The position numbers and the translations under genes were made by a program. Below the pieces are notes generated by a model that saw only the letters and a list, made by a program, of their open reading frames with translations, was not told the DNA's origin and searched no databases. From a virus, in the IMG/VR virus record IMGVR_UViG_3300020536_000010, positions 1 to 64,000 of that record: a DNA stretch of 64,000 nucleotides. The stretch is one strand, 5' to 3'. This document shows, piece by piece, positions 1-64,000 of this stretch. Numbering within the stretch: position 1 is the first letter of the stretch; the number at the start of each line of letters is the position of its first letter.

Positions 1-63
1 AAGAGCCTCAACATCAACCCAAGCATACTCTGTGAAATACAACCATACTTTGTGAACCTTCAT
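1..63 (-). CDS. small early protein, 5' part (runs off left edge)
   Basis: Minus strand ATG at 63 after AAAGGA RBS and a promoter; MKVHKVWLYFTEYAWVDVEAL is open to the edge. Confidence 0.6.
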   Translation of the reverse strand, partial: MKVHKVWLYFTEYAWVDVEAL

Positions 64-87
64 TTATTTATCCTTTCTAACTATGAT

Positions 88-151
88 TACACTAACATAG
101 GGGTCTGACATTTTGCAAGCGACACGCCGTCTTTGTTATCATTTTGTTATA
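88..151 (-). promoter_or_regulatory. composite early promoter 1
   Basis: Minus strand GGCGTGTCGC-TTGCAA-aatgtcagacccctaTGt-TAGTGT, with upstream GTTATC/GTTATA repeats. Confidence 0.65.
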
Positions 152-363
152 ATTTCTGGGGATACTACATCTTGTGTCTTAAGATCCGATTTGACCACTA
201 CATCTAGGGGCGGGCCGCAGCCGCCCCTGGGGTGGTATGCCAGGTAGGCAGGGCTACCAGGTAGGTAGGGCTATCTAGCAGTCACCCCTGGCGACACGCC
301 ACCACCCTCCACAAAAATGTCTGATGTCTATGCTAGATTTCTGGTGTTCGAGAAAGGAACCCT

Positions 364-513
364 ATGTCCACCACCACCCCCGCCCCTGCTTTTGTCACCA
401 TTGTTGTCCCAGTTGCCTGTGACCCACACTATGTTGTTGCCCTCTATGATGACAATGACCTACTTACGTCACTTTTCTGTGAGGATTGCAATGTTGAATA
501 TTTCCCAGAATAA
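364..513 (+). CDS. 49-aa protein with C..H...CxxC (possible Zn ribbon)
   Basis: Not in ORF track; TGcTAGATT -10 and AAAGGA RBS; MSTTTPAPAFVTIVVPVACDPHYVVALYDDNDLLTSLFCEDCNVEYFPE. Confidence 0.6.
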   Translation: MSTTTPAPAFVTIVVPVACDPHYVVALYDDNDLLTSLFCEDCNVEYFPE

Positions 514-672
514 TCTGGGGGATTTTTTAATCTCTTCGTAAATTGGTGGCCCTCCCCACCCCCCCCCTGGGGCCGCAGCACGGGGATCCGACAAAGTCAA
601 ATCCGACACGCCGTTATCTGATAACGATTAGATAACTAAGAAACCAACCTATTGCAAAAAGCAGGGTATCAA

Positions 673-831
673 TTATTTGTTGTTGTTGTACCAATGCACA
701 CTCTCCACTTTATAACCAAATTTTTCTAATCTAATTATGTATTTACCTACCTGTTTATCAGGAACATAGTTTCCAATATAGGTATCATAGTCTTTTCTCT
801 CAACGGCTACCCAACACATTCTCCAATTCAT
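673..831 (-). CDS. 52-aa hypothetical early protein
   Basis: ATGA overlap with upstream ORF; MNWRMCWVAVERKDYDTYIG...WYNNNK. Confidence 0.6.
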   Translation of the reverse strand: MNWRMCWVAVERKDYDTYIGNYVPDKQVGKYIIRLEKFGYKVESVHWYNNNK

Positions 832-1001
832 GCTACAGTTCCAACCTCAACAACATCACCATTATCTAGCGTTGCTCTAAAGCCCTTGATTTCCTTCTTC
901 CAGAACTCAGTAGTGTAGTAGCCAATTACCTCAGCTGTTTGGTCTGGGTGAAATAGTGGGTTGATTACATGTCCGTCATTTAGAAATACCATTACGCTCA
1001 T
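828..1001 (-). CDS. 57-aa hypothetical early protein
   Basis: AAAAGGA RBS and promoter; MSVMVFLNDGHVINPLFHPDQ...EVGTVA. Confidence 0.7.
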   Translation of the reverse strand: MSVMVFLNDGHVINPLFHPDQTAEVIGYYTTEFWKKEIKGFRATLDNGDVVEVGTVA

Positions 1002-1029
1002 TTGTTTATCCTTTTCTTTAGTTAGTTAT

Positions 1030-1070
1030 ACATTAGCATTGGGGTCTGACATTATTGGGATACACGCCGT
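1030..1070 (-). promoter_or_regulatory. composite early promoter 2
   Basis: GGCGTGTA-tcccaa-taatgtcagaccccaaTGc-TAATGT, near copy of promoter 1. Confidence 0.6.
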
Positions 1071-1180
1071 AAATTCTTATTGTAGATAATCACAATGTTT
1101 ATTGAGGAAACCTACAAATCTGGGGGAATATATGTTGTATCGTAAATTATTTGCCCCACTATATGTTGGGCTGCGGCTGT

Positions 1181-1206
1181 GGGGTCTGACCTTATTGCCA
1201 GACCCC
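1181..1206. repeat. inverted repeat GGGGTCTG-N10-CAGACCCC
   Basis: Perfect 8-bp stem just downstream of the 1215-1304 ORF. Confidence 0.55.
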
Positions 1207-1214
1207 GCTAGAGG

Positions 1215-1304
1215 CTAGAACCTAACTGGTCTGCTAGCCTTAGCAAGAAACTTTCTCATTGAGAATACCTTTGCTACTACTGGGGTCTTTACTGTTTTGT
1301 TCAT
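1215..1304 (-). CDS. 29-aa basic peptide
   Basis: AAGGA RBS and consensus promoter; MNKTVKTPVVAKVFSMRKFLAKASRPVRF. Confidence 0.55.
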   Translation of the reverse strand: MNKTVKTPVVAKVFSMRKFLAKASRPVRF

Positions 1305-1331
1305 TTTTTATCCTTATCTTTTGATACTTAT

Positions 1332-1397
1332 ACATTATTAGGTAGGTAGGACATTGTCAAGCGACACGCCAAAGATTTTAGATAACATTTTTATAAC
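1332..1397 (-). promoter_or_regulatory. composite early promoter 3
   Basis: GGCGTGTCGC-TTGACA-17 nt-TAATGT, with upstream GATAAC/TATAAC repeat. Confidence 0.75.
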
Positions 1398-1538
1398 GCA
1401 GGCCGTACGGGTGCTGGCAGTGTGCAGTCTAATTTCTTGCATTTTTTACAATAGATCCTGTATCGTACATCTTTACAAAATATTCAGATTTTTGATATTT
1501 TTGATTTTTTAGAAAATCCGCTGTGATAAAATTGGAGA

Positions 1539-2135
1539 ATGGAAGACGGTAACCAAAAATACACAGAGCAAATTAAAATAGTTAAAAACTTTATAACCTC
1601 TGAAGAGGCAGATTTCTATTTGCAATATATAAACAATAATGATCATTTAATGAAAAGAAGCCGTCTATGTGGAGAAGCAAGCAAGGTATTAAAATTTGGA
1701 AAGCAAACTTATGAAAAATATACAACCAATAAAAATCTTTCAATTATTAGTGATATTGAGCCTATCGTAAGAAATAAAATTTTCCCCAAAGTGGAACAAA
1801 CAATTAGGGCAATTTATGCAAACGAAAAAGATCTATTTTTATCTGATATATATTTTGCAAAACAGTCTAGTGGTGGGTGGGTCCAGGAGCACTCTGATCA
1901 AGAAGGTGACGCTGCCTTACATGTAAAATATAGTGGCATTATTTATTTAAATGATGTGGAAAAAGGCGGGTCTTTGGTTTTTCCAAAATTAAATTATGAA
2001 TATTCTCCAAAAGCTGGAGACTTAGTAACATTTCCATCTGCTGGAGATCAATATGTGCATTTTGTAACTACAGTATACGAAGATAGATATACTTTGCCTG
2101 TTTGGGTAACGGAAGACGAATTTTGGAAACTATAA
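1539..2135 (+). CDS. 2OG-Fe(II) oxygenase, prolyl-4-hydroxylase-like
   Basis: HSD...IIYLND..GGSLVFP...H.V...RY motif set; leaderless promoter. Confidence 0.85.
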   Translation: MEDGNQKYTEQIKIVKNFITSEEADFYLQYINNNDHLMKRSRLCGEASKVLKFGKQTYEKYTTNKNLSIISDIEPIVRNKIFPKVEQTIRAIYANEKDLFLSDIYFAKQSSGGWVQEHSDQEGDAALHVKYSGIIYLNDVEKGGSLVFPKLNYEYSPKAGDLVTFPSAGDQYVHFVTTVYEDRYTLPVWVTEDEFWKL

Positions 2136-2152
2136 TACGCTATAATATTTAT

Positions 2153-2224
2153 ATGCGTATTATTCACAAAATGGCATGTGGCTGCAATAACAACTGCCCA
2201 TGCAAGCTTCCTGAGCCTAAGTAG
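2153..2224 (+). CDS. 23-aa Cys-rich micropeptide
   Basis: TATAAT 6 nt upstream of ATG; MRIIHKMACGCNNNCPCKLPEPK. Confidence 0.4.
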   Translation: MRIIHKMACGCNNNCPCKLPEPK

Positions 2225-3530
2225 CCTTTCTCATTCTGATATAGGTAATAACAGAGTACTTGGTTCCTTCTTCAATCTTTGATATGCTATATTCATAGCC
2301 CTTTACTGAAGGCAAAATAACAACTTCATTTGCATTTGGCTTATAGGTCAAATTAAGCTCTGGGAACTCCAGGGCACCTCCTGAATAATCATCATTCAAA
2401 AAGTACATTATGGTAATAGCGTTTGTATCTTGATTACTACTTAATGGAAAAGATGTGCCTGTGCTATATTTCATAAGCCCTATTTGGTCATGAAGTTTTT
2501 GTGGCAATGCATTTGATTCAATATAGTCTTTTTCAACAAATCCCATAAATCCAGCAGTAACCAAAGCAATTCTTTCCTCAAATGTAACCGAAAAGTCGTT
2601 TGGATCCTTAAATTCTTGGGGGTATGGGAATGACATAGTCTGAACATAGCTTCCAGATATCATTTCCATATTCCACTCAGCCATTCCAGCATAAGTCATT
2701 TGCTCAACGTAAGGAATTAGTTGTTCGTATCCTGGTATAACATTCTTATATACAACTATTCCAGGTGCTAGATCTTCTTTTTCAATTGTTGGTGTATATG
2801 CCTGCTCTGTATTACTCATTTCTTTTCCTTCCAAATTTTTGGCTTTTCTTATACGCTCTTTTGCAATCCTGACTTGATCTTCTGACACGTCATTATAAAT
2901 AAAGTTTCTATTTAGGTTTATACAGGCGTGTGCCACCGATCCAGTACCACCCATTATATCAGCAACCGTGTCCCCTTCTTCGGAAAAGTGGCTAACTATA
3001 ATATTACAAAAATCTAGTGGAGTTGAATCGCCTGTATGGCCCTCTATGTTAATTAATTCTGCATCTAGCTGCCAAGGAATATCAATTATCATTTTTTCAA
3101 GTTCTTTGAATTTTGGACTTCCTTTGCTAAAATGCAAAAAATATACTTGAGTTTTATTATGTTTGATTTTGCTACGCTCATTATTGTTTGGCATATTGCC
3201 GTATTCCCAAATAATTGGGTGATGTGGCAATAGACTGGTTTCTTTAATTACAGAACTTATAAAATAATACAGCAGTGGTTGTGAAAGTATTCCTATAAGA
3301 ATAGAACCAGTGGGTTTTAAAGCATGCTCCATATGCTTCATAACCTTTACTAGGCGGTCAAGATACTCTTCCTGACTTCCATTAGCCATTTGTTGTTCAT
3401 AATTTCCATATTCTCCAACAGGAGCCTCACGTCCACTATTTAGTGTGCCATAATACGGCGGTAGTGTAAAAAATAAATCCACAGACTCTTTTTCTAAAAA
3501 AATCTCTGTAGCATCCTTACAATAAAACAC
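2217..3530 (-). CDS. beta-class amino-methyltransferase-like domain fused to a degenerate 2OG-Fe(II) oxygenase domain
   Basis: TLPPY (motif IV variant) then ADIMGGTGS (motif I); C-terminal YFLNDDYSGGALEFP lacking HxD/H. Confidence 0.75.
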   Translation of the reverse strand: MFYCKDATEIFLEKESVDLFFTLPPYYGTLNSGREAPVGEYGNYEQQMANGSQEEYLDRLVKVMKHMEHALKPTGSILIGILSQPLLYYFISSVIKETSLLPHHPIIWEYGNMPNNNERSKIKHNKTQVYFLHFSKGSPKFKELEKMIIDIPWQLDAELINIEGHTGDSTPLDFCNIIVSHFSEEGDTVADIMGGTGSVAHACINLNRNFIYNDVSEDQVRIAKERIRKAKNLEGKEMSNTEQAYTPTIEKEDLAPGIVVYKNVIPGYEQLIPYVEQMTYAGMAEWNMEMISGSYVQTMSFPYPQEFKDPNDFSVTFEERIALVTAGFMGFVEKDYIESNALPQKLHDQIGLMKYSTGTSFPLSSNQDTNAITIMYFLNDDYSGGALEFPELNLTYKPNANEVVILPSVKGYEYSISKIEEGTKYSVITYIRMRKAT

Positions 3531-3728
3531 TTACCATTTTCCTATCGGGCACTGAGCTTGAACAAGTGTAGTCTTAAGCTTCATAAAACATCCACATTTC
3601 CTGCACTTAACAAGTCTTTTATTAAACCATGGGCATGTATTGCATATGGCTAGGCGGGATTCAATAAGTTCTTTGTCAGATCTAGGTTGGTTTGGATCAA
3701 ACAAATCAAAGAAGGTTACGTCTCCCAC
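3531..3728 (-). CDS. small Cys-rich protein (CxxC..CxxCGC..CPxGKW)
   Basis: Six Cys; paralog of 10910-11146; leaderless TGCTATAAT promoter. Confidence 0.8.
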   Translation of the reverse strand: MGDVTFFDLFDPNQPRSDKELIESRLAICNTCPWFNKRLVKCRKCGCFMKLKTTLVQAQCPIGKW

Positions 3729-3843
3729 AGATAATATTATAGCATAGGGGGCTTATTGTCAATACCTGGCATATTAGGTATATTTGCACATATTAGCACA
3801 TATTGTGGTTTGTTGTGCATGGTATCTCTATATACCGCCGAAT

Positions 3844-4083
3844 TTAATTTAAAACCCTATTCATTATTTTACTGTATATAGATTTTTCTAGAGCTAAAAG
3901 GTCTATGTCGTTTTTGGCAGCGAACTTAATTACCTCTTCTTTTGCCAAATCTGCCAAATCCTCACGCATATATTCCAATCGCTCGTAAAAATTTTCTAAA
4001 TATTTTTCTTCAATATGTGGGCCATCACAATCCCAGCTGCTAACGCAAAATGGGCATAAATACTTTCCGTCATTAAGTCTCAT
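3844..4083 (-). CDS. hypothetical protein with CPFC..C..H
   Basis: ORF overlapping its upstream gene. Confidence 0.6.
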   Translation of the reverse strand: MRLNDGKYLCPFCVSSWDCDGPHIEEKYLENFYERLEYMREDLADLAKEEVIKFAAKNDIDLLALEKSIYSKIMNRVLN

Positions 4084-4669
4084 CTAAGAACCTTATTCCT
4101 TGTAGATATTCTTCTGGAAGCACATCCAACAAAAGATGAATCCTATGATCTTTTCCGTTATTTCTTACACTATGATAATTTATATTATTAAGTTCATACA
4201 ATTTACCTACTTCAAGGTTTCTTGCTTCGGATCCCGCACTAAATATTACATGCTCATTAGTTTTGATTGGAATATGAAATCTTCTAGCGGTATATAAAAC
4301 ATCTGACCTATCCTTATGTGTACGAATTCTGCCTCCTGGTTTTAAGCTAATCAGCTCCGAACGGATTAATTTACCGCCTACAAGCTGTTCTAGCTTATTT
4401 ACCAAATTCTGATATTCCGCTTTTGCATACTCGTTTACAAATTTTCTGCTAGTTATACAGTCTATTGGAGAACCGATTCCATGAGCATAGTCTAAGGATG
4501 TTAGCTCAATTGCAAAGGTATCCTTGTGAGTAGGATGAGTTTCTTGTCTAGTAGTATTTAGTAACCACTCTTCGTAATAAGACAAAATTTCTTTTTTTAT
4601 ATTAGATATTGAGACCTCACCAAATTCCATAAAATTCCAATTATCACGTTTGTTTTTTAAGGTACTCAT
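4073..4669 (-). CDS. aspartyl/asparaginyl beta-hydroxylase-like 2OG oxygenase
   Basis: LKPGGRIRTHKD, RFHIPI, HSVRN...RIHLLLD; GGAGG RBS before ATG 4669. Confidence 0.8.
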   Translation of the reverse strand: MSTLKNKRDNWNFMEFGEVSISNIKKEILSYYEEWLLNTTRQETHPTHKDTFAIELTSLDYAHGIGSPIDCITSRKFVNEYAKAEYQNLVNKLEQLVGGKLIRSELISLKPGGRIRTHKDRSDVLYTARRFHIPIKTNEHVIFSAGSEARNLEVGKLYELNNINYHSVRNNGKDHRIHLLLDVLPEEYLQGIRFLDET

Positions 4670-5306
4670 ACGCCTCCAGATCAAACGAATTTAATTCTGT
4701 TATCAAGTTATTATACTTGCTTCTTAACCTATCCTTAATAGGTCTAGACTGATTTATTTTATTACCGACTATTTTAACACCTAGAATATCACTAATTTTA
4801 TCATATCTATTAGTATCATCAAAATCTATTAATATTGTTTTATTTTTTTCTATAGTTTTTGAAAAAGATAAAATATCTGTATCGTAGTTTTTTACGAACC
4901 AACAACTTTCTGCTCTATATAATAGGTTTGATATATTATCATTATATTTTTCTATATCTATTTCACCAGTTAAAAATTTTGAATTAATATTTACAAAGTT
5001 TTCTATTTTTCCAGTATCTATATACATTTCAATTAATTCGGAAAATGTTAAATGTGGATAATGTCCAAGATGATAACTAATATAGCTAAATGTTAAGTCT
5101 ACTGGATTTCTAAATATTGCAAAATTAACGTCTGTATCTTTTATTGGAGTAGTTGCAAAATGACCACTGACAATATCATATTCAGAAAAGTTATTTGGAA
5201 GTTTACGGTTATGTCTGGAAAAAATATTACCAGGCAGACTATGAACTGCAAATTCTCTTATAAATATACCACTAGTTCTGGGTATGTGCAAATGATAAAC
5301 AGACAT
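4644..5306 (-). CDS. sulfotransferase-family protein
   Basis: N-terminal HLHIPRTSG (5'-PSB-like), SGHF, FRNPVD..FSY (3'-PB-like), late N..D...Y. Confidence 0.7.
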   Translation of the reverse strand: MSVYHLHIPRTSGIFIREFAVHSLPGNIFSRHNRKLPNNFSEYDIVSGHFATTPIKDTDVNFAIFRNPVDLTFSYISYHLGHYPHLTFSELIEMYIDTGKIENFVNINSKFLTGEIDIEKYNDNISNLLYRAESCWFVKNYDTDILSFSKTIEKNKTILIDFDDTNRYDKISDILGVKIVGNKINQSRPIKDRLRSKYNNLITELNSFDLEAYEYLKKQT

Positions 5307-5354
5307 ACTATATATTGTACCAAAATTAAAAAAAGCCCATATAATAATCTTATT

Positions 5355-5594
5355 ATGTCAATTGAATCATGGATCGGCATTATAGTCGGAATTTCAACAA
5401 TAATTACCTCAACTGGTCTAGGAGTTCGCTGGCTCGTAAGGCATTATTTTGCAGAAATTAAATCTGAGCTTAAGCCCAATAGTGGATCAAGCATTAAAGA
5501 CCAGGTAACAAGACTTGAAGACAGAACAGAAAAGCTTGAAGAGAAGCTAGATAAGCTATATGATACTCTTTTAGACCATATAGCTCGTAAATAA
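5355..5594 (+). CDS. single-TM plus coiled-coil membrane protein (holin-like/lysis-associated)
   Basis: MSIESWIGIIVGISTII TM segment, then PNSGSSIKDQVTRLE coiled coil. Confidence 0.6.
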   Translation: MSIESWIGIIVGISTIITSTGLGVRWLVRHYFAEIKSELKPNSGSSIKDQVTRLEDRTEKLEEKLDKLYDTLLDHIARK

Positions 5595-5810
5595 TATATA
5601 TAATATATAAACTATCTAGATATAAAGATATAGTGTATAATATATATAAATATTAAATATATTAAATAATTAAAGAATATATATGCTACCAGATATTTGT
5701 CCAAAATACAAGTTAAATTTGATAACTCTTTTATAACAATTTTATAAACTTTATATAACAAGCCTTTATTTACTTGATTTTTTATAATTTCGTTATCTGA
5801 TTTGATATAA
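5590..5810. other. very AT-rich non-coding region with four 11-bp-phased (G/T)ATAAC repeats
   Basis: TA runs at 5590-5685; repeats at 5721, 5732, 5743, 5754. Confidence 0.5.
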
Positions 5811-5817
5811 TAGGTTT

Positions 5818-5872
5818 GCTAGTACTTAGAGTTGTCTCTCATACCCACACTACTTTAAGTACTAGCTTTTTA
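5818..5872 (+). ncRNA. putative hairpin small RNA
   Basis: TGaTATAAT -10 ends 6 nt before a 15-bp stem with 19-nt loop and T-tail. Confidence 0.45.
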
Positions 5873-5898
5873 TTTATATTAGTAGGTATAATAATACT

Positions 5899-6273
5899 AT
5901 GTCTTGCTCTCCTGAAATTTTTGGTGCTAACCCTGCAAATGTTAAATGGCAGGTCGTTAGAGGCGATACCGCATCTCTAAGGGTAGATTTCTACGAAAAT
6001 GACGAAGAAACCCCATTTGATACCTCAGATTGGACATTTTCAGCAACCAGTTATGATTTTAGGGGAGATATTCTAGACGAGCTAGAAGTAGAAGGCTATG
6101 CAGGATATGTTATTATTACAGCCCCAGCCGAAATCACAGAGTTTTGGGGCAATGGGTATAGCTCAACAGTTGCAGAATTGGCATTTGATTTACAAGTAGA
6201 CATTGATGGAACCACCTGGACACCACTAATCGGAACAATAACAGTTCTTGGAGATGTTACGGGGACACTATAA
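5899..6273 (+). CDS. virion adaptor protein, BppU-N-like (VRGDTA family)
   Basis: Paralog of 7106 and 13501; ends GTITVLGDVT. Confidence 0.6.
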   Translation: MSCSPEIFGANPANVKWQVVRGDTASLRVDFYENDEETPFDTSDWTFSATSYDFRGDILDELEVEGYAGYVIITAPAEITEFWGNGYSSTVAELAFDLQVDIDGTTWTPLIGTITVLGDVTGTL

Positions 6274-6359
6274 TGCCAGTTATTAAGATTTCTAATAATG
6301 TACCACAAATTCCCCCAGTTATTAAAGTTGGTGGAAAGGTTTTTAAGACAACCAAGTAG
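6273..6359 (+). CDS. 28-aa peptide
   Basis: TAATG coupling; MPVIKISNNVPQIPPVIKVGGKVFKTTK; fills the gap before the next RBS. Confidence 0.55.
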   Translation: MPVIKISNNVPQIPPVIKVGGKVFKTTK

Positions 6360-6367
6360 GAGATGGA

Positions 6368-7087
6368 ATGTCTATTAGCAAAAGCATGGATTTTCCATCA
6401 AGCAAAAAAACCAACTATGCCAAATTAGCACAACAGGTGCAGCAGCCAGAAAATGCTGTTTCTTATATTCCAGTTCCAGGTCCGCCAGGGCCAAAAGGCG
6501 ATCCAGGCTCAGCAGGTGTTCGTGGAGATAAAGGTGATCGTGGAGAAAAGGGTGATCGTGGAGAAAAGGGAGAACCAGGTAAAAATGGTAAAGATGGAAA
6601 AACCTACCTTCCAGTTTATGAGCAAGATGTTGGTTGGGCAAGATATACAAATTCTAAAGATTTAATGTTTAAGCTTGGGGCAGATGAAGGAGAAGATGGC
6701 TGGGTAACAGTATTTGTCGAAGCTTCAAAAACGAAAAATGAAGACTTTTTGCCAAGAGATACTGGAAGCCTTTATAATTCAGAAGCCAGAAAGATAATGC
6801 TTAAATCATTAAAGGTTGGATCTCAGGTAACTGTAGCCTACACCTTTTCAGTAGAAACATTTTCGAATAATACTGAGCTTTGGATTAGAACATATCTTCC
6901 AGCATCTGATAAGGCCATAAGCACCCTAGTTGGAACCCTAAAATATCAATTTGAATATGAAATGTCAATTGTTCAAAAATTTTATATAGAAAGCGAACAA
7001 AGTAGGTCTGGGGGAGCAATTCCACAAATTAGAACAGACCTTAATGCAATAGCAAAACTACACTCAATTGAGATTTCTGTAGCTTAG
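6368..7087 (+). CDS. collagen-like fibre protein
   Basis: 14 consecutive Gly-X-Y triplets at about 6479-6604. Confidence 0.85.
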   Translation: MSISKSMDFPSSKKTNYAKLAQQVQQPENAVSYIPVPGPPGPKGDPGSAGVRGDKGDRGEKGDRGEKGEPGKNGKDGKTYLPVYEQDVGWARYTNSKDLMFKLGADEGEDGWVTVFVEASKTKNEDFLPRDTGSLYNSEARKIMLKSLKVGSQVTVAYTFSVETFSNNTELWIRTYLPASDKAISTLVGTLKYQFEYEMSIVQKFYIESEQSRSGGAIPQIRTDLNAIAKLHSIEISVA

Positions 7088-7105
7088 TCATGCTATAATA
7101 GGCCT

Positions 7106-7465
7106 ATGGCATTTCCAGGTACTTATAACATTAATTATTATCAGGGCGACCTGTATGAGTTTAATATTTACCCAAAAGACTCTACTGGGTCAACTTTCAA
7201 TTTAAGCGGATATTCAACTAAGTTTACTATTTCTACAACTCGTCCAGCAGGACCTACAACATATGAAGGCATAGCCACTATTTCAGATAATGCTGTTTTG
7301 TGTCAAATACCTGGCGGTATTGGAAAACAGCTAACACCTGGAACAACATATCAGTATGACGTTCAAATTAAAAAGCCAGTAGCAGGCGGTGCAGATAAGA
7401 TTTATACCCTTCTAAGTGGACAGATTACAGTAACAGCAGATGTTACAAGGATGGCTGGAGATTAA
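7106..7465 (+). CDS. virion adaptor protein, BppU-N-like
   Basis: YQGD..F...YQYDVQI...LLSGQITVTADVT. Confidence 0.6.
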   Translation: MAFPGTYNINYYQGDLYEFNIYPKDSTGSTFNLSGYSTKFTISTTRPAGPTTYEGIATISDNAVLCQIPGGIGKQLTPGTTYQYDVQIKKPVAGGADKIYTLLSGQITVTADVTRMAGD

Positions 7466-8058
7466 TGGCTGAGGTTCTTTTATCTTCAGATGATCTAACT
7501 GTTCTTGGTGGCCCAGCAGAAATTAGTCTAGATGTTGATTTTGGACCACAGGGAGAGCGTGGAAGTTTAATATTTTATGGTAGCCAAAAGCCAGACGCTT
7601 TTAGTTTTCCAACAGATCTAAAGGTATATGACATATACATTAACGTTAACCCAACAGATGATGAATATCAGTTTGTATATCAATACTTGCCAGAAGTTGG
7701 TGGTGCATTAAATTGGGCAAAAGTTCTTAGACTAAGTCCAACCATTTATAGCTATAACCAAACAGTAGCTTTTGATTCTAGCGGAACATCGTTAGACCCA
7801 ATAGAAATTCTATTATCTAATTTTGTTTCAGAAGATTTAATTGGCACATATTCCTCTGACGATTTCAATGTGCAAGTTAATATACTAAATGAAAATCCAG
7901 TAAGCATTGGAACAACAGTATTAGATATAACCCCTGGATCTATTCAGGCTCTACCAATTTCGATAAAAGCTATAGAGTATTCTTCTGGCTCTTGGCAACC
8001 ACTTACAGGCTCACAAACAGTACATATCTTGGTTACCCTAAAGAACAATATCTCTTAA
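7465..8058 (+). CDS. putative virion structural protein
   Basis: Coupled ORF; GPQGERGS short collagen-like motif. Confidence 0.6.
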   Translation: MAEVLLSSDDLTVLGGPAEISLDVDFGPQGERGSLIFYGSQKPDAFSFPTDLKVYDIYINVNPTDDEYQFVYQYLPEVGGALNWAKVLRLSPTIYSYNQTVAFDSSGTSLDPIEILLSNFVSEDLIGTYSSDDFNVQVNILNENPVSIGTTVLDITPGSIQALPISIKAIEYSSGSWQPLTGSQTVHILVTLKNNIS

Positions 8059-8092
8059 ATTCATGTGATATAATTTGAATTGGTGATAGTTT

Positions 8093-8824
8093 ATGGCTTC
8101 TGAAAGTATTGGCTCAATATACCCAACGCAAATTCCTGGGTATGACGATGCTGCTGACATCAAGGCAGCCCTAAAACTATATCATTATGGATCTGTTACT
8201 GTTCCAACTGTAGATGAAATAGGAACTGATCCAGGAGAGATAGTAGCCAATTCTGTTGCAGGACACCTTAAGGCATTAGACACTAGAATAGATTTGGTAG
8301 AAGCTGTTGGCGTTGGATCTGATTACGCTACAACAGAACCAGTTTCACCAGCAGATGGTTTTATTTGGGTAGATGCAAATAGTACAGCACCAACACCAAC
8401 CTCACCAAATTGGCAATTAATTTCTTCAGGATCTATGCTAGGAGCATCAATCAGCGTATCTGGCATCGATGGACAAAAATTTTATATCTTATTAAATAAC
8501 TGGAGTCATAACAATACGATAGATGATGGATTAAGAATTAGGTTTAACTCTATCTCTACAGCATCTTATGTTTTATATCCAGACTCAACACCAGCAAACG
8601 GGTTTGACCTTGGAGAAGTCACGGACTCGTCTACTCAAGTAAACATTATTAGTGTAGATTTATCTGCAACTGCATCTTTGGTTAAACCAGTAGCAATAAC
8701 TGGAACTGGCGAGTCACATACTGGATACTTTATTAATTCTACAGCAATTACATCTGCACAAATATCGCTTGCCAACGGAGGAAGTTTTGACAGTGGAACA
8801 TATCAAGTTTGGAGCTACGAATAA
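8093..8824 (+). CDS. putative fibre/structural protein
   Basis: EPVSPADGFIWVD fibre motif; beta-rich C-terminus. Confidence 0.6.
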   Translation: MASESIGSIYPTQIPGYDDAADIKAALKLYHYGSVTVPTVDEIGTDPGEIVANSVAGHLKALDTRIDLVEAVGVGSDYATTEPVSPADGFIWVDANSTAPTPTSPNWQLISSGSMLGASISVSGIDGQKFYILLNNWSHNNTIDDGLRIRFNSISTASYVLYPDSTPANGFDLGEVTDSSTQVNIISVDLSATASLVKPVAITGTGESHTGYFINSTAITSAQISLANGGSFDSGTYQVWSYE

Positions 8825-9471
8825 TGACAACTATTTCCTCTAACTCAAAAGTTGCCTATATCTACGATAGTGCAACAGACACTTGGTATCCAACAGCTGG
8901 TATAGCAAGCACATCTGCAAATTATTCTTGGACAGGAACTCACTCTTTTGGATCTACTACCACTTTTCAAAATTCTGTAACATTTGAAAATGTTCTTAAT
9001 GCTAAGGCTGGGGTTAATAATTTTCAGAATCCAGCAGCCAGAGATGCAGCAATAACATCACCAACTAATGGAGTTGTTGTTTTTGTTAGAGACGATGCCA
9101 ATGGAAATCAAATTAATCAGATACAGTATTACTTTAATGGATTCTGGATTAGCTATGGCGTAACTATTGATGAAAAAACAATATCCTATACGATTGCCCT
9201 TAATGATGTTAATAAACTTATTAAGGTAAATAGCTCTTCTAACCTAGAGGTTCTTATTCCCGTACACTCATCAGTTAATTTTCCAATTGGTTCAAGATTA
9301 GAAATTTATAGGGCTGGAACTGGAGAAGTTACTATTGCTGCAGTTAGTGGTTCTGGTGTAGTTGTAAGAAGCAAATTAAATAATAATAGGATATCAACTC
9401 AATATTCTGGTGCTATGATCACTAAGATTGGCACAGACGAGTGGCATTTGATTGGTGATTTGAAGGCATAG
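8824..9471 (+). CDS. fibre adaptor protein with C-terminal FPIG...GDL domain
   Basis: C-terminus aligns with that of 17559-19556. Confidence 0.65.
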   Translation: MTTISSNSKVAYIYDSATDTWYPTAGIASTSANYSWTGTHSFGSTTTFQNSVTFENVLNAKAGVNNFQNPAARDAAITSPTNGVVVFVRDDANGNQINQIQYYFNGFWISYGVTIDEKTISYTIALNDVNKLIKVNSSSNLEVLIPVHSSVNFPIGSRLEIYRAGTGEVTIAAVSGSGVVVRSKLNNNRISTQYSGAMITKIGTDEWHLIGDLKA

Positions 9472-9480
9472 GAGGATGCA

Positions 9481-10668
9481 ATGGTAAATGCATTTGGTTA
9501 CTATGCATCTGCAAAGGGAATGGTTTTGGTTCCAAACCTTTCTGAACTTACATCGGCTGCAGCCATCTCCGAATTAGAGTCTGAAGGCTTAAACTATTCT
9601 CTGGGTGCTGATGTAGATACTACAAATGCAGCCTTAGATAACCTAGTTGCAGCACAAGATCCAGCTGCAAATACCCTGGTTGATTATGAAACTGTAGTTC
9701 AATTTAGTCTTTACAATCTTGTTTCAGTGCCACCGTTCTTCCCGCCATTCTTCCCATTTTTCCCATTCTTTCCAAGTTTCCCATCAACACCATCAGTTTC
9801 TGTTTCAGCAACAGCAATTAGCGATACACAAATTAACGTAAGTTGGTCATTTACAAACTTTACAGCACAATCTTTTCAAATAACAAGAACTGGTGCCCCA
9901 CCATCTCCAAATGTATATCCGCTTGTAAATTCAACCGATACGACCTTTACAAATCTAGGTCTTACATGTAATTCAACATACACATATGACATTATATTTT
10001 ATAGCGGTCTAGATGGAACAGGAACACAGCTAAGCGGATCTGCAACAGCAACAACCTCAGCTTGTGCAGCTATATTTGCAATTACTAGCACATCATCAGG
10101 CCCAACAAGTATTACATATTCATGGGCGAATCCTCCAGCAGGAACCACCTCTTATAGTGTATTCTATGCAACTGAGGATGTCCCTAGTACGCCAGTCAGT
10201 ACAACATCAACAACCTATACTTTTGAAAGTCTAACCCCAAACACTACTTATCAGGTTTATACACAAGCTAGAAATTCAGGTGGCACACTATTGGCAACGG
10301 CATCTGCTTCTGTTTCAACACAACCAGTTTCATCACCATTCTTCCCTCCTTTCTTCCCACCCAGCTTCCCATTCTTCCCACCATTCTTCCCACCGTCATT
10401 CCCGTCATTCCCAGACTTTCCACCCAGCTTCCCACCAGAATTTGGATCAACAACCTATTATGGATGTTGTGGAGATGCAACTTCAGTAACTGGCACATAT
10501 GCTAGCCTAAGTGCTGCAACAACTGCAATGGAACAATTCTGTGCTACTGAAACAATGACTCCTTTAGTTAGTGGACCTAGCACATCGCCAATTTCTTGTT
10601 TGTGTGGTGGTCTCCCAGAGCCATACCCAGGACAGTGTTTCTGTAGTGGAGGAGTATGGATATGCTAA
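9481..10668 (+). CDS. PASTA + FN3 protein with two Pro-Phe repeat tracts and Cys-rich tail
   Basis: VPNL..LT...A...L...GL...VAAQDP.A...V (PASTA); SW/LTPNTTY (FN3); PPFFP tracts. Confidence 0.75.
   Translation: MVNAFGYYASAKGMVLVPNLSELTSAAAISELESEGLNYSLGADVDTTNAALDNLVAAQDPAANTLVDYETVVQFSLYNLVSVPPFFPPFFPFFPFFPSFPSTPSVSVSATAISDTQINVSWSFTNFTAQSFQITRTGAPPSPNVYPLVNSTDTTFTNLGLTCNSTYTYDIIFYSGLDGTGTQLSGSATATTSACAAIFAITSTSSGPTSITYSWANPPAGTTSYSVFYATEDVPSTPVSTTSTTYTFESLTPNTTYQVYTQARNSGGTLLATASASVSTQPVSSPFFPPFFPPSFPFFPPFFPPSFPSFPDFPPSFPPEFGSTTYYGCCGDATSVTGTYASLSAATTAMEQFCATETMTPLVSGPSTSPISCLCGGLPEPYPGQCFCSGGVWIC
9730..9783 (+). repeat. Pro-Phe coding repeat 1
   Basis: PPFFPPFFPFFPFFPSFP. Confidence 0.9.
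10336..10443 (+). repeat. Pro-Phe coding repeat 2
   Basis: PFFPPFFPPSFPFFPPFFPPSFPSFPDFPPSFPPEF. Confidence 0.9.
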
Positions 10669-10692
10669 AATATAATAAAAAGGAAGACAATA

Positions 10693-10908
10693 ATGACAGA
10701 CGCTGAAGCATTAATAAAAAGATTTGCATTTGTAGTGGATGGAGATGTTATAGGAGTTATCCATATTCCAAACACCGCTCCAAATTATGAAAGACTTTGG
10801 GCTGGACTAAGCTCTAACCCAATAGTTGTAGAATCAACTATTGATCCAGACATTAATTATGGCTGGTCCTATGACGGAGAAACTTTTACAGCACCAGAAA
10901 GTATCTAA
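10693..10908 (+). CDS. small fibre-associated protein
   Basis: FAFVVDGDV...GWSYDGETFTAP, resembles phage fibre-assembly proteins. Confidence 0.65.
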   Translation: MTDAEALIKRFAFVVDGDVIGVIHIPNTAPNYERLWAGLSSNPIVVESTIDPDINYGWSYDGETFTAPESI

Positions 10909-10909
10909 T

Positions 10910-11146
10910 ATGAGTAAGATATCTCCATGGCAACAATGGAAACAAAATTTAGGAGAAACTCGTCCTTGGGACCTTATAAATCCTCAAACTCAATGGGCAA
11001 CAGAAGAGGTCTCAACAAACAGGTTTGATATCTGTAAGTCTTGTCCAGAATTAATTAAGCCAACATCTCAATGTAAAAAATGCGGATGCTTTATGACTGC
11101 AAAAACAAAGCTAGCTTTGGCAACCTGTCCATTAGGTAAATGGTAA
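10910..11146 (+). CDS. small Cys-rich protein (CxxC..CxxCGC..CPxGKW)
   Basis: Paralog of 3531-3728. Confidence 0.8.
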   Translation: MSKISPWQQWKQNLGETRPWDLINPQTQWATEEVSTNRFDICKSCPELIKPTSQCKKCGCFMTAKTKLALATCPLGKW

Positions 11147-11742
11147 TGAATAAAAAAGAGCTTGCCCCTGGAATTGTTCTTTATAAAGATATTTTTAATG
11201 GATATCAAACTTTAATTTCAGATATAGAAAATGCTGTAGATTCAAAGATTACTAGTTGGAGCCAGGCATCAGTAGTAGAGAAAAATTTTGATGGCATTAA
11301 CACAGAATCAAGGGATACCCTTAGTCTTATAGTTCCACACCTTAATAATTTGTCACCAAATTTATCAATACCGCCAAACTCTTTTAACTATAATCTCAGT
11401 AAAATATTTTTTAAAGTTTTTGATCCATTTGAAAGAGATTACATGTTTATGTATAATGTTTGGGCACCAACACACGACCAATACAGTATATTAAAATATG
11501 GAGTTGGCCAAAAATTTATAAATCATATTGATGATTGCCAAGATTATCACCGTAGAATTTCTACTGTTTATTATGTTAATGACGATTATGTTGGCGGAGA
11601 GATTGAGTTTCCAAGATTTAACATATCATATAAACCAAAAGCAAATGAGCTATTAATATTCCCATCAACATATGTATATAATCATTCTGTGAACAGAGTA
11701 ATAGAGGGTACTCGCTATTCTATTGTTAGTTGGCTAAAGTAA
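11146..11742 (+). CDS. 2OG-Fe(II) oxygenase, prolyl-4-hydroxylase-like
   Basis: HID...YVNDDYVGGEIEFP...HSV...GTRYSIVSW. Confidence 0.9.
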   Translation: MNKKELAPGIVLYKDIFNGYQTLISDIENAVDSKITSWSQASVVEKNFDGINTESRDTLSLIVPHLNNLSPNLSIPPNSFNYNLSKIFFKVFDPFERDYMFMYNVWAPTHDQYSILKYGVGQKFINHIDDCQDYHRRISTVYYVNDDYVGGEIEFPRFNISYKPKANELLIFPSTYVYNHSVNRVIEGTRYSIVSWLK

Positions 11743-12262
11743 AGGTAGTCCAGGCAGACCAATCTTTGCCACCATTTGACATATGGTATGCAATCTTGGC
11801 ATTTGTCAGGGGATTAAATAAATCCTCATTTTTGCTTAATCCATATTTAACTCTACGATCTTTCCCCATAGAACCAGTCATATTGATTTGAAATAGTCCA
11901 TAGCAATTACTTGATCTATTTAATGCATATGGTCTATTGGTAGATTCTAGAAAAACTATTCTTTGTGCTATCTTAAGTCCCTTGCCAGAAAATCCAGCCT
12001 TTTGTAATATCTTCGTAATTTGAGGATCAGAAAATCTAAACTTTCTGCTTTCTGGATTTAGCCAAGGCCTAGGTGTTATGATTTTGATATTTACTCTATC
12101 AAATGCCTGCAATCTTTGTATAAAGTCCCAATTGCCAGTTTTAACAGTTTGCGTATAGATGACTGGCTTTTCTTCAGCCAAAGCCTGTGGCTGGCTAGAG
12201 CCAAGAAGGATAGCCCCTATTGACCCAAAAACTACTAATGATTTTTTAGTCAAGGGGGACAT
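11726..12262 (-). CDS. secreted lytic transglycosylase / lysozyme-like protein
   Basis: Signal peptide; LES catalytic Glu, YGLFQIN, LFNPLTNAKIA, WSAW; start uncertain. Confidence 0.85.
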   Translation of the reverse strand: MSPLTKKSLVVFGSIGAILLGSSQPQALAEEKPVIYTQTVKTGNWDFIQRLQAFDRVNIKIITPRPWLNPESRKFRFSDPQITKILQKAGFSGKGLKIAQRIVFLESTNRPYALNRSSNCYGLFQINMTGSMGKDRRVKYGLSKNEDLFNPLTNAKIAYHMSNGGKDWSAWTTFTLAN

Positions 12263-12884
12263 CCAAAACCCTAACAAACCTTATTTCTGCATTATCAAAA
12301 GCTGGGCTGTCTAAAGATATGATTTCTGTTCTATCACCCTTATTGAAGCCAGCATGAATTACTTTATTGTTTCCAATGTAAATAGCAGAGTGGTTGAAGT
12401 TTTTATATCCTTTATTTCTAAATACCACGACATCTCCAGGCTTTGGATCTTTTACCTTTGGCTTCATCCATCCCTGCTTGCTTGCAGAATGTGGAACTTC
12501 TTTTCCCAGTCCTTCATAAAACCAAACAACAAGACCTGAGCAGTCCCATCCTCTGGGGGTAGAGCCACTAAAAACATACCAAGTTCTATTGGCATATTTT
12601 CTAATTTCTTTAATTCTTTTAGCAATGTGTCTTTTATTCTCAAATTGCTGTTGTTTAATTCTTTGTTCTTTTAGCTGTGCCGCTGCTCTTTCTGCAGCTA
12701 TTTTTTCAAGCATGGTTTTATTATTTCCATATTCAATCATGGCATCAATAAAAGAAGGGGCTGCTTCTTTCGAAAGGTTGGTTTGGGTATTTTTGTTAAT
12801 ATTGTAATAGTCAGAATAACCAACGGCAGAAGAGCATGCCACAAGAACTACTGTTAAAGTGCTTACTGTTGCAAGTTTTTTCAC
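12246..12884 (-). CDS. secreted NlpC/P60 peptidoglycan endopeptidase
   Basis: AGGAGG RBS and GTG 12884; LVAC lipobox-like; GWDCSGL, PGDVVVF, HSAIYIG, HA. Confidence 0.9.
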   Translation of the reverse strand: MKKLATVSTLTVVLVACSSAVGYSDYYNINKNTQTNLSKEAAPSFIDAMIEYGNNKTMLEKIAAERAAAQLKEQRIKQQQFENKRHIAKRIKEIRKYANRTWYVFSGSTPRGWDCSGLVVWFYEGLGKEVPHSASKQGWMKPKVKDPKPGDVVVFRNKGYKNFNHSAIYIGNNKVIHAGFNKGDRTEIISLDSPAFDNAEIRFVRVLDVPLD

Positions 12885-12979
12885 ACTGCACCTCCTATAA
12901 AGCACAAAAACACCTTTTTTAAGGGTGTTCAATAAATTATACCACTTTTTGGTCATTTTGTCATGTTATAATTATTTTT

Positions 12980-13483
12980 ATGGCAACTGATAAAACTACT
13001 AATTATGAGATACCGTTTCCAAAGTCAACTGATTTTGTTAATGTCCATGGAGATTTGGAAGATCTGGCAAATAAGATAGATACAATTCTTCCATCCGCAT
13101 CATATTCTCAGCTTGCAGTTTTGAATAACAGTGGGGCAACAGTAAATGCTGGAGACCCTGTATACGTGACTGGCTATACAACTAAAACTACGGTTGCCAG
13201 AGCCACCTCTTCAACAACGCAGGCTATTCTTGGTTTAGCAAAAACAAATATTCCAAATGGAGATAGTGGTATCATCGTGGTATCAGGCATTCTAGAAAAT
13301 ATTAATACATCTAGTTTTACTGCTGGAGATATTTTATATGCTGGTTCATCAGGCGGACTAACAACAACTCAGGATGTTGGTGGGGCAGTTGGTATTGTTG
13401 CATATGCAGCAGAAACAGGTCTTGTCATTGTAGAGGCAAAGGGTAATGGAACTTGGGGGGCACTAAAAGCTGGATTAGCTTAA
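12980..13483 (+). CDS. capsid decoration / fibre-base-like protein
   Basis: AGDPVYV...ILGLA...FTAGDILY...GGLTTT cement-like beta domain. Confidence 0.55.
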   Translation: MATDKTTNYEIPFPKSTDFVNVHGDLEDLANKIDTILPSASYSQLAVLNNSGATVNAGDPVYVTGYTTKTTVARATSSTTQAILGLAKTNIPNGDSGIIVVSGILENINTSSFTAGDILYAGSSGGLTTTQDVGGAVGIVAYAAETGLVIVEAKGNGTWGALKAGLA

Positions 13484-13500
13484 TGTGATATAATACGACT

Positions 13501-13911
13501 ATGGCTACTACTAGAGGTTCTGCATCAGCTTATTCTGTTGGAAACAATCCACCAGTTGTTACTTGGACAGTCGTTCGTGGAGATACTGCTGCATTTAGAG
13601 TATATGTTACAGATGATGAGCGTCAGCCACTAAACATTCCAGATTGGACCATTAATATGAAAATGAAACGTCCAGCCAACCCAATCATTCCCCCAGTATT
13701 TACAGATTCTGCAACTTTACTTCTCACACTTACTCCAGCTGCAGACCCAGATGACGAGCCAGGAGAGTTTACGGTATCGCTGACTGCCGAGCAAACTCAC
13801 GATCTAGAAACTGGAGATATTTTTGACATTCAGCTATCTTTGCCACAAGACGAGATTGTTTGGACGGTAGCCCAGGGTGCTATGATTATTCTTGAGGATG
13901 TAACTGACTAA
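13501..13911 (+). CDS. virion adaptor protein, BppU-N-like
   Basis: WTVVRGDTAAFRV, paralog of 5899. Confidence 0.6.
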   Translation: MATTRGSASAYSVGNNPPVVTWTVVRGDTAAFRVYVTDDERQPLNIPDWTINMKMKRPANPIIPPVFTDSATLLLTLTPAADPDDEPGEFTVSLTAEQTHDLETGDIFDIQLSLPQDEIVWTVAQGAMIILEDVTD

Positions 13912-14132
13912 TGGCTACAGCAGTCATTACTAATAAATCAAACCTAGCTAGAAAGATAGAATCTAAAAACTATTCTAGATTTACTATCGTGCCATCCAGA
14001 AAAATTGTTCGCATTGATGAAACATTACCATTTAGAATTCGTTTAACAAATATCATGGTTCCTGGATATAATCAAAATAATATTCCAGGTATTGGACTTC
14101 AGATTATAGGTTACAGCAACTATATTCTCTAA
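13911..14132 (+). CDS. hypothetical structural protein
   Basis: TAATG-coupled ORF. Confidence 0.6.
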   Translation: MATAVITNKSNLARKIESKNYSRFTIVPSRKIVRIDETLPFRIRLTNIMVPGYNQNNIPGIGLQIIGYSNYIL

Positions 14133-14163
14133 TTGTTTTAATAAACGCTTGTATAATTAGAGC

Positions 14164-14610
14164 ATGGCAAGAACCTCTATTTCCTATGTAAAAACACGTT
14201 TCGAGACTGGAGATCGTCCATCTCAAGAAGACTATGTTGATTTAATTGATACCGTTGCTGGCCAGGCTACAGACCTGGGAACATCTGGTAACAATGAGAA
14301 CACAATCACAGGTATTGAAAACCCAACCGTTATTGACAGCTTTGATGCAACGGTATGGAGAATGGTCAAATATATTATTTCTATTGCAAAGACATCAGCA
14401 GGAGATAATAAGTTCTATGCCACAGAATTGACCCTATTGGTTGACGGAGAAGACGTTTCCGTTAGCGAATATGGCACAATAGACAACGATGGGAATATGG
14501 GAACCATTAGTGTCTCTAGGGCTGGCAATACAGTAGCAATTACTGTTACCCCAGATCCAGCTATTAAGCCAGTCACAGTACGTTACGCACGTATTGGACT
14601 TAAGGCATAA
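14164..14610 (+). CDS. fibre connector protein
   Basis: FETGDRPSQEDYVDLID N-terminus; C-terminal SEYG domain shared with 14629. Confidence 0.65.
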   Translation: MARTSISYVKTRFETGDRPSQEDYVDLIDTVAGQATDLGTSGNNENTITGIENPTVIDSFDATVWRMVKYIISIAKTSAGDNKFYATELTLLVDGEDVSVSEYGTIDNDGNMGTISVSRAGNTVAITVTPDPAIKPVTVRYARIGLKA

Positions 14611-14628
14611 CTAAAAGGAGATATAAAA

Positions 14629-17016
14629 ATGGCAACAGTCGTAAAAGACTTTAAGGTAAAAAATGGTCTGATTGTTGAAGGAACTACTGGTACCATCAAC
14701 AATTTTGATATTTTAACAAAAAGCTCTGCAGACCAAACATATATTACAAATTTGGTTGGTGGAACAGGAACAGCACTTAACACACCAGACACACTCGTAA
14801 AGCGGGATGGCTCTGGTAATTTTGCTGCTGGAACAATTACAGCAAATCTTACTGGTAACGTAACTGGTACAGTATCTGATATTTCAAACCACGATACAGA
14901 TGACCTAGACGAAGGAACAACAAACAAGTACTTTACTGATTCTCGTGCTAAGACATCAGCAGCTGAGTTGCTTACGGGTGCAACACTAACAAACATTACT
15001 ATTACTGGTACTGGATCTGGTCTTACAATTACAGCAGAAAATGGTGTAGATGACTCTACAACAGACGACCTTGATGAAGGCACAACAAACCTTTATTATA
15101 CAAACCAGAGAGTTGATGACTACATCAATGCATCTATTGACACTGATGACATTTCTGAGGGTGCTACAAACAAGTACTTTACAGAGGGACGAGTTCACGA
15201 TGCTCTATCTGCTGGAGATGGTCTAGACTATAACTCCACAACTGGTGAATTCTCTGCAGATCTTGGATACGGTCTACAGTTTGATGGCTCTGGACAGATT
15301 GAGGTTGATGGCTCAGTAATTGCAACTGACCAAAATCTATCTGACGCAATTGATGCTCACAACGTATCTTCTGGAGTTCACGGAGTAACTGGAGATGTTG
15401 TTGGTACAACAGATTCTCAGACTCTGTCAAACAAGACTCTCGGATCTAACCTAGATGCTGGAACACACAGAATTACAAACCTTAGCGACCCATCAAGCTC
15501 ATCTGATGCAGCTACCAAGGCATATGTTGATTCATATGCTGAGGGTCTTCACATTCACGCATCAGCAGTTGCTGCTACCACAACAAACATTAGCATAGCT
15601 AATGACCTTATGGTTGGAGACACTATTGACGGCGTTAATCTTGCATCTGGAAACCGTGTCCTTGTAAAGAACCAGACCAATGCTGCAGAAAATGGTATTT
15701 ATGAAGTTCAGCCATCTGGATCTGCTCTTCGTGCAGCAGACTTTGATGCTCCAGCTGAAGTAAACGGTGGTGACTTTATCTTCGTAACTGGAGGTAACGC
15801 TAACGACAACACTGGTTGGGTACAGACATCTACAGGCGTAGTTACAATTGGAACTGACCCAATTACCTTTACTCAGTTCTCTGGTGCTGGCACATACCTT
15901 GCTGGAAATGGTCTAGACCTTAATGGCAACACATTTGAAATTGATGAAACCGTTGTTGCTACTAGAACATGGGTTGGGGAAGAGCTTGATGCACACGTAG
16001 ATCTAGAAAGCGGTGTGCACGGTGTAACTGGTGATGTTGTCGGTACAAGCGACACTCAGACTCTTACCAATAAGACTCTTGGTTCTGGAACAGTGCTTGG
16101 TGCAAATCTTGATGCAACCAACACATACAAGGTTACAAACCTTGTAGACCCAACATCCAACCAGGATGCAGCAACCAAGAAGTATGTTGATGATGAAGTT
16201 TCTGATGTTGCTGGAGACCTAACTACACACCAGAATGCTACAACTGGTATTCACGGTGTAACTGGAAACATTGTAGGAACCTCCGACAGCCAGACACTAA
16301 CAAACAAGACAATTGATGGATCTAGCAATACACTTTCAAACATTGCAAATGCATCTCTTGTAAATGATTCTGTTACAGTAAATGGCAATGAGGTTGAGCT
16401 TGGCTCAAGCATCACGCTTGACACTGACGATGTTGCAGAGGGCACTACAAATAAGTACTTCACTGACAACCGTGCCAAGGATGCAGCAGGATATTTGCTA
16501 GAAAATGCATCACAGACAAATATTGCAATCGTTTATGATGAAGTAAACCGCACATTGTCTGTTACAGCAGAGAATGGTGTTGCAGATTCAGACACTGACG
16601 ATCTAGCTGAAGGCACAAGCAACCTTTACTTTACTGATCAGAGGGCAATTGATGCTCTAGAGGGAGTTACACCAAACTTCCCAGCAGTGGAGATTGATTC
16701 TGTTGCAAAGCAGGTAGCTGCAGAAGCTTCTGTCCCAACTGCAAGCACAAGCACTGCAGTTTCATGGGCTAAGGCAGACTACAGATCAGCTGAATTCCTA
16801 GTAAAATTTGCTAGTGGATCTCACACAGAAATTGCAAAGGTACTTCTAACAATGGACACTTCTGACAACATTGCTATTACAGAATATGCAATTGTCGGAA
16901 CCAACGGAGACCTTGGCTCAATTTCTGCAGATGTAAATGGAAATGATGTAAGACTACGTGTTACAACTGTAAACAACAACTCAACAGTTGCTGTGGTTGG
17001 AACACTACTAAAGTAA
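14629..17016 (+). CDS. long repetitive fibre protein
   Basis: 5x TDD(L/I/V).EG..N.Y(F/Y)T, 3x HGVTG..VGT.D.QTL.NKT, RVLVKNQT module. Confidence 0.8.
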   Translation: MATVVKDFKVKNGLIVEGTTGTINNFDILTKSSADQTYITNLVGGTGTALNTPDTLVKRDGSGNFAAGTITANLTGNVTGTVSDISNHDTDDLDEGTTNKYFTDSRAKTSAAELLTGATLTNITITGTGSGLTITAENGVDDSTTDDLDEGTTNLYYTNQRVDDYINASIDTDDISEGATNKYFTEGRVHDALSAGDGLDYNSTTGEFSADLGYGLQFDGSGQIEVDGSVIATDQNLSDAIDAHNVSSGVHGVTGDVVGTTDSQTLSNKTLGSNLDAGTHRITNLSDPSSSSDAATKAYVDSYAEGLHIHASAVAATTTNISIANDLMVGDTIDGVNLASGNRVLVKNQTNAAENGIYEVQPSGSALRAADFDAPAEVNGGDFIFVTGGNANDNTGWVQTSTGVVTIGTDPITFTQFSGAGTYLAGNGLDLNGNTFEIDETVVATRTWVGEELDAHVDLESGVHGVTGDVVGTSDTQTLTNKTLGSGTVLGANLDATNTYKVTNLVDPTSNQDAATKKYVDDEVSDVAGDLTTHQNATTGIHGVTGNIVGTSDSQTLTNKTIDGSSNTLSNIANASLVNDSVTVNGNEVELGSSITLDTDDVAEGTTNKYFTDNRAKDAAGYLLENASQTNIAIVYDEVNRTLSVTAENGVADSDTDDLAEGTSNLYFTDQRAIDALEGVTPNFPAVEIDSVAKQVAAEASVPTASTSTAVSWAKADYRSAEFLVKFASGSHTEIAKVLLTMDTSDNIAITEYAIVGTNGDLGSISADVNGNDVRLRVTTVNNNSTVAVVGTLLK

Positions 17017-17049
17017 AATAAAATATAGATAACAGGAGAGTGGTAGATC

Positions 17050-17505
17050 TTGGCTACAACAGATAAAGACTTTAAGGTCAAAAATGGCTTGCAGGTTGCA
17101 AGTGGAGGTTCGTTTGGTGGTGCAGTAACAGTTGGCACACCAAGCCTAGCTGACCATGCTGTAACTAAGTCTTATGTTGATGCTCTAATTGGCGGTATGC
17201 CAGTTGGATCTACCCCTCCTGTTTCTCCAGATAATGGAGACATGTGGTTTGATACGCTAACAGAAAGAGTTAACGTATACTATGGCGGTACATGGTTAAC
17301 CATAGCAGTAATTGATGACACCCTGAATATTCCACAACACATTCACGATACATCAATTGACGGAAATGGCTTAATCGTAACTACTTTTACAAGTGGTGGA
17401 AGCTTTAATGATCCACAGGGAGCACCAGTAGATGGTGGTGGACCAGACACAACTGTTTGGACACTAACACTTGATGGTGGAAGTCCTGTAGATAACTTTA
17501 ACTAA
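17050..17505 (+). CDS. fibre connector protein
   Basis: N-terminal KDFKVKNGL as in 14629; NGDMWFDT; C-terminal DGG motifs. Confidence 0.65.
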   Translation: MATTDKDFKVKNGLQVASGGSFGGAVTVGTPSLADHAVTKSYVDALIGGMPVGSTPPVSPDNGDMWFDTLTERVNVYYGGTWLTIAVIDDTLNIPQHIHDTSIDGNGLIVTTFTSGGSFNDPQGAPVDGGGPDTTVWTLTLDGGSPVDNFN

Positions 17506-17558
17506 AATAGCGGTATAATAAAAGAGTATGGGCAGAACCCATTAGGAGAAAAGTATAA

Positions 17559-19556
17559 ATGGCAACTAGAATGCAGCAACGCAGAGGAACTGCGGCACAA
17601 TGGACAGCAGCAGACCCAGTATTGGGTGCTGGTGAAATAGGTTTTGAAACTGACACTGGTAAATTTAAGATGGGTGATGGCACTAGCTCATGGACTGAGC
17701 TGTACTACTTCCTAGACTCAAATGACCTTGACCTAGGCGGAAGCCTTGATGATTATGTTCCTCTAACCCAGAAGGGTGCTAACAATGGTGTTGCCACACT
17801 TGACTCTGCTGGAAAAGTTCCTCTTACTCAGCTAGGAAATATCATTGACGGTGCTCCAGAGGCACTAAATACTCTTAATGAGCTTGCTGCAGCAATCTCA
17901 GACGATCCTGACTTCTATACTAATATTACTGACATAACCTCAGATATTGCTGATTTAAACACATCTTATGGAGACCTGTTTACTTCTGTAGGTATCGTAT
18001 CATCTGCTGTCAGTGATCTCACAACAGATTTGGGTACAGCAGAAACAAATATTACAACATTAACAAATGACCTAAATACTTTAGAAACTACTGTATCTGG
18101 GGTTCAAGGCTCTTTAGCAACAGCAGAAACAGATATTGATAATCTTCAATCAGAGGTTTCTGGTCTAGAGACAACCGTAGGCAATCTAGAAACAGAAAAG
18201 GCTCCAACGGCTAGTCCAACGTTTAGTGGAACGGTAGTTCTTCCATCAACAACATCTATTGGCGATGTTAGCAATACAGAGATTTCTTATCTTAACGGAG
18301 TTACCTCTGATATTCAGACACAGTTAGATGGAAAGCTTGCTTCTTCTACAGCCTCTTCAACCTATGCCCCACTTTCTGGGCCAACTTTTACTGGAACAGT
18401 AACCCTTCCATCTACAACAAGCATTGGCTCTGTATCTGACACAGAGCTTGGATACTTGAATGGCGTTACATCAGATATTCAGACACAGCTTAATGCTAAG
18501 GCACCAACGGCTGATCCAACCTTTACAGGAACTGTTTCTGGTGTTACAGCAACACATGTCGGACTTGGCAACGTAGACAATACGTCTGATGCCAACAAGC
18601 CAGTTTCTACAGCTACTCAGACTGCTTTAGATGCAAAGCTAAGCCTTTCTGGTGGCACAATGACTGGTGCACTGACTCTGTCTGGTGCACCTACAGAGGC
18701 TAATCACGCTGCAACTAAAGCTTATGCAGACTCTATCTCTGAAGGTCTTCACGTTCACCCATCTTGTGTTGCTGCAACTACAGCAAATGTTAACCTATCA
18801 AATGCTCTTGAAAACGGAGACGTTCTTGATGGAGTCACCCTTGTAACTGGCGATCGTGTTCTGGTTAAAAACCAAACAACAGCTAGCGAAAATGGTATTT
18901 ATATTGTTCAGGCTTCTGGAGCTGCCCTACGGGCCTCTGATTTCAATGAGCCACTAGAAGTTGATGGCGGAGACTTTGTTTTCGTAACAGGCGGTACTGT
19001 TAATGACAATACTGGATGGGTTCAGACAGCTACTAACGTAGTTACTATTGGCACTGACCCAATTACTTTTGTTCAGTTTGCTGGAGCTGGAACTATTACA
19101 GCTGGAACTAACGTAAGCGTAAATGGCTCAGAGATTTCTGTTGTAAACAACCCAACATTTTCTGGACTCGTTACAGCAGCAGCTGCTGGTGTTGCGTTCT
19201 CTGACGGAACTCAGACAAAAGAAGGTGTTCCATCACGTACAGCTATAACACAGGTTACTGCAGCATATAACTTGTCTACTGGTGGCCTTTCACTTAGAGA
19301 TGGACTTGTTGAAGTATCTCACACTGGTGGTTCTGCAGTTGCAGTTACAATTCCAGCAGATTCTACTACAAACTTCCCAATTGGTACATCAATAGATGTT
19401 CTAAGAACAAATACTGGTGGTGTATCGATTGCTGGTGCTGCTGGCGTAACAGTTAATGCAACACCAGGCCTAAACCTCCGTGCTCAGTGGTCTTCTGTAA
19501 CTCTCTTTAAGAGAGCTGCAAATACCTGGGTAGCATTCGGAGACCTTGCATCTTAA
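17559..19556 (+). CDS. fibre protein with Mtd-N-like start, coiled coil and FPIG...GDL C-terminal domain
   Basis: QQRRGTAAQW...GEIGFETDTGKFKMGDG; heptad region; RVLVKNQT module. Confidence 0.8.
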   Translation: MATRMQQRRGTAAQWTAADPVLGAGEIGFETDTGKFKMGDGTSSWTELYYFLDSNDLDLGGSLDDYVPLTQKGANNGVATLDSAGKVPLTQLGNIIDGAPEALNTLNELAAAISDDPDFYTNITDITSDIADLNTSYGDLFTSVGIVSSAVSDLTTDLGTAETNITTLTNDLNTLETTVSGVQGSLATAETDIDNLQSEVSGLETTVGNLETEKAPTASPTFSGTVVLPSTTSIGDVSNTEISYLNGVTSDIQTQLDGKLASSTASSTYAPLSGPTFTGTVTLPSTTSIGSVSDTELGYLNGVTSDIQTQLNAKAPTADPTFTGTVSGVTATHVGLGNVDNTSDANKPVSTATQTALDAKLSLSGGTMTGALTLSGAPTEANHAATKAYADSISEGLHVHPSCVAATTANVNLSNALENGDVLDGVTLVTGDRVLVKNQTTASENGIYIVQASGAALRASDFNEPLEVDGGDFVFVTGGTVNDNTGWVQTATNVVTIGTDPITFVQFAGAGTITAGTNVSVNGSEISVVNNPTFSGLVTAAAAGVAFSDGTQTKEGVPSRTAITQVTAAYNLSTGGLSLRDGLVEVSHTGGSAVAVTIPADSTTNFPIGTSIDVLRTNTGGVSIAGAAGVTVNATPGLNLRAQWSSVTLFKRAANTWVAFGDLAS

Positions 19557-19576
19557 TATTAAGGAGAAAATAGAAC

Positions 19577-20401
19577 ATGGCAGTAGGAAAAAGACCTGGT
19601 AGAAGGTCACAGGCATCAAACGACTTTCTAGAGCCAAAGGCACCAACAAGCGTATCTGCTACTAACGTTGGAACTGGGAGGGCATTTAATGATGGTGCTG
19701 CCACAGTTACTTTTTCTTTACCTGGTGATTCTCCAGCAGCTACTTCTTATACAGTAACAGCTACTGCTTCTGGTCAAACAACCAGGACTGCTAGCGGAGC
19801 TACATCACCATTAACAGTAACAGGTCTTGTTGGTGGAGTAACCTATACAGTTAGCGTTACTGCAACTAATAATGCTGGAACATCTGCCGCTTCTTCTTCA
19901 ACCACTGTTGCCATTACTACAGTACCAGGAGCACCAGCTGCCCCGTCAGTTGCTTCAACTGTTATAAATCAAGACTCTATTTCTTGGTCTGCACCAAACA
20001 CTGGTGGAAGTGCAATTACTGGATACCGTTGGGAAAGTAGCGACAATAAGTCAAACAACGTTGCTTCTAACGTTACATCCGCTACAGTAACACAAGAAGG
20101 TGGAACTTCTCAGACATATAAGGTTCGTGCAAGCAATGCTAATGGAGACGGTGCATTTTCTCCTAATTCATCTAGCGTTACTACGTTTAGTCCTTTCTTC
20201 CCGCCATTCTTCCCATTCTTCCCGCCATTCTTCCCGCCGTTTTTCCCATTCTTCCCATTCTTTCCACCATTCTTCCCATTCTTCCCATTCTTCCCATTCT
20301 TCCCACCATATTTCCCATCGTTTGGACCATTTTTCCCACCATTCTTCCCACCATTCTTCCCAAGCTTCCCAGGTGGAGCTGGAGGGTCTAAGTTCTTCTA
20401 A
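19577..20401 (+). CDS. two-FN3 protein with long C-terminal Pro-Phe repeat
   Basis: APTSVSA..YTVTAT..TVTGL..YTVSVTATN; SWSAP..GGSAITGY; about 60-aa PPFFP tail. Confidence 0.8.
   Translation: MAVGKRPGRRSQASNDFLEPKAPTSVSATNVGTGRAFNDGAATVTFSLPGDSPAATSYTVTATASGQTTRTASGATSPLTVTGLVGGVTYTVSVTATNNAGTSAASSSTTVAITTVPGAPAAPSVASTVINQDSISWSAPNTGGSAITGYRWESSDNKSNNVASNVTSATVTQEGGTSQTYKVRASNANGDGAFSPNSSSVTTFSPFFPPFFPFFPPFFPPFFPFFPFFPPFFPFFPFFPFFPPYFPSFGPFFPPFFPPFFPSFPGGAGGSKFF
20186..20373 (+). repeat. Pro-Phe coding repeat 3
   Basis: (CCA)1-2 TTC TTC units encoding PFFPPFFPFFPP... Confidence 0.9.
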
Positions 20402-20417
20402 GATAAGATAATAAAAC

Positions 20418-20446
20418 AAAGCCCAGAGATGTCGTCTCTGGGCTTT
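20418..20446 (+). terminator. intrinsic terminator
   Basis: AAAGCCCAGAGA-tgtcg-TCTCTGGGCTTT. Confidence 0.8.
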
Positions 20447-20462
20447 GTGCTATAATTTAGTT

Positions 20463-21200
20463 ATGACAAATAATTGGCTAACAAAAGATAGATCAGAAAC
20501 AGATTCAAATAGAATGCCAGAAAGATTTACACAGGCTGGAATTTTAGTTACTAATCCAGCATTGGGCATTAATATATACAACCAGGCAATCGATGAAAAA
20601 ACTTGTGACTATATTATTGAAACTTTAGAAAATAACCTTAATGGGCAAACAAAATATTCTTGGCAGGGTGCAAAAGTAACTGAGGCAGACACTGTTCTTG
20701 AAGAGGCTCGAAAGTGCTTAGATTTTAAAGTAAGTTCAAATAATCTTGGGCCAAGAGATAACCATAATTCAAGCCTATATGACATGCACGAAATTGCTTT
20801 TCGTTCAATAAAGCCAAACGTTGATGACTATGGAATGTATTGGGGTGTTGGGGTAAATTTTTTTGAAGCATTTAATTTTGTCAAATATGATGGACCAGGA
20901 ACACACTTCAAGATTCATGCTGATCATGGACCAGCATATGTTACAACCGTATCTGTAGTGGCATATGTTAATGATGACTATGAAGGCGGAGAGCTTTACT
21001 TTCCACGGTTTAATCTAAAGCTAAAGCCAAAAAGGGGAGATGTCATGGTTTTCCCATCAACATATATTTATGAGCATGCATCTAACGATATGATTAACGG
21101 AACAAAGTATTCTATCGTAATTATGACTGACTACAATAATCGTGGTGGATTAAGAAACTTTAACTACCGTCAAGAAGATATGAATAAAATATATTATTAG
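20463..21200 (+). CDS. 2OG-Fe(II) oxygenase (P4H-like) 1 of array
   Basis: HAD, YVNDDYEGGELYFP, H, KYS; leaderless TGCTATAAT. Confidence 0.9.
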   Translation: MTNNWLTKDRSETDSNRMPERFTQAGILVTNPALGINIYNQAIDEKTCDYIIETLENNLNGQTKYSWQGAKVTEADTVLEEARKCLDFKVSSNNLGPRDNHNSSLYDMHEIAFRSIKPNVDDYGMYWGVGVNFFEAFNFVKYDGPGTHFKIHADHGPAYVTTVSVVAYVNDDYEGGELYFPRFNLKLKPKRGDVMVFPSTYIYEHASNDMINGTKYSIVIMTDYNNRGGLRNFNYRQEDMNKIYY

Positions 21201-21207
21201 GAAAATT

Positions 21208-21912
21208 ATGAGTGCACAAGAAGATTTACAAAAAAGAATAGAAGATTTTTATAAAATTGATGAAATTACTTGGTCATCAATAGATGATCTAGGAAGCGGA
21301 ATTTTTTTATTTAGGAATGTCCTGCCAACCTCAATGAACATTATTGAAAGGCTAGAGTCAGTTTTGCAAGACCCCTCTAATCAATATAAATATGCAGAAG
21401 CAATGGTTGGCTATGGAATGAAAATCCCAGAATATAGAGATTGCTATGATTTTAAGTATAAAAAGACTGACATTCAACACGACAAAAGTGAAGCATCTAT
21501 AAAGCTTCAACAGCTATGGGATGAGGTTTATTTTAGGCAGTTGCAAGCAGTAAAATACTATTGCAAGGTTCACAATATTGGAGAGCTTAGATATTGGGAG
21601 GCAATGAATTATGTAAAGTATGGTCCAGGACAGCACTTTCAAGAGCATTCAGACAATGGGTTTTCTTATAACTGTGTAGTTTCTTTGGTAGCATATCCAA
21701 ATGATGATTATGAAGGCGGAGAGCTATTTTTTAGGCTCCAAAACTTAAATATTAAACCAAAGGCTGGAGACTTATTTGTATTTCCTTCAAACTTTATGTA
21801 TCCACATAGAGCTATGCCAGTTACTAGTGGGACAAAGTATTCTATAGTTACAATGCTAGATTATTCGGACAAATATCATAGACCAGATTTTTATCAGGAG
21901 ACTGGGAATTAA
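21208..21912 (+). CDS. 2OG-Fe(II) oxygenase 2 of array
   Basis: HSD, YPNDDYEGGE, HRA, KYS. Confidence 0.9.
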   Translation: MSAQEDLQKRIEDFYKIDEITWSSIDDLGSGIFLFRNVLPTSMNIIERLESVLQDPSNQYKYAEAMVGYGMKIPEYRDCYDFKYKKTDIQHDKSEASIKLQQLWDEVYFRQLQAVKYYCKVHNIGELRYWEAMNYVKYGPGQHFQEHSDNGFSYNCVVSLVAYPNDDYEGGELFFRLQNLNIKPKAGDLFVFPSNFMYPHRAMPVTSGTKYSIVTMLDYSDKYHRPDFYQETGN

Positions 21913-22631
21913 TGGCTAAAGTTTTTGTATATACCTCTGGTCAGATGGCAAAAATAGACCAATTGCCACTGCATCGTGATTGGATGGACACTACGTTTGA
22001 TAGACATGCCTATCACTGTTTTCCAGTATCATTATCTAATAGGCTAGGTTGGGGAATTTCATTTCCAGAAGATATAACTTTTATTTGGGATGGCATAAAT
22101 GATTCAACTGGAGATCATGTTAAAATATTATCTGGTTCTAAATACGCTCATCCAAATCGTGGCAATAGAACGATTAGCTTTTACACAGATATCACATTTT
22201 TTGAAGAAAATGGTAAAAATATAACTCTTTTGACAATGCCAGTGCCAAATCAATTTATCAGGGGTGCTCAATGTATGACAACCCTATTGAGCACATCTGT
22301 GCTTGCTAGTGATCTGCCAATTGCCTGGATGATAACAGAACCAAATATAGAAATAACAATTCCAGCTAATACTCCAGTAGCAGCAGTTTTGCCAGTATCA
22401 TTAGCAGATATTCAATCACATGAGATAGAAGTTCGTAATGGCAGGCCACCATATGAAGACAATGAGTGGAATAATAAAATGCGTGATCGTGGTATTGTAA
22501 GTCAAGAAAAAAATTCAAGAGGGGAGTGGACACATTTTTATAGGGATGCTATTGATCACAATGGAGATCCTATTGGACATCACGAAGCAAAAAAGATAGT
22601 TATGAAGGTTACAAATAATGCCAAAAATTAA
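21912..22631 (+). CDS. DUF6065-like (dUTPase-like fold) protein
   Basis: HAYHCFPVSLSNRLGW...IPANTPVAAVLPV. Confidence 0.55.
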   Translation: MAKVFVYTSGQMAKIDQLPLHRDWMDTTFDRHAYHCFPVSLSNRLGWGISFPEDITFIWDGINDSTGDHVKILSGSKYAHPNRGNRTISFYTDITFFEENGKNITLLTMPVPNQFIRGAQCMTTLLSTSVLASDLPIAWMITEPNIEITIPANTPVAAVLPVSLADIQSHEIEVRNGRPPYEDNEWNNKMRDRGIVSQEKNSRGEWTHFYRDAIDHNGDPIGHHEAKKIVMKVTNNAKN

Positions 22632-23343
22632 ATTTATAACAAATAGGCCATGGCTTTCTGAAAAAGACCCATCTGCCCCAGAACCAGTTTCTAAAAGTCT
22701 TCCAGATTGGTATAAAAATGCAGATAGATATGCAAAAATGTCTAATGGACAGCATTTGATTGGCCCAGATAAAGGAAAAATTCCAACATGGAAGGCATGT
22801 CCAGCCTTATACGATATATTTGTAACTGGGTATACTTATAAAACCCCATGCGATATTGAGTTTTATCTTAATGATAATGATGAAATTTCTGTAAGAGTTT
22901 CTAATCAAAAGTACCATGATTTTGTTCATTTAAGACCACCAATGCAGCAATTTGAGCATCCAAAAGGATATTATAAAAAGCATTTTGCCTGGTGGCCAGA
23001 CTGGGCGGTAGCAGTTCCAGATGGATATAGTGTATTATATTCTCAACCATTTGGAAGATATGATTTGCCATTTCTTACAACTAGCGGTATTGTAGATAAT
23101 GACAAGGTAAACTTGCCAGGAACTTTTCCATTTTTTATTCAAGAAGGATGGACTGGAGTCTTACCAGCAGGAACTGCATACGCACAAATGATTCCATTTA
23201 AAAGAGAAGACTGGGAATCAGAATATGAAATTAGTACATCTGAGACTATAATGAAAAAGAATTTTGAAAATGTCAAAAAATATAGGGTTCCAAATGGTGG
23301 AGTATACTTAAATGAGGTCTGGGAGAGAAGAAAATATGAATAG
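22618..23343 (+). CDS. DUF6065-related (dUTPase-like fold) protein
   Basis: LPDWYK..TWKACPA..GY..SGIVDND..PAGTAYAQMIPFKRE. Confidence 0.55.
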   Translation: MPKIKFITNRPWLSEKDPSAPEPVSKSLPDWYKNADRYAKMSNGQHLIGPDKGKIPTWKACPALYDIFVTGYTYKTPCDIEFYLNDNDEISVRVSNQKYHDFVHLRPPMQQFEHPKGYYKKHFAWWPDWAVAVPDGYSVLYSQPFGRYDLPFLTTSGIVDNDKVNLPGTFPFFIQEGWTGVLPAGTAYAQMIPFKREDWESEYEISTSETIMKKNFENVKKYRVPNGGVYLNEVWERRKYE

Positions 23344-23358
23344 AAATAGGAGTTGTTT

Positions 23359-24027
23359 ATGGAAAATTTAGCAAATAATAGTGTGGTTGACAGAGTCTCT
23401 ATAACTCCGTCTGGATTTTTTGGATCTTCCTCAGAAAATATTGTAACATTAGAAGATTTTATGACTGAATATGAAATAACTAGATTAAATGATTTCATAA
23501 GGTCTAATGAAAATTGGGATATAACTGAAACTCACTATAATGAAAATGGAACGGTTATTTATGATTCTGGATATTGGGCTAATCGTGTAGCGACTTATCC
23601 AACAATTCAAAAAACAAACCCAGAAATACCTGAAATTATAGAAGGCATGGTTGCAAGATTAAAGATTGAAGTAGACAAGTTTTTTGGTGTAGATGCTTTG
23701 CCAACTAGCCCAGCCATGGTTAGATGGCTTCCTGGCCAATTTCAAATGCCGCATGCAGATAAAGAATTGCACACTGGTCCAGACGCTGGAAAGCCCAATG
23801 ATTTTCCATACTATGACATTGCTGGACTTTTTTATGTTAATGATGACTATGAGGGGGGAGAGCTATACTTTCCAAACCAAGGAATTCAGTTTAAACCTAA
23901 AAGGGGAGCTGCCTACTTCTTCCCAGGAGATATGAACTATATACATGGTGTAACAGAGATAAAGTCTGGAATCAGGTATACAGTTCCATTCTTTTGGACG
24001 ATACTATCTCATAAGGGCAATTCTTAG
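23359..24027 (+). CDS. 2OG-Fe(II) oxygenase 3 of array
   Basis: HAD, YVNDDYEGGE, HGV, RYT. Confidence 0.9.
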   Translation: MENLANNSVVDRVSITPSGFFGSSSENIVTLEDFMTEYEITRLNDFIRSNENWDITETHYNENGTVIYDSGYWANRVATYPTIQKTNPEIPEIIEGMVARLKIEVDKFFGVDALPTSPAMVRWLPGQFQMPHADKELHTGPDAGKPNDFPYYDIAGLFYVNDDYEGGELYFPNQGIQFKPKRGAAYFFPGDMNYIHGVTEIKSGIRYTVPFFWTILSHKGNS

Positions 24028-24059
24028 GCTATGGTATAATCTTAATTGGAGAGTGGTTT

Positions 24060-24818
24060 ATGGCAAATTTAAACAATATGAATAGGTTAACTGACGACAT
24101 TGTTATCTATGAAAATTTTATATCATCAGAAGAGTGTTCTAAAATTATTAAGCTTTTAGATAAGGTGGCAGAAAAAGGCACTATGACTTGGATGCCAATA
24201 TCTTTTTATGAGTCGTATTCTTCAGTTTTGCCACAAGACGATGATCCAGAAATTGAAGAAGAGGGGTTGCCAGGCAATATATTTTCTAGCATTAAAGATG
24301 GGTTTATTCAGGCTGTGGCATCCGTACATAGCATAGATCCAAAAACTGTTGTGCAAATTGGGTATCACACTCAAAAGTGGGAGCCAGGGGCATATGCAAG
24401 AATACACTCAGACAATACAGATGAACATGGAAATACTGGCCCATTTGCAAGAAGTAGATATGCCGCATTTCTTTATTTAAACGATGATTTTTCTGGAGGA
24501 CTATTAAAATTTCCAAAGCAAAATATAGAGATTTCTCCAAAAGTGGGAATGTTGGCTGCTTTTGACGGGGGCTTTAACAATATGCACGAAGTTACACTAA
24601 TTGAGTCTGGAATCAGATATACAATAGGATCTTTTTGGGATGACCGTGAGGAAGATGCATATCCACAAGAAGTTAGAGATGCCTGGGCAGATGAAATGAA
24701 ACAGATTAGAGAAAAGCAAGAAATCGAAAGAAAAGAATGGCAAGATTTGCTTAAAGACGGGTATAAAATAGATATGGATGGCAATAAATATAAGGTGGGG
24801 CAAGACGACAATGATTAA
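24060..24818 (+). CDS. 2OG-Fe(II) oxygenase 4 of array
   Basis: HSD, YLNDDFSGG, HEV, RYT. Confidence 0.9.
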   Translation: MANLNNMNRLTDDIVIYENFISSEECSKIIKLLDKVAEKGTMTWMPISFYESYSSVLPQDDDPEIEEEGLPGNIFSSIKDGFIQAVASVHSIDPKTVVQIGYHTQKWEPGAYARIHSDNTDEHGNTGPFARSRYAAFLYLNDDFSGGLLKFPKQNIEISPKVGMLAAFDGGFNNMHEVTLIESGIRYTIGSFWDDREEDAYPQEVRDAWADEMKQIREKQEIERKEWQDLLKDGYKIDMDGNKYKVGQDDND

Positions 24819-25470
24819 TCAGCTAAAAGAAATTTTAAAGAAAAATAATATATCATTTGAAGAAATTACGGATGAGCTAGTATCTATTGAAAATTTTTTA
24901 ACAGATAATGACTTAGAGTTTCTTTTTAATCAAATAAATTCCGCTTCACAGGAAGATTGGGAAGTGGAATATTTAGCTAACCTAAAAAGCTTTTGTTTAG
25001 AAAAATTTGGTAGAGATGATGTAGAAAATCTTGTGGCTGAAGGAAAGTTTGAAATAACACAAAATTGGTCTGACAAAAATCTAAATGTAAGTGAACACCC
25101 AGAATATCGTATTTTTTATAAAAGGCTTGCCTCTCTTGTAACAGAAGCAGACGAAACACTGATGCTTAGTGGTCTTGCTACAATACAAAGAATGCAGCCA
25201 GGGGTAGAGCTAAAATCACATACAGATCAGCATACAGATCCATCAATACGTTATGCTGCAATTATTTATATTAATGATGATTATGAAAATGGTGAGCTGT
25301 TCTTTAGAAATCTTGGAATAAAGCTTAAGCCAAAACCAAAAACTCTTCTTATTTTTCCAGGAAATGAGCAATATGAGCACGGGGTTGACTTTGTTTCAGA
25401 AGGTCCAATAAGATATGTCTTAGTCGGATTTATTAAGGAAAAGGGTTTTTACGAAAGGAATAAATTCTAA
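24811..25470 (+). CDS. 2OG-Fe(II) oxygenase 5 of array
   Basis: HTD, YINDDYENGE, HGV, RYV. Confidence 0.9.
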   Translation: MINQLKEILKKNNISFEEITDELVSIENFLTDNDLEFLFNQINSASQEDWEVEYLANLKSFCLEKFGRDDVENLVAEGKFEITQNWSDKNLNVSEHPEYRIFYKRLASLVTEADETLMLSGLATIQRMQPGVELKSHTDQHTDPSIRYAAIIYINDDYENGELFFRNLGIKLKPKPKTLLIFPGNEQYEHGVDFVSEGPIRYVLVGFIKEKGFYERNKF

Positions 25471-25471
25471 A

Positions 25472-26176
25472 ATGAAAAAAAATATTTTAAATGATATGGT
25501 TTATTATTATGAGGATGCCGTTTTAAACTTTGACAAAGTTATGGAAACGATTAAAGAGCTAGACATAATTGGCCCATCCGATGCCGTTCCTTTATGGCAA
25601 GACTGGACTTCATCAAATGATAAAACATTTATATATGGACAAACCCAAACATTTGATATTAATCAAATTAATAAAATGGATGAGCCATATAAGAGTAAAT
25701 TAGCATTTATATATAACAACATCATGGAATCGTTCTACGAAGTCTCAAAAGATTATGCAAATTCTATAGGAGATTTAGATGAGCCAAGACTTTTCCCAGT
25801 ATTTAATATTAAAAAGTATAATACTGGTTCTGCAATGGGTGCACACTATGACCAATTAGATGGGGATAAAACATTGCGGTATTCTTTGGTGATGTATCTT
25901 AATGATGATTGTGATGGTGGAGAAATTTCATTTAAGCTATCTGAATATGAAGATCACAATAAAGTTGCAAGTCCAGACTTAGATTATGCTGTTGCTGTAG
26001 AAAAAAATCAAATAGATTTTGGGGTAAAGCCAAGTGCTGGAAGTATTATAATTTTCCCATCTTCTGCACCATATTATCATATTGCTCACACAGTAAAATC
26101 TGGTTTTAAATATATGGTTCCAAGTCACTGGATTCATAATGATATGAGTATGAGAGATGGCAGAAACAGCATATAA
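25472..26176 (+). CDS. 2OG-Fe(II) oxygenase 6 of array
   Basis: HYD, YLNDDCDGGE, HIA, KYM. Confidence 0.9.
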   Translation: MKKNILNDMVYYYEDAVLNFDKVMETIKELDIIGPSDAVPLWQDWTSSNDKTFIYGQTQTFDINQINKMDEPYKSKLAFIYNNIMESFYEVSKDYANSIGDLDEPRLFPVFNIKKYNTGSAMGAHYDQLDGDKTLRYSLVMYLNDDCDGGEISFKLSEYEDHNKVASPDLDYAVAVEKNQIDFGVKPSAGSIIIFPSSAPYYHIAHTVKSGFKYMVPSHWIHNDMSMRDGRNSI

Positions 26177-27017
26177 TTTTGATATTGAAAAAATACAAGA
26201 TACGGTATGGGTTTTTAAAAAAGCAATTAAAAATCCAGAATCTTTTATAAAATATTTTGAAGAAAATAAAAAATGGAAAGATTGGTATACTCTTGGTAGG
26301 TCAGCCAATGGCACTCTTTTTTCAACAAGTTTTGATACATTTCCAACAGAAGAAGAGTGGAAAAGGAAAAAGCATGAATCACCACATAATGACTTTAAAA
26401 GCCCAGGCTATTATGAAAATAAAATTAATGATTTATTTTATAATACCACAAGGCTATATGTTGAAGAAAACAATTTAGTATTTGATAACTGGATTTATAA
26501 TGGTTGGGGTATAGCAAAGTATATCCCAGATCCACAGGATAATACAGAATATGCTATGTTTCATCATACAGACTTTCAAAGAGAATTGGCCTATAATCCT
26601 GGATCTAAGTTTGCCATTACTGTTGTTTTTTATCTTAATGACAACTATGATGGCGGAGACGTAATGTTTAGGTTTTTAGATGATAATGATATGTCAATAA
26701 TTAAAGAAGACTATTCTTATAAGCCACAGGCTGGAGATATTGTTGTTTTTATGTCTGGCCATCCACATTATCATGGAGTAAAAAAAGTCAGCAATGGCGA
26801 AAAATATATTATAAGAGCATATTGGAAATATGACTATCTTGGACATCCACTTTGGTTAAAATTGCAAGAAAAATATGGAGAAGATGTTTGGAGACAATTA
26901 GAAAAAGAGCGATTAAGATTTAGTAGAAATACAGATAATATAAAAATGATTAATAATGTTCAGTTTTGGATAGAGTTCGAAGAATATTATAAAAAAGAAC
27001 TGGGATCTTTGGATTAA
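26157..27017 (+). CDS. 2OG-Fe(II) oxygenase 7 of array
   Basis: HTD, YLNDNYDGGD, HGV, KYI. Confidence 0.9.
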   Translation: MAETAYNFDIEKIQDTVWVFKKAIKNPESFIKYFEENKKWKDWYTLGRSANGTLFSTSFDTFPTEEEWKRKKHESPHNDFKSPGYYENKINDLFYNTTRLYVEENNLVFDNWIYNGWGIAKYIPDPQDNTEYAMFHHTDFQRELAYNPGSKFAITVVFYLNDNYDGGDVMFRFLDDNDMSIIKEDYSYKPQAGDIVVFMSGHPHYHGVKKVSNGEKYIIRAYWKYDYLGHPLWLKLQEKYGEDVWRQLEKERLRFSRNTDNIKMINNVQFWIEFEEYYKKELGSLD

Positions 27018-27685
27018 TGAAAACAGCAATAGTTACTGGTGCAAGCAAAGGCGTAGGTTATGCGACTGTAAAGCTTTTATCGGAAAATGGATATAGGGTT
27101 ATAGCTGTTTCAAGAGACCTATCCAAGATTTCTAATCTGGAATCTGGCAATGTTGAAATATACAAATTAGACATAACAAGAAAAGACGAAATACTGGCAT
27201 TTGCTGAGAAGTATAAAAATATTTCTCTAGATCTTCTTGTTAACAATGCAGGTGGTGGTTCTGGACCAACCAAAATTATTAATGAAACAATGGAAAATTT
27301 TAGAATAGCATATGATATTAATGTTGCTGGGCCAATGTATTTATCCCAACTTTTTGTTCCCTGCCTTCAAAAATCAGAGTCTCCAACAATAATCTTTGTG
27401 ACATCTTTGTCTGGCAAGATTCCATATAGGAATGGCGGTAATTATACTAACGCAAAAAGAGGAGAAATGGCATTAGTTGATACAATGAGGATGGAGTTTC
27501 CAGAATATGGGATTAAGATTACAGAAATATGTCCTGGCACCATAGATACCCAAATTGAGAAAAAGAATCATGCCTTAACTGCAGAAGATATGGCAGAGGC
27601 TATTCGCTGGGTAGCCTCATTGCCAAAACATTTTAATGTAAATCATCTAGAAGTTAGCCATATTTTAAATAGTAAGTATATGTAG
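27017..27685 (+). CDS. short-chain dehydrogenase/reductase (YdfG-like)
   Basis: TGASKGVG, NNAG, YTNAK (YxxxK), ICPG. Confidence 0.9.
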   Translation: MKTAIVTGASKGVGYATVKLLSENGYRVIAVSRDLSKISNLESGNVEIYKLDITRKDEILAFAEKYKNISLDLLVNNAGGGSGPTKIINETMENFRIAYDINVAGPMYLSQLFVPCLQKSESPTIIFVTSLSGKIPYRNGGNYTNAKRGEMALVDTMRMEFPEYGIKITEICPGTIDTQIEKKNHALTAEDMAEAIRWVASLPKHFNVNHLEVSHILNSKYM

Positions 27686-27716
27686 GCTACTTGTGGTAAA
27701 CTATAGGTGGTGATTT

Positions 27717-30700
27717 ATGTCTACTCCATCTAGTTTGTATGCCGAAAAAATTTTTTCTGAGCATCCAATAGCGTTCTGGCCCCTTGACGACAAGGCAGAT
27801 TATGTGTCGCTTATATCCGAAACAAATAGAGATTTGCGTTTATGGGATACAGACAACGGAACTGTCGAAAACATTACTTCTATATTAGACGAACCATTTT
27901 CAGATAGTTTTGTGTCTAGAGTTTCGGCATCATCAGCAACTGGAGATAATTTTTTTGTTTCTGCAGTTAGCCCAAATTTAATAAATTTTAATGTTTTAAA
28001 TGAAGATCTTTCTACTTTTGCTATAGGTGCATTTGTTTATACTAGCAGCTCTTATATTTCTGGATTTGAAATTGGATATCAATATTTTGATGAATCTAGC
28101 GGAGAGTTGGTAGAAAAAACAAAATTTTATTCAACTGAAATAGTTAATAATTGGATTTTTATTTCAGAAACATTCAATATGCCAACAGACAATGTTTCAG
28201 CTAGGCTAGTAATTAAGGCTAAATTTTTTAATGGCGATAGTCTTTCAAACTATAAATTTTTAGTTAATGGTATATCTTTTGGACAATGGTCTGAAGAGTT
28301 CAATGCCTCATCTTTAGGAATTACTCCAGTAGAATTGCCATCAAACATATTCAATGCTGAAAATATTTTTGGAATTGAGGCAAAAGCCTATGGGTTGCAG
28401 GACCTTGACGGCTATTATTTAGTTAGAAAAAATGCATTATCTGCTAAAAATTCTGGAATCCCCATGGTTTTTGGGGCCTCAAATAGTACTATAATTCAAC
28501 AAAGTGGTGGAGCAATTCCATCATTAATAATTCCTGGTCAAGGATTTTTAAATAATTCTGGCAAATATAAGGATTACACTTTTGAGTTTTGGACTAGAAT
28601 TAATTGTAACTCAGTAGTAGAAAAAAGAATTTTTGGAAATATACGTGGAACAGATGGAGTTTATGTTCAGGGATCAACAATAATACTAAAGGTTGGAGAT
28701 TACCTAATTAGGCACTATGTTGGAGAATGGTATAGGCCAATGCTAATTCAGATTAGGTATTCTACATCTTCGATTAGTTTATTTATTAATGGAGAACAGG
28801 TAGGTGAAACACTTATAAATGTTGATAATGTAGATTTCCCAGAAAAAAACCAAACAGCAGGAAGCATCATTTTAGATAATGATTGGCTAGGATTTTGGTC
28901 ATATGACGATGTGGCCCCAATCGAGATTGATGGCATAGCTATTTATGGATATAGGGTTCCACTTCAGGTAGCTAAAAGAAGATTTGTTTATGGCCAAGGG
29001 GTTGAGTTTCCAGAAAATATTAATAATGCTTATAGTGGAAGTTCCGTCTTTATTGACTATCCATTTTCTAAGTATGCCAAAAACTATCAATATCCATCAT
29101 TAGGGAAGTGGGTTCAGGGTGCCTATGACAACTTGGCTATTAATGGAAATGCGATTGAATTTCCACAATACTCTGCCCCAGAAGCGAAGTTTAGCAATAA
29201 AACAAGCTCTGAGTGGATTATAGATTTGGAAAATGCACAAAATGAAATTAATGATAACTTTATTAAGTTTAGGCCAAATAGTAGTTGGGATTCAACCAAT
29301 GGCCAGCTATTTTTTGAAAATTTTAATTTAGCTAATGAGCAGCTAAAAGCTTTTTATATTATTTGTAAAGAGATTTCAACGCCAACTACAGAACAAACGC
29401 TGATTGCAATTGAGAATAGGGCAACTGGAAATGTTTTCGAAATAACCCTAGACAGTGATAGCATTAACTATAAGTTGTGGGAAAATGGAAACTATTCATT
29501 ATTATTATCAAAATCTAGACAATACTTAAATGGTGTTGGGGAAAAAGCAGTTATTGGAATAGATCTCCAAAAATTCTCCAGCTACTACGGTGAAAAGATC
29601 GCAGACTTTTTTGGAAAACTAACCACAATGTCTATTTACGTTGGCTCAACTAAAAATTTATCAAATACATTTTTAGGTAATATATATGAAATTGGTTTTT
29701 GTTCATTAAAGAATTTATCTAAAATTTCTTCTATTTTTGCTGCCGATGGCCTAAGCTTTGCTGACACATTCATTGACGGCTCTGAGCTATATACAAATAC
29801 GGCAGATGCTGGAGAAGACGTTCAAGAGTCTGCTATTTTTCAATTCTTATATGACGGTGGAACTCTTGGCCAATACTCATATTCTATTTTAGAAAATCAC
29901 ATACCTAGCTACGGAGTAATTGCAGGAGAAGATTTATCTGGATTTGGGATATTGGTTGAGGCAGACTCATCTTGGCAAGATCAAATCCCTCTATCATTTT
30001 TTGCTAAAGAAACTACTGATTCACGTGGAGACTCAAGGCTTGATCTAGATTTTATCCAATTTAATATTAATTATCCAGCACCATCTATTTTTGTTCAGGA
30101 AACAGAAGAGGGTTCGTGGACATATGCAGAGCTACAGTCTGAATATGCCAATCCAATACAAAGAACCTATGATTCTTTAGATAATCAGCTTTTTACTGGT
30201 TTTCAAAATTATGAAGATTTAAAAAATAAATCTGTAAGCACCTATAAATACGACACCCTAAATTCTATAGTAAAAACATACATAACATTTCAATTGCTTG
30301 AAAATGGGGCTAATAGATCACTATCTACATTTACAAATACAGAGCTTGCACCTAAAAATGGAATTGTTGTACCTGGGTCAAACTGGATAAACACAAAGTA
30401 TGAGGTTGTTGATAATATGATAATTTATCCACCCCAGTCAATTTCCTTTAATAATCTTGCTATTGTTACTCATATTGAAATATCTTCTAGAAATATTAAA
30501 AATACTCCAATTTCTATTAAGTCCCTAGAGTATGCATCCATGGCACTTTCTGACACCATGCCAACATCCATTGGGACTAGATTTGGTAATGACATTTATC
30601 CATATAGAAAAGAAGGGTTCTATCTTACATATAAAAAACAAAATCCATTCTCTATTTATAAGGGAAGCACTCCCTATTTATATTTAACTAGAAATAGTGG

Positions 30701-31421
30701 AATAACCATAAGGGGCGGATATGACCCATTGATAAATAGGGGTATTTCCATACCACTAAATAATTCAAAATCAGATAATTTTAAAGTTATAGCAATGCAA
30801 ATGGCATTAAGGTTTGACGAAGACTTTTTTCCATATGGGGCAATGCAGCTTTTCGAGATTCAGAGTAAAAACTCTTACATTCGTGTATATGCTGCTGCAA
30901 GTGATCCATCTGGAAAACGTGCAAAACTATACGCTATTAATTCTAGGGGAGAGTTAGAAAATGGAATAGCGTTTTACCTAAATGGAAAAATTGTAAAGGA
31001 TCCAGTTTTAACCATAAAGGAGTGGGCAATGCTTGGTATAAGATTTGCAAATATTCAAGAATTTTCTAATTTTGCTGGGGCACTTAGGCTAACCGCACCA
31101 CTGACATATAATAATATTTCTTATTACAAATCAACTAATCTTCAAGAGGTTCAAAATGAGATTACAAGGCCTTGGTTTAAGGTTAAAAACCTTGGCTCAT
31201 TAACTCTAGATTGGGGCTTCTGGCCATCATATCTTTGGGATGGCGTTTTGTTTATAGCAAAAACTAGCTATTATGGAGTAGACCCATCAGACATATATAA
31301 GATATATACAGGAACAAATAAAATAATTATTGATGATGAAATAGAGTCTGTGTTTGGAGATTACCAATATTCAGTCAAAGAAAACATAGAGTGGCGTTCT
31401 CAGGTATACCAGGCAGTATAA
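27717..31421 (+). CDS. large virion protein with LamG/concanavalin-like segments
   Basis: PIAFWPLDD; TFEFW...LFINGEQV...IDGIAIY. Confidence 0.6.
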   Translation: MSTPSSLYAEKIFSEHPIAFWPLDDKADYVSLISETNRDLRLWDTDNGTVENITSILDEPFSDSFVSRVSASSATGDNFFVSAVSPNLINFNVLNEDLSTFAIGAFVYTSSSYISGFEIGYQYFDESSGELVEKTKFYSTEIVNNWIFISETFNMPTDNVSARLVIKAKFFNGDSLSNYKFLVNGISFGQWSEEFNASSLGITPVELPSNIFNAENIFGIEAKAYGLQDLDGYYLVRKNALSAKNSGIPMVFGASNSTIIQQSGGAIPSLIIPGQGFLNNSGKYKDYTFEFWTRINCNSVVEKRIFGNIRGTDGVYVQGSTIILKVGDYLIRHYVGEWYRPMLIQIRYSTSSISLFINGEQVGETLINVDNVDFPEKNQTAGSIILDNDWLGFWSYDDVAPIEIDGIAIYGYRVPLQVAKRRFVYGQGVEFPENINNAYSGSSVFIDYPFSKYAKNYQYPSLGKWVQGAYDNLAINGNAIEFPQYSAPEAKFSNKTSSEWIIDLENAQNEINDNFIKFRPNSSWDSTNGQLFFENFNLANEQLKAFYIICKEISTPTTEQTLIAIENRATGNVFEITLDSDSINYKLWENGNYSLLLSKSRQYLNGVGEKAVIGIDLQKFSSYYGEKIADFFGKLTTMSIYVGSTKNLSNTFLGNIYEIGFCSLKNLSKISSIFAADGLSFADTFIDGSELYTNTADAGEDVQESAIFQFLYDGGTLGQYSYSILENHIPSYGVIAGEDLSGFGILVEADSSWQDQIPLSFFAKETTDSRGDSRLDLDFIQFNINYPAPSIFVQETEEGSWTYAELQSEYANPIQRTYDSLDNQLFTGFQNYEDLKNKSVSTYKYDTLNSIVKTYITFQLLENGANRSLSTFTNTELAPKNGIVVPGSNWINTKYEVVDNMIIYPPQSISFNNLAIVTHIEISSRNIKNTPISIKSLEYASMALSDTMPTSIGTRFGNDIYPYRKEGFYLTYKKQNPFSIYKGSTPYLYLTRNSGITIRGGYDPLINRGISIPLNNSKSDNFKVIAMQMALRFDEDFFPYGAMQLFEIQSKNSYIRVYAAASDPSGKRAKLYAINSRGELENGIAFYLNGKIVKDPVLTIKEWAMLGIRFANIQEFSNFAGALRLTAPLTYNNISYYKSTNLQEVQNEITRPWFKVKNLGSLTLDWGFWPSYLWDGVLFIAKTSYYGVDPSDIYKIYTGTNKIIIDDEIESVFGDYQYSVKENIEWRSQVYQAV

Positions 31422-31439
31422 TATGGTATACTTATGGTT

Positions 31440-31808
31440 ATGAAAAAGCAAAATCCTAATCAAATTGGTAAGTCTAAGATCACAGTTTTAGATAAAAACT
31501 ACGATTGGGGTATATATGTTTGGCAGAGAGAAAACGGAAAGTGGTTTACGGATGGTCAGGGAAACATCCTAAACATTCCGTCCCATAGGGGAGATGAGAT
31601 ACAGCTGCATAAGCTACGCCAAGCTGCAGCTTATCATGGCGAGCCTAATGGCAAGCCAGTATTTTTTGCTGGGATGGGCCGTGTATCGGATGAAGAGTAT
31701 TCTGAGCAAATAGACAGAATGAAAAGCGGCCTAATCCCAAATCTTAATGACCTTGGTGCAGTGGCAGCAGCCAAAAAGACCATTGAAATGTACGGAGACG
31801 AAGAATAA
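31440..31808 (+). CDS. hypothetical protein upstream of portal
   Basis: Leaderless TGGTATACT promoter; coupled to portal. Confidence 0.7.
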   Translation: MKKQNPNQIGKSKITVLDKNYDWGIYVWQRENGKWFTDGQGNILNIPSHRGDEIQLHKLRQAAAYHGEPNGKPVFFAGMGRVSDEEYSEQIDRMKSGLIPNLNDLGAVAAAKKTIEMYGDEE

Positions 31809-33436
31809 TGTCAGAAGAGCTTTATATTAGAGATCTTGGCCTGCCAGATACAGAAAAAGAAAATAATGTTTTTAAGGAACAGGATCCATTTAATAAGTCT
31901 TGGGATGAACTTAAGGGCTTGTCTGGCTTAGATAAAAATTTTAAACGTAGGTCAGATAGAATGGCCAAGGCCTATGACATACAGGTGCCAAAAAATATTA
32001 ACACAACATCGCCAGCCTATCTGGATAGTGCCCTTGCAATTAGTTCTGGAACAGACGGTGCGTCATCAAAAGAGATTAATCCAGGAAGCGTATATCGTAA
32101 CGGATACGGCATGTTTGATGTTATTACCCCACCATGGAACCTATACGAGCTAGCTAACTTTTATGACACATCATTTGCCAACCACGCAGCCATTGATGCA
32201 AAGGTAGAAAATACTGTTGGTCTTGGATATGACTTCCATGTCTCTGATAGAACAATGATGGCTTTAGAATCAAATGATAATGATTCAGCAAGAGACAAGG
32301 CACGTAGACGCATTGAAAGAATGAAGATAGAGATGCGTGATTGGCTAGAGAATCTCAATGACGAAGAATCATTTACAAACCTTATGATGAAGGTGCTGAC
32401 TGACTATGAGTCAACTGGCAACGGATATCTTGAGATTGGTAGAACGGTACGTGGAGAGATTGGATATATTGGTCATATTCCAGCTACCACAATTCGTGTT
32501 CGTAGGCTTAAAGATGGTTTTGTTCAGGTTATTGGACATAAGGTTGTATATTTTAGAAATTTTGGAGCATCAAATCCAAATCCAATTACTGGAGATCCAA
32601 GACCAAATGAGATCATTCACTTTAAGCAATATTCTCCGCTAAATACTTACTATGGTATTCCAGACATTATGTCTGCCGTCTCTTCTTTACACGGAGATCA
32701 GCTTGCATCGCAATACAATATTGACTACTTTAGCAACAAGGCTGTTCCACGCTATGTGGTTACTCTTAAAGGTGCAAAACTATCCTCTGAGGCAGAAGAC
32801 AAACTATTCAGATTCTTACAAACAAATCTAAAGGGGCAAAGCCATAGAACACTGTACATTCCACTGCCAGGAGATACCGAACAAAACAAAGTTGAGTTTA
32901 AGATGGAACCCATTGAGAATGGTGTCCAGGAAGCTTCATTTAACGAATACAGACTACGAAATCGTGATGATATCCTAATTGCACACCAAGTTCCACTTTC
33001 AAAGATTGGAGGCTCCGATGCCTCTAATATTGCAGCCTCTCTTTCTCAGGATAGAACATTTAAGGAGCAGGTAGCAAGACCACTACAAAGAACCATTGAG
33101 AAGCTAGTAAACAGAATTGTTAAGGAAAAGACTGACATTTTAGAGCTAAAGTTCAATGAGTTAACTTTGACAGACGAGATAGCCCAGTCTCAAATTTTGG
33201 AAAGATATGTAAAGACGCAGATTATGGTTCCAAATGAGGCCAGGGAGGTCCTTGGTCTGCCACAAAGGCCAGATGGCGACAGCCCCTTTGTAATGTCACC
33301 AAGACAAGCTACAGACGCTAGAGCAAATTTGGCTGGCAATAGGCAAAGAGATGCCGAAAGAACAAATAATGCGTCAGATAGCCCAGCTACTATATCAGGA
33401 AGGAACGCTCAGGGCGAAGGCCCGTCATCAGAATAA
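31808..33436 (+). CDS. portal protein
   Basis: TGNGYLEI.R, EIIHFK, YYGIPDI, YFSNKAVP, HQVP, PNEAREVLGL. Confidence 0.9.
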   Translation: MSEELYIRDLGLPDTEKENNVFKEQDPFNKSWDELKGLSGLDKNFKRRSDRMAKAYDIQVPKNINTTSPAYLDSALAISSGTDGASSKEINPGSVYRNGYGMFDVITPPWNLYELANFYDTSFANHAAIDAKVENTVGLGYDFHVSDRTMMALESNDNDSARDKARRRIERMKIEMRDWLENLNDEESFTNLMMKVLTDYESTGNGYLEIGRTVRGEIGYIGHIPATTIRVRRLKDGFVQVIGHKVVYFRNFGASNPNPITGDPRPNEIIHFKQYSPLNTYYGIPDIMSAVSSLHGDQLASQYNIDYFSNKAVPRYVVTLKGAKLSSEAEDKLFRFLQTNLKGQSHRTLYIPLPGDTEQNKVEFKMEPIENGVQEASFNEYRLRNRDDILIAHQVPLSKIGGSDASNIAASLSQDRTFKEQVARPLQRTIEKLVNRIVKEKTDILELKFNELTLTDEIAQSQILERYVKTQIMVPNEAREVLGLPQRPDGDSPFVMSPRQATDARANLAGNRQRDAERTNNASDSPATISGRNAQGEGPSSE

Positions 33437-33499
33437 AAACTGCTATAATGGTATGTTGTTTATAACAATTTGATAAAAAAGCGATATAATTAGAATACA

Positions 33500-34843
33500 A
33501 TGACTATATCTAAAGCACAGTGGGATATGGATGGAGACAACGTTCGTTTGTCTATGCCATTCAGCAAGGTTGATCAGGAGCGTAGAATCGTTTCTGGATT
33601 TGCCACACTTGACAATGTAGACAAGCAGGCAGACATAGTAACCACAGAAGCTTCTCTCAAGGCATTTGCCAAGTTCCGTGGCAACATTCGTGAAATGCAC
33701 CAACCAATCTCTGTTGGCAAGATGGTTAATTTTAAAGAAGACAGATACTTTGATCCAGAAAGCAAGAAGTTCTATTCTGGCGTTTTTGTATCTGCATATA
33801 TTTCTAAGGGTGCACAAAACACCTGGGAAAAAGTTTTGGATGGGACACTTTCTGGTTTTTCCATTGGCGGAAAGATGAATAAGTACGATGATATGTATGA
33901 TGAAAAAATGGAAAAGACTATTCGCATAATCAAAGACTATGATCTAATTGAGCTATCTTTGGTAGACAATCCAGCAAATCAGTTTGCAAACATTCTGTCT
34001 GTTGAAAAGGTGAATGGCGTAGATATGATCAAGGGGGAAAACCTTGACGTTGAGTTTGAGAATGTTTTCTGGGATAGAGAAAACGGTATCGTAAAGGTAT
34101 CATCAGAAGAATCAGAAGAGAGTCCAATTAATGGAACTCTAATGAAAAATATAGGTTTCGTTGAAAAAAATGACAGCGAAAAATCAGAAATGATAAAATT
34201 CTTAGTTGATAGTGCTAAAGGCATTAATACTTCTAAGATGAAAAAGGAGGAAGATCCTATGAATGAAACAACTGAAAACATTGTTGAAAAGAACGATGAT
34301 GTAGTTGAAGAAGCACAGGTCGCTCCAGAGGCAGATGCCGAAACCACAGCTGACGTAGAGAAAGCCTATTCTGAAGAAGACAAGGACAAGGAAGAAAAGT
34401 CCATGGACGAAGAGGAAAAGAAGGCTGACGACATGAAGGAAGACGAAGAAGAAACAATGAAGTCTGAAGACATGGAAGAAGCAGCTAAGGAAGAAGTATC
34501 AAAGTCAGACGAAGTTATTGCTACTGCAGTAGCTGACATTAAAGACACTCTTACATCAGCCTTTAGCGATCTAGCTGAAACTGTTAAGTCTTTGCACGAA
34601 CAGGTTTCAGAACTAAACAAATCTCTTGGCATCGTCAAGGGAGAGCTATCTTCTGTAAAGGGAGAGCTTTCTCAGGCCAAGTCAGAATTTGACAATTTTG
34701 GAAAGCGAGTAGATGCTGTGGAAGCCGATACCGCTTTTCGTAAGTCTGGCGATCTAGGCGAGATCGTACAGGTTCAACCAGAAAAGGTTGAAAAATCCCT
34801 ATGGGGCGGACGTTTCCTCAAAACTGCCGACTTATTTAAATAA
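33500..34843 (+). CDS. prohead protease with acidic scaffold-like C-terminus
   Basis: IVSGFAT, REMHQ, LSGFSIGG, ELSLVDNPAN. Confidence 0.9.
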   Translation: MTISKAQWDMDGDNVRLSMPFSKVDQERRIVSGFATLDNVDKQADIVTTEASLKAFAKFRGNIREMHQPISVGKMVNFKEDRYFDPESKKFYSGVFVSAYISKGAQNTWEKVLDGTLSGFSIGGKMNKYDDMYDEKMEKTIRIIKDYDLIELSLVDNPANQFANILSVEKVNGVDMIKGENLDVEFENVFWDRENGIVKVSSEESEESPINGTLMKNIGFVEKNDSEKSEMIKFLVDSAKGINTSKMKKEEDPMNETTENIVEKNDDVVEEAQVAPEADAETTADVEKAYSEEDKDKEEKSMDEEEKKADDMKEDEEETMKSEDMEEAAKEEVSKSDEVIATAVADIKDTLTSAFSDLAETVKSLHEQVSELNKSLGIVKGELSSVKGELSQAKSEFDNFGKRVDAVEADTAFRKSGDLGEIVQVQPEKVEKSLWGGRFLKTADLFK

Positions 34844-34870
34844 GACAAAAATCACTTAGGAGGTGACAAT

Positions 34871-36001
34871 ATGTCGGAAGAGATTATTAAGAATCAGCCA
34901 GGTGAGTCTGGTGAACTAGGTGGCACTGCTCCTGGTACTTTCCAAGGTCAGGGTGCATTTGCATCTGGTGGTATTGGTGGAGTAACAGATCCAGGTCCCA
35001 ACACACTGGGTAACATTCCTAACGCTGAATATGGTCTAACAACTGGACCAAACGCCGTAAATCCTTCGGGTGATGCAGGCAGTGGTATTCTACGCCCTGA
35101 ACAGGCACGTAGGTTTATTGACTACGTATGGGATGCAACTGTACTCGCCAAGGATGGTCGCCGTGTAACTATGCGAGCTAACACCATGGAACTTGAGAAG
35201 GTTAACGTTGGTGAGCGTGTAATTCGTGCTGCAGCCCAGGCTGTAGGTAACTACGAAAACACTGGTGCTCAGTTCTCTAAGGTTGAGCTATCAACCAAGA
35301 AGATCCGTCTTGACTGGGAAGTCTCAGCTGAGGCTCTTGAAGACGGTATTGAGGGGGCTGCACTAGAAGATCACCTAGTTCGTTTGATGACAAATGCATT
35401 TGCAAATGACATTGAAGACCTAGCAATCAATGGTACAGGCACTGGCTCAGACGCATTCCTTTCAATTATGAACGGTTTCGTCAACAAGGTAAAGACCAAC
35501 GGAGATGCTCACGAGGCTGTAGTAACAGTCGCTGACAACGCATGGACACCAGAGGTTATGCAGGAAATTATTCTTGCTATGCCACGTAAGTACCGTGCAA
35601 TCAAGTCAAACCTGAAGTTCTACGCAGGTACTGACGCATTCCAGGGTATCGTTAAGAACAACGGTACACTATCTGACGCAATTGCTGAGGCTCTTGGAAA
35701 GAATGGTAACACCCAGGCTAATACCCAGGCTTACCTAGATGGACAGGGCCAGACATTTGGTGGTGCTCGCACTACCCGTGTTCTAGGAATTGACGTTCAG
35801 GAAGTTCCTTACTACCCAGATGGTTACATTGACCTCACATTCCCAGCCAACCGTGTTTGGGGATTCCAGAGAGACATCACTGTAAACCGCATGTACCAGC
35901 CAAAGAAGGACACAATTGAATACACAGTATTCGTTCGTTTTGGTGTACAGTGGGAAGAAGAGGACGCTATTGCGTTCGCTGACGCAGCTGCTGACAGCTA
36001 A
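34871..36001 (+). CDS. major capsid protein (HK97 fold)
   Basis: GILRPEQARRFID, LEDGIEG, EDLAING; position; strong RBS and terminator. Confidence 0.9.
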   Translation: MSEEIIKNQPGESGELGGTAPGTFQGQGAFASGGIGGVTDPGPNTLGNIPNAEYGLTTGPNAVNPSGDAGSGILRPEQARRFIDYVWDATVLAKDGRRVTMRANTMELEKVNVGERVIRAAAQAVGNYENTGAQFSKVELSTKKIRLDWEVSAEALEDGIEGAALEDHLVRLMTNAFANDIEDLAINGTGTGSDAFLSIMNGFVNKVKTNGDAHEAVVTVADNAWTPEVMQEIILAMPRKYRAIKSNLKFYAGTDAFQGIVKNNGTLSDAIAEALGKNGNTQANTQAYLDGQGQTFGGARTTRVLGIDVQEVPYYPDGYIDLTFPANRVWGFQRDITVNRMYQPKKDTIEYTVFVRFGVQWEEEDAIAFADAAADS

Positions 36002-36017
36002 AATATAGAAACAAATT

Positions 36018-36052
36018 GAGGGGGCAGGGGCATCTAGCTCCTGCCCTCTTAT
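36018..36052 (+). terminator. terminator after capsid gene
   Basis: GGGGCAGGGGC-atcta-GCTCCTGCCCT then T-rich. Confidence 0.7.
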
Positions 36053-36093
36053 TCATTAATCTGTTATAATTAAAGTAAATATAGGGAGAATAT

Positions 36094-36582
36094 ATGTCAG
36101 AAGAAAACAAGGATGAAGAAATTATTCCTGCTGTACTGGAGCCAGGAGAGCCTCTTATCTCAAAAGAAACAGCCGAATCATTCCAGGCATTCATTGATGA
36201 AAGCTTGACTGAGAAATATGCTGAGGCAGTTAAAGAAGCAGAAAAGGCAGCTGAGACAGTTGCAGAGCCAGAAAATGTAATTACCAATAAGGTTCAAAAT
36301 CCTGTAGTTGGTGATGGCACTGTTCAAGGAATTACCGCTGTTGAAAATGGAGTTATTGGTACTGGTAAAGTAGCCAAGAAGCCAAAGGCTTCGGCAAAGA
36401 AGGAAGAGACTAAAGTTGAAAAGGTTGCTATTCACTCAACCAAAAATGTAACTTGGAGTGGGGTTGGAAAGGTTTATAGGGGTTATAACTTGGTAACTCC
36501 AGAGCAGGCAGAAAAGTGGCTTACTCGTAATCACACAAGACTTGCAACACCACAAGAAGTTGCTCAGGAGTTTAACAAATAA
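36094..36582 (+). CDS. hypothetical head-associated protein
   Basis: Own TGTTATAAT promoter and RBS. Confidence 0.65.
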   Translation: MSEENKDEEIIPAVLEPGEPLISKETAESFQAFIDESLTEKYAEAVKEAEKAAETVAEPENVITNKVQNPVVGDGTVQGITAVENGVIGTGKVAKKPKASAKKEETKVEKVAIHSTKNVTWSGVGKVYRGYNLVTPEQAEKWLTRNHTRLATPQEVAQEFNK

Positions 36583-37461
36583 ATGGAAATATTGAGGGTT
36601 CCGCCATACGAGACTGATGTAACAATTACTGTTAGTGCTCCAAGCACTGAGTACGAGTACACCATTTTAGATATGGCGGATTCTTCAATAACTAATGGAG
36701 AAGCCACCTCTAATTTATCTTCAAAAATAACAATATCTTTACCAGCATTTTATGATAATACATACACAATATCTATCAATGATGACGAGTATATTATAGA
36801 TGTAGTTAGGCCGTATGTTGATCCAAATACAAAAGGAGAGACGGCAACTGATGTCGAAGAGTATAGGAAAAACGAAGAGCTTGCTAGAGCGATTATTGAT
36901 TCAATAATTGAAGACGGATTCTATTATAAAAAGAAATCCTATTCTATAACTGGCCTTGGTGCAGATATTTTGCCAGTATGGGGAGATATCAAAAAACTCT
37001 TAAAGCTATATGAAAATAATGTTCTGATCTTTGATGCAAATAACCCAAATGATTATTTAATTCATTATGAAGTTGCCAAGGGTGGTTTGGGCATTCAGGA
37101 AAAAACAACAGAAATAATAAATAGAAACGAGTCTGCACCTACACTTCTTCCTGCAGCAGGCTCAGACATGCTGGATTTAAATTTTGTTTATAGAGGATTT
37201 CCAAGAAGCTTTGATTATCTTGTTGTTGGGGAGTTTGGATATAAAAAGATTCCATCAGATATTGTTAGAGCAACAGAGTTGCTTGTAGAAGACATTTCTT
37301 GTGGAAGATTAGACTACTATAAGAGATACATATCTGACTACAACACAGATCAGTTTAAGATCAAGTTTGATGCTGGCGTTTTTGACGGGACGGGGAATAT
37401 TCTGGTAGACAAGATACTTTCAAAGTATCGCAGGCCTATTAAGACATTGGGAGTTTTGTAA
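36583..37461 (+). CDS. head-tail adaptor
   Basis: ARAIIDS...GEFGY..IPSDIVRAT; synteny. Confidence 0.65.
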   Translation: MEILRVPPYETDVTITVSAPSTEYEYTILDMADSSITNGEATSNLSSKITISLPAFYDNTYTISINDDEYIIDVVRPYVDPNTKGETATDVEEYRKNEELARAIIDSIIEDGFYYKKKSYSITGLGADILPVWGDIKKLLKLYENNVLIFDANNPNDYLIHYEVAKGGLGIQEKTTEIINRNESAPTLLPAAGSDMLDLNFVYRGFPRSFDYLVVGEFGYKKIPSDIVRATELLVEDISCGRLDYYKRYISDYNTDQFKIKFDAGVFDGTGNILVDKILSKYRRPIKTLGVL

Positions 37462-37910
37462 TGGCATGTGGAGACAAAACAGACTTTGCATTTCCAATGG
37501 AAGCAGATATATTTTACCCAATAGTTGAGCAGGGTCCGCTTGGCAATGTTAAGAAAAATTGGATTTTAGATAGAACAATTGCATGTAACTTTAATACTAC
37601 TGGAACAGCCTGGAAAGAAGAAGTAAAGCCAAACGTTGATCTTACTCAAGATAACATTATGCTAGGCAGAACTAAAGAAGATTTAAGAATCTCAAGCAGA
37701 CAGGCCAGCAATGCAATAACAAATGTTATTGTTACAAACATAAGAGATAAAAACTGCAATCCTTTATACATAGAAACATCTGGCCCAAGAAAGGGAAAGT
37801 CTACTATATTTGAAATTGCAACAAATCAACCTTTTGTTGGTCCATTTGGAAGTGTTGAATATTATAAAATAGTCATTCGTAGATCAGAAAATCAGGCGGC
37901 AGATATATAA
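37461..37910 (+). CDS. head closure / stopper
   Basis: Synteny and size. Confidence 0.55.
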   Translation: MACGDKTDFAFPMEADIFYPIVEQGPLGNVKKNWILDRTIACNFNTTGTAWKEEVKPNVDLTQDNIMLGRTKEDLRISSRQASNAITNVIVTNIRDKNCNPLYIETSGPRKGKSTIFEIATNQPFVGPFGSVEYYKIVIRRSENQAADI

Positions 37911-38578
37911 TGATAGCCTTAAAAATTAATAATAAACAGTTTATGAGAGATATGGACAACACCATTGGTTACATGTTTGGTTTTATTGACGGAGTAAAGC
38001 AAGGCTTCCCGTCATTTTTAAGACAGCTTGGTGCCATCTCAGTAGAGGGTTTAAAACAATATATTGATTCTAATGCCAGGGTAAATCCACAGCTAATGCA
38101 TCACGTATACGAATGGTATCAAACTGGTTCACCAGACGCTAGATTGTTCGATATATCATATATAGTAAATGGGGCAGGTCTTTCTTTTAATTCTACATTT
38201 AGACAATCTATATCTGTAAAGAATGGCTCAAAAGTTCCATTTTATAATAAAGCAGAAATTATGGAAAATGGCATTCCAGTAACCATTGTTCCAAAACAAA
38301 GAGTCCTTGTTTTTGAGGAAAACGGTGAGGATATATTTACATCTAAACCAGTTAGAGTTGACAATCCTGGTGGAGAAGTTGAGGGGGAATATAAAAAAGT
38401 GTTTGATTCATTTTTTAGCAGATACTTTAGACAATCATTTTTAGAAATTACTGGAATAGCCAGTTATTTGCGTAACCCAAGGGACTTTAGTGTAAACTTT
38501 AGTTCTGGTAAAAGAGGCGGAAGATCTAGAGGAATTAATGTTGGACAAAAGTGGATTCAGAGGGCGGGCTTAGTATAA
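37910..38578 (+). CDS. neck / tail completion protein
   Basis: Synteny. Confidence 0.5.
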   Translation: MIALKINNKQFMRDMDNTIGYMFGFIDGVKQGFPSFLRQLGAISVEGLKQYIDSNARVNPQLMHHVYEWYQTGSPDARLFDISYIVNGAGLSFNSTFRQSISVKNGSKVPFYNKAEIMENGIPVTIVPKQRVLVFEENGEDIFTSKPVRVDNPGGEVEGEYKKVFDSFFSRYFRQSFLEITGIASYLRNPRDFSVNFSSGKRGGRSRGINVGQKWIQRAGLV

Positions 38579-39156
38579 TGGCAATATCTTACCCACCTAT
38601 ATTTATTAATGATTATCTGTCTCAGAAAATACCATCAGCTCTTGGCAGAGAGAGGTTTACTGCTGGAATCATGAGATTTTTCCCAACAGCCCCAACAGAC
38701 TTGCAGGCCCTAACTGAAACATTTCCAGAAGCATCTGCAGATGTTTTTGCAGTTTATGACAGAATGTTTAAAATGCGTAGACGAGCATTCCCTCATATCA
38801 AGGATGAGCAGTTGCTTTATTATTTTTACAAAATGCATAGCGATCCAGAAGCTCTTATTTTTGCAACTCAGGTAGTCCAAGACTTGCTAGATCGTGGAGA
38901 TGAGTCAGCAGCAGACCTTAACGAGTGGATTATGAGCAGTCCAGATTATGACCCAATAACTGGGCTATACAAAGAAGAGTTTCTACCCGTATTTTTTCAT
39001 GATATCAAGATCTACCAGCTAGAAGAAACTAGAGACATTATTGACTTTGGAACAGCTAGGACTTATGCTGGAAACAAGATAATTATTGACTATTGCTATC
39101 ACACTAAAGGCTATTCTACAGGAAGTTCCTCATATAACGATACTGCTATTCGATAA
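38578..39156 (+). CDS. tail terminator-like protein
   Basis: Synteny before tail tube gene. Confidence 0.5.
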   Translation: MAISYPPIFINDYLSQKIPSALGRERFTAGIMRFFPTAPTDLQALTETFPEASADVFAVYDRMFKMRRRAFPHIKDEQLLYYFYKMHSDPEALIFATQVVQDLLDRGDESAADLNEWIMSSPDYDPITGLYKEEFLPVFFHDIKIYQLEETRDIIDFGTARTYAGNKIIIDYCYHTKGYSTGSSSYNDTAIR

Positions 39157-39224
39157 AAGACTGGTATAATTAAGCTGAGGAAACATCGCCCACTTATTCC
39201 ATATAGAAAAAAGAGGTGAAAATT

Positions 39225-39848
39225 ATGGCATATACACGTGGTTCAAGTAACAACATTATCGTTGGTGCAGCAGCCCTCTTCACATATGAAGATGGTTTGC
39301 TAGCCGACGGCGACTTGCCAGCATATGTAGATGACGTGTCTTACAAGACAACGCTATCTGCTGATGCTGACTTCCGCAACGTTGGTTACACAATGAACGG
39401 TCTAGAGATCGTCTTCCAGCCTGACTTTGGTGAGGTACAGGTTGACCAGGTTCTAGACGTTGCTAAGCTATACAAGCAGGGTATGCAGGTTAACCTGAAT
39501 ACTACCTTTGCAGAATCTACACTAGAGAATCTTCTCTTTGCTGTAGCTGGAAAGGACTCTGACCTGACTACCGTTGCAGGAAATCCAACAATGAACCTGT
39601 CCGCAGGTGACATTGGTGAATGTCCAGTAGAGCGTGGTCTAGTTGCAGTTGGTCCAGGCACTGGTGACTGTGCAGCTTCCGACCAGATTGAGCGTGTTTA
39701 CGTTGCTTACCGTGCACTCTCTATTGAGAGCGTAACAGTGGGTGCAAAGCGTGACGAAGCTACAATGTTTGAAGTTTCGTTCCGTCTGCTTCCAAATGAT
39801 GACGCATCATACGGAAAGATTGTGGACCGTACAATCCCAGCTAGCTAA
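39225..39848 (+). CDS. major tail (tube) protein
   Basis: NIIVGAA, VGYTMNGL, VDQ, FAESTLENL; terminator follows. Confidence 0.85.
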   Translation: MAYTRGSSNNIIVGAAALFTYEDGLLADGDLPAYVDDVSYKTTLSADADFRNVGYTMNGLEIVFQPDFGEVQVDQVLDVAKLYKQGMQVNLNTTFAESTLENLLFAVAGKDSDLTTVAGNPTMNLSAGDIGECPVERGLVAVGPGTGDCAASDQIERVYVAYRALSIESVTVGAKRDEATMFEVSFRLLPNDDASYGKIVDRTIPAS

Positions 39849-39869
39849 ACCTAGCTTATAACTTAATAG

Positions 39870-39908
39870 AACTGCCCTAGCAATTGGTTGCTGGGGCAGT
39901 TTACTTTT
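39870..39908 (+). terminator. terminator after tail tube gene
   Basis: AACTGCCCTAGCAA-ttgg-TTGCTGGGGCAGTT then T-rich. Confidence 0.8.
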
Positions 39909-39922
39909 GGTATAATAGTATG

Positions 39923-40618
39923 ATGGCCACTAGAGTGTATGAAACAGCAATTATCAAGCTAATAGATGGCACTCTAATTGAAATATCCCCATTAAAAATT
40001 AAATATTTAAGACAATTTATGGATGCCTTTGAGTTTGTAAAAACTGCCAAAGATGACGACGAGGCCATATTTTTTCTTTCTGAATGTGCAAGGCTTTGCA
40101 TGCAACAGTATTATCCATTAATAAAAACAATATCTGAGTTAGAAGATAATATTGATTTAAAGACTATTTATAAAATTATTGATATTGCAGCTGGGGTAAA
40201 AATTCAAAAAGAAAGCAATAAAGAAGTTAAAGATCAAGCAATTAGTAGTGGGGCAGATTGGTCTGGGCTAGATCTTGTTAAGCTAGAGGCTGAGGTATTT
40301 TTAACTGGTATTTGGAAAAATTATGAAGAAATGGAAGCAAGCATTTCGATGCCAGAACTAACGTCTATCTTAGAAACAAAAAGAGAGCTTGAGTATAATG
40401 AAAAAAAGTTTTTTGCAGCAATACAAGGAGTTGATTTAGATAAGCAAACAGGAAAGTCTGATTCAAATGCTTGGGAAAAACTTAAGGCAAAAGTGTTTAG
40501 CAAAGGAAAGACTAGCGATCCAAATGACATAATTTCCCTTCAGGGGGATGCTGCCAAAAGGGCTGGGTTTGGTATTGGTATGGGTCTGGGGTATGAAGAT
40601 TTAACCAAAAAAACATAG
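39923..40618 (+). CDS. tail assembly chaperone, long (GT-like) form
   Basis: N-half aligns with 40669 ORF; C-half WKNYEEMEASISMPEL; lies between tube and tape measure. Confidence 0.7.
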   Translation: MATRVYETAIIKLIDGTLIEISPLKIKYLRQFMDAFEFVKTAKDDDEAIFFLSECARLCMQQYYPLIKTISELEDNIDLKTIYKIIDIAAGVKIQKESNKEVKDQAISSGADWSGLDLVKLEAEVFLTGIWKNYEEMEASISMPELTSILETKRELEYNEKKFFAAIQGVDLDKQTGKSDSNAWEKLKAKVFSKGKTSDPNDIISLQGDAAKRAGFGIGMGLGYEDLTKKT

Positions 40619-40668
40619 TGTCTATGCTATAATTATTAAAGCCAAAAGCCTTTAGGGAGGAATTAATA

Positions 40669-40980
40669 ATGGCAATTACCGTAAGCGAAGAAAAAACAAT
40701 TAAACTATTAGATGGACAGGAAATTACAATTAGGCCTTTGAAGGTTTCCCTTCTAAGACCATTTTTGAAAAAGTTCCAAGCTATCCAGGATGTTGCAGAA
40801 GACAATGAGAAGTCAATGGATCTTTTGCTAGAGTGTGTCCAGATTGCTATGCAGCAATTTAAACCAGAGCTAGCTGAGGACATCAAGGCACTAGAAGAGG
40901 TTTTGGACCTTCCAACAGTCTATAAGATTGTTGAAGAGGCATCTGGAAACTCAACTATTTTTGGTGCATTAAACAAGTAA
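40669..40980 (+). CDS. tail assembly chaperone, short (G-like) form
   Basis: IKLLDG..I.I.PLK...LDLPTVYKI; own promoter and GGGAGG RBS. Confidence 0.7.
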   Translation: MAITVSEEKTIKLLDGQEITIRPLKVSLLRPFLKKFQAIQDVAEDNEKSMDLLLECVQIAMQQFKPELAEDIKALEEVLDLPTVYKIVEEASGNSTIFGALNK

Positions 40981-41011
40981 ATATGATTTAGCAACTAGGA
41001 GGTGCTGATGA

Positions 41012-44000
41012 ATGGCTGATGATATTAGATCTGACATTAGAATTGGTGTCGATACGTCCCAGGCTATTGCAGAAATTAAGCAGCTGCAAAGACAAATATC
41101 TCAGCTAAATACTCAGCTAATCAAAAGTGGTGCCCAGCAGGCACAATCTGCACAAAATATTCAAAGAGATTTAATTAAAAATATTAATTCTACTGGAAAG
41201 TTTGCAGCAAATGTAAGAACAATTTCTACAACGGCAGAATCATTTACAACTGCTCTTGAAAGAAATAAACTCTCTATGGGGGAGTATTTTAGATATGCTG
41301 GTGCCTCTACAAAAACATTTGGCAGATTATTCAAAAATGAATTTGCCACTATTGAAAAAGTTGCTCGTGAAAGAGTAAAAACTCTTCAGACTCAGTATAT
41401 AAAGCTAGGTCGTGACGCTAATGGTGCTATGAAGGCCATTTCGGTACGACCTTTAGCTTTAGATATGGAAAGCCTTGCAACCAAAACAGCTCTTGCAGCT
41501 CAAAGGCAGCAATTATTTAATCAACTTCTTAAGCAAGGCTCTACAAATCTTTTAAATTTTGGTAAAAATACCCAGTGGGCTGGTCGTCAGCTTATGGTTG
41601 GTTTTTCTATTCCACTTGCTTATATGGGTGCAGCTGCTGCTAGAGAATTTAGAAAAATAGAAGAACAAGCCATTAGATTCAAGCGTGTTTATGGAGATGC
41701 TTTTTCAACTCAAGCAGAAACAGACAAAGCTTTAGAAAACATGAAACAGCTTGCAGATGAATTTACAAAATACGGTATTGAAGTAAATAAAACTTTAGAG
41801 TTAGCAGCCGATGTTGCCCAGATGGGTCTTAAGGGTGCAGATTTACGTGCACAGGTAACAGAGGCTACTAGGCTTGCAGTCCTTGGTGAGGTAGAACAGC
41901 AAGAGGCTATGGCAGCTACAATTTCTGTTACAAATGCATTTGGAACAGCAGCAGAAGACCTGGCTGAAAAAATAAACTTTTTAAACGCAGTTGAAAACGA
42001 AACCGTGACTGCAATTCAAGATTTAACTATTGCTATTCCAAAAGCTGGTCCAGTAGTTAAGCAGCTGGGTGGAGATGTGGAAGACTTGGCATTCTTCCTA
42101 ACAGCCATGAAAGAGGGCGGCATTAATGCATCAGAAGGTGCTAACGCACTAAAGTCTGGTCTTGCATCTTTAATTAATCCAACCGATAAAGCAGCAGCGA
42201 TGCTTCAAGGATTTGGAATTAATCTTAGACAAATTGTTGAAGTGAATAAAGGAAATGTTACTGGCATTGTTATTGACTTTGCTAAAGCACTTGATACCCT
42301 AGATCCACTTAGCCGTGCAAGAGCTATAGAGCAGTTATTTGGAAAATTCCAGTTTTCTAGGCTCTCAACGTTGTTTCAGAATGTTGTAAAAGAAGGAACT
42401 CAGGCATCAAAAGTTTTGGCACTAGCTAGCAAAGATGCTGGGGAGTTGGCCATTATTGCAGAACGAGAATTAAAGCGTGTTGAAGAGTCCCCATTATTTA
42501 AGTTTCAAAAACAACTTGAAAAATTCCAGGCTGCACTAGCCCCATTAGGAGAGCAATTTTTAAAGGCAATAACACCATTGCTTGAGTTTGGAACGGATGT
42601 TCTTAAAAACTTTAATAATATGAGCGAAGGGGCTAAACAGTTTGCAGTAATAGCAGCTACAGTTGTGGCAGGTATAGGTCCAGTATTTTTGATGATGTTT
42701 GGTCTTATTGCTAATGGTGCTGCAAACATTATTAAGCTTTTTGCCAATTTAGCAAGAATATTTACTGGAGTTGGAAAAAACTCTAAAGACTTGGGCATAT
42801 CAACAGAATATATGACCCAGCAGCAACTAGAAGCTGCAGCTGTAGCAGCATCTCTTAATCAAACACACTCTAAGTTAATTCAAACATTTACTTCTGAGGC
42901 GGCAGCTATAGATAAGTTAGCAATTTCATATGGTAAAGCAATTCTTCAGCAGTCCAGACTTCTCGGTGTTGATCCAGTGACTGGAGTGCCACTTGGTGCT
43001 GGTCCAAAAGCAAGACCGCCTAAAAAATTAGCAAGGGGAATTGTTTCTGTTCCAGGTCCAAAAGGTGCAGGGGACGTTGTCCCAGCCATGCTATCTCCTG
43101 GAGAAGCAGTTATTCCAACCAAACAATCACAAAAATATGCTGGTTTAATCCAGGGTATGATAGATGACAATATTCCTGGATATAGTGTTGGTCGTAATCC
43201 ATTTGCAGGATTATTAAGAAAAAATCAAAATAATCCAATTGGAACAGTTTTAAACTTTATTTTGGGCAGAGGAAAATCACTTACAGAATACGAAGGGATG
43301 GCAGCTCGTAGATTTTTAAGGTCTCGTCCAAATATTGCAGTAAGAATGCCAATGGATAAGTTTAGTGAGCTTGCTTCTACCCCAGGCCAAAGATATAAGA
43401 GTCTTTTTGAAACAGGTTTTAGTAAAGCAGGAGATACCACAGCTAAAAGAGCACAGGCAGAGGCAAAGATTTTTGGTCTTCCAGAAAATATTGATCCATC
43501 AATGCGTCCAGTTTATGGGTACTTATATAAAAAAGAAAGAGGGCTTTATGATCCAAGACTTCCACTTAGGACAAGATTAGCTAATAAGCTTTTTGGAAGG
43601 GCTGGGTCATCAACACGTGGCAGTGAGTTAAGACATATATTTGGTTCTACTGGATCACTAATGAATCCAAAAACATTTAATTATGGCAATATTGCTATGC
43701 TTTTAAACAAGAGAAAAGTTGGAAAGCGTACAACATTTACTTTTGGAGACAGCTATCAGTCTCGCAATAATGAGTATGCAACGCCAGCACCTTTTGGCAC
43801 ATTAAGTGCAAGAAAAATAAAAGGTGCTTACACATCAAAGGATAAAGACTTCTTTGAGGCCCAGATTATGGGAGGATTTACTCTAAAAGATGTTAGAAGA
43901 ATTGTTGCTACAGAACCAGCTCTAATTCCACAAATTCAAAGAATATTGCAGGCCAATGGACTTAAAATTCCAGTAGGAATGCCAAGATTTTCCATGATGC

Positions 44001-47000
44001 AAAGACTTCAAAAGCTAGTTTATGGTAAAAAAATGTATGAAGAAAGACTTCCATTTACAGCCAAATATGGTCCAAAGGCTGGCAAATATACGATGCCACC
44101 AGTTAAAATTGGAAATAGAAGGGTTTGGCTAAATAATAGTTCTAGTGACGGCTTAGTTGGCACTGCTGTTAAAGACCAAACACAATCTAAAGCAAGAAGA
44201 GATCCACCATTATATTTTGATAAAAGCACATACTTGACGGCGGCTCATATGGAGCAGGCTGGGGTGTTAGGACAAAATCGCCAAGATTTTGAAAGAACTA
44301 TGCGAATGCATTTGGCAGATATGCGTAGAACTGGATTTATTAGTCAGGCAGAAGAAAGGCAGGCACAATCTAAGTTAGTTAATCTATTAGATACCTATCA
44401 GACAAAACAAAAAGCAGAAGTTTTTGCTAGCTATAGAGACAAGGTTGAATTTTTACCAAAAACTCTTAATCCAGAATTTGATACAACAAAAATACCTATT
44501 AAAGAATACATGAAAGATTTTTCTAGAATGCCAAAAGGATTAATAGGTTCTGGGATTTTGACAAGGATTCCTGATGATGCCAATATCCCAAATAAAGTAT
44601 TAAGAAGATATATTTTAACCTATAGAAAATCAGTGTTATCTTCAATAAAAGCACAAATGAATGCTGGAGCAACAGAATTAACAAATGAATCAATGTACCC
44701 AGCTTTCCAGGCAGCTGAACGCAAAGCTGAAATGTCAATTAAAGATCCAGGCATGAGAAGGCTTATACAACGAATTAATATGGAAAGCAATTTCCCAATG
44801 ACAATTGGTTACAATAAAGCAGGCGGCTCTGGATACTCAAGAGGAAGCTCAATTCTTAAAGAAAAATCTTATCAAAAGTTATTGCAAAAATTAAGAGAAA
44901 GAGGGGACTCAAGGCTTGAAGCTATTTTCCCAGGAATTCTAGATAAGGTTGACAAATATTATGTAAGTCAATCTAATATACAGGTTCCTAGAGATATGAA
45001 GGGGCAAATACAGCAATATATAGCAAATATGCCTGGAGGCAGAAATCAAAGAATTGCTACCTTAAATCAACTAATAGAAGATCTTCGTGGACTAACTCCA
45101 TCACAAAAAAGAGATGTGCTTAATAGGTTTATTTCTGGTCCAGTTCCTGATATAAAGCCAAAGACTAGTCTGCCATATCCAGTAAAGACACCTGTAGAAA
45201 GAAAAAAGGTAAGTCCAAAAAATTCATTTACAAATATAGACGATATAACTTCTCAAGCTTTTCTTCGCCGTAAAGGATTTTCTGTTGGATCACTAACAAG
45301 GATGCTATTGCCACTAATAGGACTTGCTGGCATTGCACAATTGTTCGGATCTAGTGGAGTTCTTAAAGCAGCAAACGGTGTGTTTTCAGTTCCAGGGCCA
45401 AAGGGTGCAGGCGACATAGTCCCTGCAATGCTTTCTCCAGGGGAATCAGTAATTCCTGCTAGACAATCAGCTAAATATGCCCCATTAGTTCAAGCAATGA
45501 TTAATGATAGCGTACCTGGATATAACGATGGTTTGCCTCCAAGTGTTGCAGCTAAAATGGGATTTAGAACACCAGCAGATGTTAATATTGCTAATTCACA
45601 AGAACTTGCAAAACAAACTGCAAAGGCAGGCGTATCGGAAAATCTTAAAAAAGCTGGAGCATTTGTTTCTAAAGTTGCCAAATCAACTGGGCAAAGGGCT
45701 ATTGCTGCAGCTAACAATTCTCCAGTTTTAGCAGCTTGGGCAGCAAAAACTTTTGGCAATGATATTGCAACTACTGGAGGAAGAACTTTTGAAGCAGGTA
45801 CTGGTGCAGAAATAAGGACAGATAAGCGTGGTATACAATATGGGTACATTCCTGGTCAGGGAAGAGTTTCTGTAGAGACTGCAAGAACAGCACAGGCAAA
45901 TGTCAACCAAGCTGCAGCCCCAAGAATGCCTGGTGCTGGAGCTGGCATGGGCCTTTCTGTGCTTGGTATGGGTGCAATGGCATATGGAATGTCTGGACAG
46001 CCAGGTTCTCAAATAGCTGGGGCACTCTCCATGCCATTAATGCTAGCCCCTATGCTTTTGCCAATGCTTGCAAATCCAATTGGCAAAGTCATCGCTGTTC
46101 TTGCATTATTTGCTGGAGCTATGTTCTTCTTACAAGAACAACTAAAAAATGCTCGCAAAGAAGGAATAAAAACTGCAGAGGCAATGACTATGACTGCAGA
46201 AAAACTACAAAAGATTTCTGAATTTTCTGGCAAGGTCACTGCGTCTGAACTAGCAGAGCGAAAGAGAGAAGATCAATTAACTGGTCAAGGATCTATAAAA
46301 CGTCAATTTGGTCAAACATTTTTAGAATCAGACATTGGCAAACAAATGCTAGCAGATGTTTCAAATATGCCTGGCAATAGAGCATCAAATATAGCCAATC
46401 AATTATCTTATGCAGTTCTTCAGGGTGCATTATCTCAACAGCAGGCAGCAAGCATTGGTGCCGCACTTAGTACTGAATTAAAAGATTTTTCAATTACAAC
46501 AAAAGTAACAGGTCAACTAGCTGCTTTATTTGGACCAAATGGTCAAAATTTACTAAAAGATCCTCTAGAAATTGCAATTGCTATCCAAGAGCAATCTGGC
46601 AGAGAGCAAGAAAAGTCCTATGAAAATGCAATTCAAAAAATAGAAGATAATGCAGCTATACATGGTGGAACTATTGGAAACTTAATTGGCGGCGGCATTA
46701 TGACTGCCGCTGGTGCAGTTATGGTTGCCACAGGATTCCTTGCACCATTAGGTCTTGCAATTAGTGCAGCTGGAATAGGAACTATGGTTGCATCTGGAAT
46801 TAATGAGGGGGTTGCAGATGGGATTGAAAATGCAAAAGCTGCAGCTATTGCAATTATTGCTGGAACAGAGCAGATTCGACAAAATCAAGGGCTGCTGGAT
46901 TCAGTAGAAAGTAGATATAATACCCAAATTGATGAACTAGAAGCTAAAAAAGAATCTGCAAAAACAGATAAAGAACGTTTAGAAATAGAAGATAAAATAA

Positions 47001-49999
47001 ATTCTAAAATTATAGAAAGAGATAATGCCCTTGTAAAGCTTAAAGGGAAAAATGATGAAATTTATAATAATTTAATAAAACAAGCCAAACAATTAGGCCC
47101 AGAAAATTTTCAAGCAACATTTGAGCAAGCTTTAGATTATAGAGCAGAAAATGCTCCACAAATAGTTAAAGATCAACTTGAAATTGCAAAGTCAGCACTA
47201 AAGGGGATGGAAGACAGTGATTTTAAAATTAGCTTACAGCTTGGGCTATTGTCTGAAGAATTTGATGCAACCACAGTTACTAATTTAATTAATTTAAATA
47301 AAGAGTCCAATGGAGAGATTGAGAAAAGCTTTAAGTTACTTGTAAGAGCAGAAGGAACTGCAAAAGCCAACCAGCTTATGCAAATTTTAAGCTCCTCCAA
47401 CCTAACAGCAACAGAGGTTGATGTAATAATGAATTATACAATGTCTAATAAACAAGATTTTGATACTGATTTAGAAGCTATTTCTCAGATTGTCGGAATG
47501 GCTGGAGAGTATGGTCTTGTTGTTAAGCCAACAGTAGAAAACATAGAAGAAGTCGGAAAATTTATTAAGGAAACAGAGAATTTAGATACTGGTAAGCCAA
47601 TTACAAGAAAAATACTTACTCAGTATCTAAAAGAGGGTGAGGGGGCAGACGGAAAGCCACTTAGTGCAAAGGCAATAGAAGAGCTTCAATATATGTTGGA
47701 TAATTGGGATGTTCTTACAAATGGAACGAATAAGCTTAATTATCAGGTCATGGTCGATTTCTTAATTGGAAATGCTAGCGATGCTGCAATTCAAGCTTTT
47801 TATTTAGCAAATAATCCAAAAGAATACGCTAAATTTATGGAGGGTGGACCACTTATTAATACCCCAGATGGTCCAGTAGGGTTTATAGATGAAGATGAAA
47901 GAGCAAAGATGCGAGCCTATTTCTTTGGACAGGGCAGCGGCGGCGATAATGATGACCCAGGTGAGGGAACACCCCCTGGTGGAGACACAGGAACCCCAGA
48001 AAATGTGCTAAAGCAATATGCAGATAGGTTAAAACGTATTCGCAATGCAGCAATTGATACCACAGGAACTGTGGATGAATTAATTAAAAGATTTAATATT
48101 TTAATGAAGCCTGGCTCAGCAACATCTACACTTTTCCGTGGCACTGACCAAAAACTATTATTTGCTGGATATAGCAAACAATTTATTGATGCTGTAATGT
48201 CAATGGATGAGGCAACAAGGTCTAAATTTGTATCTATTAAAAATGGAATCATAAAGGTTACTCAAGCAGGAAAAGACCTTAATGCTGCCATGTCTGAAAT
48301 AACACTTGGTGATGCTCAATTTAATATTGCTTCTGGCGTAGCAGACGTTAGAATGCAAATGCGAGCAATGGAAATATTAACCAAAGACTATGGAATGTCG
48401 GCTAAAGAAGCTTTTGAAATGGCCAAAGATGCATCTCTTGCATATGCAATAGTTACCAGAGGAACATCTGGTGAAATTCAAGATTTAATTAAGTGGACTG
48501 AAACACTTAGGCAAGAAAATGAAAAATTTGCAAGGTCTACCCCAGAAGGAATGCAGGCATTCTTAAGGGGTGAGCTAGATAAGGTTTTAGGGGCATTAGA
48601 TCTTGCAGATCAATATTTCCAAGCTCAAGAGCAGGCTGTAGAAAGAGACTTCCAAGACAAGATTGACCCAATTGCAAAATTAATTCGTGCAGCAGAACAA
48701 GACATAGTTAATTATCAAGACAAGATTGACGATCTTAACTATCAGCTAACATTAATTGAAGATCAAGAAAGCAAAATTAATGATGAATATGATAGAAAGT
48801 TAGAAGCTTTAGATAAAATTGAGCGAGCTAATGACTCTATTGCTGCACAGCAAAAGTCTCAGTTAGCATTAGCAGATGCACTTAGCCAGGGAGATATTTC
48901 AGCAGCAGCACGGGCAGTTCAAGAGATTAGATCCCAGGCAGCATCTGACAGTATTCAGTCACAAAGGAATCTTCTTGAAGAAGATAGACAAAGAAGGCTT
49001 GATGCGTTAGCGGTATCACTTAATGGAAAACTTCTCACTAGAAAACAGATTGAGGAAGAAATAAAGACATTGCAGTTCGAAATTGCTAAGATTGAAGAAC
49101 AAAGGCTTGAGCCAAATCAAAAGCTTGTAAGAGAATATGAAATACAAAGAGATCTTGCTTTGGAAGCAATTGGTGAAAATGGATACCTTGGAAAGACAAA
49201 AGCTGAGTGGGACAAAATTGCAATAGCTGCAAATAAGGCTACTGTTGAGTCAAAGGCATTTAATGATTCTGTTGTTGCAATTCTGTCATCAATAAAGGGA
49301 TTTACTTTTGGTCCAGATGGCAAGCTGCTACCATTTAATATAGAAGAATTTAAACAAGGTCTAACCCCACCAGAAAGCCCTAGCAGCGAAGAGCCAAATA
49401 CAAATGAAAATCCTGAAGATAGCATATACACTGGCCCATCACGAGAAGAGCTTCGTAAACAACTTGACGCACTTTATATAAAAATTAAAAATGCCGAGGC
49501 CTACATAGCTAAAATGAAAAAAGCTGGAAAACGTTTAGAAGCTGCAAATGCAACAGATAAATTAAATCAATATCTTGCTGAAGAGAAAGCACTGAGGGCA
49601 CAATTTAATGCAGCTCCTATGGGTGGTTCTGGTGGAGGTGGTGGTGGTCCAGCCCAAATGATGATGGCTAAAGGTGGTATGGTTCCAAAATATCTAAGAA
49701 TGGGAGGTCTATTACCATATAAAGCTGAGGGTGGTTCAATATTTAAGCCATTGGGAACAGACACTATTCCAGCAATGCTTACTCCTGGAGAATTTGTAGT
49801 TCGTAAATATGCCGTAGATAAATTTGGCGTAGATAGGCTAAAGGCCATAAATAGTGGCACATACAAGGGTGACTCAGTGTATAATTATGAGGTAAGTGTT
49901 AATGTCCAAACTGACGCAAACCCTGATCAAATTGCCAGGGCAGTTATTGGACAAATAAGACAGATTGAGTCCCAAAGAATTAGGGGGAATAGGTTCTAA
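41012..49999 (+). CDS. tape measure protein with inserted cargo domains
   Basis: 2995 aa; TP901-type core (AGPVVKQLGG..ANALKSGL); helical and TM segments; 3x PAML(S/T)PGE motif. Confidence 0.9.
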   Translation: MADDIRSDIRIGVDTSQAIAEIKQLQRQISQLNTQLIKSGAQQAQSAQNIQRDLIKNINSTGKFAANVRTISTTAESFTTALERNKLSMGEYFRYAGASTKTFGRLFKNEFATIEKVARERVKTLQTQYIKLGRDANGAMKAISVRPLALDMESLATKTALAAQRQQLFNQLLKQGSTNLLNFGKNTQWAGRQLMVGFSIPLAYMGAAAAREFRKIEEQAIRFKRVYGDAFSTQAETDKALENMKQLADEFTKYGIEVNKTLELAADVAQMGLKGADLRAQVTEATRLAVLGEVEQQEAMAATISVTNAFGTAAEDLAEKINFLNAVENETVTAIQDLTIAIPKAGPVVKQLGGDVEDLAFFLTAMKEGGINASEGANALKSGLASLINPTDKAAAMLQGFGINLRQIVEVNKGNVTGIVIDFAKALDTLDPLSRARAIEQLFGKFQFSRLSTLFQNVVKEGTQASKVLALASKDAGELAIIAERELKRVEESPLFKFQKQLEKFQAALAPLGEQFLKAITPLLEFGTDVLKNFNNMSEGAKQFAVIAATVVAGIGPVFLMMFGLIANGAANIIKLFANLARIFTGVGKNSKDLGISTEYMTQQQLEAAAVAASLNQTHSKLIQTFTSEAAAIDKLAISYGKAILQQSRLLGVDPVTGVPLGAGPKARPPKKLARGIVSVPGPKGAGDVVPAMLSPGEAVIPTKQSQKYAGLIQGMIDDNIPGYSVGRNPFAGLLRKNQNNPIGTVLNFILGRGKSLTEYEGMAARRFLRSRPNIAVRMPMDKFSELASTPGQRYKSLFETGFSKAGDTTAKRAQAEAKIFGLPENIDPSMRPVYGYLYKKERGLYDPRLPLRTRLANKLFGRAGSSTRGSELRHIFGSTGSLMNPKTFNYGNIAMLLNKRKVGKRTTFTFGDSYQSRNNEYATPAPFGTLSARKIKGAYTSKDKDFFEAQIMGGFTLKDVRRIVATEPALIPQIQRILQANGLKIPVGMPRFSMMQRLQKLVYGKKMYEERLPFTAKYGPKAGKYTMPPVKIGNRRVWLNNSSSDGLVGTAVKDQTQSKARRDPPLYFDKSTYLTAAHMEQAGVLGQNRQDFERTMRMHLADMRRTGFISQAEERQAQSKLVNLLDTYQTKQKAEVFASYRDKVEFLPKTLNPEFDTTKIPIKEYMKDFSRMPKGLIGSGILTRIPDDANIPNKVLRRYILTYRKSVLSSIKAQMNAGATELTNESMYPAFQAAERKAEMSIKDPGMRRLIQRINMESNFPMTIGYNKAGGSGYSRGSSILKEKSYQKLLQKLRERGDSRLEAIFPGILDKVDKYYVSQSNIQVPRDMKGQIQQYIANMPGGRNQRIATLNQLIEDLRGLTPSQKRDVLNRFISGPVPDIKPKTSLPYPVKTPVERKKVSPKNSFTNIDDITSQAFLRRKGFSVGSLTRMLLPLIGLAGIAQLFGSSGVLKAANGVFSVPGPKGAGDIVPAMLSPGESVIPARQSAKYAPLVQAMINDSVPGYNDGLPPSVAAKMGFRTPADVNIANSQELAKQTAKAGVSENLKKAGAFVSKVAKSTGQRAIAAANNSPVLAAWAAKTFGNDIATTGGRTFEAGTGAEIRTDKRGIQYGYIPGQGRVSVETARTAQANVNQAAAPRMPGAGAGMGLSVLGMGAMAYGMSGQPGSQIAGALSMPLMLAPMLLPMLANPIGKVIAVLALFAGAMFFLQEQLKNARKEGIKTAEAMTMTAEKLQKISEFSGKVTASELAERKREDQLTGQGSIKRQFGQTFLESDIGKQMLADVSNMPGNRASNIANQLSYAVLQGALSQQQAASIGAALSTELKDFSITTKVTGQLAALFGPNGQNLLKDPLEIAIAIQEQSGREQEKSYENAIQKIEDNAAIHGGTIGNLIGGGIMTAAGAVMVATGFLAPLGLAISAAGIGTMVASGINEGVADGIENAKAAAIAIIAGTEQIRQNQGLLDSVESRYNTQIDELEAKKESAKTDKERLEIEDKINSKIIERDNALVKLKGKNDEIYNNLIKQAKQLGPENFQATFEQALDYRAENAPQIVKDQLEIAKSALKGMEDSDFKISLQLGLLSEEFDATTVTNLINLNKESNGEIEKSFKLLVRAEGTAKANQLMQILSSSNLTATEVDVIMNYTMSNKQDFDTDLEAISQIVGMAGEYGLVVKPTVENIEEVGKFIKETENLDTGKPITRKILTQYLKEGEGADGKPLSAKAIEELQYMLDNWDVLTNGTNKLNYQVMVDFLIGNASDAAIQAFYLANNPKEYAKFMEGGPLINTPDGPVGFIDEDERAKMRAYFFGQGSGGDNDDPGEGTPPGGDTGTPENVLKQYADRLKRIRNAAIDTTGTVDELIKRFNILMKPGSATSTLFRGTDQKLLFAGYSKQFIDAVMSMDEATRSKFVSIKNGIIKVTQAGKDLNAAMSEITLGDAQFNIASGVADVRMQMRAMEILTKDYGMSAKEAFEMAKDASLAYAIVTRGTSGEIQDLIKWTETLRQENEKFARSTPEGMQAFLRGELDKVLGALDLADQYFQAQEQAVERDFQDKIDPIAKLIRAAEQDIVNYQDKIDDLNYQLTLIEDQESKINDEYDRKLEALDKIERANDSIAAQQKSQLALADALSQGDISAAARAVQEIRSQAASDSIQSQRNLLEEDRQRRLDALAVSLNGKLLTRKQIEEEIKTLQFEIAKIEEQRLEPNQKLVREYEIQRDLALEAIGENGYLGKTKAEWDKIAIAANKATVESKAFNDSVVAILSSIKGFTFGPDGKLLPFNIEEFKQGLTPPESPSSEEPNTNENPEDSIYTGPSREELRKQLDALYIKIKNAEAYIAKMKKAGKRLEAANATDKLNQYLAEEKALRAQFNAAPMGGSGGGGGGPAQMMMAKGGMVPKYLRMGGLLPYKAEGGSIFKPLGTDTIPAMLTPGEFVVRKYAVDKFGVDRLKAINSGTYKGDSVYNYEVSVNVQTDANPDQIARAVIGQIRQIESQRIRGNRF
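43022..43192 (+). repeat. tape-measure PAMLSPGE module copy 1
   Basis: GIVSVPGPKGAGDVVPAMLSPGEAVIP...KYA.L.Q.MI.D..PGY. Confidence 0.85.
45365..45532 (+). repeat. tape-measure PAMLSPGE module copy 2
   Basis: GVFSVPGPKGAGDIVPAMLSPGESVIP...KYA.L.Q.MI.D..PGY. Confidence 0.85.
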
Positions 50000-50640
50000 T
50001 GGCTACATCAGCATATATGGCAGGTCGTAAAAAATATCAGCGACCACAGGCTATGCTTTGGTCCAACAACTCTGGAACCCTTTCAAATGGCTTTTATATA
50101 CCCAATGGATTAGAAATTGGATCAGATCCAGGAGCTGTTACAGATGAATCATTATTGGATGAGTTTTTAATTTTATCTGATGATAATAGAAGGCCAATTG
50201 AGTTTAGCCCAACTAGAATCGAAAATCGTAGAAGAATGGTTAATGGTCGTATGAGATCGTATCACATTGCAGATAAGCTAACTATTTCTACATCCTGGGA
50301 TATGCTTCCATCTAGATCTTATAAGTTAAGGCCAGACTTTGTTCAGGCAACTGGAAAATCAGAATATTATAATGATAGAGATTTTGAGTATACTACTGAT
50401 GGCGGAGCTGGCGGAGTAGACTTAGTAAATTGGTATGAAAATCATAAAGGATCATTCTGGGTATTTCTTGCTTATGATAAGTATTCTGTTTTTGGAGATG
50501 ATGATGCAGCCTACGCTCATCTAGGAAAATACAATCAGTTAATAGAAATGTTTATATCTGACTTTTCCTATAGTGTTGTTAAGCGTGGTGGCACAACACA
50601 TGACTTTTGGAATATTTCGGTAACGCTGGAAGAGGTTTAA
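49999..50640 (+). CDS. distal tail-like protein
   Basis: Directly after tape measure; RRMVNGRMRSY, WNISVTLEEV. Confidence 0.65.
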   Translation: MATSAYMAGRKKYQRPQAMLWSNNSGTLSNGFYIPNGLEIGSDPGAVTDESLLDEFLILSDDNRRPIEFSPTRIENRRRMVNGRMRSYHIADKLTISTSWDMLPSRSYKLRPDFVQATGKSEYYNDRDFEYTTDGGAGGVDLVNWYENHKGSFWVFLAYDKYSVFGDDDAAYAHLGKYNQLIEMFISDFSYSVVKRGGTTHDFWNISVTLEEV

Positions 50641-53600
50641 ATGTTTCAAAATGAAGAACTTTTAGACCATCTACAAACATCTTCTGTAATTAGAACCAAT
50701 TCTGCAGTCATTGCTGAATGGAATATGAACATTGCAGAAAATATTTTAAAGATTGGTAATTATAGATACCGCCCATCAGAGGGGCCGTCTACAAAGTACG
50801 GACTTCCAGTGTCTGCATTTGATGAAATTGATAACGGTAATTTTTATACTAATGCCACTGACGCTGATGTAGTTATTGATGGTGGGTTAGATGATGAAGG
50901 TATACCACTAACGTTTACGTCTAAAAAACAAAAAGAAAAACTATTATATTCTTTAGAAGATTGTTTTGGAAAATTTAGACCAAGATCTGGAATAAATAAG
51001 CTTAGATATTTCAAAGATAGTTTTAGTCATTTTACAAATATTAATATGATTAGACGACCTAGATATTATATGGCACACAAAGATGATTCATTTAAATACT
51101 GGTCCTCATACAGGACGGAAGATGGCATTGAGCGTGGAATAGCAAATAAATTAATTAATGGACAACACTTTATTGATGACGCATCACCATTTGTTGTATA
51201 TAAGAATATTGTGCCATCCAATAGAATTATTGTAAAAATGCAAACAAATGTTGGAGAGATTGATCTTGGACCTTTTGTTAATAATGCTGGCTCATTTTCA
51301 GATCCATTTTATGGAAATCAGAATCAAACTACTCCAGTAAAATGGAAAGTCCAAATATTAAAAAATAATAATTGGACAGATATAATTTCATTTAATTCTG
51401 CATCAGCAAGAAGAGATGGTAGTCCAATTATAGGGCCAGATGGCTATGTAGAACTTTCTTATGGTCTTAAGATTCCAGAACGATACCGTGATATTTTTAT
51501 TAAAGCAGAAGAATACACAACAGATACTTTCTTGCCAGAACAATCAGTTAATGGCTATGCCTACTTAGTTAAAGAGCAAGAGTCTGATCTTGGAACATAT
51601 CATATATGGATAAATGAATTTAACGGATATCAAACATTTACTCCAGAATACGGATGGTATTTAGAAGAGTCTCAGGTAGATAGGCTTACAAACTTTGTAA
51701 CAGACTTAACTGCCCCAGTTTCATATCAGGACACTACTACTGGACAAACAAAATATAGAGAATTTGAAGAGATTTCTGGCATTAGGATAGTCATTGATAC
51801 GATGAATAAAGTAGACTCAACGTTTGATCTTATTGAGCTGTCACCTAGACTAGTCGTAGACATATCAGAAAAGGTTGAATCCTTTAGTTTAACAAAATCT
51901 GCATCTGACCTAGGCAACAGCGGAATGCCAGTTGGTCAACTATTGGCTGGTGTTGGAACTATAGAGCTATTTGACTATGACTTAGCATTTAGCTCAACAA
52001 ACACAAATAGTATAATTAAAAATTATTTAACAAAAAATATTCAGTTTAAGCTTTATGAAATAGTTATTGATGTTAATGGATCTGATTATTATATTCCAAT
52101 TAAAACAATGTATTCTGAGGGATTTCCAGAAATAAATACAAATGATAGGTCTGTTTCTCTTAGCCTTAGAGACCTTTTCTTTTATTTTGAGTCAAAAACT
52201 GCACCACAAATACTTGTACAAGAAGCATCATTAAGCTATACCGTATCAATGCTGCTTGACTCAATAGGCTTTTCTAATTATTTATTTAAACGAATAGATA
52301 ATGAGTCAGAGCCAATTATTCCATACTTTTTTATTGCACCAGATAAAACAGTTGCACAGGTTCTAAATGAAATTGCTATATCTACTCAAAGTGCCATGTT
52401 TTTTGATGAGTACAACAATTTGGTTGTAATGACAAAAGAATACATCTTGCCATCAAATGATGAAAGAGATGTGGATATTGTTCTTTATGGAACTAAAGAT
52501 TTTGAGGCAGAAGGACAAATTTCTAACAAAACCACAAATGCAAAGCTTGCAAATATTGTAGAAATTGCTAGTCAAAAAGATGATGTTTTTAATGATGGGA
52601 AAATAACTTATTCTACAAGATATATTCAAAGATCTGTTGGGTCAATCAGACAAGCAAGTATGATTGACCAAGACAAAGTTTGGATTTATAAGCCAGCTTT
52701 GCTTTGGGAGGTGGCAGGAACCGAAAATACTAAATCACAAAATGACGTACTTGGAAATCAGTCAAGTTATGCATTGTCTGCAATACCACTTAAATCAGAT
52801 TTGCTAGAGACTCCACCAACTGTAGTTAATGGAATTATACAAAATAATACTATGGATTTTGGTGAAAGTGTTTATTGGATGACAAGGTATAATGGATATT
52901 TTTATGCTAATGGAGAAGTTATCAAATATGATGCCATTGAATTTGAAATTCCTGGAGTACAAAAAAGAGTTGTTCAAACAAATAATAATGGAGATTTATC
53001 TTTAAATATTGTAACTTCTGGAGGCATTGGCAAGGTATGGATTACAAGCGTAAGAGAGTATCAAAAATATTTTGCACAATTACCATTTAATGGGAAAATG
53101 TATCCAACAGGAAGAGTCAGAATATATTCTGAACCAAATTATAGAACTATCAATGGACAAACTACCCTTGCAAATGGTGCCGTAGCAAAACACGGTAGAG
53201 GTCAATTTGGAACGCCAATTGTTAGTCATTATGCTGGTCTATCTTCTTATTGGACATCAAATTCAAATGTTCGTGGCTGCACTATGAAAAGCTCACAGCT
53301 ATTTGGAACAGCAATTGAAACTTCTATCTCTGTTGGTGCAGCAGGAATTAATAACGCACTGGCCCAAACATCTTCTAGAACTGGCATTATTAAAAACTTG
53401 CTAACATATACTCCGTCATATGAAAATATTTCTAAAAATATTATTGCCCCAGGAACAGTCCAGTCTTCTGCCTTAGTATTTACTGGGCCATCGTTTACAA
53501 CCACTGAAACCCCTATAGATTTTATATCATATGTTTATAAACCACTTAATACATTACAAAATAAATTTAAACATTTTGGATCTAGAATTCGTCTTATTGG

Positions 53601-55011
53601 AAAAGTTGAAAATAACGAAAACAGTAGTCAAAGTCCAATTGGGGCATCTTCTTATTATTTGGGGCAAACAAATAATCCAAACCAGCCAGCAATAATTTCT
53701 GGTGCCTCTGGCGGAATTGGCGTACTTATGAATCCAGAAACAAACAATGGCTATTATCTTGAAATAGTTGCATTAGCTGAAGACGGCGTTCTAGACTCCT
53801 ATGAAAATTCTGCCGATTTACATAACATATTATTCTATAAAATTGGTAAGCCTAGTATTGGCGAGACATCCAAGGCAGTCCCCATTAAGCTTTGGGGTGG
53901 AACTGCACAAATTTTAATAGATAATGGTCAGTTTGTTGGACAATATAGGATGGCAAATGAAAAAAATCCAACAGTGTACGATCTTGCAGTAGAGTATGAG
54001 GATATTGGCACAACTAGAAAATTTTTCTTGTATATAAATAATAGGCTTATTGCAACAGTAATAGACAGCCAGCCATTACCAATATATAACAATATGTGTT
54101 TATTTGTTCGTGGCGGTGCCAGGGCAATGTTTGAAAACATTTATGCAATAACAAATAACTATTCTCAAAATACTTCATATGCATTAAGCACTCCAGTAAG
54201 TGCTGTGTTTTCTTCAGATGAAATAGACATAGATGAGGCATTTAGAAAATATGCTTTAAGTGGTGTAATACAGGCTAGTTATTTGTCAAGCATTAGCCCA
54301 TCAGAACCCCCCAAATATAACATGTATTATGAAGAATTTGGAACCATAATGAGAGAAGCAGCTTACTTTAACATCAGGTATGATAAAGCATATCCAGCAT
54401 TATATGCCAAGCTATCTCCAACATTTAATAAATTAAAAGGCTATACCACTTCTGGATTTTTAGCAAGTTCCTACGGTGCAGAATTTATGATTTTCAATGC
54501 AACGGACACAGTTCTGAGTCTTGATGAAACAAGTGGAAACTATTTAAGAATTCAGGGTGTAACATTTACGCAAGAATCTCCACACGATTTAACAGTGGAT
54601 GAATATTTTGATAAAAAGAGTGACCACTCAAATCCACAATTTTCTGGGCAACAGTTAGTCTCCTATCCAGGAAAGGCAAAACAAGAATATCAGGATATCA
54701 AAATTAGTAGGCTGACGCACGGAAGAAAAGAGTTTACACTTGACACGCCATATATTCAATCACATGATGATGCTGAAAATCTCATGGGCTGGATGATATC
54801 AAAAATTATGAAACCGAGAAAATCTATTGGCGTAAACCTGTTTGGCTTGCCAATTTTGCAACTTGGTGATATAGTTAGTATTAACTATAAAGACAGTGAT
54901 AATGTAGATATTGTCGCACCAGAAGATTCCAGGTTTGTTGTTTATCAAATAGAATACTCTGCAAATCCAGATGGACCAGAAATGACTGCGTTTTTAAGTG
55001 AGGTGAAATAA
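50641..55011 (+). CDS. large tail-tip / baseplate hub protein
   Basis: AMFFDEYNNL, LQLGDIV hub-type motifs; synteny. Confidence 0.7.
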   Translation: MFQNEELLDHLQTSSVIRTNSAVIAEWNMNIAENILKIGNYRYRPSEGPSTKYGLPVSAFDEIDNGNFYTNATDADVVIDGGLDDEGIPLTFTSKKQKEKLLYSLEDCFGKFRPRSGINKLRYFKDSFSHFTNINMIRRPRYYMAHKDDSFKYWSSYRTEDGIERGIANKLINGQHFIDDASPFVVYKNIVPSNRIIVKMQTNVGEIDLGPFVNNAGSFSDPFYGNQNQTTPVKWKVQILKNNNWTDIISFNSASARRDGSPIIGPDGYVELSYGLKIPERYRDIFIKAEEYTTDTFLPEQSVNGYAYLVKEQESDLGTYHIWINEFNGYQTFTPEYGWYLEESQVDRLTNFVTDLTAPVSYQDTTTGQTKYREFEEISGIRIVIDTMNKVDSTFDLIELSPRLVVDISEKVESFSLTKSASDLGNSGMPVGQLLAGVGTIELFDYDLAFSSTNTNSIIKNYLTKNIQFKLYEIVIDVNGSDYYIPIKTMYSEGFPEINTNDRSVSLSLRDLFFYFESKTAPQILVQEASLSYTVSMLLDSIGFSNYLFKRIDNESEPIIPYFFIAPDKTVAQVLNEIAISTQSAMFFDEYNNLVVMTKEYILPSNDERDVDIVLYGTKDFEAEGQISNKTTNAKLANIVEIASQKDDVFNDGKITYSTRYIQRSVGSIRQASMIDQDKVWIYKPALLWEVAGTENTKSQNDVLGNQSSYALSAIPLKSDLLETPPTVVNGIIQNNTMDFGESVYWMTRYNGYFYANGEVIKYDAIEFEIPGVQKRVVQTNNNGDLSLNIVTSGGIGKVWITSVREYQKYFAQLPFNGKMYPTGRVRIYSEPNYRTINGQTTLANGAVAKHGRGQFGTPIVSHYAGLSSYWTSNSNVRGCTMKSSQLFGTAIETSISVGAAGINNALAQTSSRTGIIKNLLTYTPSYENISKNIIAPGTVQSSALVFTGPSFTTTETPIDFISYVYKPLNTLQNKFKHFGSRIRLIGKVENNENSSQSPIGASSYYLGQTNNPNQPAIISGASGGIGVLMNPETNNGYYLEIVALAEDGVLDSYENSADLHNILFYKIGKPSIGETSKAVPIKLWGGTAQILIDNGQFVGQYRMANEKNPTVYDLAVEYEDIGTTRKFFLYINNRLIATVIDSQPLPIYNNMCLFVRGGARAMFENIYAITNNYSQNTSYALSTPVSAVFSSDEIDIDEAFRKYALSGVIQASYLSSISPSEPPKYNMYYEEFGTIMREAAYFNIRYDKAYPALYAKLSPTFNKLKGYTTSGFLASSYGAEFMIFNATDTVLSLDETSGNYLRIQGVTFTQESPHDLTVDEYFDKKSDHSNPQFSGQQLVSYPGKAKQEYQDIKISRLTHGRKEFTLDTPYIQSHDDAENLMGWMISKIMKPRKSIGVNLFGLPILQLGDIVSINYKDSDNVDIVAPEDSRFVVYQIEYSANPDGPEMTAFLSEVK

Positions 55012-55559
55012 TGGATGCACTGCCCATGTCAACTAGCAATGAGGCATACAATAATTTAAATGCTAGACTATCACAATTGGAGTCCCAGGTTTCCTCTGTC
55101 AAAATTGCTACACAGGAATTAATAGATATTGTTGATGATGCAATTCCAGCAGACCAAAAAATAGAAGCAATGACTAACCTATTATTTGAAGATATAGGTG
55201 GTCAAGAAATAATTAGTATTATTAGAAATGATATTGTTAATGGTCAGAATGTTACATATCAGCCAATTACAAATATTACAAGTCTTTATTATCAGTATAA
55301 TCCACAAAACATTTTAGCAGTACAAAAAACAGATAGGGATTACTTTAAAAATTTCCCAATTATTTTATACAGCAAGGTTCCAGAATGCGGAAGCGGCTTT
55401 GATATTGACGGTAATCAGCAGGTGCCAAACTGTGATTATATCTACATACATCCAACAAGCGGGGATCTTGTAATAGATTTAATTAATATGAGGCTAGAAG
55501 AAGAGGTAGAGGTTCAGATTATTTCTAAACTAAGCGACCTACATGATACAATATACTGA
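55011..55559 (+). CDS. minor tail protein
   Basis: Coupled ORF in tail-tip cluster. Confidence 0.55.
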   Translation: MDALPMSTSNEAYNNLNARLSQLESQVSSVKIATQELIDIVDDAIPADQKIEAMTNLLFEDIGGQEIISIIRNDIVNGQNVTYQPITNITSLYYQYNPQNILAVQKTDRDYFKNFPIILYSKVPECGSGFDIDGNQQVPNCDYIYIHPTSGDLVIDLINMRLEEEVEVQIISKLSDLHDTIY

Positions 55560-55568
55560 GGAAAAATA

Positions 55569-56753
55569 ATGATTACAAATACTGGAAAGGGCATTTTAGC
55601 TAAATACTTGATTGGTCAAGCACCAGCATATGCTTCATATATTGCTGTGGGCTGTGGCCCCTCTGCTTTAGAAGATGACACCCCTGGTTTTACCACAGAG
55701 CAAAAAGAAGAATATGCTGAAAAAAATGCACTAGACTTTGAAATGTTTCGTGTGCCAATTATTTCTAAGGGGTATGTTAATGAAAACAATCTTACAAAGC
55801 TGGTACTAACAGCAGAGTTGCCAACAGAAGAAAGATATGAAATAACAGAAGTTGGAATATTTTCAGCAGAATCCAACCCATCAGCGGGTGCGTTTGACAG
55901 CAAAAACTTTTATTTATTTAATCAGACAGAGGGCTGGGAGCACCACACACAATCTTTGATTAAAGAAATTCCAACTATATATACGCCATTAGATGAAAAC
56001 GATATTATTCTTGGAGAATATATTGTTAATGGAACACTACAAGAAACTCCAGTATTTCATACTAACGCAGATAATAGAACATTTACAAATGAAGAAAGAG
56101 TTCTTAGAAATGAAAGATGTAGATTTTTAAATAATATGCTAATGGTTGTTGGAGATGATGCTTCTTTAACTACTGATTCAATACAGCAATTGTCTGTTGT
56201 TGCTGGTAGCAATCATATACATAAAACTGGAACATCTTTAACATTTAATAGAAATGCCCCAACAGATCGGCTCAAACTTGCATTTTCTTTAATAAATAAA
56301 AATGGAGAATCTTCGACAGTACCAGACAATGTAAAAATTTTAATTCAGTTTTCTTCTTCAGATACATCTTCTACTGGTGAATATGCAAACTTTACTGTCA
56401 ATATTGACCACACTGGGTTTACAGCTGGCACTGCACCACAAGAAGCAAACTTTACAACACAAAGATATTTTGTTGTTTCAAAACAATTACAGGAGCTATA
56501 TTATACCTCAGCATTTAACTGGGAAAGTGTGACAGTTGCCAAAATATTTGTTGAGGTAGAAAAAAACGGAGCACCATCTTCCGATTACTATGTGGCTCTA
56601 GATGCAATGAGATTGGAAAATTTAACAACAACAAATCCTTTATATGGTCTTACTGGGTATTCAGTGCTAAAAACAGATGGGGCATTGCCAATTGTTAAGC
56701 TAGCTAATACTGCAAATTATATAGAATTTAGAATAGCCATTGGAGTGGAATAA
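55569..56753 (+). CDS. baseplate / minor tail protein
   Basis: MITNTGK..LAKYL..YIAVG..ITEVGIF. Confidence 0.65.
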   Translation: MITNTGKGILAKYLIGQAPAYASYIAVGCGPSALEDDTPGFTTEQKEEYAEKNALDFEMFRVPIISKGYVNENNLTKLVLTAELPTEERYEITEVGIFSAESNPSAGAFDSKNFYLFNQTEGWEHHTQSLIKEIPTIYTPLDENDIILGEYIVNGTLQETPVFHTNADNRTFTNEERVLRNERCRFLNNMLMVVGDDASLTTDSIQQLSVVAGSNHIHKTGTSLTFNRNAPTDRLKLAFSLINKNGESSTVPDNVKILIQFSSSDTSSTGEYANFTVNIDHTGFTAGTAPQEANFTTQRYFVVSKQLQELYYTSAFNWESVTVAKIFVEVEKNGAPSSDYYVALDAMRLENLTTTNPLYGLTGYSVLKTDGALPIVKLANTANYIEFRIAIGVE

Positions 56754-57184
56754 TGGCAGATCGTGGAATTAAAAAAGTTGTGATTCCAAAGTCTACGCTA
56801 CCTAGTGTCACATTAGATAATAAATATTTTGTTAGATATAGGATAGTCTCTCAGGACAAAAATAGAGTTTCTGCGTGGTCACCAACATTTGAGCTAAATG
56901 CTATAACGCCTACGCCATTACTGGCATCCAATGTTACATACTCTATCAATAATAAATTAGTTAATATAGCCTGGATAGATCCAGAGCTAAGAAATAATTA
57001 CGATATTTTTATTAAATCTGATTCTGGTGCATATACCTATTATGGAACCGTAACTGGGCAAAGTTATAGCTTTTTAACTAATGCTACAACCTCTATACAG
57101 TTTGCCATCCAGATATCTAGTATTTCTAAGGAAAAAAGCGAGATCCTAGAAATCTATGAATCTAGCGTCATATCTTTGGTATAA
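56753..57184 (+). CDS. minor tail protein, FN3-like
   Basis: YFVRYRIVS...SAWSP. Confidence 0.55.
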   Translation: MADRGIKKVVIPKSTLPSVTLDNKYFVRYRIVSQDKNRVSAWSPTFELNAITPTPLLASNVTYSINNKLVNIAWIDPELRNNYDIFIKSDSGAYTYYGTVTGQSYSFLTNATTSIQFAIQISSISKEKSEILEIYESSVISLV

Positions 57185-57202
57185 TATTAGTTTAGGAGAA
57201 AA

Positions 57203-57655
57203 ATGCCAATTATTCCGATTCCAGAACGTGGTCAGCCACTAGACCTAAGCTATATTGCTACAATAGCCGAAACAGTAAATAACCTATCCAAAGAGCTATC
57301 ATACTCTTCAAAAAAATATGCATCGGTTGAAAGCCCAAGAGCATCTATTACAAGGCAAGATCTTAAAGTTACAGACATGAGGGTTGTAGCAGGGGCCTAC
57401 GATCTTGCTCAAAATTTTTCTGTAAACGCTGGTCAGAAGGTACAGTTTACTTATAACTTTGCAAGCTCAGACTTTAAATATCCACCAATTGTTACTGCAA
57501 CTCCAGAGGCTGTATCAGTAACAGATAGCGGAACGGACGTATCTGTAACAATTACATCAGTTACCTCATCCAGAGTTGATGGCGTTGTACGTTTTAATAC
57601 AAGCGGTACCGCTTCAATTCGTATAAATATTATTGCTATTGGACTTCCAAGCTAG
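57203..57655 (+). CDS. minor tail protein with H-type-lectin-like C-terminus
   Basis: FKYPPIVTAT...INIIAIG. Confidence 0.55.
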   Translation: MPIIPIPERGQPLDLSYIATIAETVNNLSKELSYSSKKYASVESPRASITRQDLKVTDMRVVAGAYDLAQNFSVNAGQKVQFTYNFASSDFKYPPIVTATPEAVSVTDSGTDVSVTITSVTSSRVDGVVRFNTSGTASIRINIIAIGLPS

Positions 57656-58195
57656 GTGATATCCATGCCATTAATGGATATGGAATCTTATAATAATGCA
57701 CCTGTAATTCCTGGGAATAAAAAAGTCTGGTTCTTAAATGGGGACTTGGTAAGAATTCATCATTTAAATAAATCTAATGGCATTATGTCAGTCTTCAATA
57801 TTATTAAAGATCAAATAGAAAGTTGCCTAATTTCTGATTTTAAGAAAAATAGAGAAAGAGCTTATACAGTTGGTCAAACTGCCCAGCTTGTAAATAGGCA
57901 TAAAAAGTACTTGCCAAATTTAATGAAACGTGGTATAATCCCATTTCCAACTGGCTCACAAAAAGGTGGGGCAACTGGATGGCAAGTACGAAGCTACTAC
58001 TCTGAATCACAGGTAAGGGAGATTCGTGATATACTGGCCTCCTACCATATGGGTAGACCAAGAAAAGATAAATTAATTACAAATGATATAACGCCTTCTC
58101 CACAGGAGTTGACACGGAGAATGGGCGATGGTATACTTACATATACCAAAACCGAAGATGGTAGATTTATACCAATTTGGTCAGAGTCTATATAG
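57656..58195 (+). CDS. MerR-like HTH DNA-binding protein
   Basis: YTVGQTAQLVNRH...RGIIP...RSYYSESQV. Confidence 0.65.
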   Translation: MISMPLMDMESYNNAPVIPGNKKVWFLNGDLVRIHHLNKSNGIMSVFNIIKDQIESCLISDFKKNRERAYTVGQTAQLVNRHKKYLPNLMKRGIIPFPTGSQKGGATGWQVRSYYSESQVREIRDILASYHMGRPRKDKLITNDITPSPQELTRRMGDGILTYTKTEDGRFIPIWSESI

Positions 58196-58202
58196 GAAGA
58201 AA

Positions 58203-58418
58203 ATGGGTATGAATAACGAAGACACTAAGGTTCGTGTAGCATTGGGCTATACGCTTAACCTAGGCAACTTTCAGTCTCTACGAATTGATGTAGAAGTTCA
58301 AGACAACAAGCGTGAAGGCGAAAACACCAATGACGCTTTTGAGCGGGTATATGCTTTTGTCGAAGATAAGTTAGCCGCCAAGGTCAAGGAAGCTGCTGCT
58401 GAGGTAGAGGCTAAGTAA
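58203..58418 (+). CDS. small hypothetical protein
   Basis: GYTLNLGNFQSLRID; first gene of replication block. Confidence 0.7.
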   Translation: MGMNNEDTKVRVALGYTLNLGNFQSLRIDVEVQDNKREGENTNDAFERVYAFVEDKLAAKVKEAAAEVEAK

Positions 58419-58733
58419 ATGGCTGATCGCAAAGACCAGATGGCTTTGCTCAGCAAGTTTGAAAAGCACTATAAGTTTAAGTATAATCAAAAACCAAACT
58501 TAAACAGATGGGCAGAGGCCTGGGCAGCAGATGCAATTATAGATTCTTACGGCATTCATATTTGCTATGAAATGCTAGAGTATTATTTTGATGTATCCCC
58601 AGCCCCAACATGGAAGAATTTTGCAGGCAATATAGGAAGCCTAATTGAAGCTAAGTCACGAATAGACGATGACAAAATTGAAAGAATTGAAAGAAGAAAG
58701 AAAGCGAAAGAGTGGTTAAGTGAAAATCAGTAA
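58419..58733 (+). CDS. hypothetical protein upstream of helicase
   Basis: Tightly packed ORF. Confidence 0.65.
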   Translation: MADRKDQMALLSKFEKHYKFKYNQKPNLNRWAEAWAADAIIDSYGIHICYEMLEYYFDVSPAPTWKNFAGNIGSLIEAKSRIDDDKIERIERRKKAKEWLSENQ

Positions 58734-58923
58734 AGCTAGGTCACTAGCCAAATCTATAACTTGGAGAATTATTGCCATTTTAAGCACCTTTGTGGTTGGA
58801 TACGTATTAACTGGTAGTGTAGACTTTGCTGCCTCACTGGCATTACTCTCAAATTTAATTAACTTTATTCTTTATTATTTTCACGAAAGACTTTGGCTTA
58901 GGGTTAGATGGGGTAGACAATGA
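58720..58923 (+). CDS. DUF2061-like small membrane protein
   Basis: RSLAKSITWR...YYFHERLW. Confidence 0.75.
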   Translation: MKISKARSLAKSITWRIIAILSTFVVGYVLTGSVDFAASLALLSNLINFILYYFHERLWLRVRWGRQ

Positions 58924-60140
58924 ATAGTGCAGAAGATAGACTAATTTCGGCAGTACTTGAAGACAAGCAGCTTCATGTTTTGCTACAGGCAGATGTAGAA
59001 AAGATACTTAGAACTCATAATGATATTTGGCAGTTTATTCGTAGATATGCTGAGATCAATGGGTCTGTTCCACCAAAGTCTATTGTTGTAGATAAGTTTA
59101 GAGATTTTTCTCCAGTAGAGGGTATTGGCACAACCAAGCATCACTTAGAAGAGCTTCAGGCAGAGTACCTTGAAAATAGCATTAAGGAAATCTTAGTTTC
59201 TGCAGCCACTGAAATTCAAAACGGCAGCAGTGCAAATGCCCTTGAATCATTAATTACAAAGACATCAGAACTTAAGAAAAATACTTCTGTAATTAGGGAT
59301 ATTGATGTGACTGACCTGCATTCAGCCATTGAATACTATAAGCAACTACAGCGAGAGCAGGAGCTAGGTTCTATTGGAATTAAAACTGGACTGCCAGGGT
59401 TTGACAATTACTTACCAGCTGGAATTACTCCAGGACAGCTAGGTGTATTTTTGGCCTATCCAGGCATAGGTAAATCTTGGTTAAGCCTTTATTTCGCCGT
59501 ACAGGCCTGGAAACAGGGCAAATCTCCGATGATCATAAGCCTTGAAATGGGCGAGGCAGAGGTTCGTAATCGTGTATATGCCATTATGGGTGAAGGGCTG
59601 TGGTCTCACAGAAAGCTTTCCAGTGGACAAGTTAATATAGATGATTTGACAAGATGGCACGAAAAACATCTTTCTGGTAAACCAGAGTTTCATATTATTT
59701 CTAATGATACTGGTGGAGAAATTACACCATCTGTTTTGCGTGGAAAAATAGATCAATACAGGCCAGACTTTGTTATTGTTGATTATCTGCAGCTAATGAG
59801 TCCCAATGCAAAGGCAGATAACGAAACGGTACGTATGAAGAACTTGTCTCGTGAACTAAAACTTATGGCTATATCAGAAGAAGTTCCAATTATTGCAATT
59901 TCTTCTGCCACGCCAGATGATGTTACTAAATTAGACACAGTCCCAACTCTTGGTCAAACAGCTTGGTCACGACAAATTGCTTACGACGCTGACTGGGTTT
60001 TGGCCCTAGGGCGTGGTGCTAACTCAGACGTTATTGAGTGCGTATTTAGAAAAAACCGTAATGGGTTTATGGGGGACTTTTTGGTTCAGGTTGATTTTGA
60101 TAAAGGCTGGTATAGATATAAAGATTTTGAGGATAAGTAG
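58920..60140 (+). CDS. dnaB: DnaB-like replicative helicase
   Basis: IKTG, AYPGIGKS Walker A, SLEM, IVDYLQLM, SRELK, DAD, KNRNG. Confidence 0.92.
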   Translation: MNSAEDRLISAVLEDKQLHVLLQADVEKILRTHNDIWQFIRRYAEINGSVPPKSIVVDKFRDFSPVEGIGTTKHHLEELQAEYLENSIKEILVSAATEIQNGSSANALESLITKTSELKKNTSVIRDIDVTDLHSAIEYYKQLQREQELGSIGIKTGLPGFDNYLPAGITPGQLGVFLAYPGIGKSWLSLYFAVQAWKQGKSPMIISLEMGEAEVRNRVYAIMGEGLWSHRKLSSGQVNIDDLTRWHEKHLSGKPEFHIISNDTGGEITPSVLRGKIDQYRPDFVIVDYLQLMSPNAKADNETVRMKNLSRELKLMAISEEVPIIAISSATPDDVTKLDTVPTLGQTAWSRQIAYDADWVLALGRGANSDVIECVFRKNRNGFMGDFLVQVDFDKGWYRYKDFEDK

Positions 60141-60153
60141 TTATAATTAATAC

Positions 60154-60480
60154 ATGCTTAACCTACACCATAAGGCAATTAAAAGATTTAGCCTGGATGG
60201 AAACATCCACGATGACTCTGCCATTGCCAGGCTTAAAAGTGAATACATAAAGCTATTAGTTGCAGAAATGAGGTTATCTGGGTATGTGCCAAGACTTGAC
60301 ATTAACCCCGATTTTACGCTAAGCTATAATGAAGAAAAAAGATATTTTGAGTTTAAGATAAGTTTATACGGAATTTATATAGGAAAGAAACAGAGTGAAT
60401 GGATACTAGGAATAGACGAGATAAGACCAATTTATATTCAAGAGAGCAAATCAAAAGAATTCTTGAGGGAGCAGGCCTAG
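60154..60480 (+). CDS. hypothetical protein
   Basis: Leaderless TATAAT; overlaps primase. Confidence 0.6.
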   Translation: MLNLHHKAIKRFSLDGNIHDDSAIARLKSEYIKLLVAEMRLSGYVPRLDINPDFTLSYNEEKRYFEFKISLYGIYIGKKQSEWILGIDEIRPIYIQESKSKEFLREQA

Positions 60481-61343
60481 ATATAGAGTCTGAGGTAGAT
60501 ACAGACTTTATTGTGTTTTGTCCATTTCACGCAAACAATCGTACCCCAGCTGGCGAAGTAGATAAAAATTCTGGCATATTCTTTTGTTTTTCCTGCCACC
60601 ACGTCTGTGATCTAGTAGAGCTTATAATGCATGTCTCTGGTAGAAAATATTTTGAAGCTGTTAGGTTTATCAAAAGTAAGGAGCAGCAATCTTCTGTACT
60701 AGATACTTTAAATAAAAAATTGATAGATGTCCCAGAATACACACAATTTGATCAAATACTGATTAAACGATTAAACACTCAGGCATTAGAATCTCCAAGA
60801 GCAATGAGATATTTTGAGGGCAGATTAATTAATGAAGCTTCTGTTAGAAAGTTTGCCCTGGGCTTTTCAGAAAAGCAAGACATGGTTACAATTCCAGTAC
60901 ATTCTCCAGATGGCATGGAAGTTGGATTTGTTGGAAGATCTATTGAAGGCAAAGACTTTAAAAATACACCAAAGCTGCCAAAGGCTAAAATTTTATTTAA
61001 TCTTCACAGGGTTAAATCATCCAAAAAGGTTTATGTAGTTGAGTCATCGTTTGATGCCATAAGGCTAGATCAATGCGGATTTCCAGCGGTGGCTACATTG
61101 GGGGCAAACGTCTCAAACTACCAAATAGACCTACTCAAAAAATACTTCAATAACATTTGCGTTATTGCAGACAATGATGAAGCAGGCGGTAATATGAAAG
61201 ACAAGATTATTGAACATCTTGGCTCTCGTACTATCGTAATAAATATAGATAAAAAATATAAAGATATAGGCGATATGACAGATGAGGCAATCAAATTAAT
61301 TGATGAATCGTTTGACAAATCTATTGCCACAATGCTAAAATAA
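60399..61343 (+). CDS. dnaG: DNA primase (CHC2 Zn finger + TOPRIM)
   Basis: CPFH...CFSC; VVESSFDA; ADNDEAG; KDIGD. Confidence 0.92.
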   Translation: MDTRNRRDKTNLYSREQIKRILEGAGLDIESEVDTDFIVFCPFHANNRTPAGEVDKNSGIFFCFSCHHVCDLVELIMHVSGRKYFEAVRFIKSKEQQSSVLDTLNKKLIDVPEYTQFDQILIKRLNTQALESPRAMRYFEGRLINEASVRKFALGFSEKQDMVTIPVHSPDGMEVGFVGRSIEGKDFKNTPKLPKAKILFNLHRVKSSKKVYVVESSFDAIRLDQCGFPAVATLGANVSNYQIDLLKKYFNNICVIADNDEAGGNMKDKIIEHLGSRTIVINIDKKYKDIGDMTDEAIKLIDESFDKSIATMLK

Positions 61344-61369
61344 GAAGCTAAAAATATAGGAGAATATAT

Positions 61370-62026
61370 ATGAGCGTAGTAAAAGGGCTAAAAAATATCA
61401 ATGCACTACTTGATAAGCCAAAGTATGATGAAAACAAGGCCAAGGTTCGTTGGCTAAAGCTTGCAGACGGACAGTCTGTAAAGATTCGCTTTATTGAGGA
61501 ACTAGATGAGGATAGCCCAAGCTATTCTGAAGACCGTGGTCTTGCTCTAGTTGTTAAGGAGCACACCAATCCAAAAGACTACAAGCGTAAGGCTGTAGAT
61601 ACTATGGATACAGAGGGTCGTGACTGGGCAGAAGAAATGCACCGCAAAGATCCAAAGGCTGGATGGAGAGCACGTCTTCGTTTTTATTGCAACGTGCTAG
61701 TTGATGATGGGCTAGAAGATCCATATGTTGCAATTTGGTCTATGGGTGTAAGCAAGCAGTCATCTTTTAATACTATCCGTGAGTATGCTCTTGAGACTGG
61801 AAGCATCTCTAATCTAACCTGGAAGCTAAAGCGTAACGGCCAGGGCACTGAGACAAGCTACACTCTCATTCCTTCGACTCCAGATAAGGAGCCGTTTGTG
61901 TGGAATGATGTTCGCCCATTCCCACTTGAGTCTGCCCTAAACAAGGTGCCTTATGCTGAGCAAGAGGCATTTTACCTAGGGTTTGACACACCATCTTCCA
62001 ATTCTAATTCGAATATGGATTGGTAA
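61370..62026 (+). CDS. single-stranded DNA-binding protein (gp32-like)
   Basis: LADGQSVKIRF, FYCNV, KRNGQGTETSY, C-terminal DW; replication context. Confidence 0.65.
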   Translation: MSVVKGLKNINALLDKPKYDENKAKVRWLKLADGQSVKIRFIEELDEDSPSYSEDRGLALVVKEHTNPKDYKRKAVDTMDTEGRDWAEEMHRKDPKAGWRARLRFYCNVLVDDGLEDPYVAIWSMGVSKQSSFNTIREYALETGSISNLTWKLKRNGQGTETSYTLIPSTPDKEPFVWNDVRPFPLESALNKVPYAEQEAFYLGFDTPSSNSNSNMDW

Positions 62027-62034
62027 GATAATCT

Positions 62035-64000
62035 ATGTCCTATGTTGGTCTGCATGTCCACACTCATTACAGTTTGTTTGACGGTATAGCTACTCCTTTG
62101 GAGTATATAGAACGTGCAAAAGAACTGGGTATGAATGCATTAGCAATTACTGACCATGGCTCCCTGTCTGGTCACAGAGAGTTCTTTAGAGCTGCTAATG
62201 AGAGTGGCATCAGGCCAATATTGGGTGTAGAAGCCTATATCACATCAGATAGATTTGATCAAAGAGATAATGAAGAAAGAAAAGGTCTTATAGACCTTGT
62301 TTATAACCACACAATTATTCTTGCTAAGAATCAGGATGGCCTAGAAAATTTAAATAAGCTTAATGAGATTGCTTGGACAGAGGGTTATTTTAAAAAACCA
62401 AGAATAGATTATGAAGTCCTAGAGAAATATTCTGAGGGACTTGTTGTTCTTTCAGGATGTCTATCTGGTGCACTGGCAAAGGCAATTGAGGCAGAAGAGC
62501 TAGCAGAAGCAAAAAGAATTATAGAGTGGCACAAGCGTGTGTTTAAAGATGACTATTATATTGAGGTAATGCCACACAATCCAGCTACAGTTAATAAGCA
62601 ATTATTAGAATTAGCAGACGAATTCGAAGTCAAGGCAGTTGTAACTCCAGACTGTCACCATGCACACACAGATCAAAAAGAGATACAAGAATTAAAGCTA
62701 ATCCTAAACACTTATGCAAATAAGATTACAAAAGATGCAACGTATGAAAAGTCACTAAAACATTCTAACTTAATGGATAGATTAGACTACCTATATGGTT
62801 CAGACAGGCAAATGTCTTTTAATAAATTTGAAATTCACCTACTTTCCGATGAAGAAATGCACAGAGAAATGGAAAAGCAGGGCATTGATAGGGAAGATAT
62901 CTATACCCATACTATAGAAATTGCAAATAAGGTAGAGGACTACGACATCAAAGACCACCTTGATCTGCTTCCAGTTCAGTATCAAAAACCAGATGAAGAG
63001 CTTAGAAAGTTAGCACTTGAAGGCCTTGAGGCCAGAGGAATAAAGGATAACCAAAAATATTTGGATAGGCTAGACGAAGAGCTAAAGGTAATTCGTGATA
63101 AAAAGTTTGGGCCATACTTCTTGGTTGTTCGTAATATGATTGCTTGGGCTAAAAAAGAAGGCATTATGGTTGGACCAGGCCGTGGATCTTCCGCTGGCTC
63201 ATTGCTGTGCTATGCGTTGGGAATAACTGATATTGATCCAATTAAATATGGCCTTCTTTTCTTCCGTTTTATTAATCCAGAACGTAATGACTTTCCAGAC
63301 ATCGACACTGATATCCAGGATTCACGCCGTGAAGAGGTAAAGGACTATCTTGTTAGGCAATATCGTCACGTAGCGTCTATTGCTACCTTCTTAGAATTTA
63401 AAGATAAGGGCGTGGTGCGTGATATTGCACGTGTTCTTAATATTCCATTATCAGATGTAAATAAAGTTATGAAAGTTGTAGATACCTGGGACGACTACTG
63501 TACGTCAAAACAGGCTGCCTGGTTTAGAGAGAAATATCCTGAGATTGAAAAGTATGGAGAGCAGCTTCGTGGTCGTATTAGAGGAACTGGTATTCACGCT
63601 GCTGGTGTTGTTACTTCTAAGCATCCAATTTTTAAGTATGCTCCAATGGAAACACGAACATCGCCAGGAAGTGGAGACAGGATTCCTGTAGTTGCAGTAG
63701 ACATGGAAGAGGCAGAACGCATTGGGTTAATTAAGATTGATGCCCTTGGTCTAAAGACCTTGTCTGTTCTGCGTGATACCCTTGACATCATTAAAGATAG
63801 AACTGGTCAAGATATCAACCTATTAGAAATTGATATGGAAGATCCAAAGGTATATGAAATGCTATCTTTTGGATACACCAAGGGAGTTTTTCAGTGTGAA
63901 GCTACACCATACACCAACTTGCTTGTAAAAATGGGAGTCAAGAGCTTTGCAGAGCTTGCAGCGTCTAACGCTTTGGTTAGACCAGGTGCAATGAATACTA
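62035..64000 (+). CDS. dnaE: DNA polymerase III alpha subunit (truncated by window edge)
   Basis: Not in ORF track; LHVHTHYSLFDG, AITDHG, GPGRGSSAGS, FPDIDTD, GIHAAG, IKIDALGL, RPG. Confidence 0.95.
   Translation, partial: MSYVGLHVHTHYSLFDGIATPLEYIERAKELGMNALAITDHGSLSGHREFFRAANESGIRPILGVEAYITSDRFDQRDNEERKGLIDLVYNHTIILAKNQDGLENLNKLNEIAWTEGYFKKPRIDYEVLEKYSEGLVVLSGCLSGALAKAIEAEELAEAKRIIEWHKRVFKDDYYIEVMPHNPATVNKQLLELADEFEVKAVVTPDCHHAHTDQKEIQELKLILNTYANKITKDATYEKSLKHSNLMDRLDYLYGSDRQMSFNKFEIHLLSDEEMHREMEKQGIDREDIYTHTIEIANKVEDYDIKDHLDLLPVQYQKPDEELRKLALEGLEARGIKDNQKYLDRLDEELKVIRDKKFGPYFLVVRNMIAWAKKEGIMVGPGRGSSAGSLLCYALGITDIDPIKYGLLFFRFINPERNDFPDIDTDIQDSRREEVKDYLVRQYRHVASIATFLEFKDKGVVRDIARVLNIPLSDVNKVMKVVDTWDDYCTSKQAAWFREKYPEIEKYGEQLRGRIRGTGIHAAGVVTSKHPIFKYAPMETRTSPGSGDRIPVVAVDMEEAERIGLIKIDALGLKTLSVLRDTLDIIKDRTGQDINLLEIDMEDPKVYEMLSFGYTKGVFQCEATPYTNLLVKMGVKSFAELAASNALVRPGAMNT

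Follow-up and report, generated by a model that had tools for sequence, protein, structure and literature searches.

Prolyl-hydroxylase-type oxygenases encoded behind a Pro/Phe-tailed FN3 protein as candidate modifiers of fibre-associated proteins in a phage

A gene of the phage fibre region, encoding a small FN3 protein that ends in a tract of Pro and Phe (PF tract), is followed by an array of prolyl-hydroxylase-type oxygenases, an arrangement that is maintained across very divergent relatives. We tentatively propose, with a probability of about 0.4, that the hydroxylation targets of these enzymes are fibre-associated proteins of the phage itself, with the PF tracts as the prime candidate substrate.

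The window, that is, the whole 64-kb stretch of DNA that was analyzed, derives from an uncultured lake phage, and the features described below lie on its forward strand unless otherwise stated. The FN3-FN3-PF protein (19577 to 20401; 274 aa) begins with a conserved peptide of about 25 aa, continues with two FN3 domains (Pfam PF00041, E value of 1.4e-12; AF2 pLDDT above 90) and the 60-aa Pro/Phe tract, and closes with GGAGGSKFF. The composition of residues 206 to 265 (31 F, 25 P, 2 S, 1 Y, and 1 G) agrees with an earlier note on this DNA, which had described an end of about 60 aa made almost only of Pro and Phe. The tract is built of PFF and PPFF units (20192 to 20368), and the underlying DNA is an imperfect tandem repeat (20195 to 20371) with periods of 9, 12, and 21. 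In the AF2 model, the tract reaches a pLDDT of 50 to 58 without secondary structure, and since it is predicted to be extended and unstructured, it would be accessible. The P/F reading frame is kept in all relatives, although the length of the tract changes, ranging from about 30 to 190 residues.

The array downstream is opened by oxygenase 1 (20463 to 21200) and oxygenase 2 (21208 to 21912), the latter being its most conserved member, followed by DUF6065a (21912 to 22631) and DUF6065b (22618 to 23343), and these four genes form the conserved core. Oxygenase 3 (23353 to 24027) belongs to the core in most relatives, while oxygenase 4 (24060 to 24818), oxygenase 5 (24778 to 25470), oxygenase 6 (25472 to 26176; with an insert in the beta-helix), and oxygenase 7 (26157 to 27017; with a C-terminal extension) make up the variable part. 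The last gene encodes a classical short-chain dehydrogenase/reductase (SDR) (27017 to 27685; PF00106, 2.9e-38) with TGxxxGxG and YxxxK motifs, and an SDR ends the array in many relatives. The gene content reported in the earlier note, namely, seven 2OG-Fe(II) oxygenases with intact HxD...H triads, two DUF6065-like genes, and an SDR, all tightly packed, was thus confirmed, the spacing between genes being -41 to +32 nt. In particular, all seven oxygenases score above the Pfam gathering threshold of PF13640 and share the invariant H, D, and H, with a K or R ten residues past the distal His. The nearest solved relatives of the array enzymes are peptidyl prolyl and lysyl hydroxylases, and the best PDB matches of oxygenase 2 are the Bacillus anthracis prolyl 4-hydroxylase (2.5e-5) and the lysyl hydroxylase LH3.

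As for the two DUF6065-like genes, DUF6065a matches Pfam PF19541 (1.3e-22), and DUF6065b, a distant paralogue, has no Pfam match and was matched by phrog_7084 instead. The two have a W..C-P motif in common, and an HMM built from a-type sequences alone recovers b-type members at 1e-7 to 4e-5. DUF6065a contains an invariant Cys, and its model (AF2 pLDDT of 82.6) adopts a dUTPase fold, with dUTPases and dUTPase-derived viral proteins occupying the top 15 rows in VIA-align (Z of 9.7 to 7.2). Homologues of DUF6065b are also present in haloarchaeal tailed viruses.

The PF gene is separated from the array by a terminator-like hairpin (20416 to 20448) with a 15-bp stem containing 7 GC pairs, which is followed by an extended -10-like element, TGcTATAAT (20448 to 20456), in line with the caveat of the earlier note that a terminator and a new promoter separate the proposed substrate from the enzymes. 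In 37 of 56 distinct relatives, a strong hairpin of unrelated sequence likewise lies 3' of the PF gene, and the same TGnTATAAT/TATACT arrangement is found in the relatives L001, L002, L008, L009, L052, L055, and L068; a generic promoter scan did not exceed shuffled sequences (39 found versus 34.8 +/- 5.9). Since 6 nt separate the element from the ATG at 20463, this codon is the likelier start of oxygenase 1 compared to the listed TTG at 20445, and the putative -10 element would imply a start of the leaderless type. The conserved hairpin and the putative new promoter count against the PF tract as the substrate of the enzymes.

The neighborhood was compared with 80 fetched IMG/VR relatives, the claims on the array being limited to those with enough downstream DNA. 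The FN3 protein retains a Pro/aromatic (or Phe-Gly) tail in all 80, and every relative with enough downstream DNA carries at least two oxygenases and two DUF6065 genes behind the tail gene. This is also the minimum array, found in L047 and in the PFGFT clade, while the content is otherwise highly variable and reaches 10 oxygenases. The order of fibre genes, PF protein, and oxygenases with DUF6065 is maintained across very divergent phages. Furthermore, more than 120 contigs encode (PPYF/PPFF)n tails on other proteins, most of them adjacent to fibre genes; an oxygenase was found in 42 and a DUF6065 gene in 24 of 53 tract-ORF loci, and all five whole records with such tails (98 to 268 kb, three complete) carry 7 to 15 PF13640 genes. 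Among prokaryotes, searched with one genome per species (185,579 species), PF tracts were found only in five contigs from metagenome-assembled genomes, at least four of which carry genes of the same phage family. As PF tracts are restricted to these lineages of phages, their co-occurrence with oxygenases is inseparable from shared ancestry.

Some relatives also encode a glycosyltransferase of the PF11397/GT60 type, its gene separating the PF gene from the array (L028 and L060) or immediately following oxygenase 0 (L008 and L076 to L078), a further oxygenase described below. The similarity of this gene is at the family level only (71 bits to PF11397), with no match to a solved structure. The Skp1 hydroxyproline GlcNAc-transferase belongs to GT60/PF11397 (PMC6939170). 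In relatives, the same insertion spot also harbors genes for an Asp/Asn hydroxylase, a sulfotransferase, and a methyltransferase, and, together with the GT60-like gene, these companions favor protein modification.

Upstream of the FN3-FN3-PF gene, a 665-aa tail-fibre-like protein (17559 to 19556) matches Pfam Mtd_N at its N terminus (2.6e-14) and PHROG tail-fibre families; the query p220 showed 30 to 46% identity to its orthologues (fib665). Its C-terminal domain is shared with the gene at 8809 to 9471, which precedes a second PF protein. Beyond the genes listed in the earlier note, the window encodes this second PF protein (9481 to 10668), with the arrangement PASTA-PF-FN3-FN3-PF-Cys-rich tail, in which the PF tracts (9730 to 9780 and 10336 to 10410) are placed as interdomain linkers; a collagen-like protein (6368 to 7087; PF01391, 9.4e-9) with 14 G-X-Y triplets containing Pro and Lys, a candidate alternative substrate; a further PF13640 oxygenase (1539 to 2135; 9.7e-9); oxygenase 0 (11140 to 11742), which lies outside the array and has the best PF13640 score (60 bits); and an Asp/Asn beta-hydroxylase-like gene on the reverse strand (4073 to 4684; PF05118, 2.2e-11), whose product is 39% identical to that of a gene lying between the PF gene and the array in L075. 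Next to the latter, also on the reverse strand, a gene weakly assigned as sulfotransferase-like (4644 to 5306) has no Pfam match of its own and resembles the Sulfotransfer_2 gene of L075 (27% identity over 233 aa, tblastn 2e-15). A small CxxC protein (10841 to 11146), with a DUF6171 match (PF19668, E value of 2.7e-5) whose 24.9 bits lie under the 27-bit gathering cutoff, precedes an oxygenase in the window and in relatives, its partner being oxygenase 0, or oxygenase 1 in L015 and L067. The second PF protein and oxygenase 0 assort independently within the family (L005 and L009 versus L059 and L064).

It is possible to hypothesize that the array encodes cytoplasmic Fe(II)/2-oxoglutarate oxygenases of the prolyl-hydroxylase type, which would modify fibre-associated phage proteins before assembly, the prime candidates being the tail of the protein at 19577 to 20401 and the two linkers of the protein at 9481 to 10668. 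The FN3-PF gene would close the fibre transcription unit behind the hairpin, while the enzymes would be driven at a lower level by their own promoter. The conserved core of two oxygenases and two dUTPase-fold DUF6065 proteins may be supplemented by the additional oxygenases and the SDR, adding site- or position-specific steps, and in relatives, the hydroxyls may be glycosylated (GT60) or sulfated; the residue modified would presumably be Pro. With regard to the earlier idea that the array tailors the PF tract, protein modification is suggested by the solved relatives, the gene order, and the GT60-type companions, while the PF tract is put forward as the substrate from its gene neighborhood. 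Known prolyl 4-hydroxylase substrates are X-Pro-Gly, Pro-Ala-Pro-Lys, and Ser-Pro4, and the PFF and PPFF units are unlike these, which speaks against the PF tract as the substrate. Nothing supports the hydroxylation of Phe, which had also been suggested, nor is a RiPP-like or antamanide-like product supported, given the variable length of the tract, its use as a linker in a second protein, and the absence of any protease, cyclase, or leader-recognition gene in the cluster.

The adjacency may instead reflect an accessory-gene hot spot at the fibre end, or the oxygenases may be linked to fibres in general and not to PF tracts. In a hot spot, the oxygenases would adjoin the PF gene merely because it ends the fibre block and would act on host targets or host metabolism, which we regard as rather unlikely. 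Host targets could be translation factors or ribosomal proteins, as for the prolyl hydroxylases of bacterial EF-Tu and eukaryotic uS12, and the metabolic effect could be a drawdown of 2-oxoglutarate, which has been proposed for cyanophages. Consistent with this, the PP[F/Y]F repeat is absent from Syn9, ACG-2014f, S-SCSM1, and Sf-CH11, though each has 7 to 13 PF13640 genes, and many of these cyanomyovirus genes are scattered through the genome. The association is thus one-way, and of the co-occurrence that the earlier note had proposed to check, the presence of arrays behind PF tails in relatives stood, while the oxygenases of tract-free cyanomyoviruses and shared ancestry weaken its meaning. 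The Syn9 array and the S-SCSM1 oxygenases also adjoin fibre genes, a role in 2-oxoglutarate/nitrogen status has been proposed for cyanophages (Sullivan et al. 2010; PMC3037559), and the hairpin with its separate promoter, the variability of the array, and the shifting of modification-type genes among three sites within the family point in the same direction. However, the core, with its two oxygenase and two DUF6065 genes, stays behind the PF gene at 40 to 90% protein identity, also in the more distant PPxF group, and the GT60, sulfotransferase, and Asp/Asn hydroxylase companions suit the multistep decoration of a polymer, not the drawdown of a metabolite.

It is unlikely that the enzymes modify only other virion proteins, such as the collagen-like protein or the long fibres, leaving the PF tracts as unmodified, hydrophobic, polyproline-like linkers. 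The nearest solved relatives do act on collagen-type Pro and Lys, the collagen-like gene belongs to the same structural block, the tracts of the second PF protein behave as interdomain linkers, and co-encoded collagen-like and tail-collar proteins were predicted as substrates of bacterial hydroxylase/sulfotransferase operons by Iyer et al. (2010; PMC2938197), but the constant neighbor is the PF gene, the collagen-like gene lying at a distance of 13 kb.

A pathway tailoring a small molecule (secondary metabolite), with the SDR and DUF6065 as further pathway enzymes, seems quite unlikely. The SDR and the Syn9-type neighborhood, with tandem dioxygenases and a dUTPase-fold, conserved-Cys protein, would fit it, but the array of the window has no halogenase, NRPS, ATP-grasp, transporter, or scaffold-forming enzyme, its oxygenases are all of the PF13640 prolyl-hydroxylase type versus five different families in Syn9, and relatives add a polypeptide-type glycosyltransferase.

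Modification of nucleotides or DNA, with DUF6065 binding a pyrimidine nucleotide and the oxygenases hydroxylating the base, is very improbable. The nucleotide-enzyme fold of DUF6065a and the DUF6065b homologue directly after thymidylate synthase and DNA polymerase in halovirus HSTV-2 speak for it, and also against the PF tract as substrate. Tet_JBP matches on two oxygenases (E values of 0.002 to 0.008) speak for it as well, but these remain at 16 to 18 bits versus a cutoff of 34.9 bits, whereas the PF13640 threshold is passed, HSTV-2 lacks any PF13640 gene, and dUTPase folds are often reused nonenzymatically by viruses, with pp71 and ORF10 among the VIA-align rows. To our knowledge, no PF13640 member is known to act on nucleic acids, which also counts against it, as does the location of the array among the virion genes, at a distance of 30 kb from those for replication.

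Among known systems, the proposed hydroxylation of fibre-associated proteins can be compared with small soluble prolyl 4-hydroxylases encoded together with Pro-rich repeat proteins, as in chlorovirus PBCV-1, whose enzyme reportedly acts on virus-encoded proline-rich repeats, and in B. anthracis (PDB 5iax, 3itq, and 5hv0), whose enzyme is matched by oxygenase 2 over the catalytic core. Each of those systems relies on a single enzyme, with (Pro-Ala-Pro-Lys)n- or G-P-P-type substrates, whereas the genes of the window specify seven to nine paralogues of predicted function and a repeat of Pro-Phe-Phe without Gly, Lys, or Ser. In the Skp1 pathway of Dictyostelium and Toxoplasma (PhyA and Gnt1/GT60; PMC6939170), a GT60 hydroxyproline GlcNAc-transferase acts after a cytoplasmic P4H-type oxygenase, which recalls the GT60-like gene beside oxygenase 0 or the array in some relatives; however, PF11397 is absent from the window's own record, and the Skp1 pathway targets a single Pro in a regulatory protein instead of a repeat tract. 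The bacterial beta-hydroxylase/sulfotransferase operons predicted by Iyer et al. similarly pair a co-encoded low-complexity or fibre-type protein with hydroxylation and subsequent decoration, and Asp/Asn hydroxylase-like and sulfotransferase-like genes occur in the window (4073 to 5306) and in relatives, but the predicted substrates are Gly-rich or collar domains, not Pro/Phe tracts. Finally, the tandem dioxygenase array of Synechococcus phage Syn9 (gp41 to gp54), described by Iyer, Abhiman, de Souza, and Aravind (2010; PMC2938197), who proposed secondary-metabolite synthesis, likewise directly follows tail-fibre and fibre-assembly genes and includes a DUF6065 family member (gp43; 3e-17 to the DUF6065 HMM). 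Syn9 combines dioxygenases of at least five families with a JmjC/MINA member and two tryptophan halogenases and has no Pro/aromatic repeat anywhere, whereas the array of the window is all PF13640, has no halogenase, and has a PF-tract protein as its constant upstream neighbor.

As the earlier note had described, the gene at 19577-20401 encodes an FN3 protein with an almost pure Pro/Phe end, consisting of two FN3 domains (detected with Pfam and modeled by AF2 with pLDDT >90) and a 60-residue tract (31 F, 25 P, 2 S, 1 Y, and 1 G) whose underlying DNA is an imperfect tandem repeat. This PF tract was modeled with a pLDDT of 50-58 and without secondary structure. In the second PF protein (9481-10668), which presents the arrangement PASTA, PF tract, FN3, FN3, PF tract, and Cys-rich tail, the PF tracts are linkers between folded domains; this linker use and the AF2 result for the first tract both fit a predicted extended, exposed spacer. 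Furthermore, the proteins encoded directly before each PF protein (8809-9471 and 17559-19556) have a common C-terminal domain (30-46% identity in relatives), which suggests that each PF protein may dock on the fibre encoded just upstream. A search for PF tails among longer proteins gave no match, low-complexity filtering making such a search uninformative, and a single complex prediction of oxygenase 1 with PF tail residues 196-274, run without controls, scored 0.00 and gives no verdict.

The FN3-PF gene and the enzyme array sit within the virion block of a 79-kb source record that is ~70% complete, of which the window is the first 64 kb; complete relatives of this phage measure ~111-113 kb. 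Three fibre-like genes (14629-19556) precede the FN3-PF gene, which is followed by the array (20463-27685), by a 1234-aa protein (27717-31421) that has no Pfam or PHROG match and 27-61% identity in relatives, and then by the portal, the protease, and the major capsid protein. The portal shares 47% identity with the portals of 130-kb Streptomyces phages. Further along the window, we could notice two very long open reading frames, one of 2995 aa (41012-49999) and one of 1456 aa without a Pfam match (50641-55011), and a phage-encoded DNA polymerase III alpha subunit (62035-63999) continuing past the window end. Lake and freshwater metagenomes from numerous studies contain near word-for-word copies of the stretch; among cultured phages, neither megablast of the whole stretch nor tblastn of the PF protein and of DUF6065a returned a match.

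The seven downstream oxygenases, for which intact catalytic triads had been claimed, all pass the curated gathering cut-off of PF13640 (27 bits), with scores of 31.6-55.9 bits, as do two further genes of the window outside the array (oxygenase 0, 11140-11742, 60.3 bits; 1539-2135, 36.5 bits). In the alignment of oxygenases 0 to 7, the H-x-D...H residues H158, D160, and H211 (numbering of the first sequence) are invariant, and a basic residue expected to bind the 2OG C5 carboxylate occurs ten residues past the distal His in 8/8 paralogues (K in oxygenases 1, 2, 6, and 7; R in 0, 3, 4, and 5). Oxygenase 2 matched the B. anthracis P4H (2.5e-5) over 70 core residues only, with lysyl hydroxylases scoring nearly as high, and NCBIfam gave only weak PRK05467 (YbiX-type) matches, far under the cut-off. 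The characterised relatives retrieved for the family are prolyl and lysyl hydroxylases, and we found evidence neither for nor against Phe hydroxylation. The array ends with a classical SDR (27017-27685), in agreement with the initial annotation. A small CxxC protein (10841-11146 in the window; L015:2693-2941 and L067:11264-11524 in related loci), scoring 24.9 bits against DUF6171 (cut-off 27), lies directly before an oxygenase and overlaps its start; since its partner is oxygenase 0 in most relatives and oxygenase 1 in L015 and L067, the pair looks like a mobile two-gene unit.

The caveat that a terminator and a new promoter separate the putative substrate from the enzymes was well founded: a hairpin with a 15-bp stem (20416-20448) follows the PF gene and is itself followed by TGcTATAAT, which lies 6 nt upstream of the ATG at 20463. 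At the equivalent place, 37/56 distinct relatives have a strong hairpin that is unrelated in sequence, and thus the PF gene closes a transcription unit. The extended -10-like element (TGnTATAAT) was observed after the hairpin, 6-10 nt upstream of the start codon (ATG) of oxygenase 1, in the window (20448-20463) and in seven relatives (L001, L002, L008, L009, L052, L055, and L068), a position that would give a leaderless mRNA. This element, the PASTA domain, and the Streptomyces-phage-like portal hint at a possible actinobacterial host. In RNA libraries, the fibre and FN3-PF genes are covered by contigs of two studies that stop inside the PF repeat, and the array is represented by only a few short, low-depth contigs; this is no more than a weak hint that the array is transcribed at a lower level, since expression cannot be ranked from contigs and assemblies break at repeats.

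Homologues of the FN3 protein are encoded at 80 IMG/VR loci, almost all of which keep the order fibre, small protein, fibre, FN3-PF, oxygenase 1, oxygenase 2, DUF6065a, DUF6065b, oxygenase 3. In every case, the tail of the homologue is rich in Pro and aromatics (or in Phe-Gly), with units that vary (PFF/PPFF, PHF, PxFC, PFGFT, AFG) and a length of ~30 to 190 residues. After the tract there may be nothing much, a Cys-rich knot, or a 160-aa domain. For this last ending, Pfam gave only sub-threshold Hint and intein matches, and a PDB profile search was required to settle its identity as Hint/bacterial-intein-like (KlbA intein, 5e-6; BIL domain, 8.8e-6). The catalytic Cys and the terminal HN are kept in six of the aligned sequences. 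In L011:10811-11296, L025:10784-11266, L034:6995-7477, L052:2857-3339, L068:10826-11308, and L075:8336-8848, the Cys stands directly after the PF tract and the domain ends in HN(K), an arrangement which suggests that the domain may cleave itself off at the C terminus of the tract. In the PFGFT clade (L027, L056, and others), the Hint-like domain is kept and the Cys and HN are lost. The PFF clades carry 5-10 oxygenases, whereas L047 and the PFGFT clade carry two, with two DUF6065 genes; two oxygenases and two DUF6065 genes therefore represent the conserved core. It is suggestive that the repeat type appears to track array size, a relation inseparable from phylogeny.

Outside this set, a degenerate PF pattern was found at 15 places in one genome per species of 185,579 prokaryote species; 5/15 are PF tracts in an open reading frame, in every case on a MAG contig, and at least four of these contigs carry genes of this phage family. 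This near-absence from cellular genomes makes the PF tract a speciality of these phages, and it follows that its co-occurrence with oxygenases is inseparable from ancestry within the family. An (FPPY)n-type pattern added >120 further viral contigs, with tails on different, mostly fibre-adjacent proteins, often of just 75-160 aa. Where these loci have a tract-bearing open reading frame, an oxygenase is present in 42/53 and DUF6065 in 24/53, with only 24-35% identity to those of the window; the number of PF13640 genes is 7-15 in 5/5 whole records (98-268 kb; three are complete). In the PPxF group (L097-L176; e.g., L114:3566-3817, L125:4976-5215, and L149:882-1118), many tail proteins of just 75-160 aa begin with a short head in which PLGTxIxY... 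is conserved, followed by the repeat and a near-invariant end, FPPxFK. The expected association of tract and oxygenases thus held in one direction: judging from the relatives and whole records, the tail is always accompanied by oxygenases, but four cyanomyoviruses (Syn9, ACG-2014f, S-SCSM1, and Sf-CH11) carry 7-13 PF13640 genes and no such tract. S-SCSM1 (L219, record 211949-219702), which lacks PF tracts, offers a further example of oxygenases next to fibre genes, as two tail-collar-type fibre genes are flanked there by five genes for 2OG oxygenases.

We propose, with a probability of about 0.4, that the enzymes of the array act in the cytoplasm to hydroxylate fibre-associated proteins of the phage itself, the PF tracts being the prime candidate substrate. 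The one-way pattern is consistent with a substrate dependent on its enzymes, and it is also consistent with a lineage-specific fibre part that happens to lie beside a common accessory block. According to the latter explanation, the locus would be a positional hot spot and the oxygenases would have host or metabolic targets, which we consider unlikely.

In relatives, companion genes occupy the interval from the PF gene to the array or lie beside oxygenase 0; they encode an Asp/Asn hydroxylase, a sulfotransferase, a DOT1-like methyltransferase, and a glycosyltransferase matching PF11397 (1.5e-19), which we take to be the Pfam model of CAZy family GT60. This last gene either separates the PF gene from the array or immediately follows oxygenase 0 (L028:8402-9406, L060:7115-8125, L008:1063-1962, L076:1357-2310, and L014:2-748), and occurs together with a hydroxylase in L028, L060, L008, L014, and L076-78; a PDB search with the GT60-like protein found no relative. 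Characterised GT60 members transfer GlcNAc either onto Skp1 hydroxyproline, once the prolyl hydroxylase PhyA has acted, or onto Thr of trypanosome mucins (PMC6939170). These are modifications of polypeptides, and this companion provides the best independent support for protein hydroxylation followed by decoration. In L075, the sulfotransferase, Asp/Asn hydroxylase, and DOT1-like methyltransferase form a trio (8853-10777) inserted between the PF gene and oxygenase 1, and the window holds an Asp/Asn beta-hydroxylase-like and sulfotransferase-like pair (4073-5306, minus strand).

The enzymes could instead act only on virion substrates other than the tract, such as the collagen-like protein encoded at 6368-7087, which seems quite unlikely to us; an unusual, easily synthesised PFF/PPFF repeat is the constant neighbour of the oxygenases in this lake-phage group. 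Small-molecule tailoring, as proposed for Syn9, is distinctly improbable.

The DUF6065-like genes bear on another alternative. Of the two reported at first (DUF6065a, 21912-22631; DUF6065b, 22618-23343), one is a DUF6065 gene and the other proved to be a distant paralogue. The AF2 model of DUF6065a (pLDDT 82.6) presents the trimeric dUTPase beta-barrel fold by both VIA-align and Foldseek (E = 0.008-0.05): the top 15 VIA-align rows are all dUTPases or dUTPase-derived viral proteins (Z 9.7-7.2), compared to Z from ~3-4 for unrelated folds. At the sequence level, no similarity of DUF6065 to dUTPases was detected (structural alignments give 6-12% identity), a Protein Atlas search with DUF6065a retrieved its own family only, C36 is invariant in 26 sequences, and we found no literature on DUF6065 under that name. 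Homologues of DUF6065b occur in 49 haloarchaeal tailed virus records, among them gp40 of HSTV-2 (NC_020159.1, L096; record 28132-29001), which follows thymidylate synthase and DNA polymerase. The HSTV-2 genome has no PF13640 gene. This neighbourhood leaves room for a nucleotide-related role; we regard nucleotide or DNA modification by the array as very improbable. The RiPP-like or antamanide-like product previously considered was discarded, as the cluster has no protease, cyclase, or recognition family; in addition, the tract is fused to folded FN3 domains, spans ~30-190 aa, and is an internal linker in 9481-10668.

If the array does act on the PF tracts, it is possible to hypothesize, more doubtfully, that abundant lake phages run an ECM-style modification line on their own fibres, in which tails and linkers with Pro/Phe (or Pro/Tyr) repeats would be hydroxylated by a P4H-type battery with dUTPase-fold partners, the tails being GlcNAc-glycosylated or sulfated in some lineages and released from a C-terminal Hint domain in others, so that the fibre tip would become rigid or sticky, in the manner of extensin or mussel-foot proteins. 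In that case, the large, unexplained phage 2OG oxygenase family would have its first substrate. Because the repeat is such a constant neighbour, a simple assay of a peptide with Fe(II) and 2OG, read by mass spectrometry, could test the substrate question directly. A hydroxylated tract would represent a new kind of substrate for prolyl-hydroxylase-type enzymes and a new kind of virion decoration; an unmodified one would be an undescribed type of inter-domain linker, none having emerged from our literature search.

Multiple 2OG-Fe(II) oxygenase genes have been known in aquatic phages since 2007-2010, their substrate never having been found (PMC3037559, PMC2938197), and no PPFF-type repeat in phages appeared among the 15 best-ranked literature matches. 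Skp1-type hydroxyproline glycosylation needs both a P4H and a GT60 enzyme; PF11397 has no match in the window's own 79-kb record (~70% complete), whereas the gene is present in relatives. The neighbourhood described for Syn9 (Iyer et al. 2010, PMC2938197) combines several tandem dioxygenases with a dUTPase-fold, conserved-Cys protein, and the window shares both features, with its seven tandem oxygenases and with DUF6065a. Different from Syn9, neither tryptophan halogenases nor a JmjC/MINA-clade member matched in Pfam or NCBIfam at 20445-27685. As the Syn9 dioxygenases and gp43, a DUF6065 family member according to our DUF6065 HMM (3e-17), directly follow the tail-fibre genes, this type of neighbourhood is already published; the new parts are the PF-tract neighbour and the all-PF13640 make-up of the array.

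Follow-up and report, generated by a model that had tools for sequence, protein, structure and literature searches.

A tape measure gene and its module-bracketed insert

The window, a stretch of 64,000 nucleotides covering positions 1 to 64,000 of the IMG/VR record IMGVR_UViG_3300020536_000010, derives from an uncultured phage whose record spans 79 kb and is about 70% complete. A host assignment from MAG labels was rejected as unreliable, the labels being mis-binned. A single open reading frame at 41012..49999 (on the plus strand, as are all features described below) encodes a protein of 2,995 aa (P0001), which an earlier reading made from the sequence only (hereafter the sequence-only reading) had taken for a tape measure protein. 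This identity is upheld by a PhageMin_Tail match (PF10145) at aa 248-444, with its core at 41753..42343 (88.9 bits versus a Pfam cut-off of 33.2), by matches to PHROG tape measure families (best E 1.3e-97), and by a gene order that runs as expected from chaperones to tape measure to distal tail/hub, a chaperone-like gene pair lying before the gene and genes for the distal tail and minor tail proteins after it. P0001 is therefore the tail tape measure protein of a siphophage with a normal tail module. Its N-terminal 727 aa share 54-68% identity with relatives and include a first hydrophobic stretch at aa 541-579 (42632..42748; Kyte-Doolittle, 19-aa window >1.5).

A conserved 55-aa module, characterized by the motif PAMLSPGE and here called M, occurs three times in the protein. 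The first copy, M1 (aa 673-727, 43028..43192), contains GDVVPAMLSPGEAVIP and was found as a DNA repeat (D1/D2) and with a custom module HMM; the second, M2 (aa 1452-1507, 45365..45532), was recovered by the DNA repeat, the module HMM and codon comparison; the third, M3 (aa 2904-2956, 49721..49879), lies approximately 40 aa from the C-terminus, was detected as a repeat, by the module HMM and by PHROG 35029 (matching aa 2915-2948), and is more diverged than the other two. Aligned in register, positions 43025-43192 and 45365-45532 lie 2,340 nt apart and have 72% DNA identity; the encoded M1 and M2 share 39 of 56 residues (70%). The longest exact DNA run between them is 10 nt, and their codons differ at 16 synonymous and 17 non-synonymous positions. 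By these comparisons M1 and M2 are clearly homologous but old: the flanking repeats of the sequence-only reading are real, yet the term "near-identical" is too strong for copies at this level of identity. Module M corresponds to no Pfam or NCBIfam family, and its sole relative among PDB sequences is the tape measure of mycobacteriophage Douge, which carries two internal copies in a structurally unresolved part.

M1 and M2 bracket a cargo insert of 724 aa (aa 728-1451, 43193..45364), located roughly one quarter into the length of the protein. As had been noticed from the letters, where a segment of about 720 aa was described, the insert is basic (K+R 16.9% versus D+E 8.4%, pI 10.3); the remainder after M2 (aa 1508-2995) has a pI of 5.1. 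The string of motifs reported within 43318-43910 is likewise present, RYKSLFETG beginning at 43391 and FFEAQIMGGFTLKDV ending at 43894. In 50,697 phage records tblastn found no match to the insert, and a single-sequence search against PDB sequences returned nothing significant; scans of metagenomes and viral contigs yielded only six loci, of two kinds. From the sequence comparisons reported here, we interpret the insert as a two-domain cargo, with a predicted SopF-type ADP-ribosyltransferase (ART) followed by a putative helical domain, B.

Domain B (aa 1062-1358, 44195..45085) was delimited by alignment and a custom HMM, which maps it in at least 20 tape measures; it is conserved, predicted to be mostly helical, and 24-28% identical in 13 relatives. 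It has no match in Pfam, NCBIfam, PADLOC or the PDB, its best score in the ESM Atlas (0.77) falls below a usable level, and an AF2 model built from three sequences (pLDDT 43.6) was unusable. An alignment of the short domain with full-length relatives was discarded, as it scattered the domain along the alignment. A second hydrophobic stretch, identified by hydropathy at aa 1423-1452 (45278..45367), lies directly before M2.

A domain of the SopF family with a conserved NAD+ site

The segment that opens the insert (320 aa, aa 728-1047, 43193..44152; HMM core 756-1047; pI 10.6) had been suspected to resemble DUF3626, a likeness that is upheld by Pfam, phmmer, profile, AF2, Foldseek and VIA-align analyses. 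PF12294 (DUF3626) matches the isolated 240-aa segment marginally (27.6 bits versus a cut-off of 27, E 1.8e-6) and reaches only 15.7 bits on the whole protein. At E<=1e-3, a phmmer search with the domain retrieved 384 homologues; PF12294 itself matches many of them at 30-80 bits. When a family profile of 50 sequences was compared with PDB sequences, SopF (7DN8/7DN9) was the sole match, chain 7dn8_C scoring an E of 1.2e-8. The AF2 model of the domain (pLDDT 75.7, pTM 0.70) also has SopF as its best Foldseek match in the PDB (E 4.2e-6, probability 1.00), with modest TM-scores of 0.42-0.44; other ADP-ribosyltransferases come next (DarT, CteC, CopC and the cholera/LT toxins). VIA-align superposes model and SopF over 187 residues (Z 11.5, rmsd 4.5). 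Cholera-toxin-like R-S-E ARTs (PF03496 and relatives) gave no Pfam match and a structural Z of about 4. Profile searches and the predicted model together place the domain in the SopF family and show it to have the SopF fold.

SopF is a type III secretion effector of Salmonella (PF12294), a free protein of 374 aa that is injected into animal cells, whereas the phage domain is embedded in a tail protein and its target must be prokaryotic. The two are only 14-16% identical, and SopF before residue ~110 has no counterpart. SopF was crystallized with its host cofactor ARF1; it depends on such a eukaryotic ARF GTPase, a point that we counted against an effector role for the phage domain.

SopF activity requires Y224, Y240 and E325 (bioRxiv 10.1101/2024.03.28.587227; SopF numbering is PDB chain numbering + 69), and 7dn9, the structure of SopF with NAD, has D rather than E at the E325 position. 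Profile alignment, with each codon checked, places the equivalents of these residues at Y835 (43514..43516; Y224, a nicotinamide contact), Y891 (43682..43684; Y240) and E949 (43856..43858, within FFEAQ; E325). The glutamate of the EAQ motif, singled out from the letters as a candidate catalytic residue, thus aligns with one that SopF needs. All three residues are kept in 38/38 tape-measure copies of the ART domain, as are R813, E817 and D913, at overall identities of 32-60% and including second copies that are just 28% identical. Model confidence at Y835, Y891, E949 and the other conserved site positions is 91-96. The alignment shows the predicted NAD+ site to be intact, with its putative catalytic residues conserved.

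Cargo arrangement in related tape measures

Module M is carried by at least 903 giant tape measure clusters, and 50 of the 101 giant tape measures sampled by M alone contain the ART domain. In related tape measures the domain is always bracketed by M but differs in place and order, and some proteins have it twice: we encountered ART-B, ART-module-B, B-ART, ART alone, a C-terminal ART and two ARTs. The arrangement is not due to chance: more than 40 related tape measures contain the same modules and ART domain. Relatives with a 54-63% identical N-terminus lack the ART, and one of them has a HAD phosphatase between the modules instead. The first slot of P0173 has a kinase-like look that Pfam and PDB sequence searches, both empty, did not bear out. 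Parsimony on a FastTree tree of the N-terminal region requires approximately 10 changes for ART presence in the first slot. The exchange of cargo anticipated from the sequence was thus borne out in rearranged ART/B order, ART absence and a phosphatase in place of the ART, and these comparisons show the cargo arrangement to be modular among relatives. The outcome that would have overturned the sequence-only reading, a lack of any DUF3626 or ART structural match together with an invariant helical tape segment in relatives, was not observed. The ART domain also occurs as virion cargo elsewhere, on MuF in P0094, P0138 and P0089 and on a portal protein in P0150; classical ART domains are further fusion partners.

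Proposed delivery, possible target and wider meaning

In lambda, the tape measure leaves the tail before the DNA does and enters the cell envelope. Ejection of tape measures has further precedents in Douge (PMC13033339) and in T5, whose tape measure pb2 likewise carries an enzyme domain after a hydrophobic stretch; as the tail is assembled, pb2 is cleaved between these two parts, and both pieces remain in the tail until they are expelled on infection (PMC10038345). The pb2 enzyme is a cell-wall-cutting metallopeptidase working outside the cytoplasm, whereas the phage ART needs cytoplasmic NAD+. By analogy, the tape measure described here would fill the tail tube and be expelled into the envelope before the DNA, so that the ART would arrive in the host at the very onset of infection, refold, use cytoplasmic NAD+ and ADP-ribosylate a host target, the purpose being takeover or counter-defence; the parallel would be T4 Alt, via the tail instead of the head. 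Given the intact NAD-contacting residues of the domain and its SopF family and fold, an enzyme that modifies the host probably enters the cell from this phage before the DNA. We consider it reasonably likely that this ejected SopF-type ART modifies a host target for takeover or counter-defence. Three folded 35-kDa domains side by side would not fit the lumen of a tail tube of ~4 nm, so tight a space that the ART would need unfolded or staggered storage and subsequent refolding. NAD+ is cytoplasmic, and the ART segment would have to arrive in that compartment, which counts against the reading.

T4 Alt, other virion-packaged ARTs and polyvalent proteins (PMC9503650, PMC5512222) are likewise particle-borne, NAD+-using and deployed at the start of infection; they differ in travelling in the head, either separately or fused to a head protein, and in belonging to other ART families. 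Neither a tape measure carrier nor SopF/DUF3626 appears in the main text of these two reviews.

The structural neighbours of the model raise the question of its substrate. DarT, a DNA ADP-ribosyltransferase toxin, modifies single-stranded DNA, and Tpt1-type enzymes act on RNA; a delivered ART that similarly modified nucleic acid where the phage enters, be it DNA or RNA of the host or incoming, would suit the very basic cargo and its ART domain. DarT fits the model about as well as SopF in VIA-align (Z 10.3-11.3, rmsd 3.3-3.7), a tRNA 2'-phosphotransferase reaches Z 8.1, and the tape measure contacts the DNA end in the tail (PMC13033339). Homology, however, favours SopF, an enzyme whose substrate is a glutamine in a protein: the DarT family (DUF4433) gave no Pfam match at E<=1, and no DarT chain appeared in the PDB profile search. 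Similarity of ART folds is moreover no predictor of substrate. Within the 79-kb record (~70% complete) we found neither a Macro domain that could represent a DarG-like partner nor an ADP-ribosylglycohydrolase gene. We regard a nucleic-acid target as unlikely.

The ART might also work in the producing cell late in infection instead of as an ejected effector, using up NAD+ or modifying proteins of host or phage while the tape measure is being made. Tape measure genes are late genes whose translation takes place in the NAD+-containing cytoplasm, and phage ADP-ribosyltransferases that are not packaged exist in T4 ModA and ModB (PMC9503650). A free enzyme would be a simpler route to an intracellular role, and the repeated fusion of the ART to three different host-facing or host-entering virion proteins (tape measure, MuF and portal) is difficult to account for if its virion location has no importance; we find action in the producing cell quite unlikely.

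The MuF fusions recall a different kind of weapon. MuF-toxin fusions (PMC5576092; in Microbacterium phages, PMC7302621) similarly place an effector domain on a virion protein, and DUF3626 itself occurs on MuF and portal proteins. An NAD+ glycohydrolase or killing toxin directed at non-immune cells, as proposed for the polymorphic MuF toxins of temperate phages, and not serving productive infection, would agree with the toxin-like, C-terminal placement of DUF3626 in MuF fusions and many multidomain proteins, and with the documented MuF toxins (PMC5576092). In the present case, however, the carrier is a tape measure with no MuF domain in Pfam, and the ART is internal and repeat-bracketed rather than C-terminal. 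No immunity-like small gene follows, its place being taken by the distal and minor tail genes, and the 79-kb record (~70% complete) yielded no integrase. The domain occurs in about half of a lytic-looking phage family of ~110 kb, and such a toxin appears improbable to us. That the ART is a structural spacer or plug, an enzyme fold devoid of chemistry in a protein class that tolerates inserts, is most improbable given that every tested NAD+-site residue is kept in all copies despite their divergence.

Returning to the ejected, host-modifying ART, the M modules, each of which follows a hydrophobic stretch, probably mark joints at which cargo is exchanged by recombination; they may perhaps also be cleavage sites, purely by analogy with T5 pb2. 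A more far-reaching version, which we offer tentatively and regard as rather doubtful, would make the modules exchangeable slots and the tape measure a general platform for enzyme injection: cleavage at the modules, while the tail is assembled or the phage enters, would release a free SopF-type ART, or elsewhere a phosphatase or some other enzyme, to disable a component of the host membrane or defence as the DNA enters.

The injected phage enzymes known so far travel in the head, as does T4 Alt, and the enzymes known in tape measures are cell-wall cutters. Our literature search found no paper describing a SopF-type ART cassette in a tape measure. If the proposed delivery is true, an NAD+-using, cytoplasm-type enzyme in a tape measure would represent a third route of effector delivery, and the SopF family, otherwise known from an animal pathogen, would gain a setting in bacterial viruses. 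The presence of module-bounded slots with varied contents in hundreds of uncultured phages suggests a natural system of exchangeable cargo, whose rules (joints, folding in the tube and release) would be open to direct study, and whose M slots can also be mined for new enzymes with anti-host or anti-defence roles.

Modular architecture of the tape measure protein

The single open frame at window positions 41012-49999 (+), 2,995 codons long, encodes a tape measure protein (P0001): it carries PF10145 at aa 248-444 (88.9 bits, Pfam) and PHROG tape measure families match aa 51-642, down to E 1.3e-97. It lies within a standard siphophage late operon. Genes for the portal (31808), the head protease (33500), a structural protein of capsid type (34871) and an Ig-domain protein lie upstream, together with two adjacent genes for chaperone-like proteins (39884-40618 and 40669-40980); downstream are a gene of 213 aa, placed where a distal tail protein is expected, and a minor tail protein of 1,456 aa. 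Both chaperone-like genes match the same N-terminal PHROG family (phrog_10504) and look like a tail chaperone pair laid out as two genes, not frameshift-encoded. Directly upstream of the portal region, an ORF of 1,234 aa (27717-31421) had no PHROG match at E<=1e-5. The source IMG/VR record is 79 kb long and judged ~70% complete; neither eraser enzyme genes (Macro, ARH) nor an integrase gene were found in this partial record, and contigs as long as 114 kb also encode a protein identical to P0001. The capsid protein shares ~41% identity with its counterparts in Streptomyces phages (~130 kb). The MAG labels of related-phage contigs are contradictory, several being Bacteroidota from lake water; those of contigs L013-L022 (Bifidobacterium, Flavobacterium, Acidimicrobiaceae, Methylococcus, a cyanobacterium and others) probably reflect mis-binning, and are therefore not to be read as hosts.

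Two copies of a 55-residue module (M, consensus ...GDxVPAML[S/T]PGExV...), M1 at aa 673-727 and M2 at aa 1452-1507, enclose an insert that the sequence-only reading had correctly placed at 43193-45364 and described as basic; its 724 residues indeed have a pI of 10.3, versus 5.1 for aa 1508-2995 after M2. The modules had been called near-identical: they are homologous and in register (43025-43192 and 45365-45532), but near-identity does not hold, with 72% DNA identity, 39/56 residues in common and a longest exact run of 10 nt. A third, more diverged copy (M3) lies at aa 2904-2956. One hydrophobic stretch (aa 1423-1452) leads directly into M2, and a second (aa 541-579) ends ~95 residues before M1.

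A SopF-like domain in the insert

The motif string quoted in the earlier reading is found within the M1-M2 insert, and its match to DUF3626, proposed there, was borne out by Pfam: an isolated 240-aa segment of the domain (ART, aa 728-1047) scores 27.6 bits (E 1.8e-6), marginally above the gathering score of 27, whereas the whole protein reaches only 15.7 bits, under that score. The Salmonella effector SopF belongs to this family (PMC6682159). Among 1.84 billion representatives, phmmer retrieved 384 ART homologues at E<=1e-3, many of them scoring 30-80 bits on DUF3626 themselves, and a 50-sequence profile (A2) matches the SopF chains 7dn8 (E 1.2e-8) and 7dn9 (E 2.6e-7). The suggested ADP-ribosyltransferase fold was likewise recovered by Foldseek with an AlphaFold model built from A2 (pLDDT 75.7, pTM 0.70): SopF takes the first two places (E 4.2e-6 and 7.1e-5, probability 1.00), ahead of DarT, CteC, CopC and the cholera/LT toxins. 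VIA-align gave Z 11.5 over 187 residues for SopF, 10.3-11.3 for DarT, 8.1 for tRNA 2'-phosphotransferase and ~4 for R-S-E toxins.

In SopF, the Y224A, Y240A and E325A mutations largely abolish ADP-ribosylation (bioRxiv 10.1101/2024.03.28.587227). These residues align to the profile motifs RPiY, YG and YiEaQ (chain numbering + 69 = SopF numbering), that is, to Y835, Y891 and E949, whose codons were checked in the sequence at 43514, 43682 and 43856; entry 7dn9 (SopF with NAD) has D at the E325 position. All three are invariant in 38 tape-measure-embedded ART copies, as are R813, E817, G836, G892 and D913, and the second ART copies of the relatives P0004 and P0006 are only ~28% identical, yet keep the active-site residues. 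Such invariance, even in copies this diverged, suggests that the enzyme is active.

The insert also carries a domain B (aa 1062-1358), which at least 13 relatives share at 24-28% identity and for which searches of Pfam, NCBIfam, PADLOC and PDB sequences gave no match. A model based on three sequences is helical for the most part, with a pLDDT (43.6) too low for use.

Cargo exchange among relatives

Mapping our own HMMs for ART, M and B on the fetched proteins, we found ART bracketed by M in every mapped tape measure copy. The order M-ART-B-M is shared by P0001 and seven others, M-ART-M-B occurs in ten proteins and M-B-ART-M in two; M-ART-M without B also occurs, ART lies just ahead of the C-terminal M in P0034 and P0037, and P0004 and P0006 carry two ART copies. 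Cargo swapping among relatives, which the earlier reading had proposed to look for, was observed: ART is absent altogether from proteins with a 54-63% identical N-terminus, and on contig L013 (N-terminus 63% identical) the M-bounded slot (L013:7173-9611, tape measure aa 727-1539) holds in its place a HAD IIIB acid phosphatase domain (PF03767, E 4e-16, ~aa 1321-1446). A search with M alone returned at least 903 clusters (1,647-5,242 aa), almost all of which carry a tape measure annotation; in a sample so drawn, all 101 proteins have three to five M copies and 50 have ART, always in the first slot. On a FastTree N-terminal tree of 133 proteins, part of them selected for having ART, first-slot ART required 10 changes (unrooted parsimony without branch support) versus a mean of 41 (range 34-47) with shuffled labels; the cargo is therefore mostly inherited, yet repeatedly gained or lost.

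The first slots of ~22 ART-less tape measures (e.g., P0173 aa 724-1017) look protein-kinase-like by eye (GVGGAY, VFVKP, DKDLSPGN); this reading is only a lead, as Pfam and PDB sequence searches gave no match. Further small domains in related tape measures (P0013 aa 1861-1969; P0016 aa 2722-2766; P0248, P0249, P0255) are C19orf12-like, LysM, CW_7 and PG_binding_1, the C19orf12-like membrane domain scoring 25.2 bits, under the Pfam cut-off of 30. The tape measure of an unrelated actinophage, mycobacteriophage Douge gp16 (PDB 8zdo_S), has two internal copies of an M-like motif (aa 978-1014 and 1426-1461), both in parts of the chain that the structure does not resolve; M is thus not confined to this phage family.

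Outside tape measures, the fusion partners of ART are MuF (P0094, P0138, P0089), a portal that also has a SAP domain (P0150), classical ART domains (P0091, P0107, P0042) and a 2H/LigT phosphoesterase (P0098); DUF3626 also occurs in tandem arrays with as many as five copies (four or five in, e.g., P0046, P0053 and P0067). In the viral structure library BFVD, ART matches proteins of the cultured phages Bacillus SP-15 and CP-51, Mycobacterium Larenn and a Nodularia phage, as well as a "minor capsid protein", and DUF3626-like folds occur in giant viruses of eukaryotes (Bodo saltans virus, Yasminevirus, Tupanvirus); no tape measure is among these matches.

A possible virion-delivered enzyme

Tape measures form a trimer that fills the tail tube and is expelled into the envelope before the DNA (Douge, PMC13033339; T5, PMC10038345), and in T5 the tape measure pb2 is cleaved at a point between the hydrophobic stretch and the enzyme domain, both pieces remaining in the tail (PMC10038345). 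By analogy, the ART cargo would be first to leave the tail, then might refold and modify a host component using host NAD+, with the M modules serving as joints at which cargo is exchanged and the protein is perhaps cut. The main difficulties are that a folded domain of ~35 kDa would be stored in triplicate inside a narrow tube, and that ART needs access to the cytoplasm; it might also need an activator, because SopF needs ARF. The substrate could be a protein, as for SopF, or a nucleic acid, which the basic charge and the resemblance to the DarT fold would allow.

Full-text literature searches (DUF3626; tape measure with ADP-ribosyltransferase; tape measure with toxin domain) returned no account of such a fusion, and the main texts of two wide-ranging reviews, one on phage NAD+/ADP-ribose systems (PMC9503650) and one on polyvalent proteins (PMC5512222), mention neither tape measures nor SopF. 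The nearest known kinds are virion-borne ADP-ribosyltransferases and enzyme-bearing tape measures.
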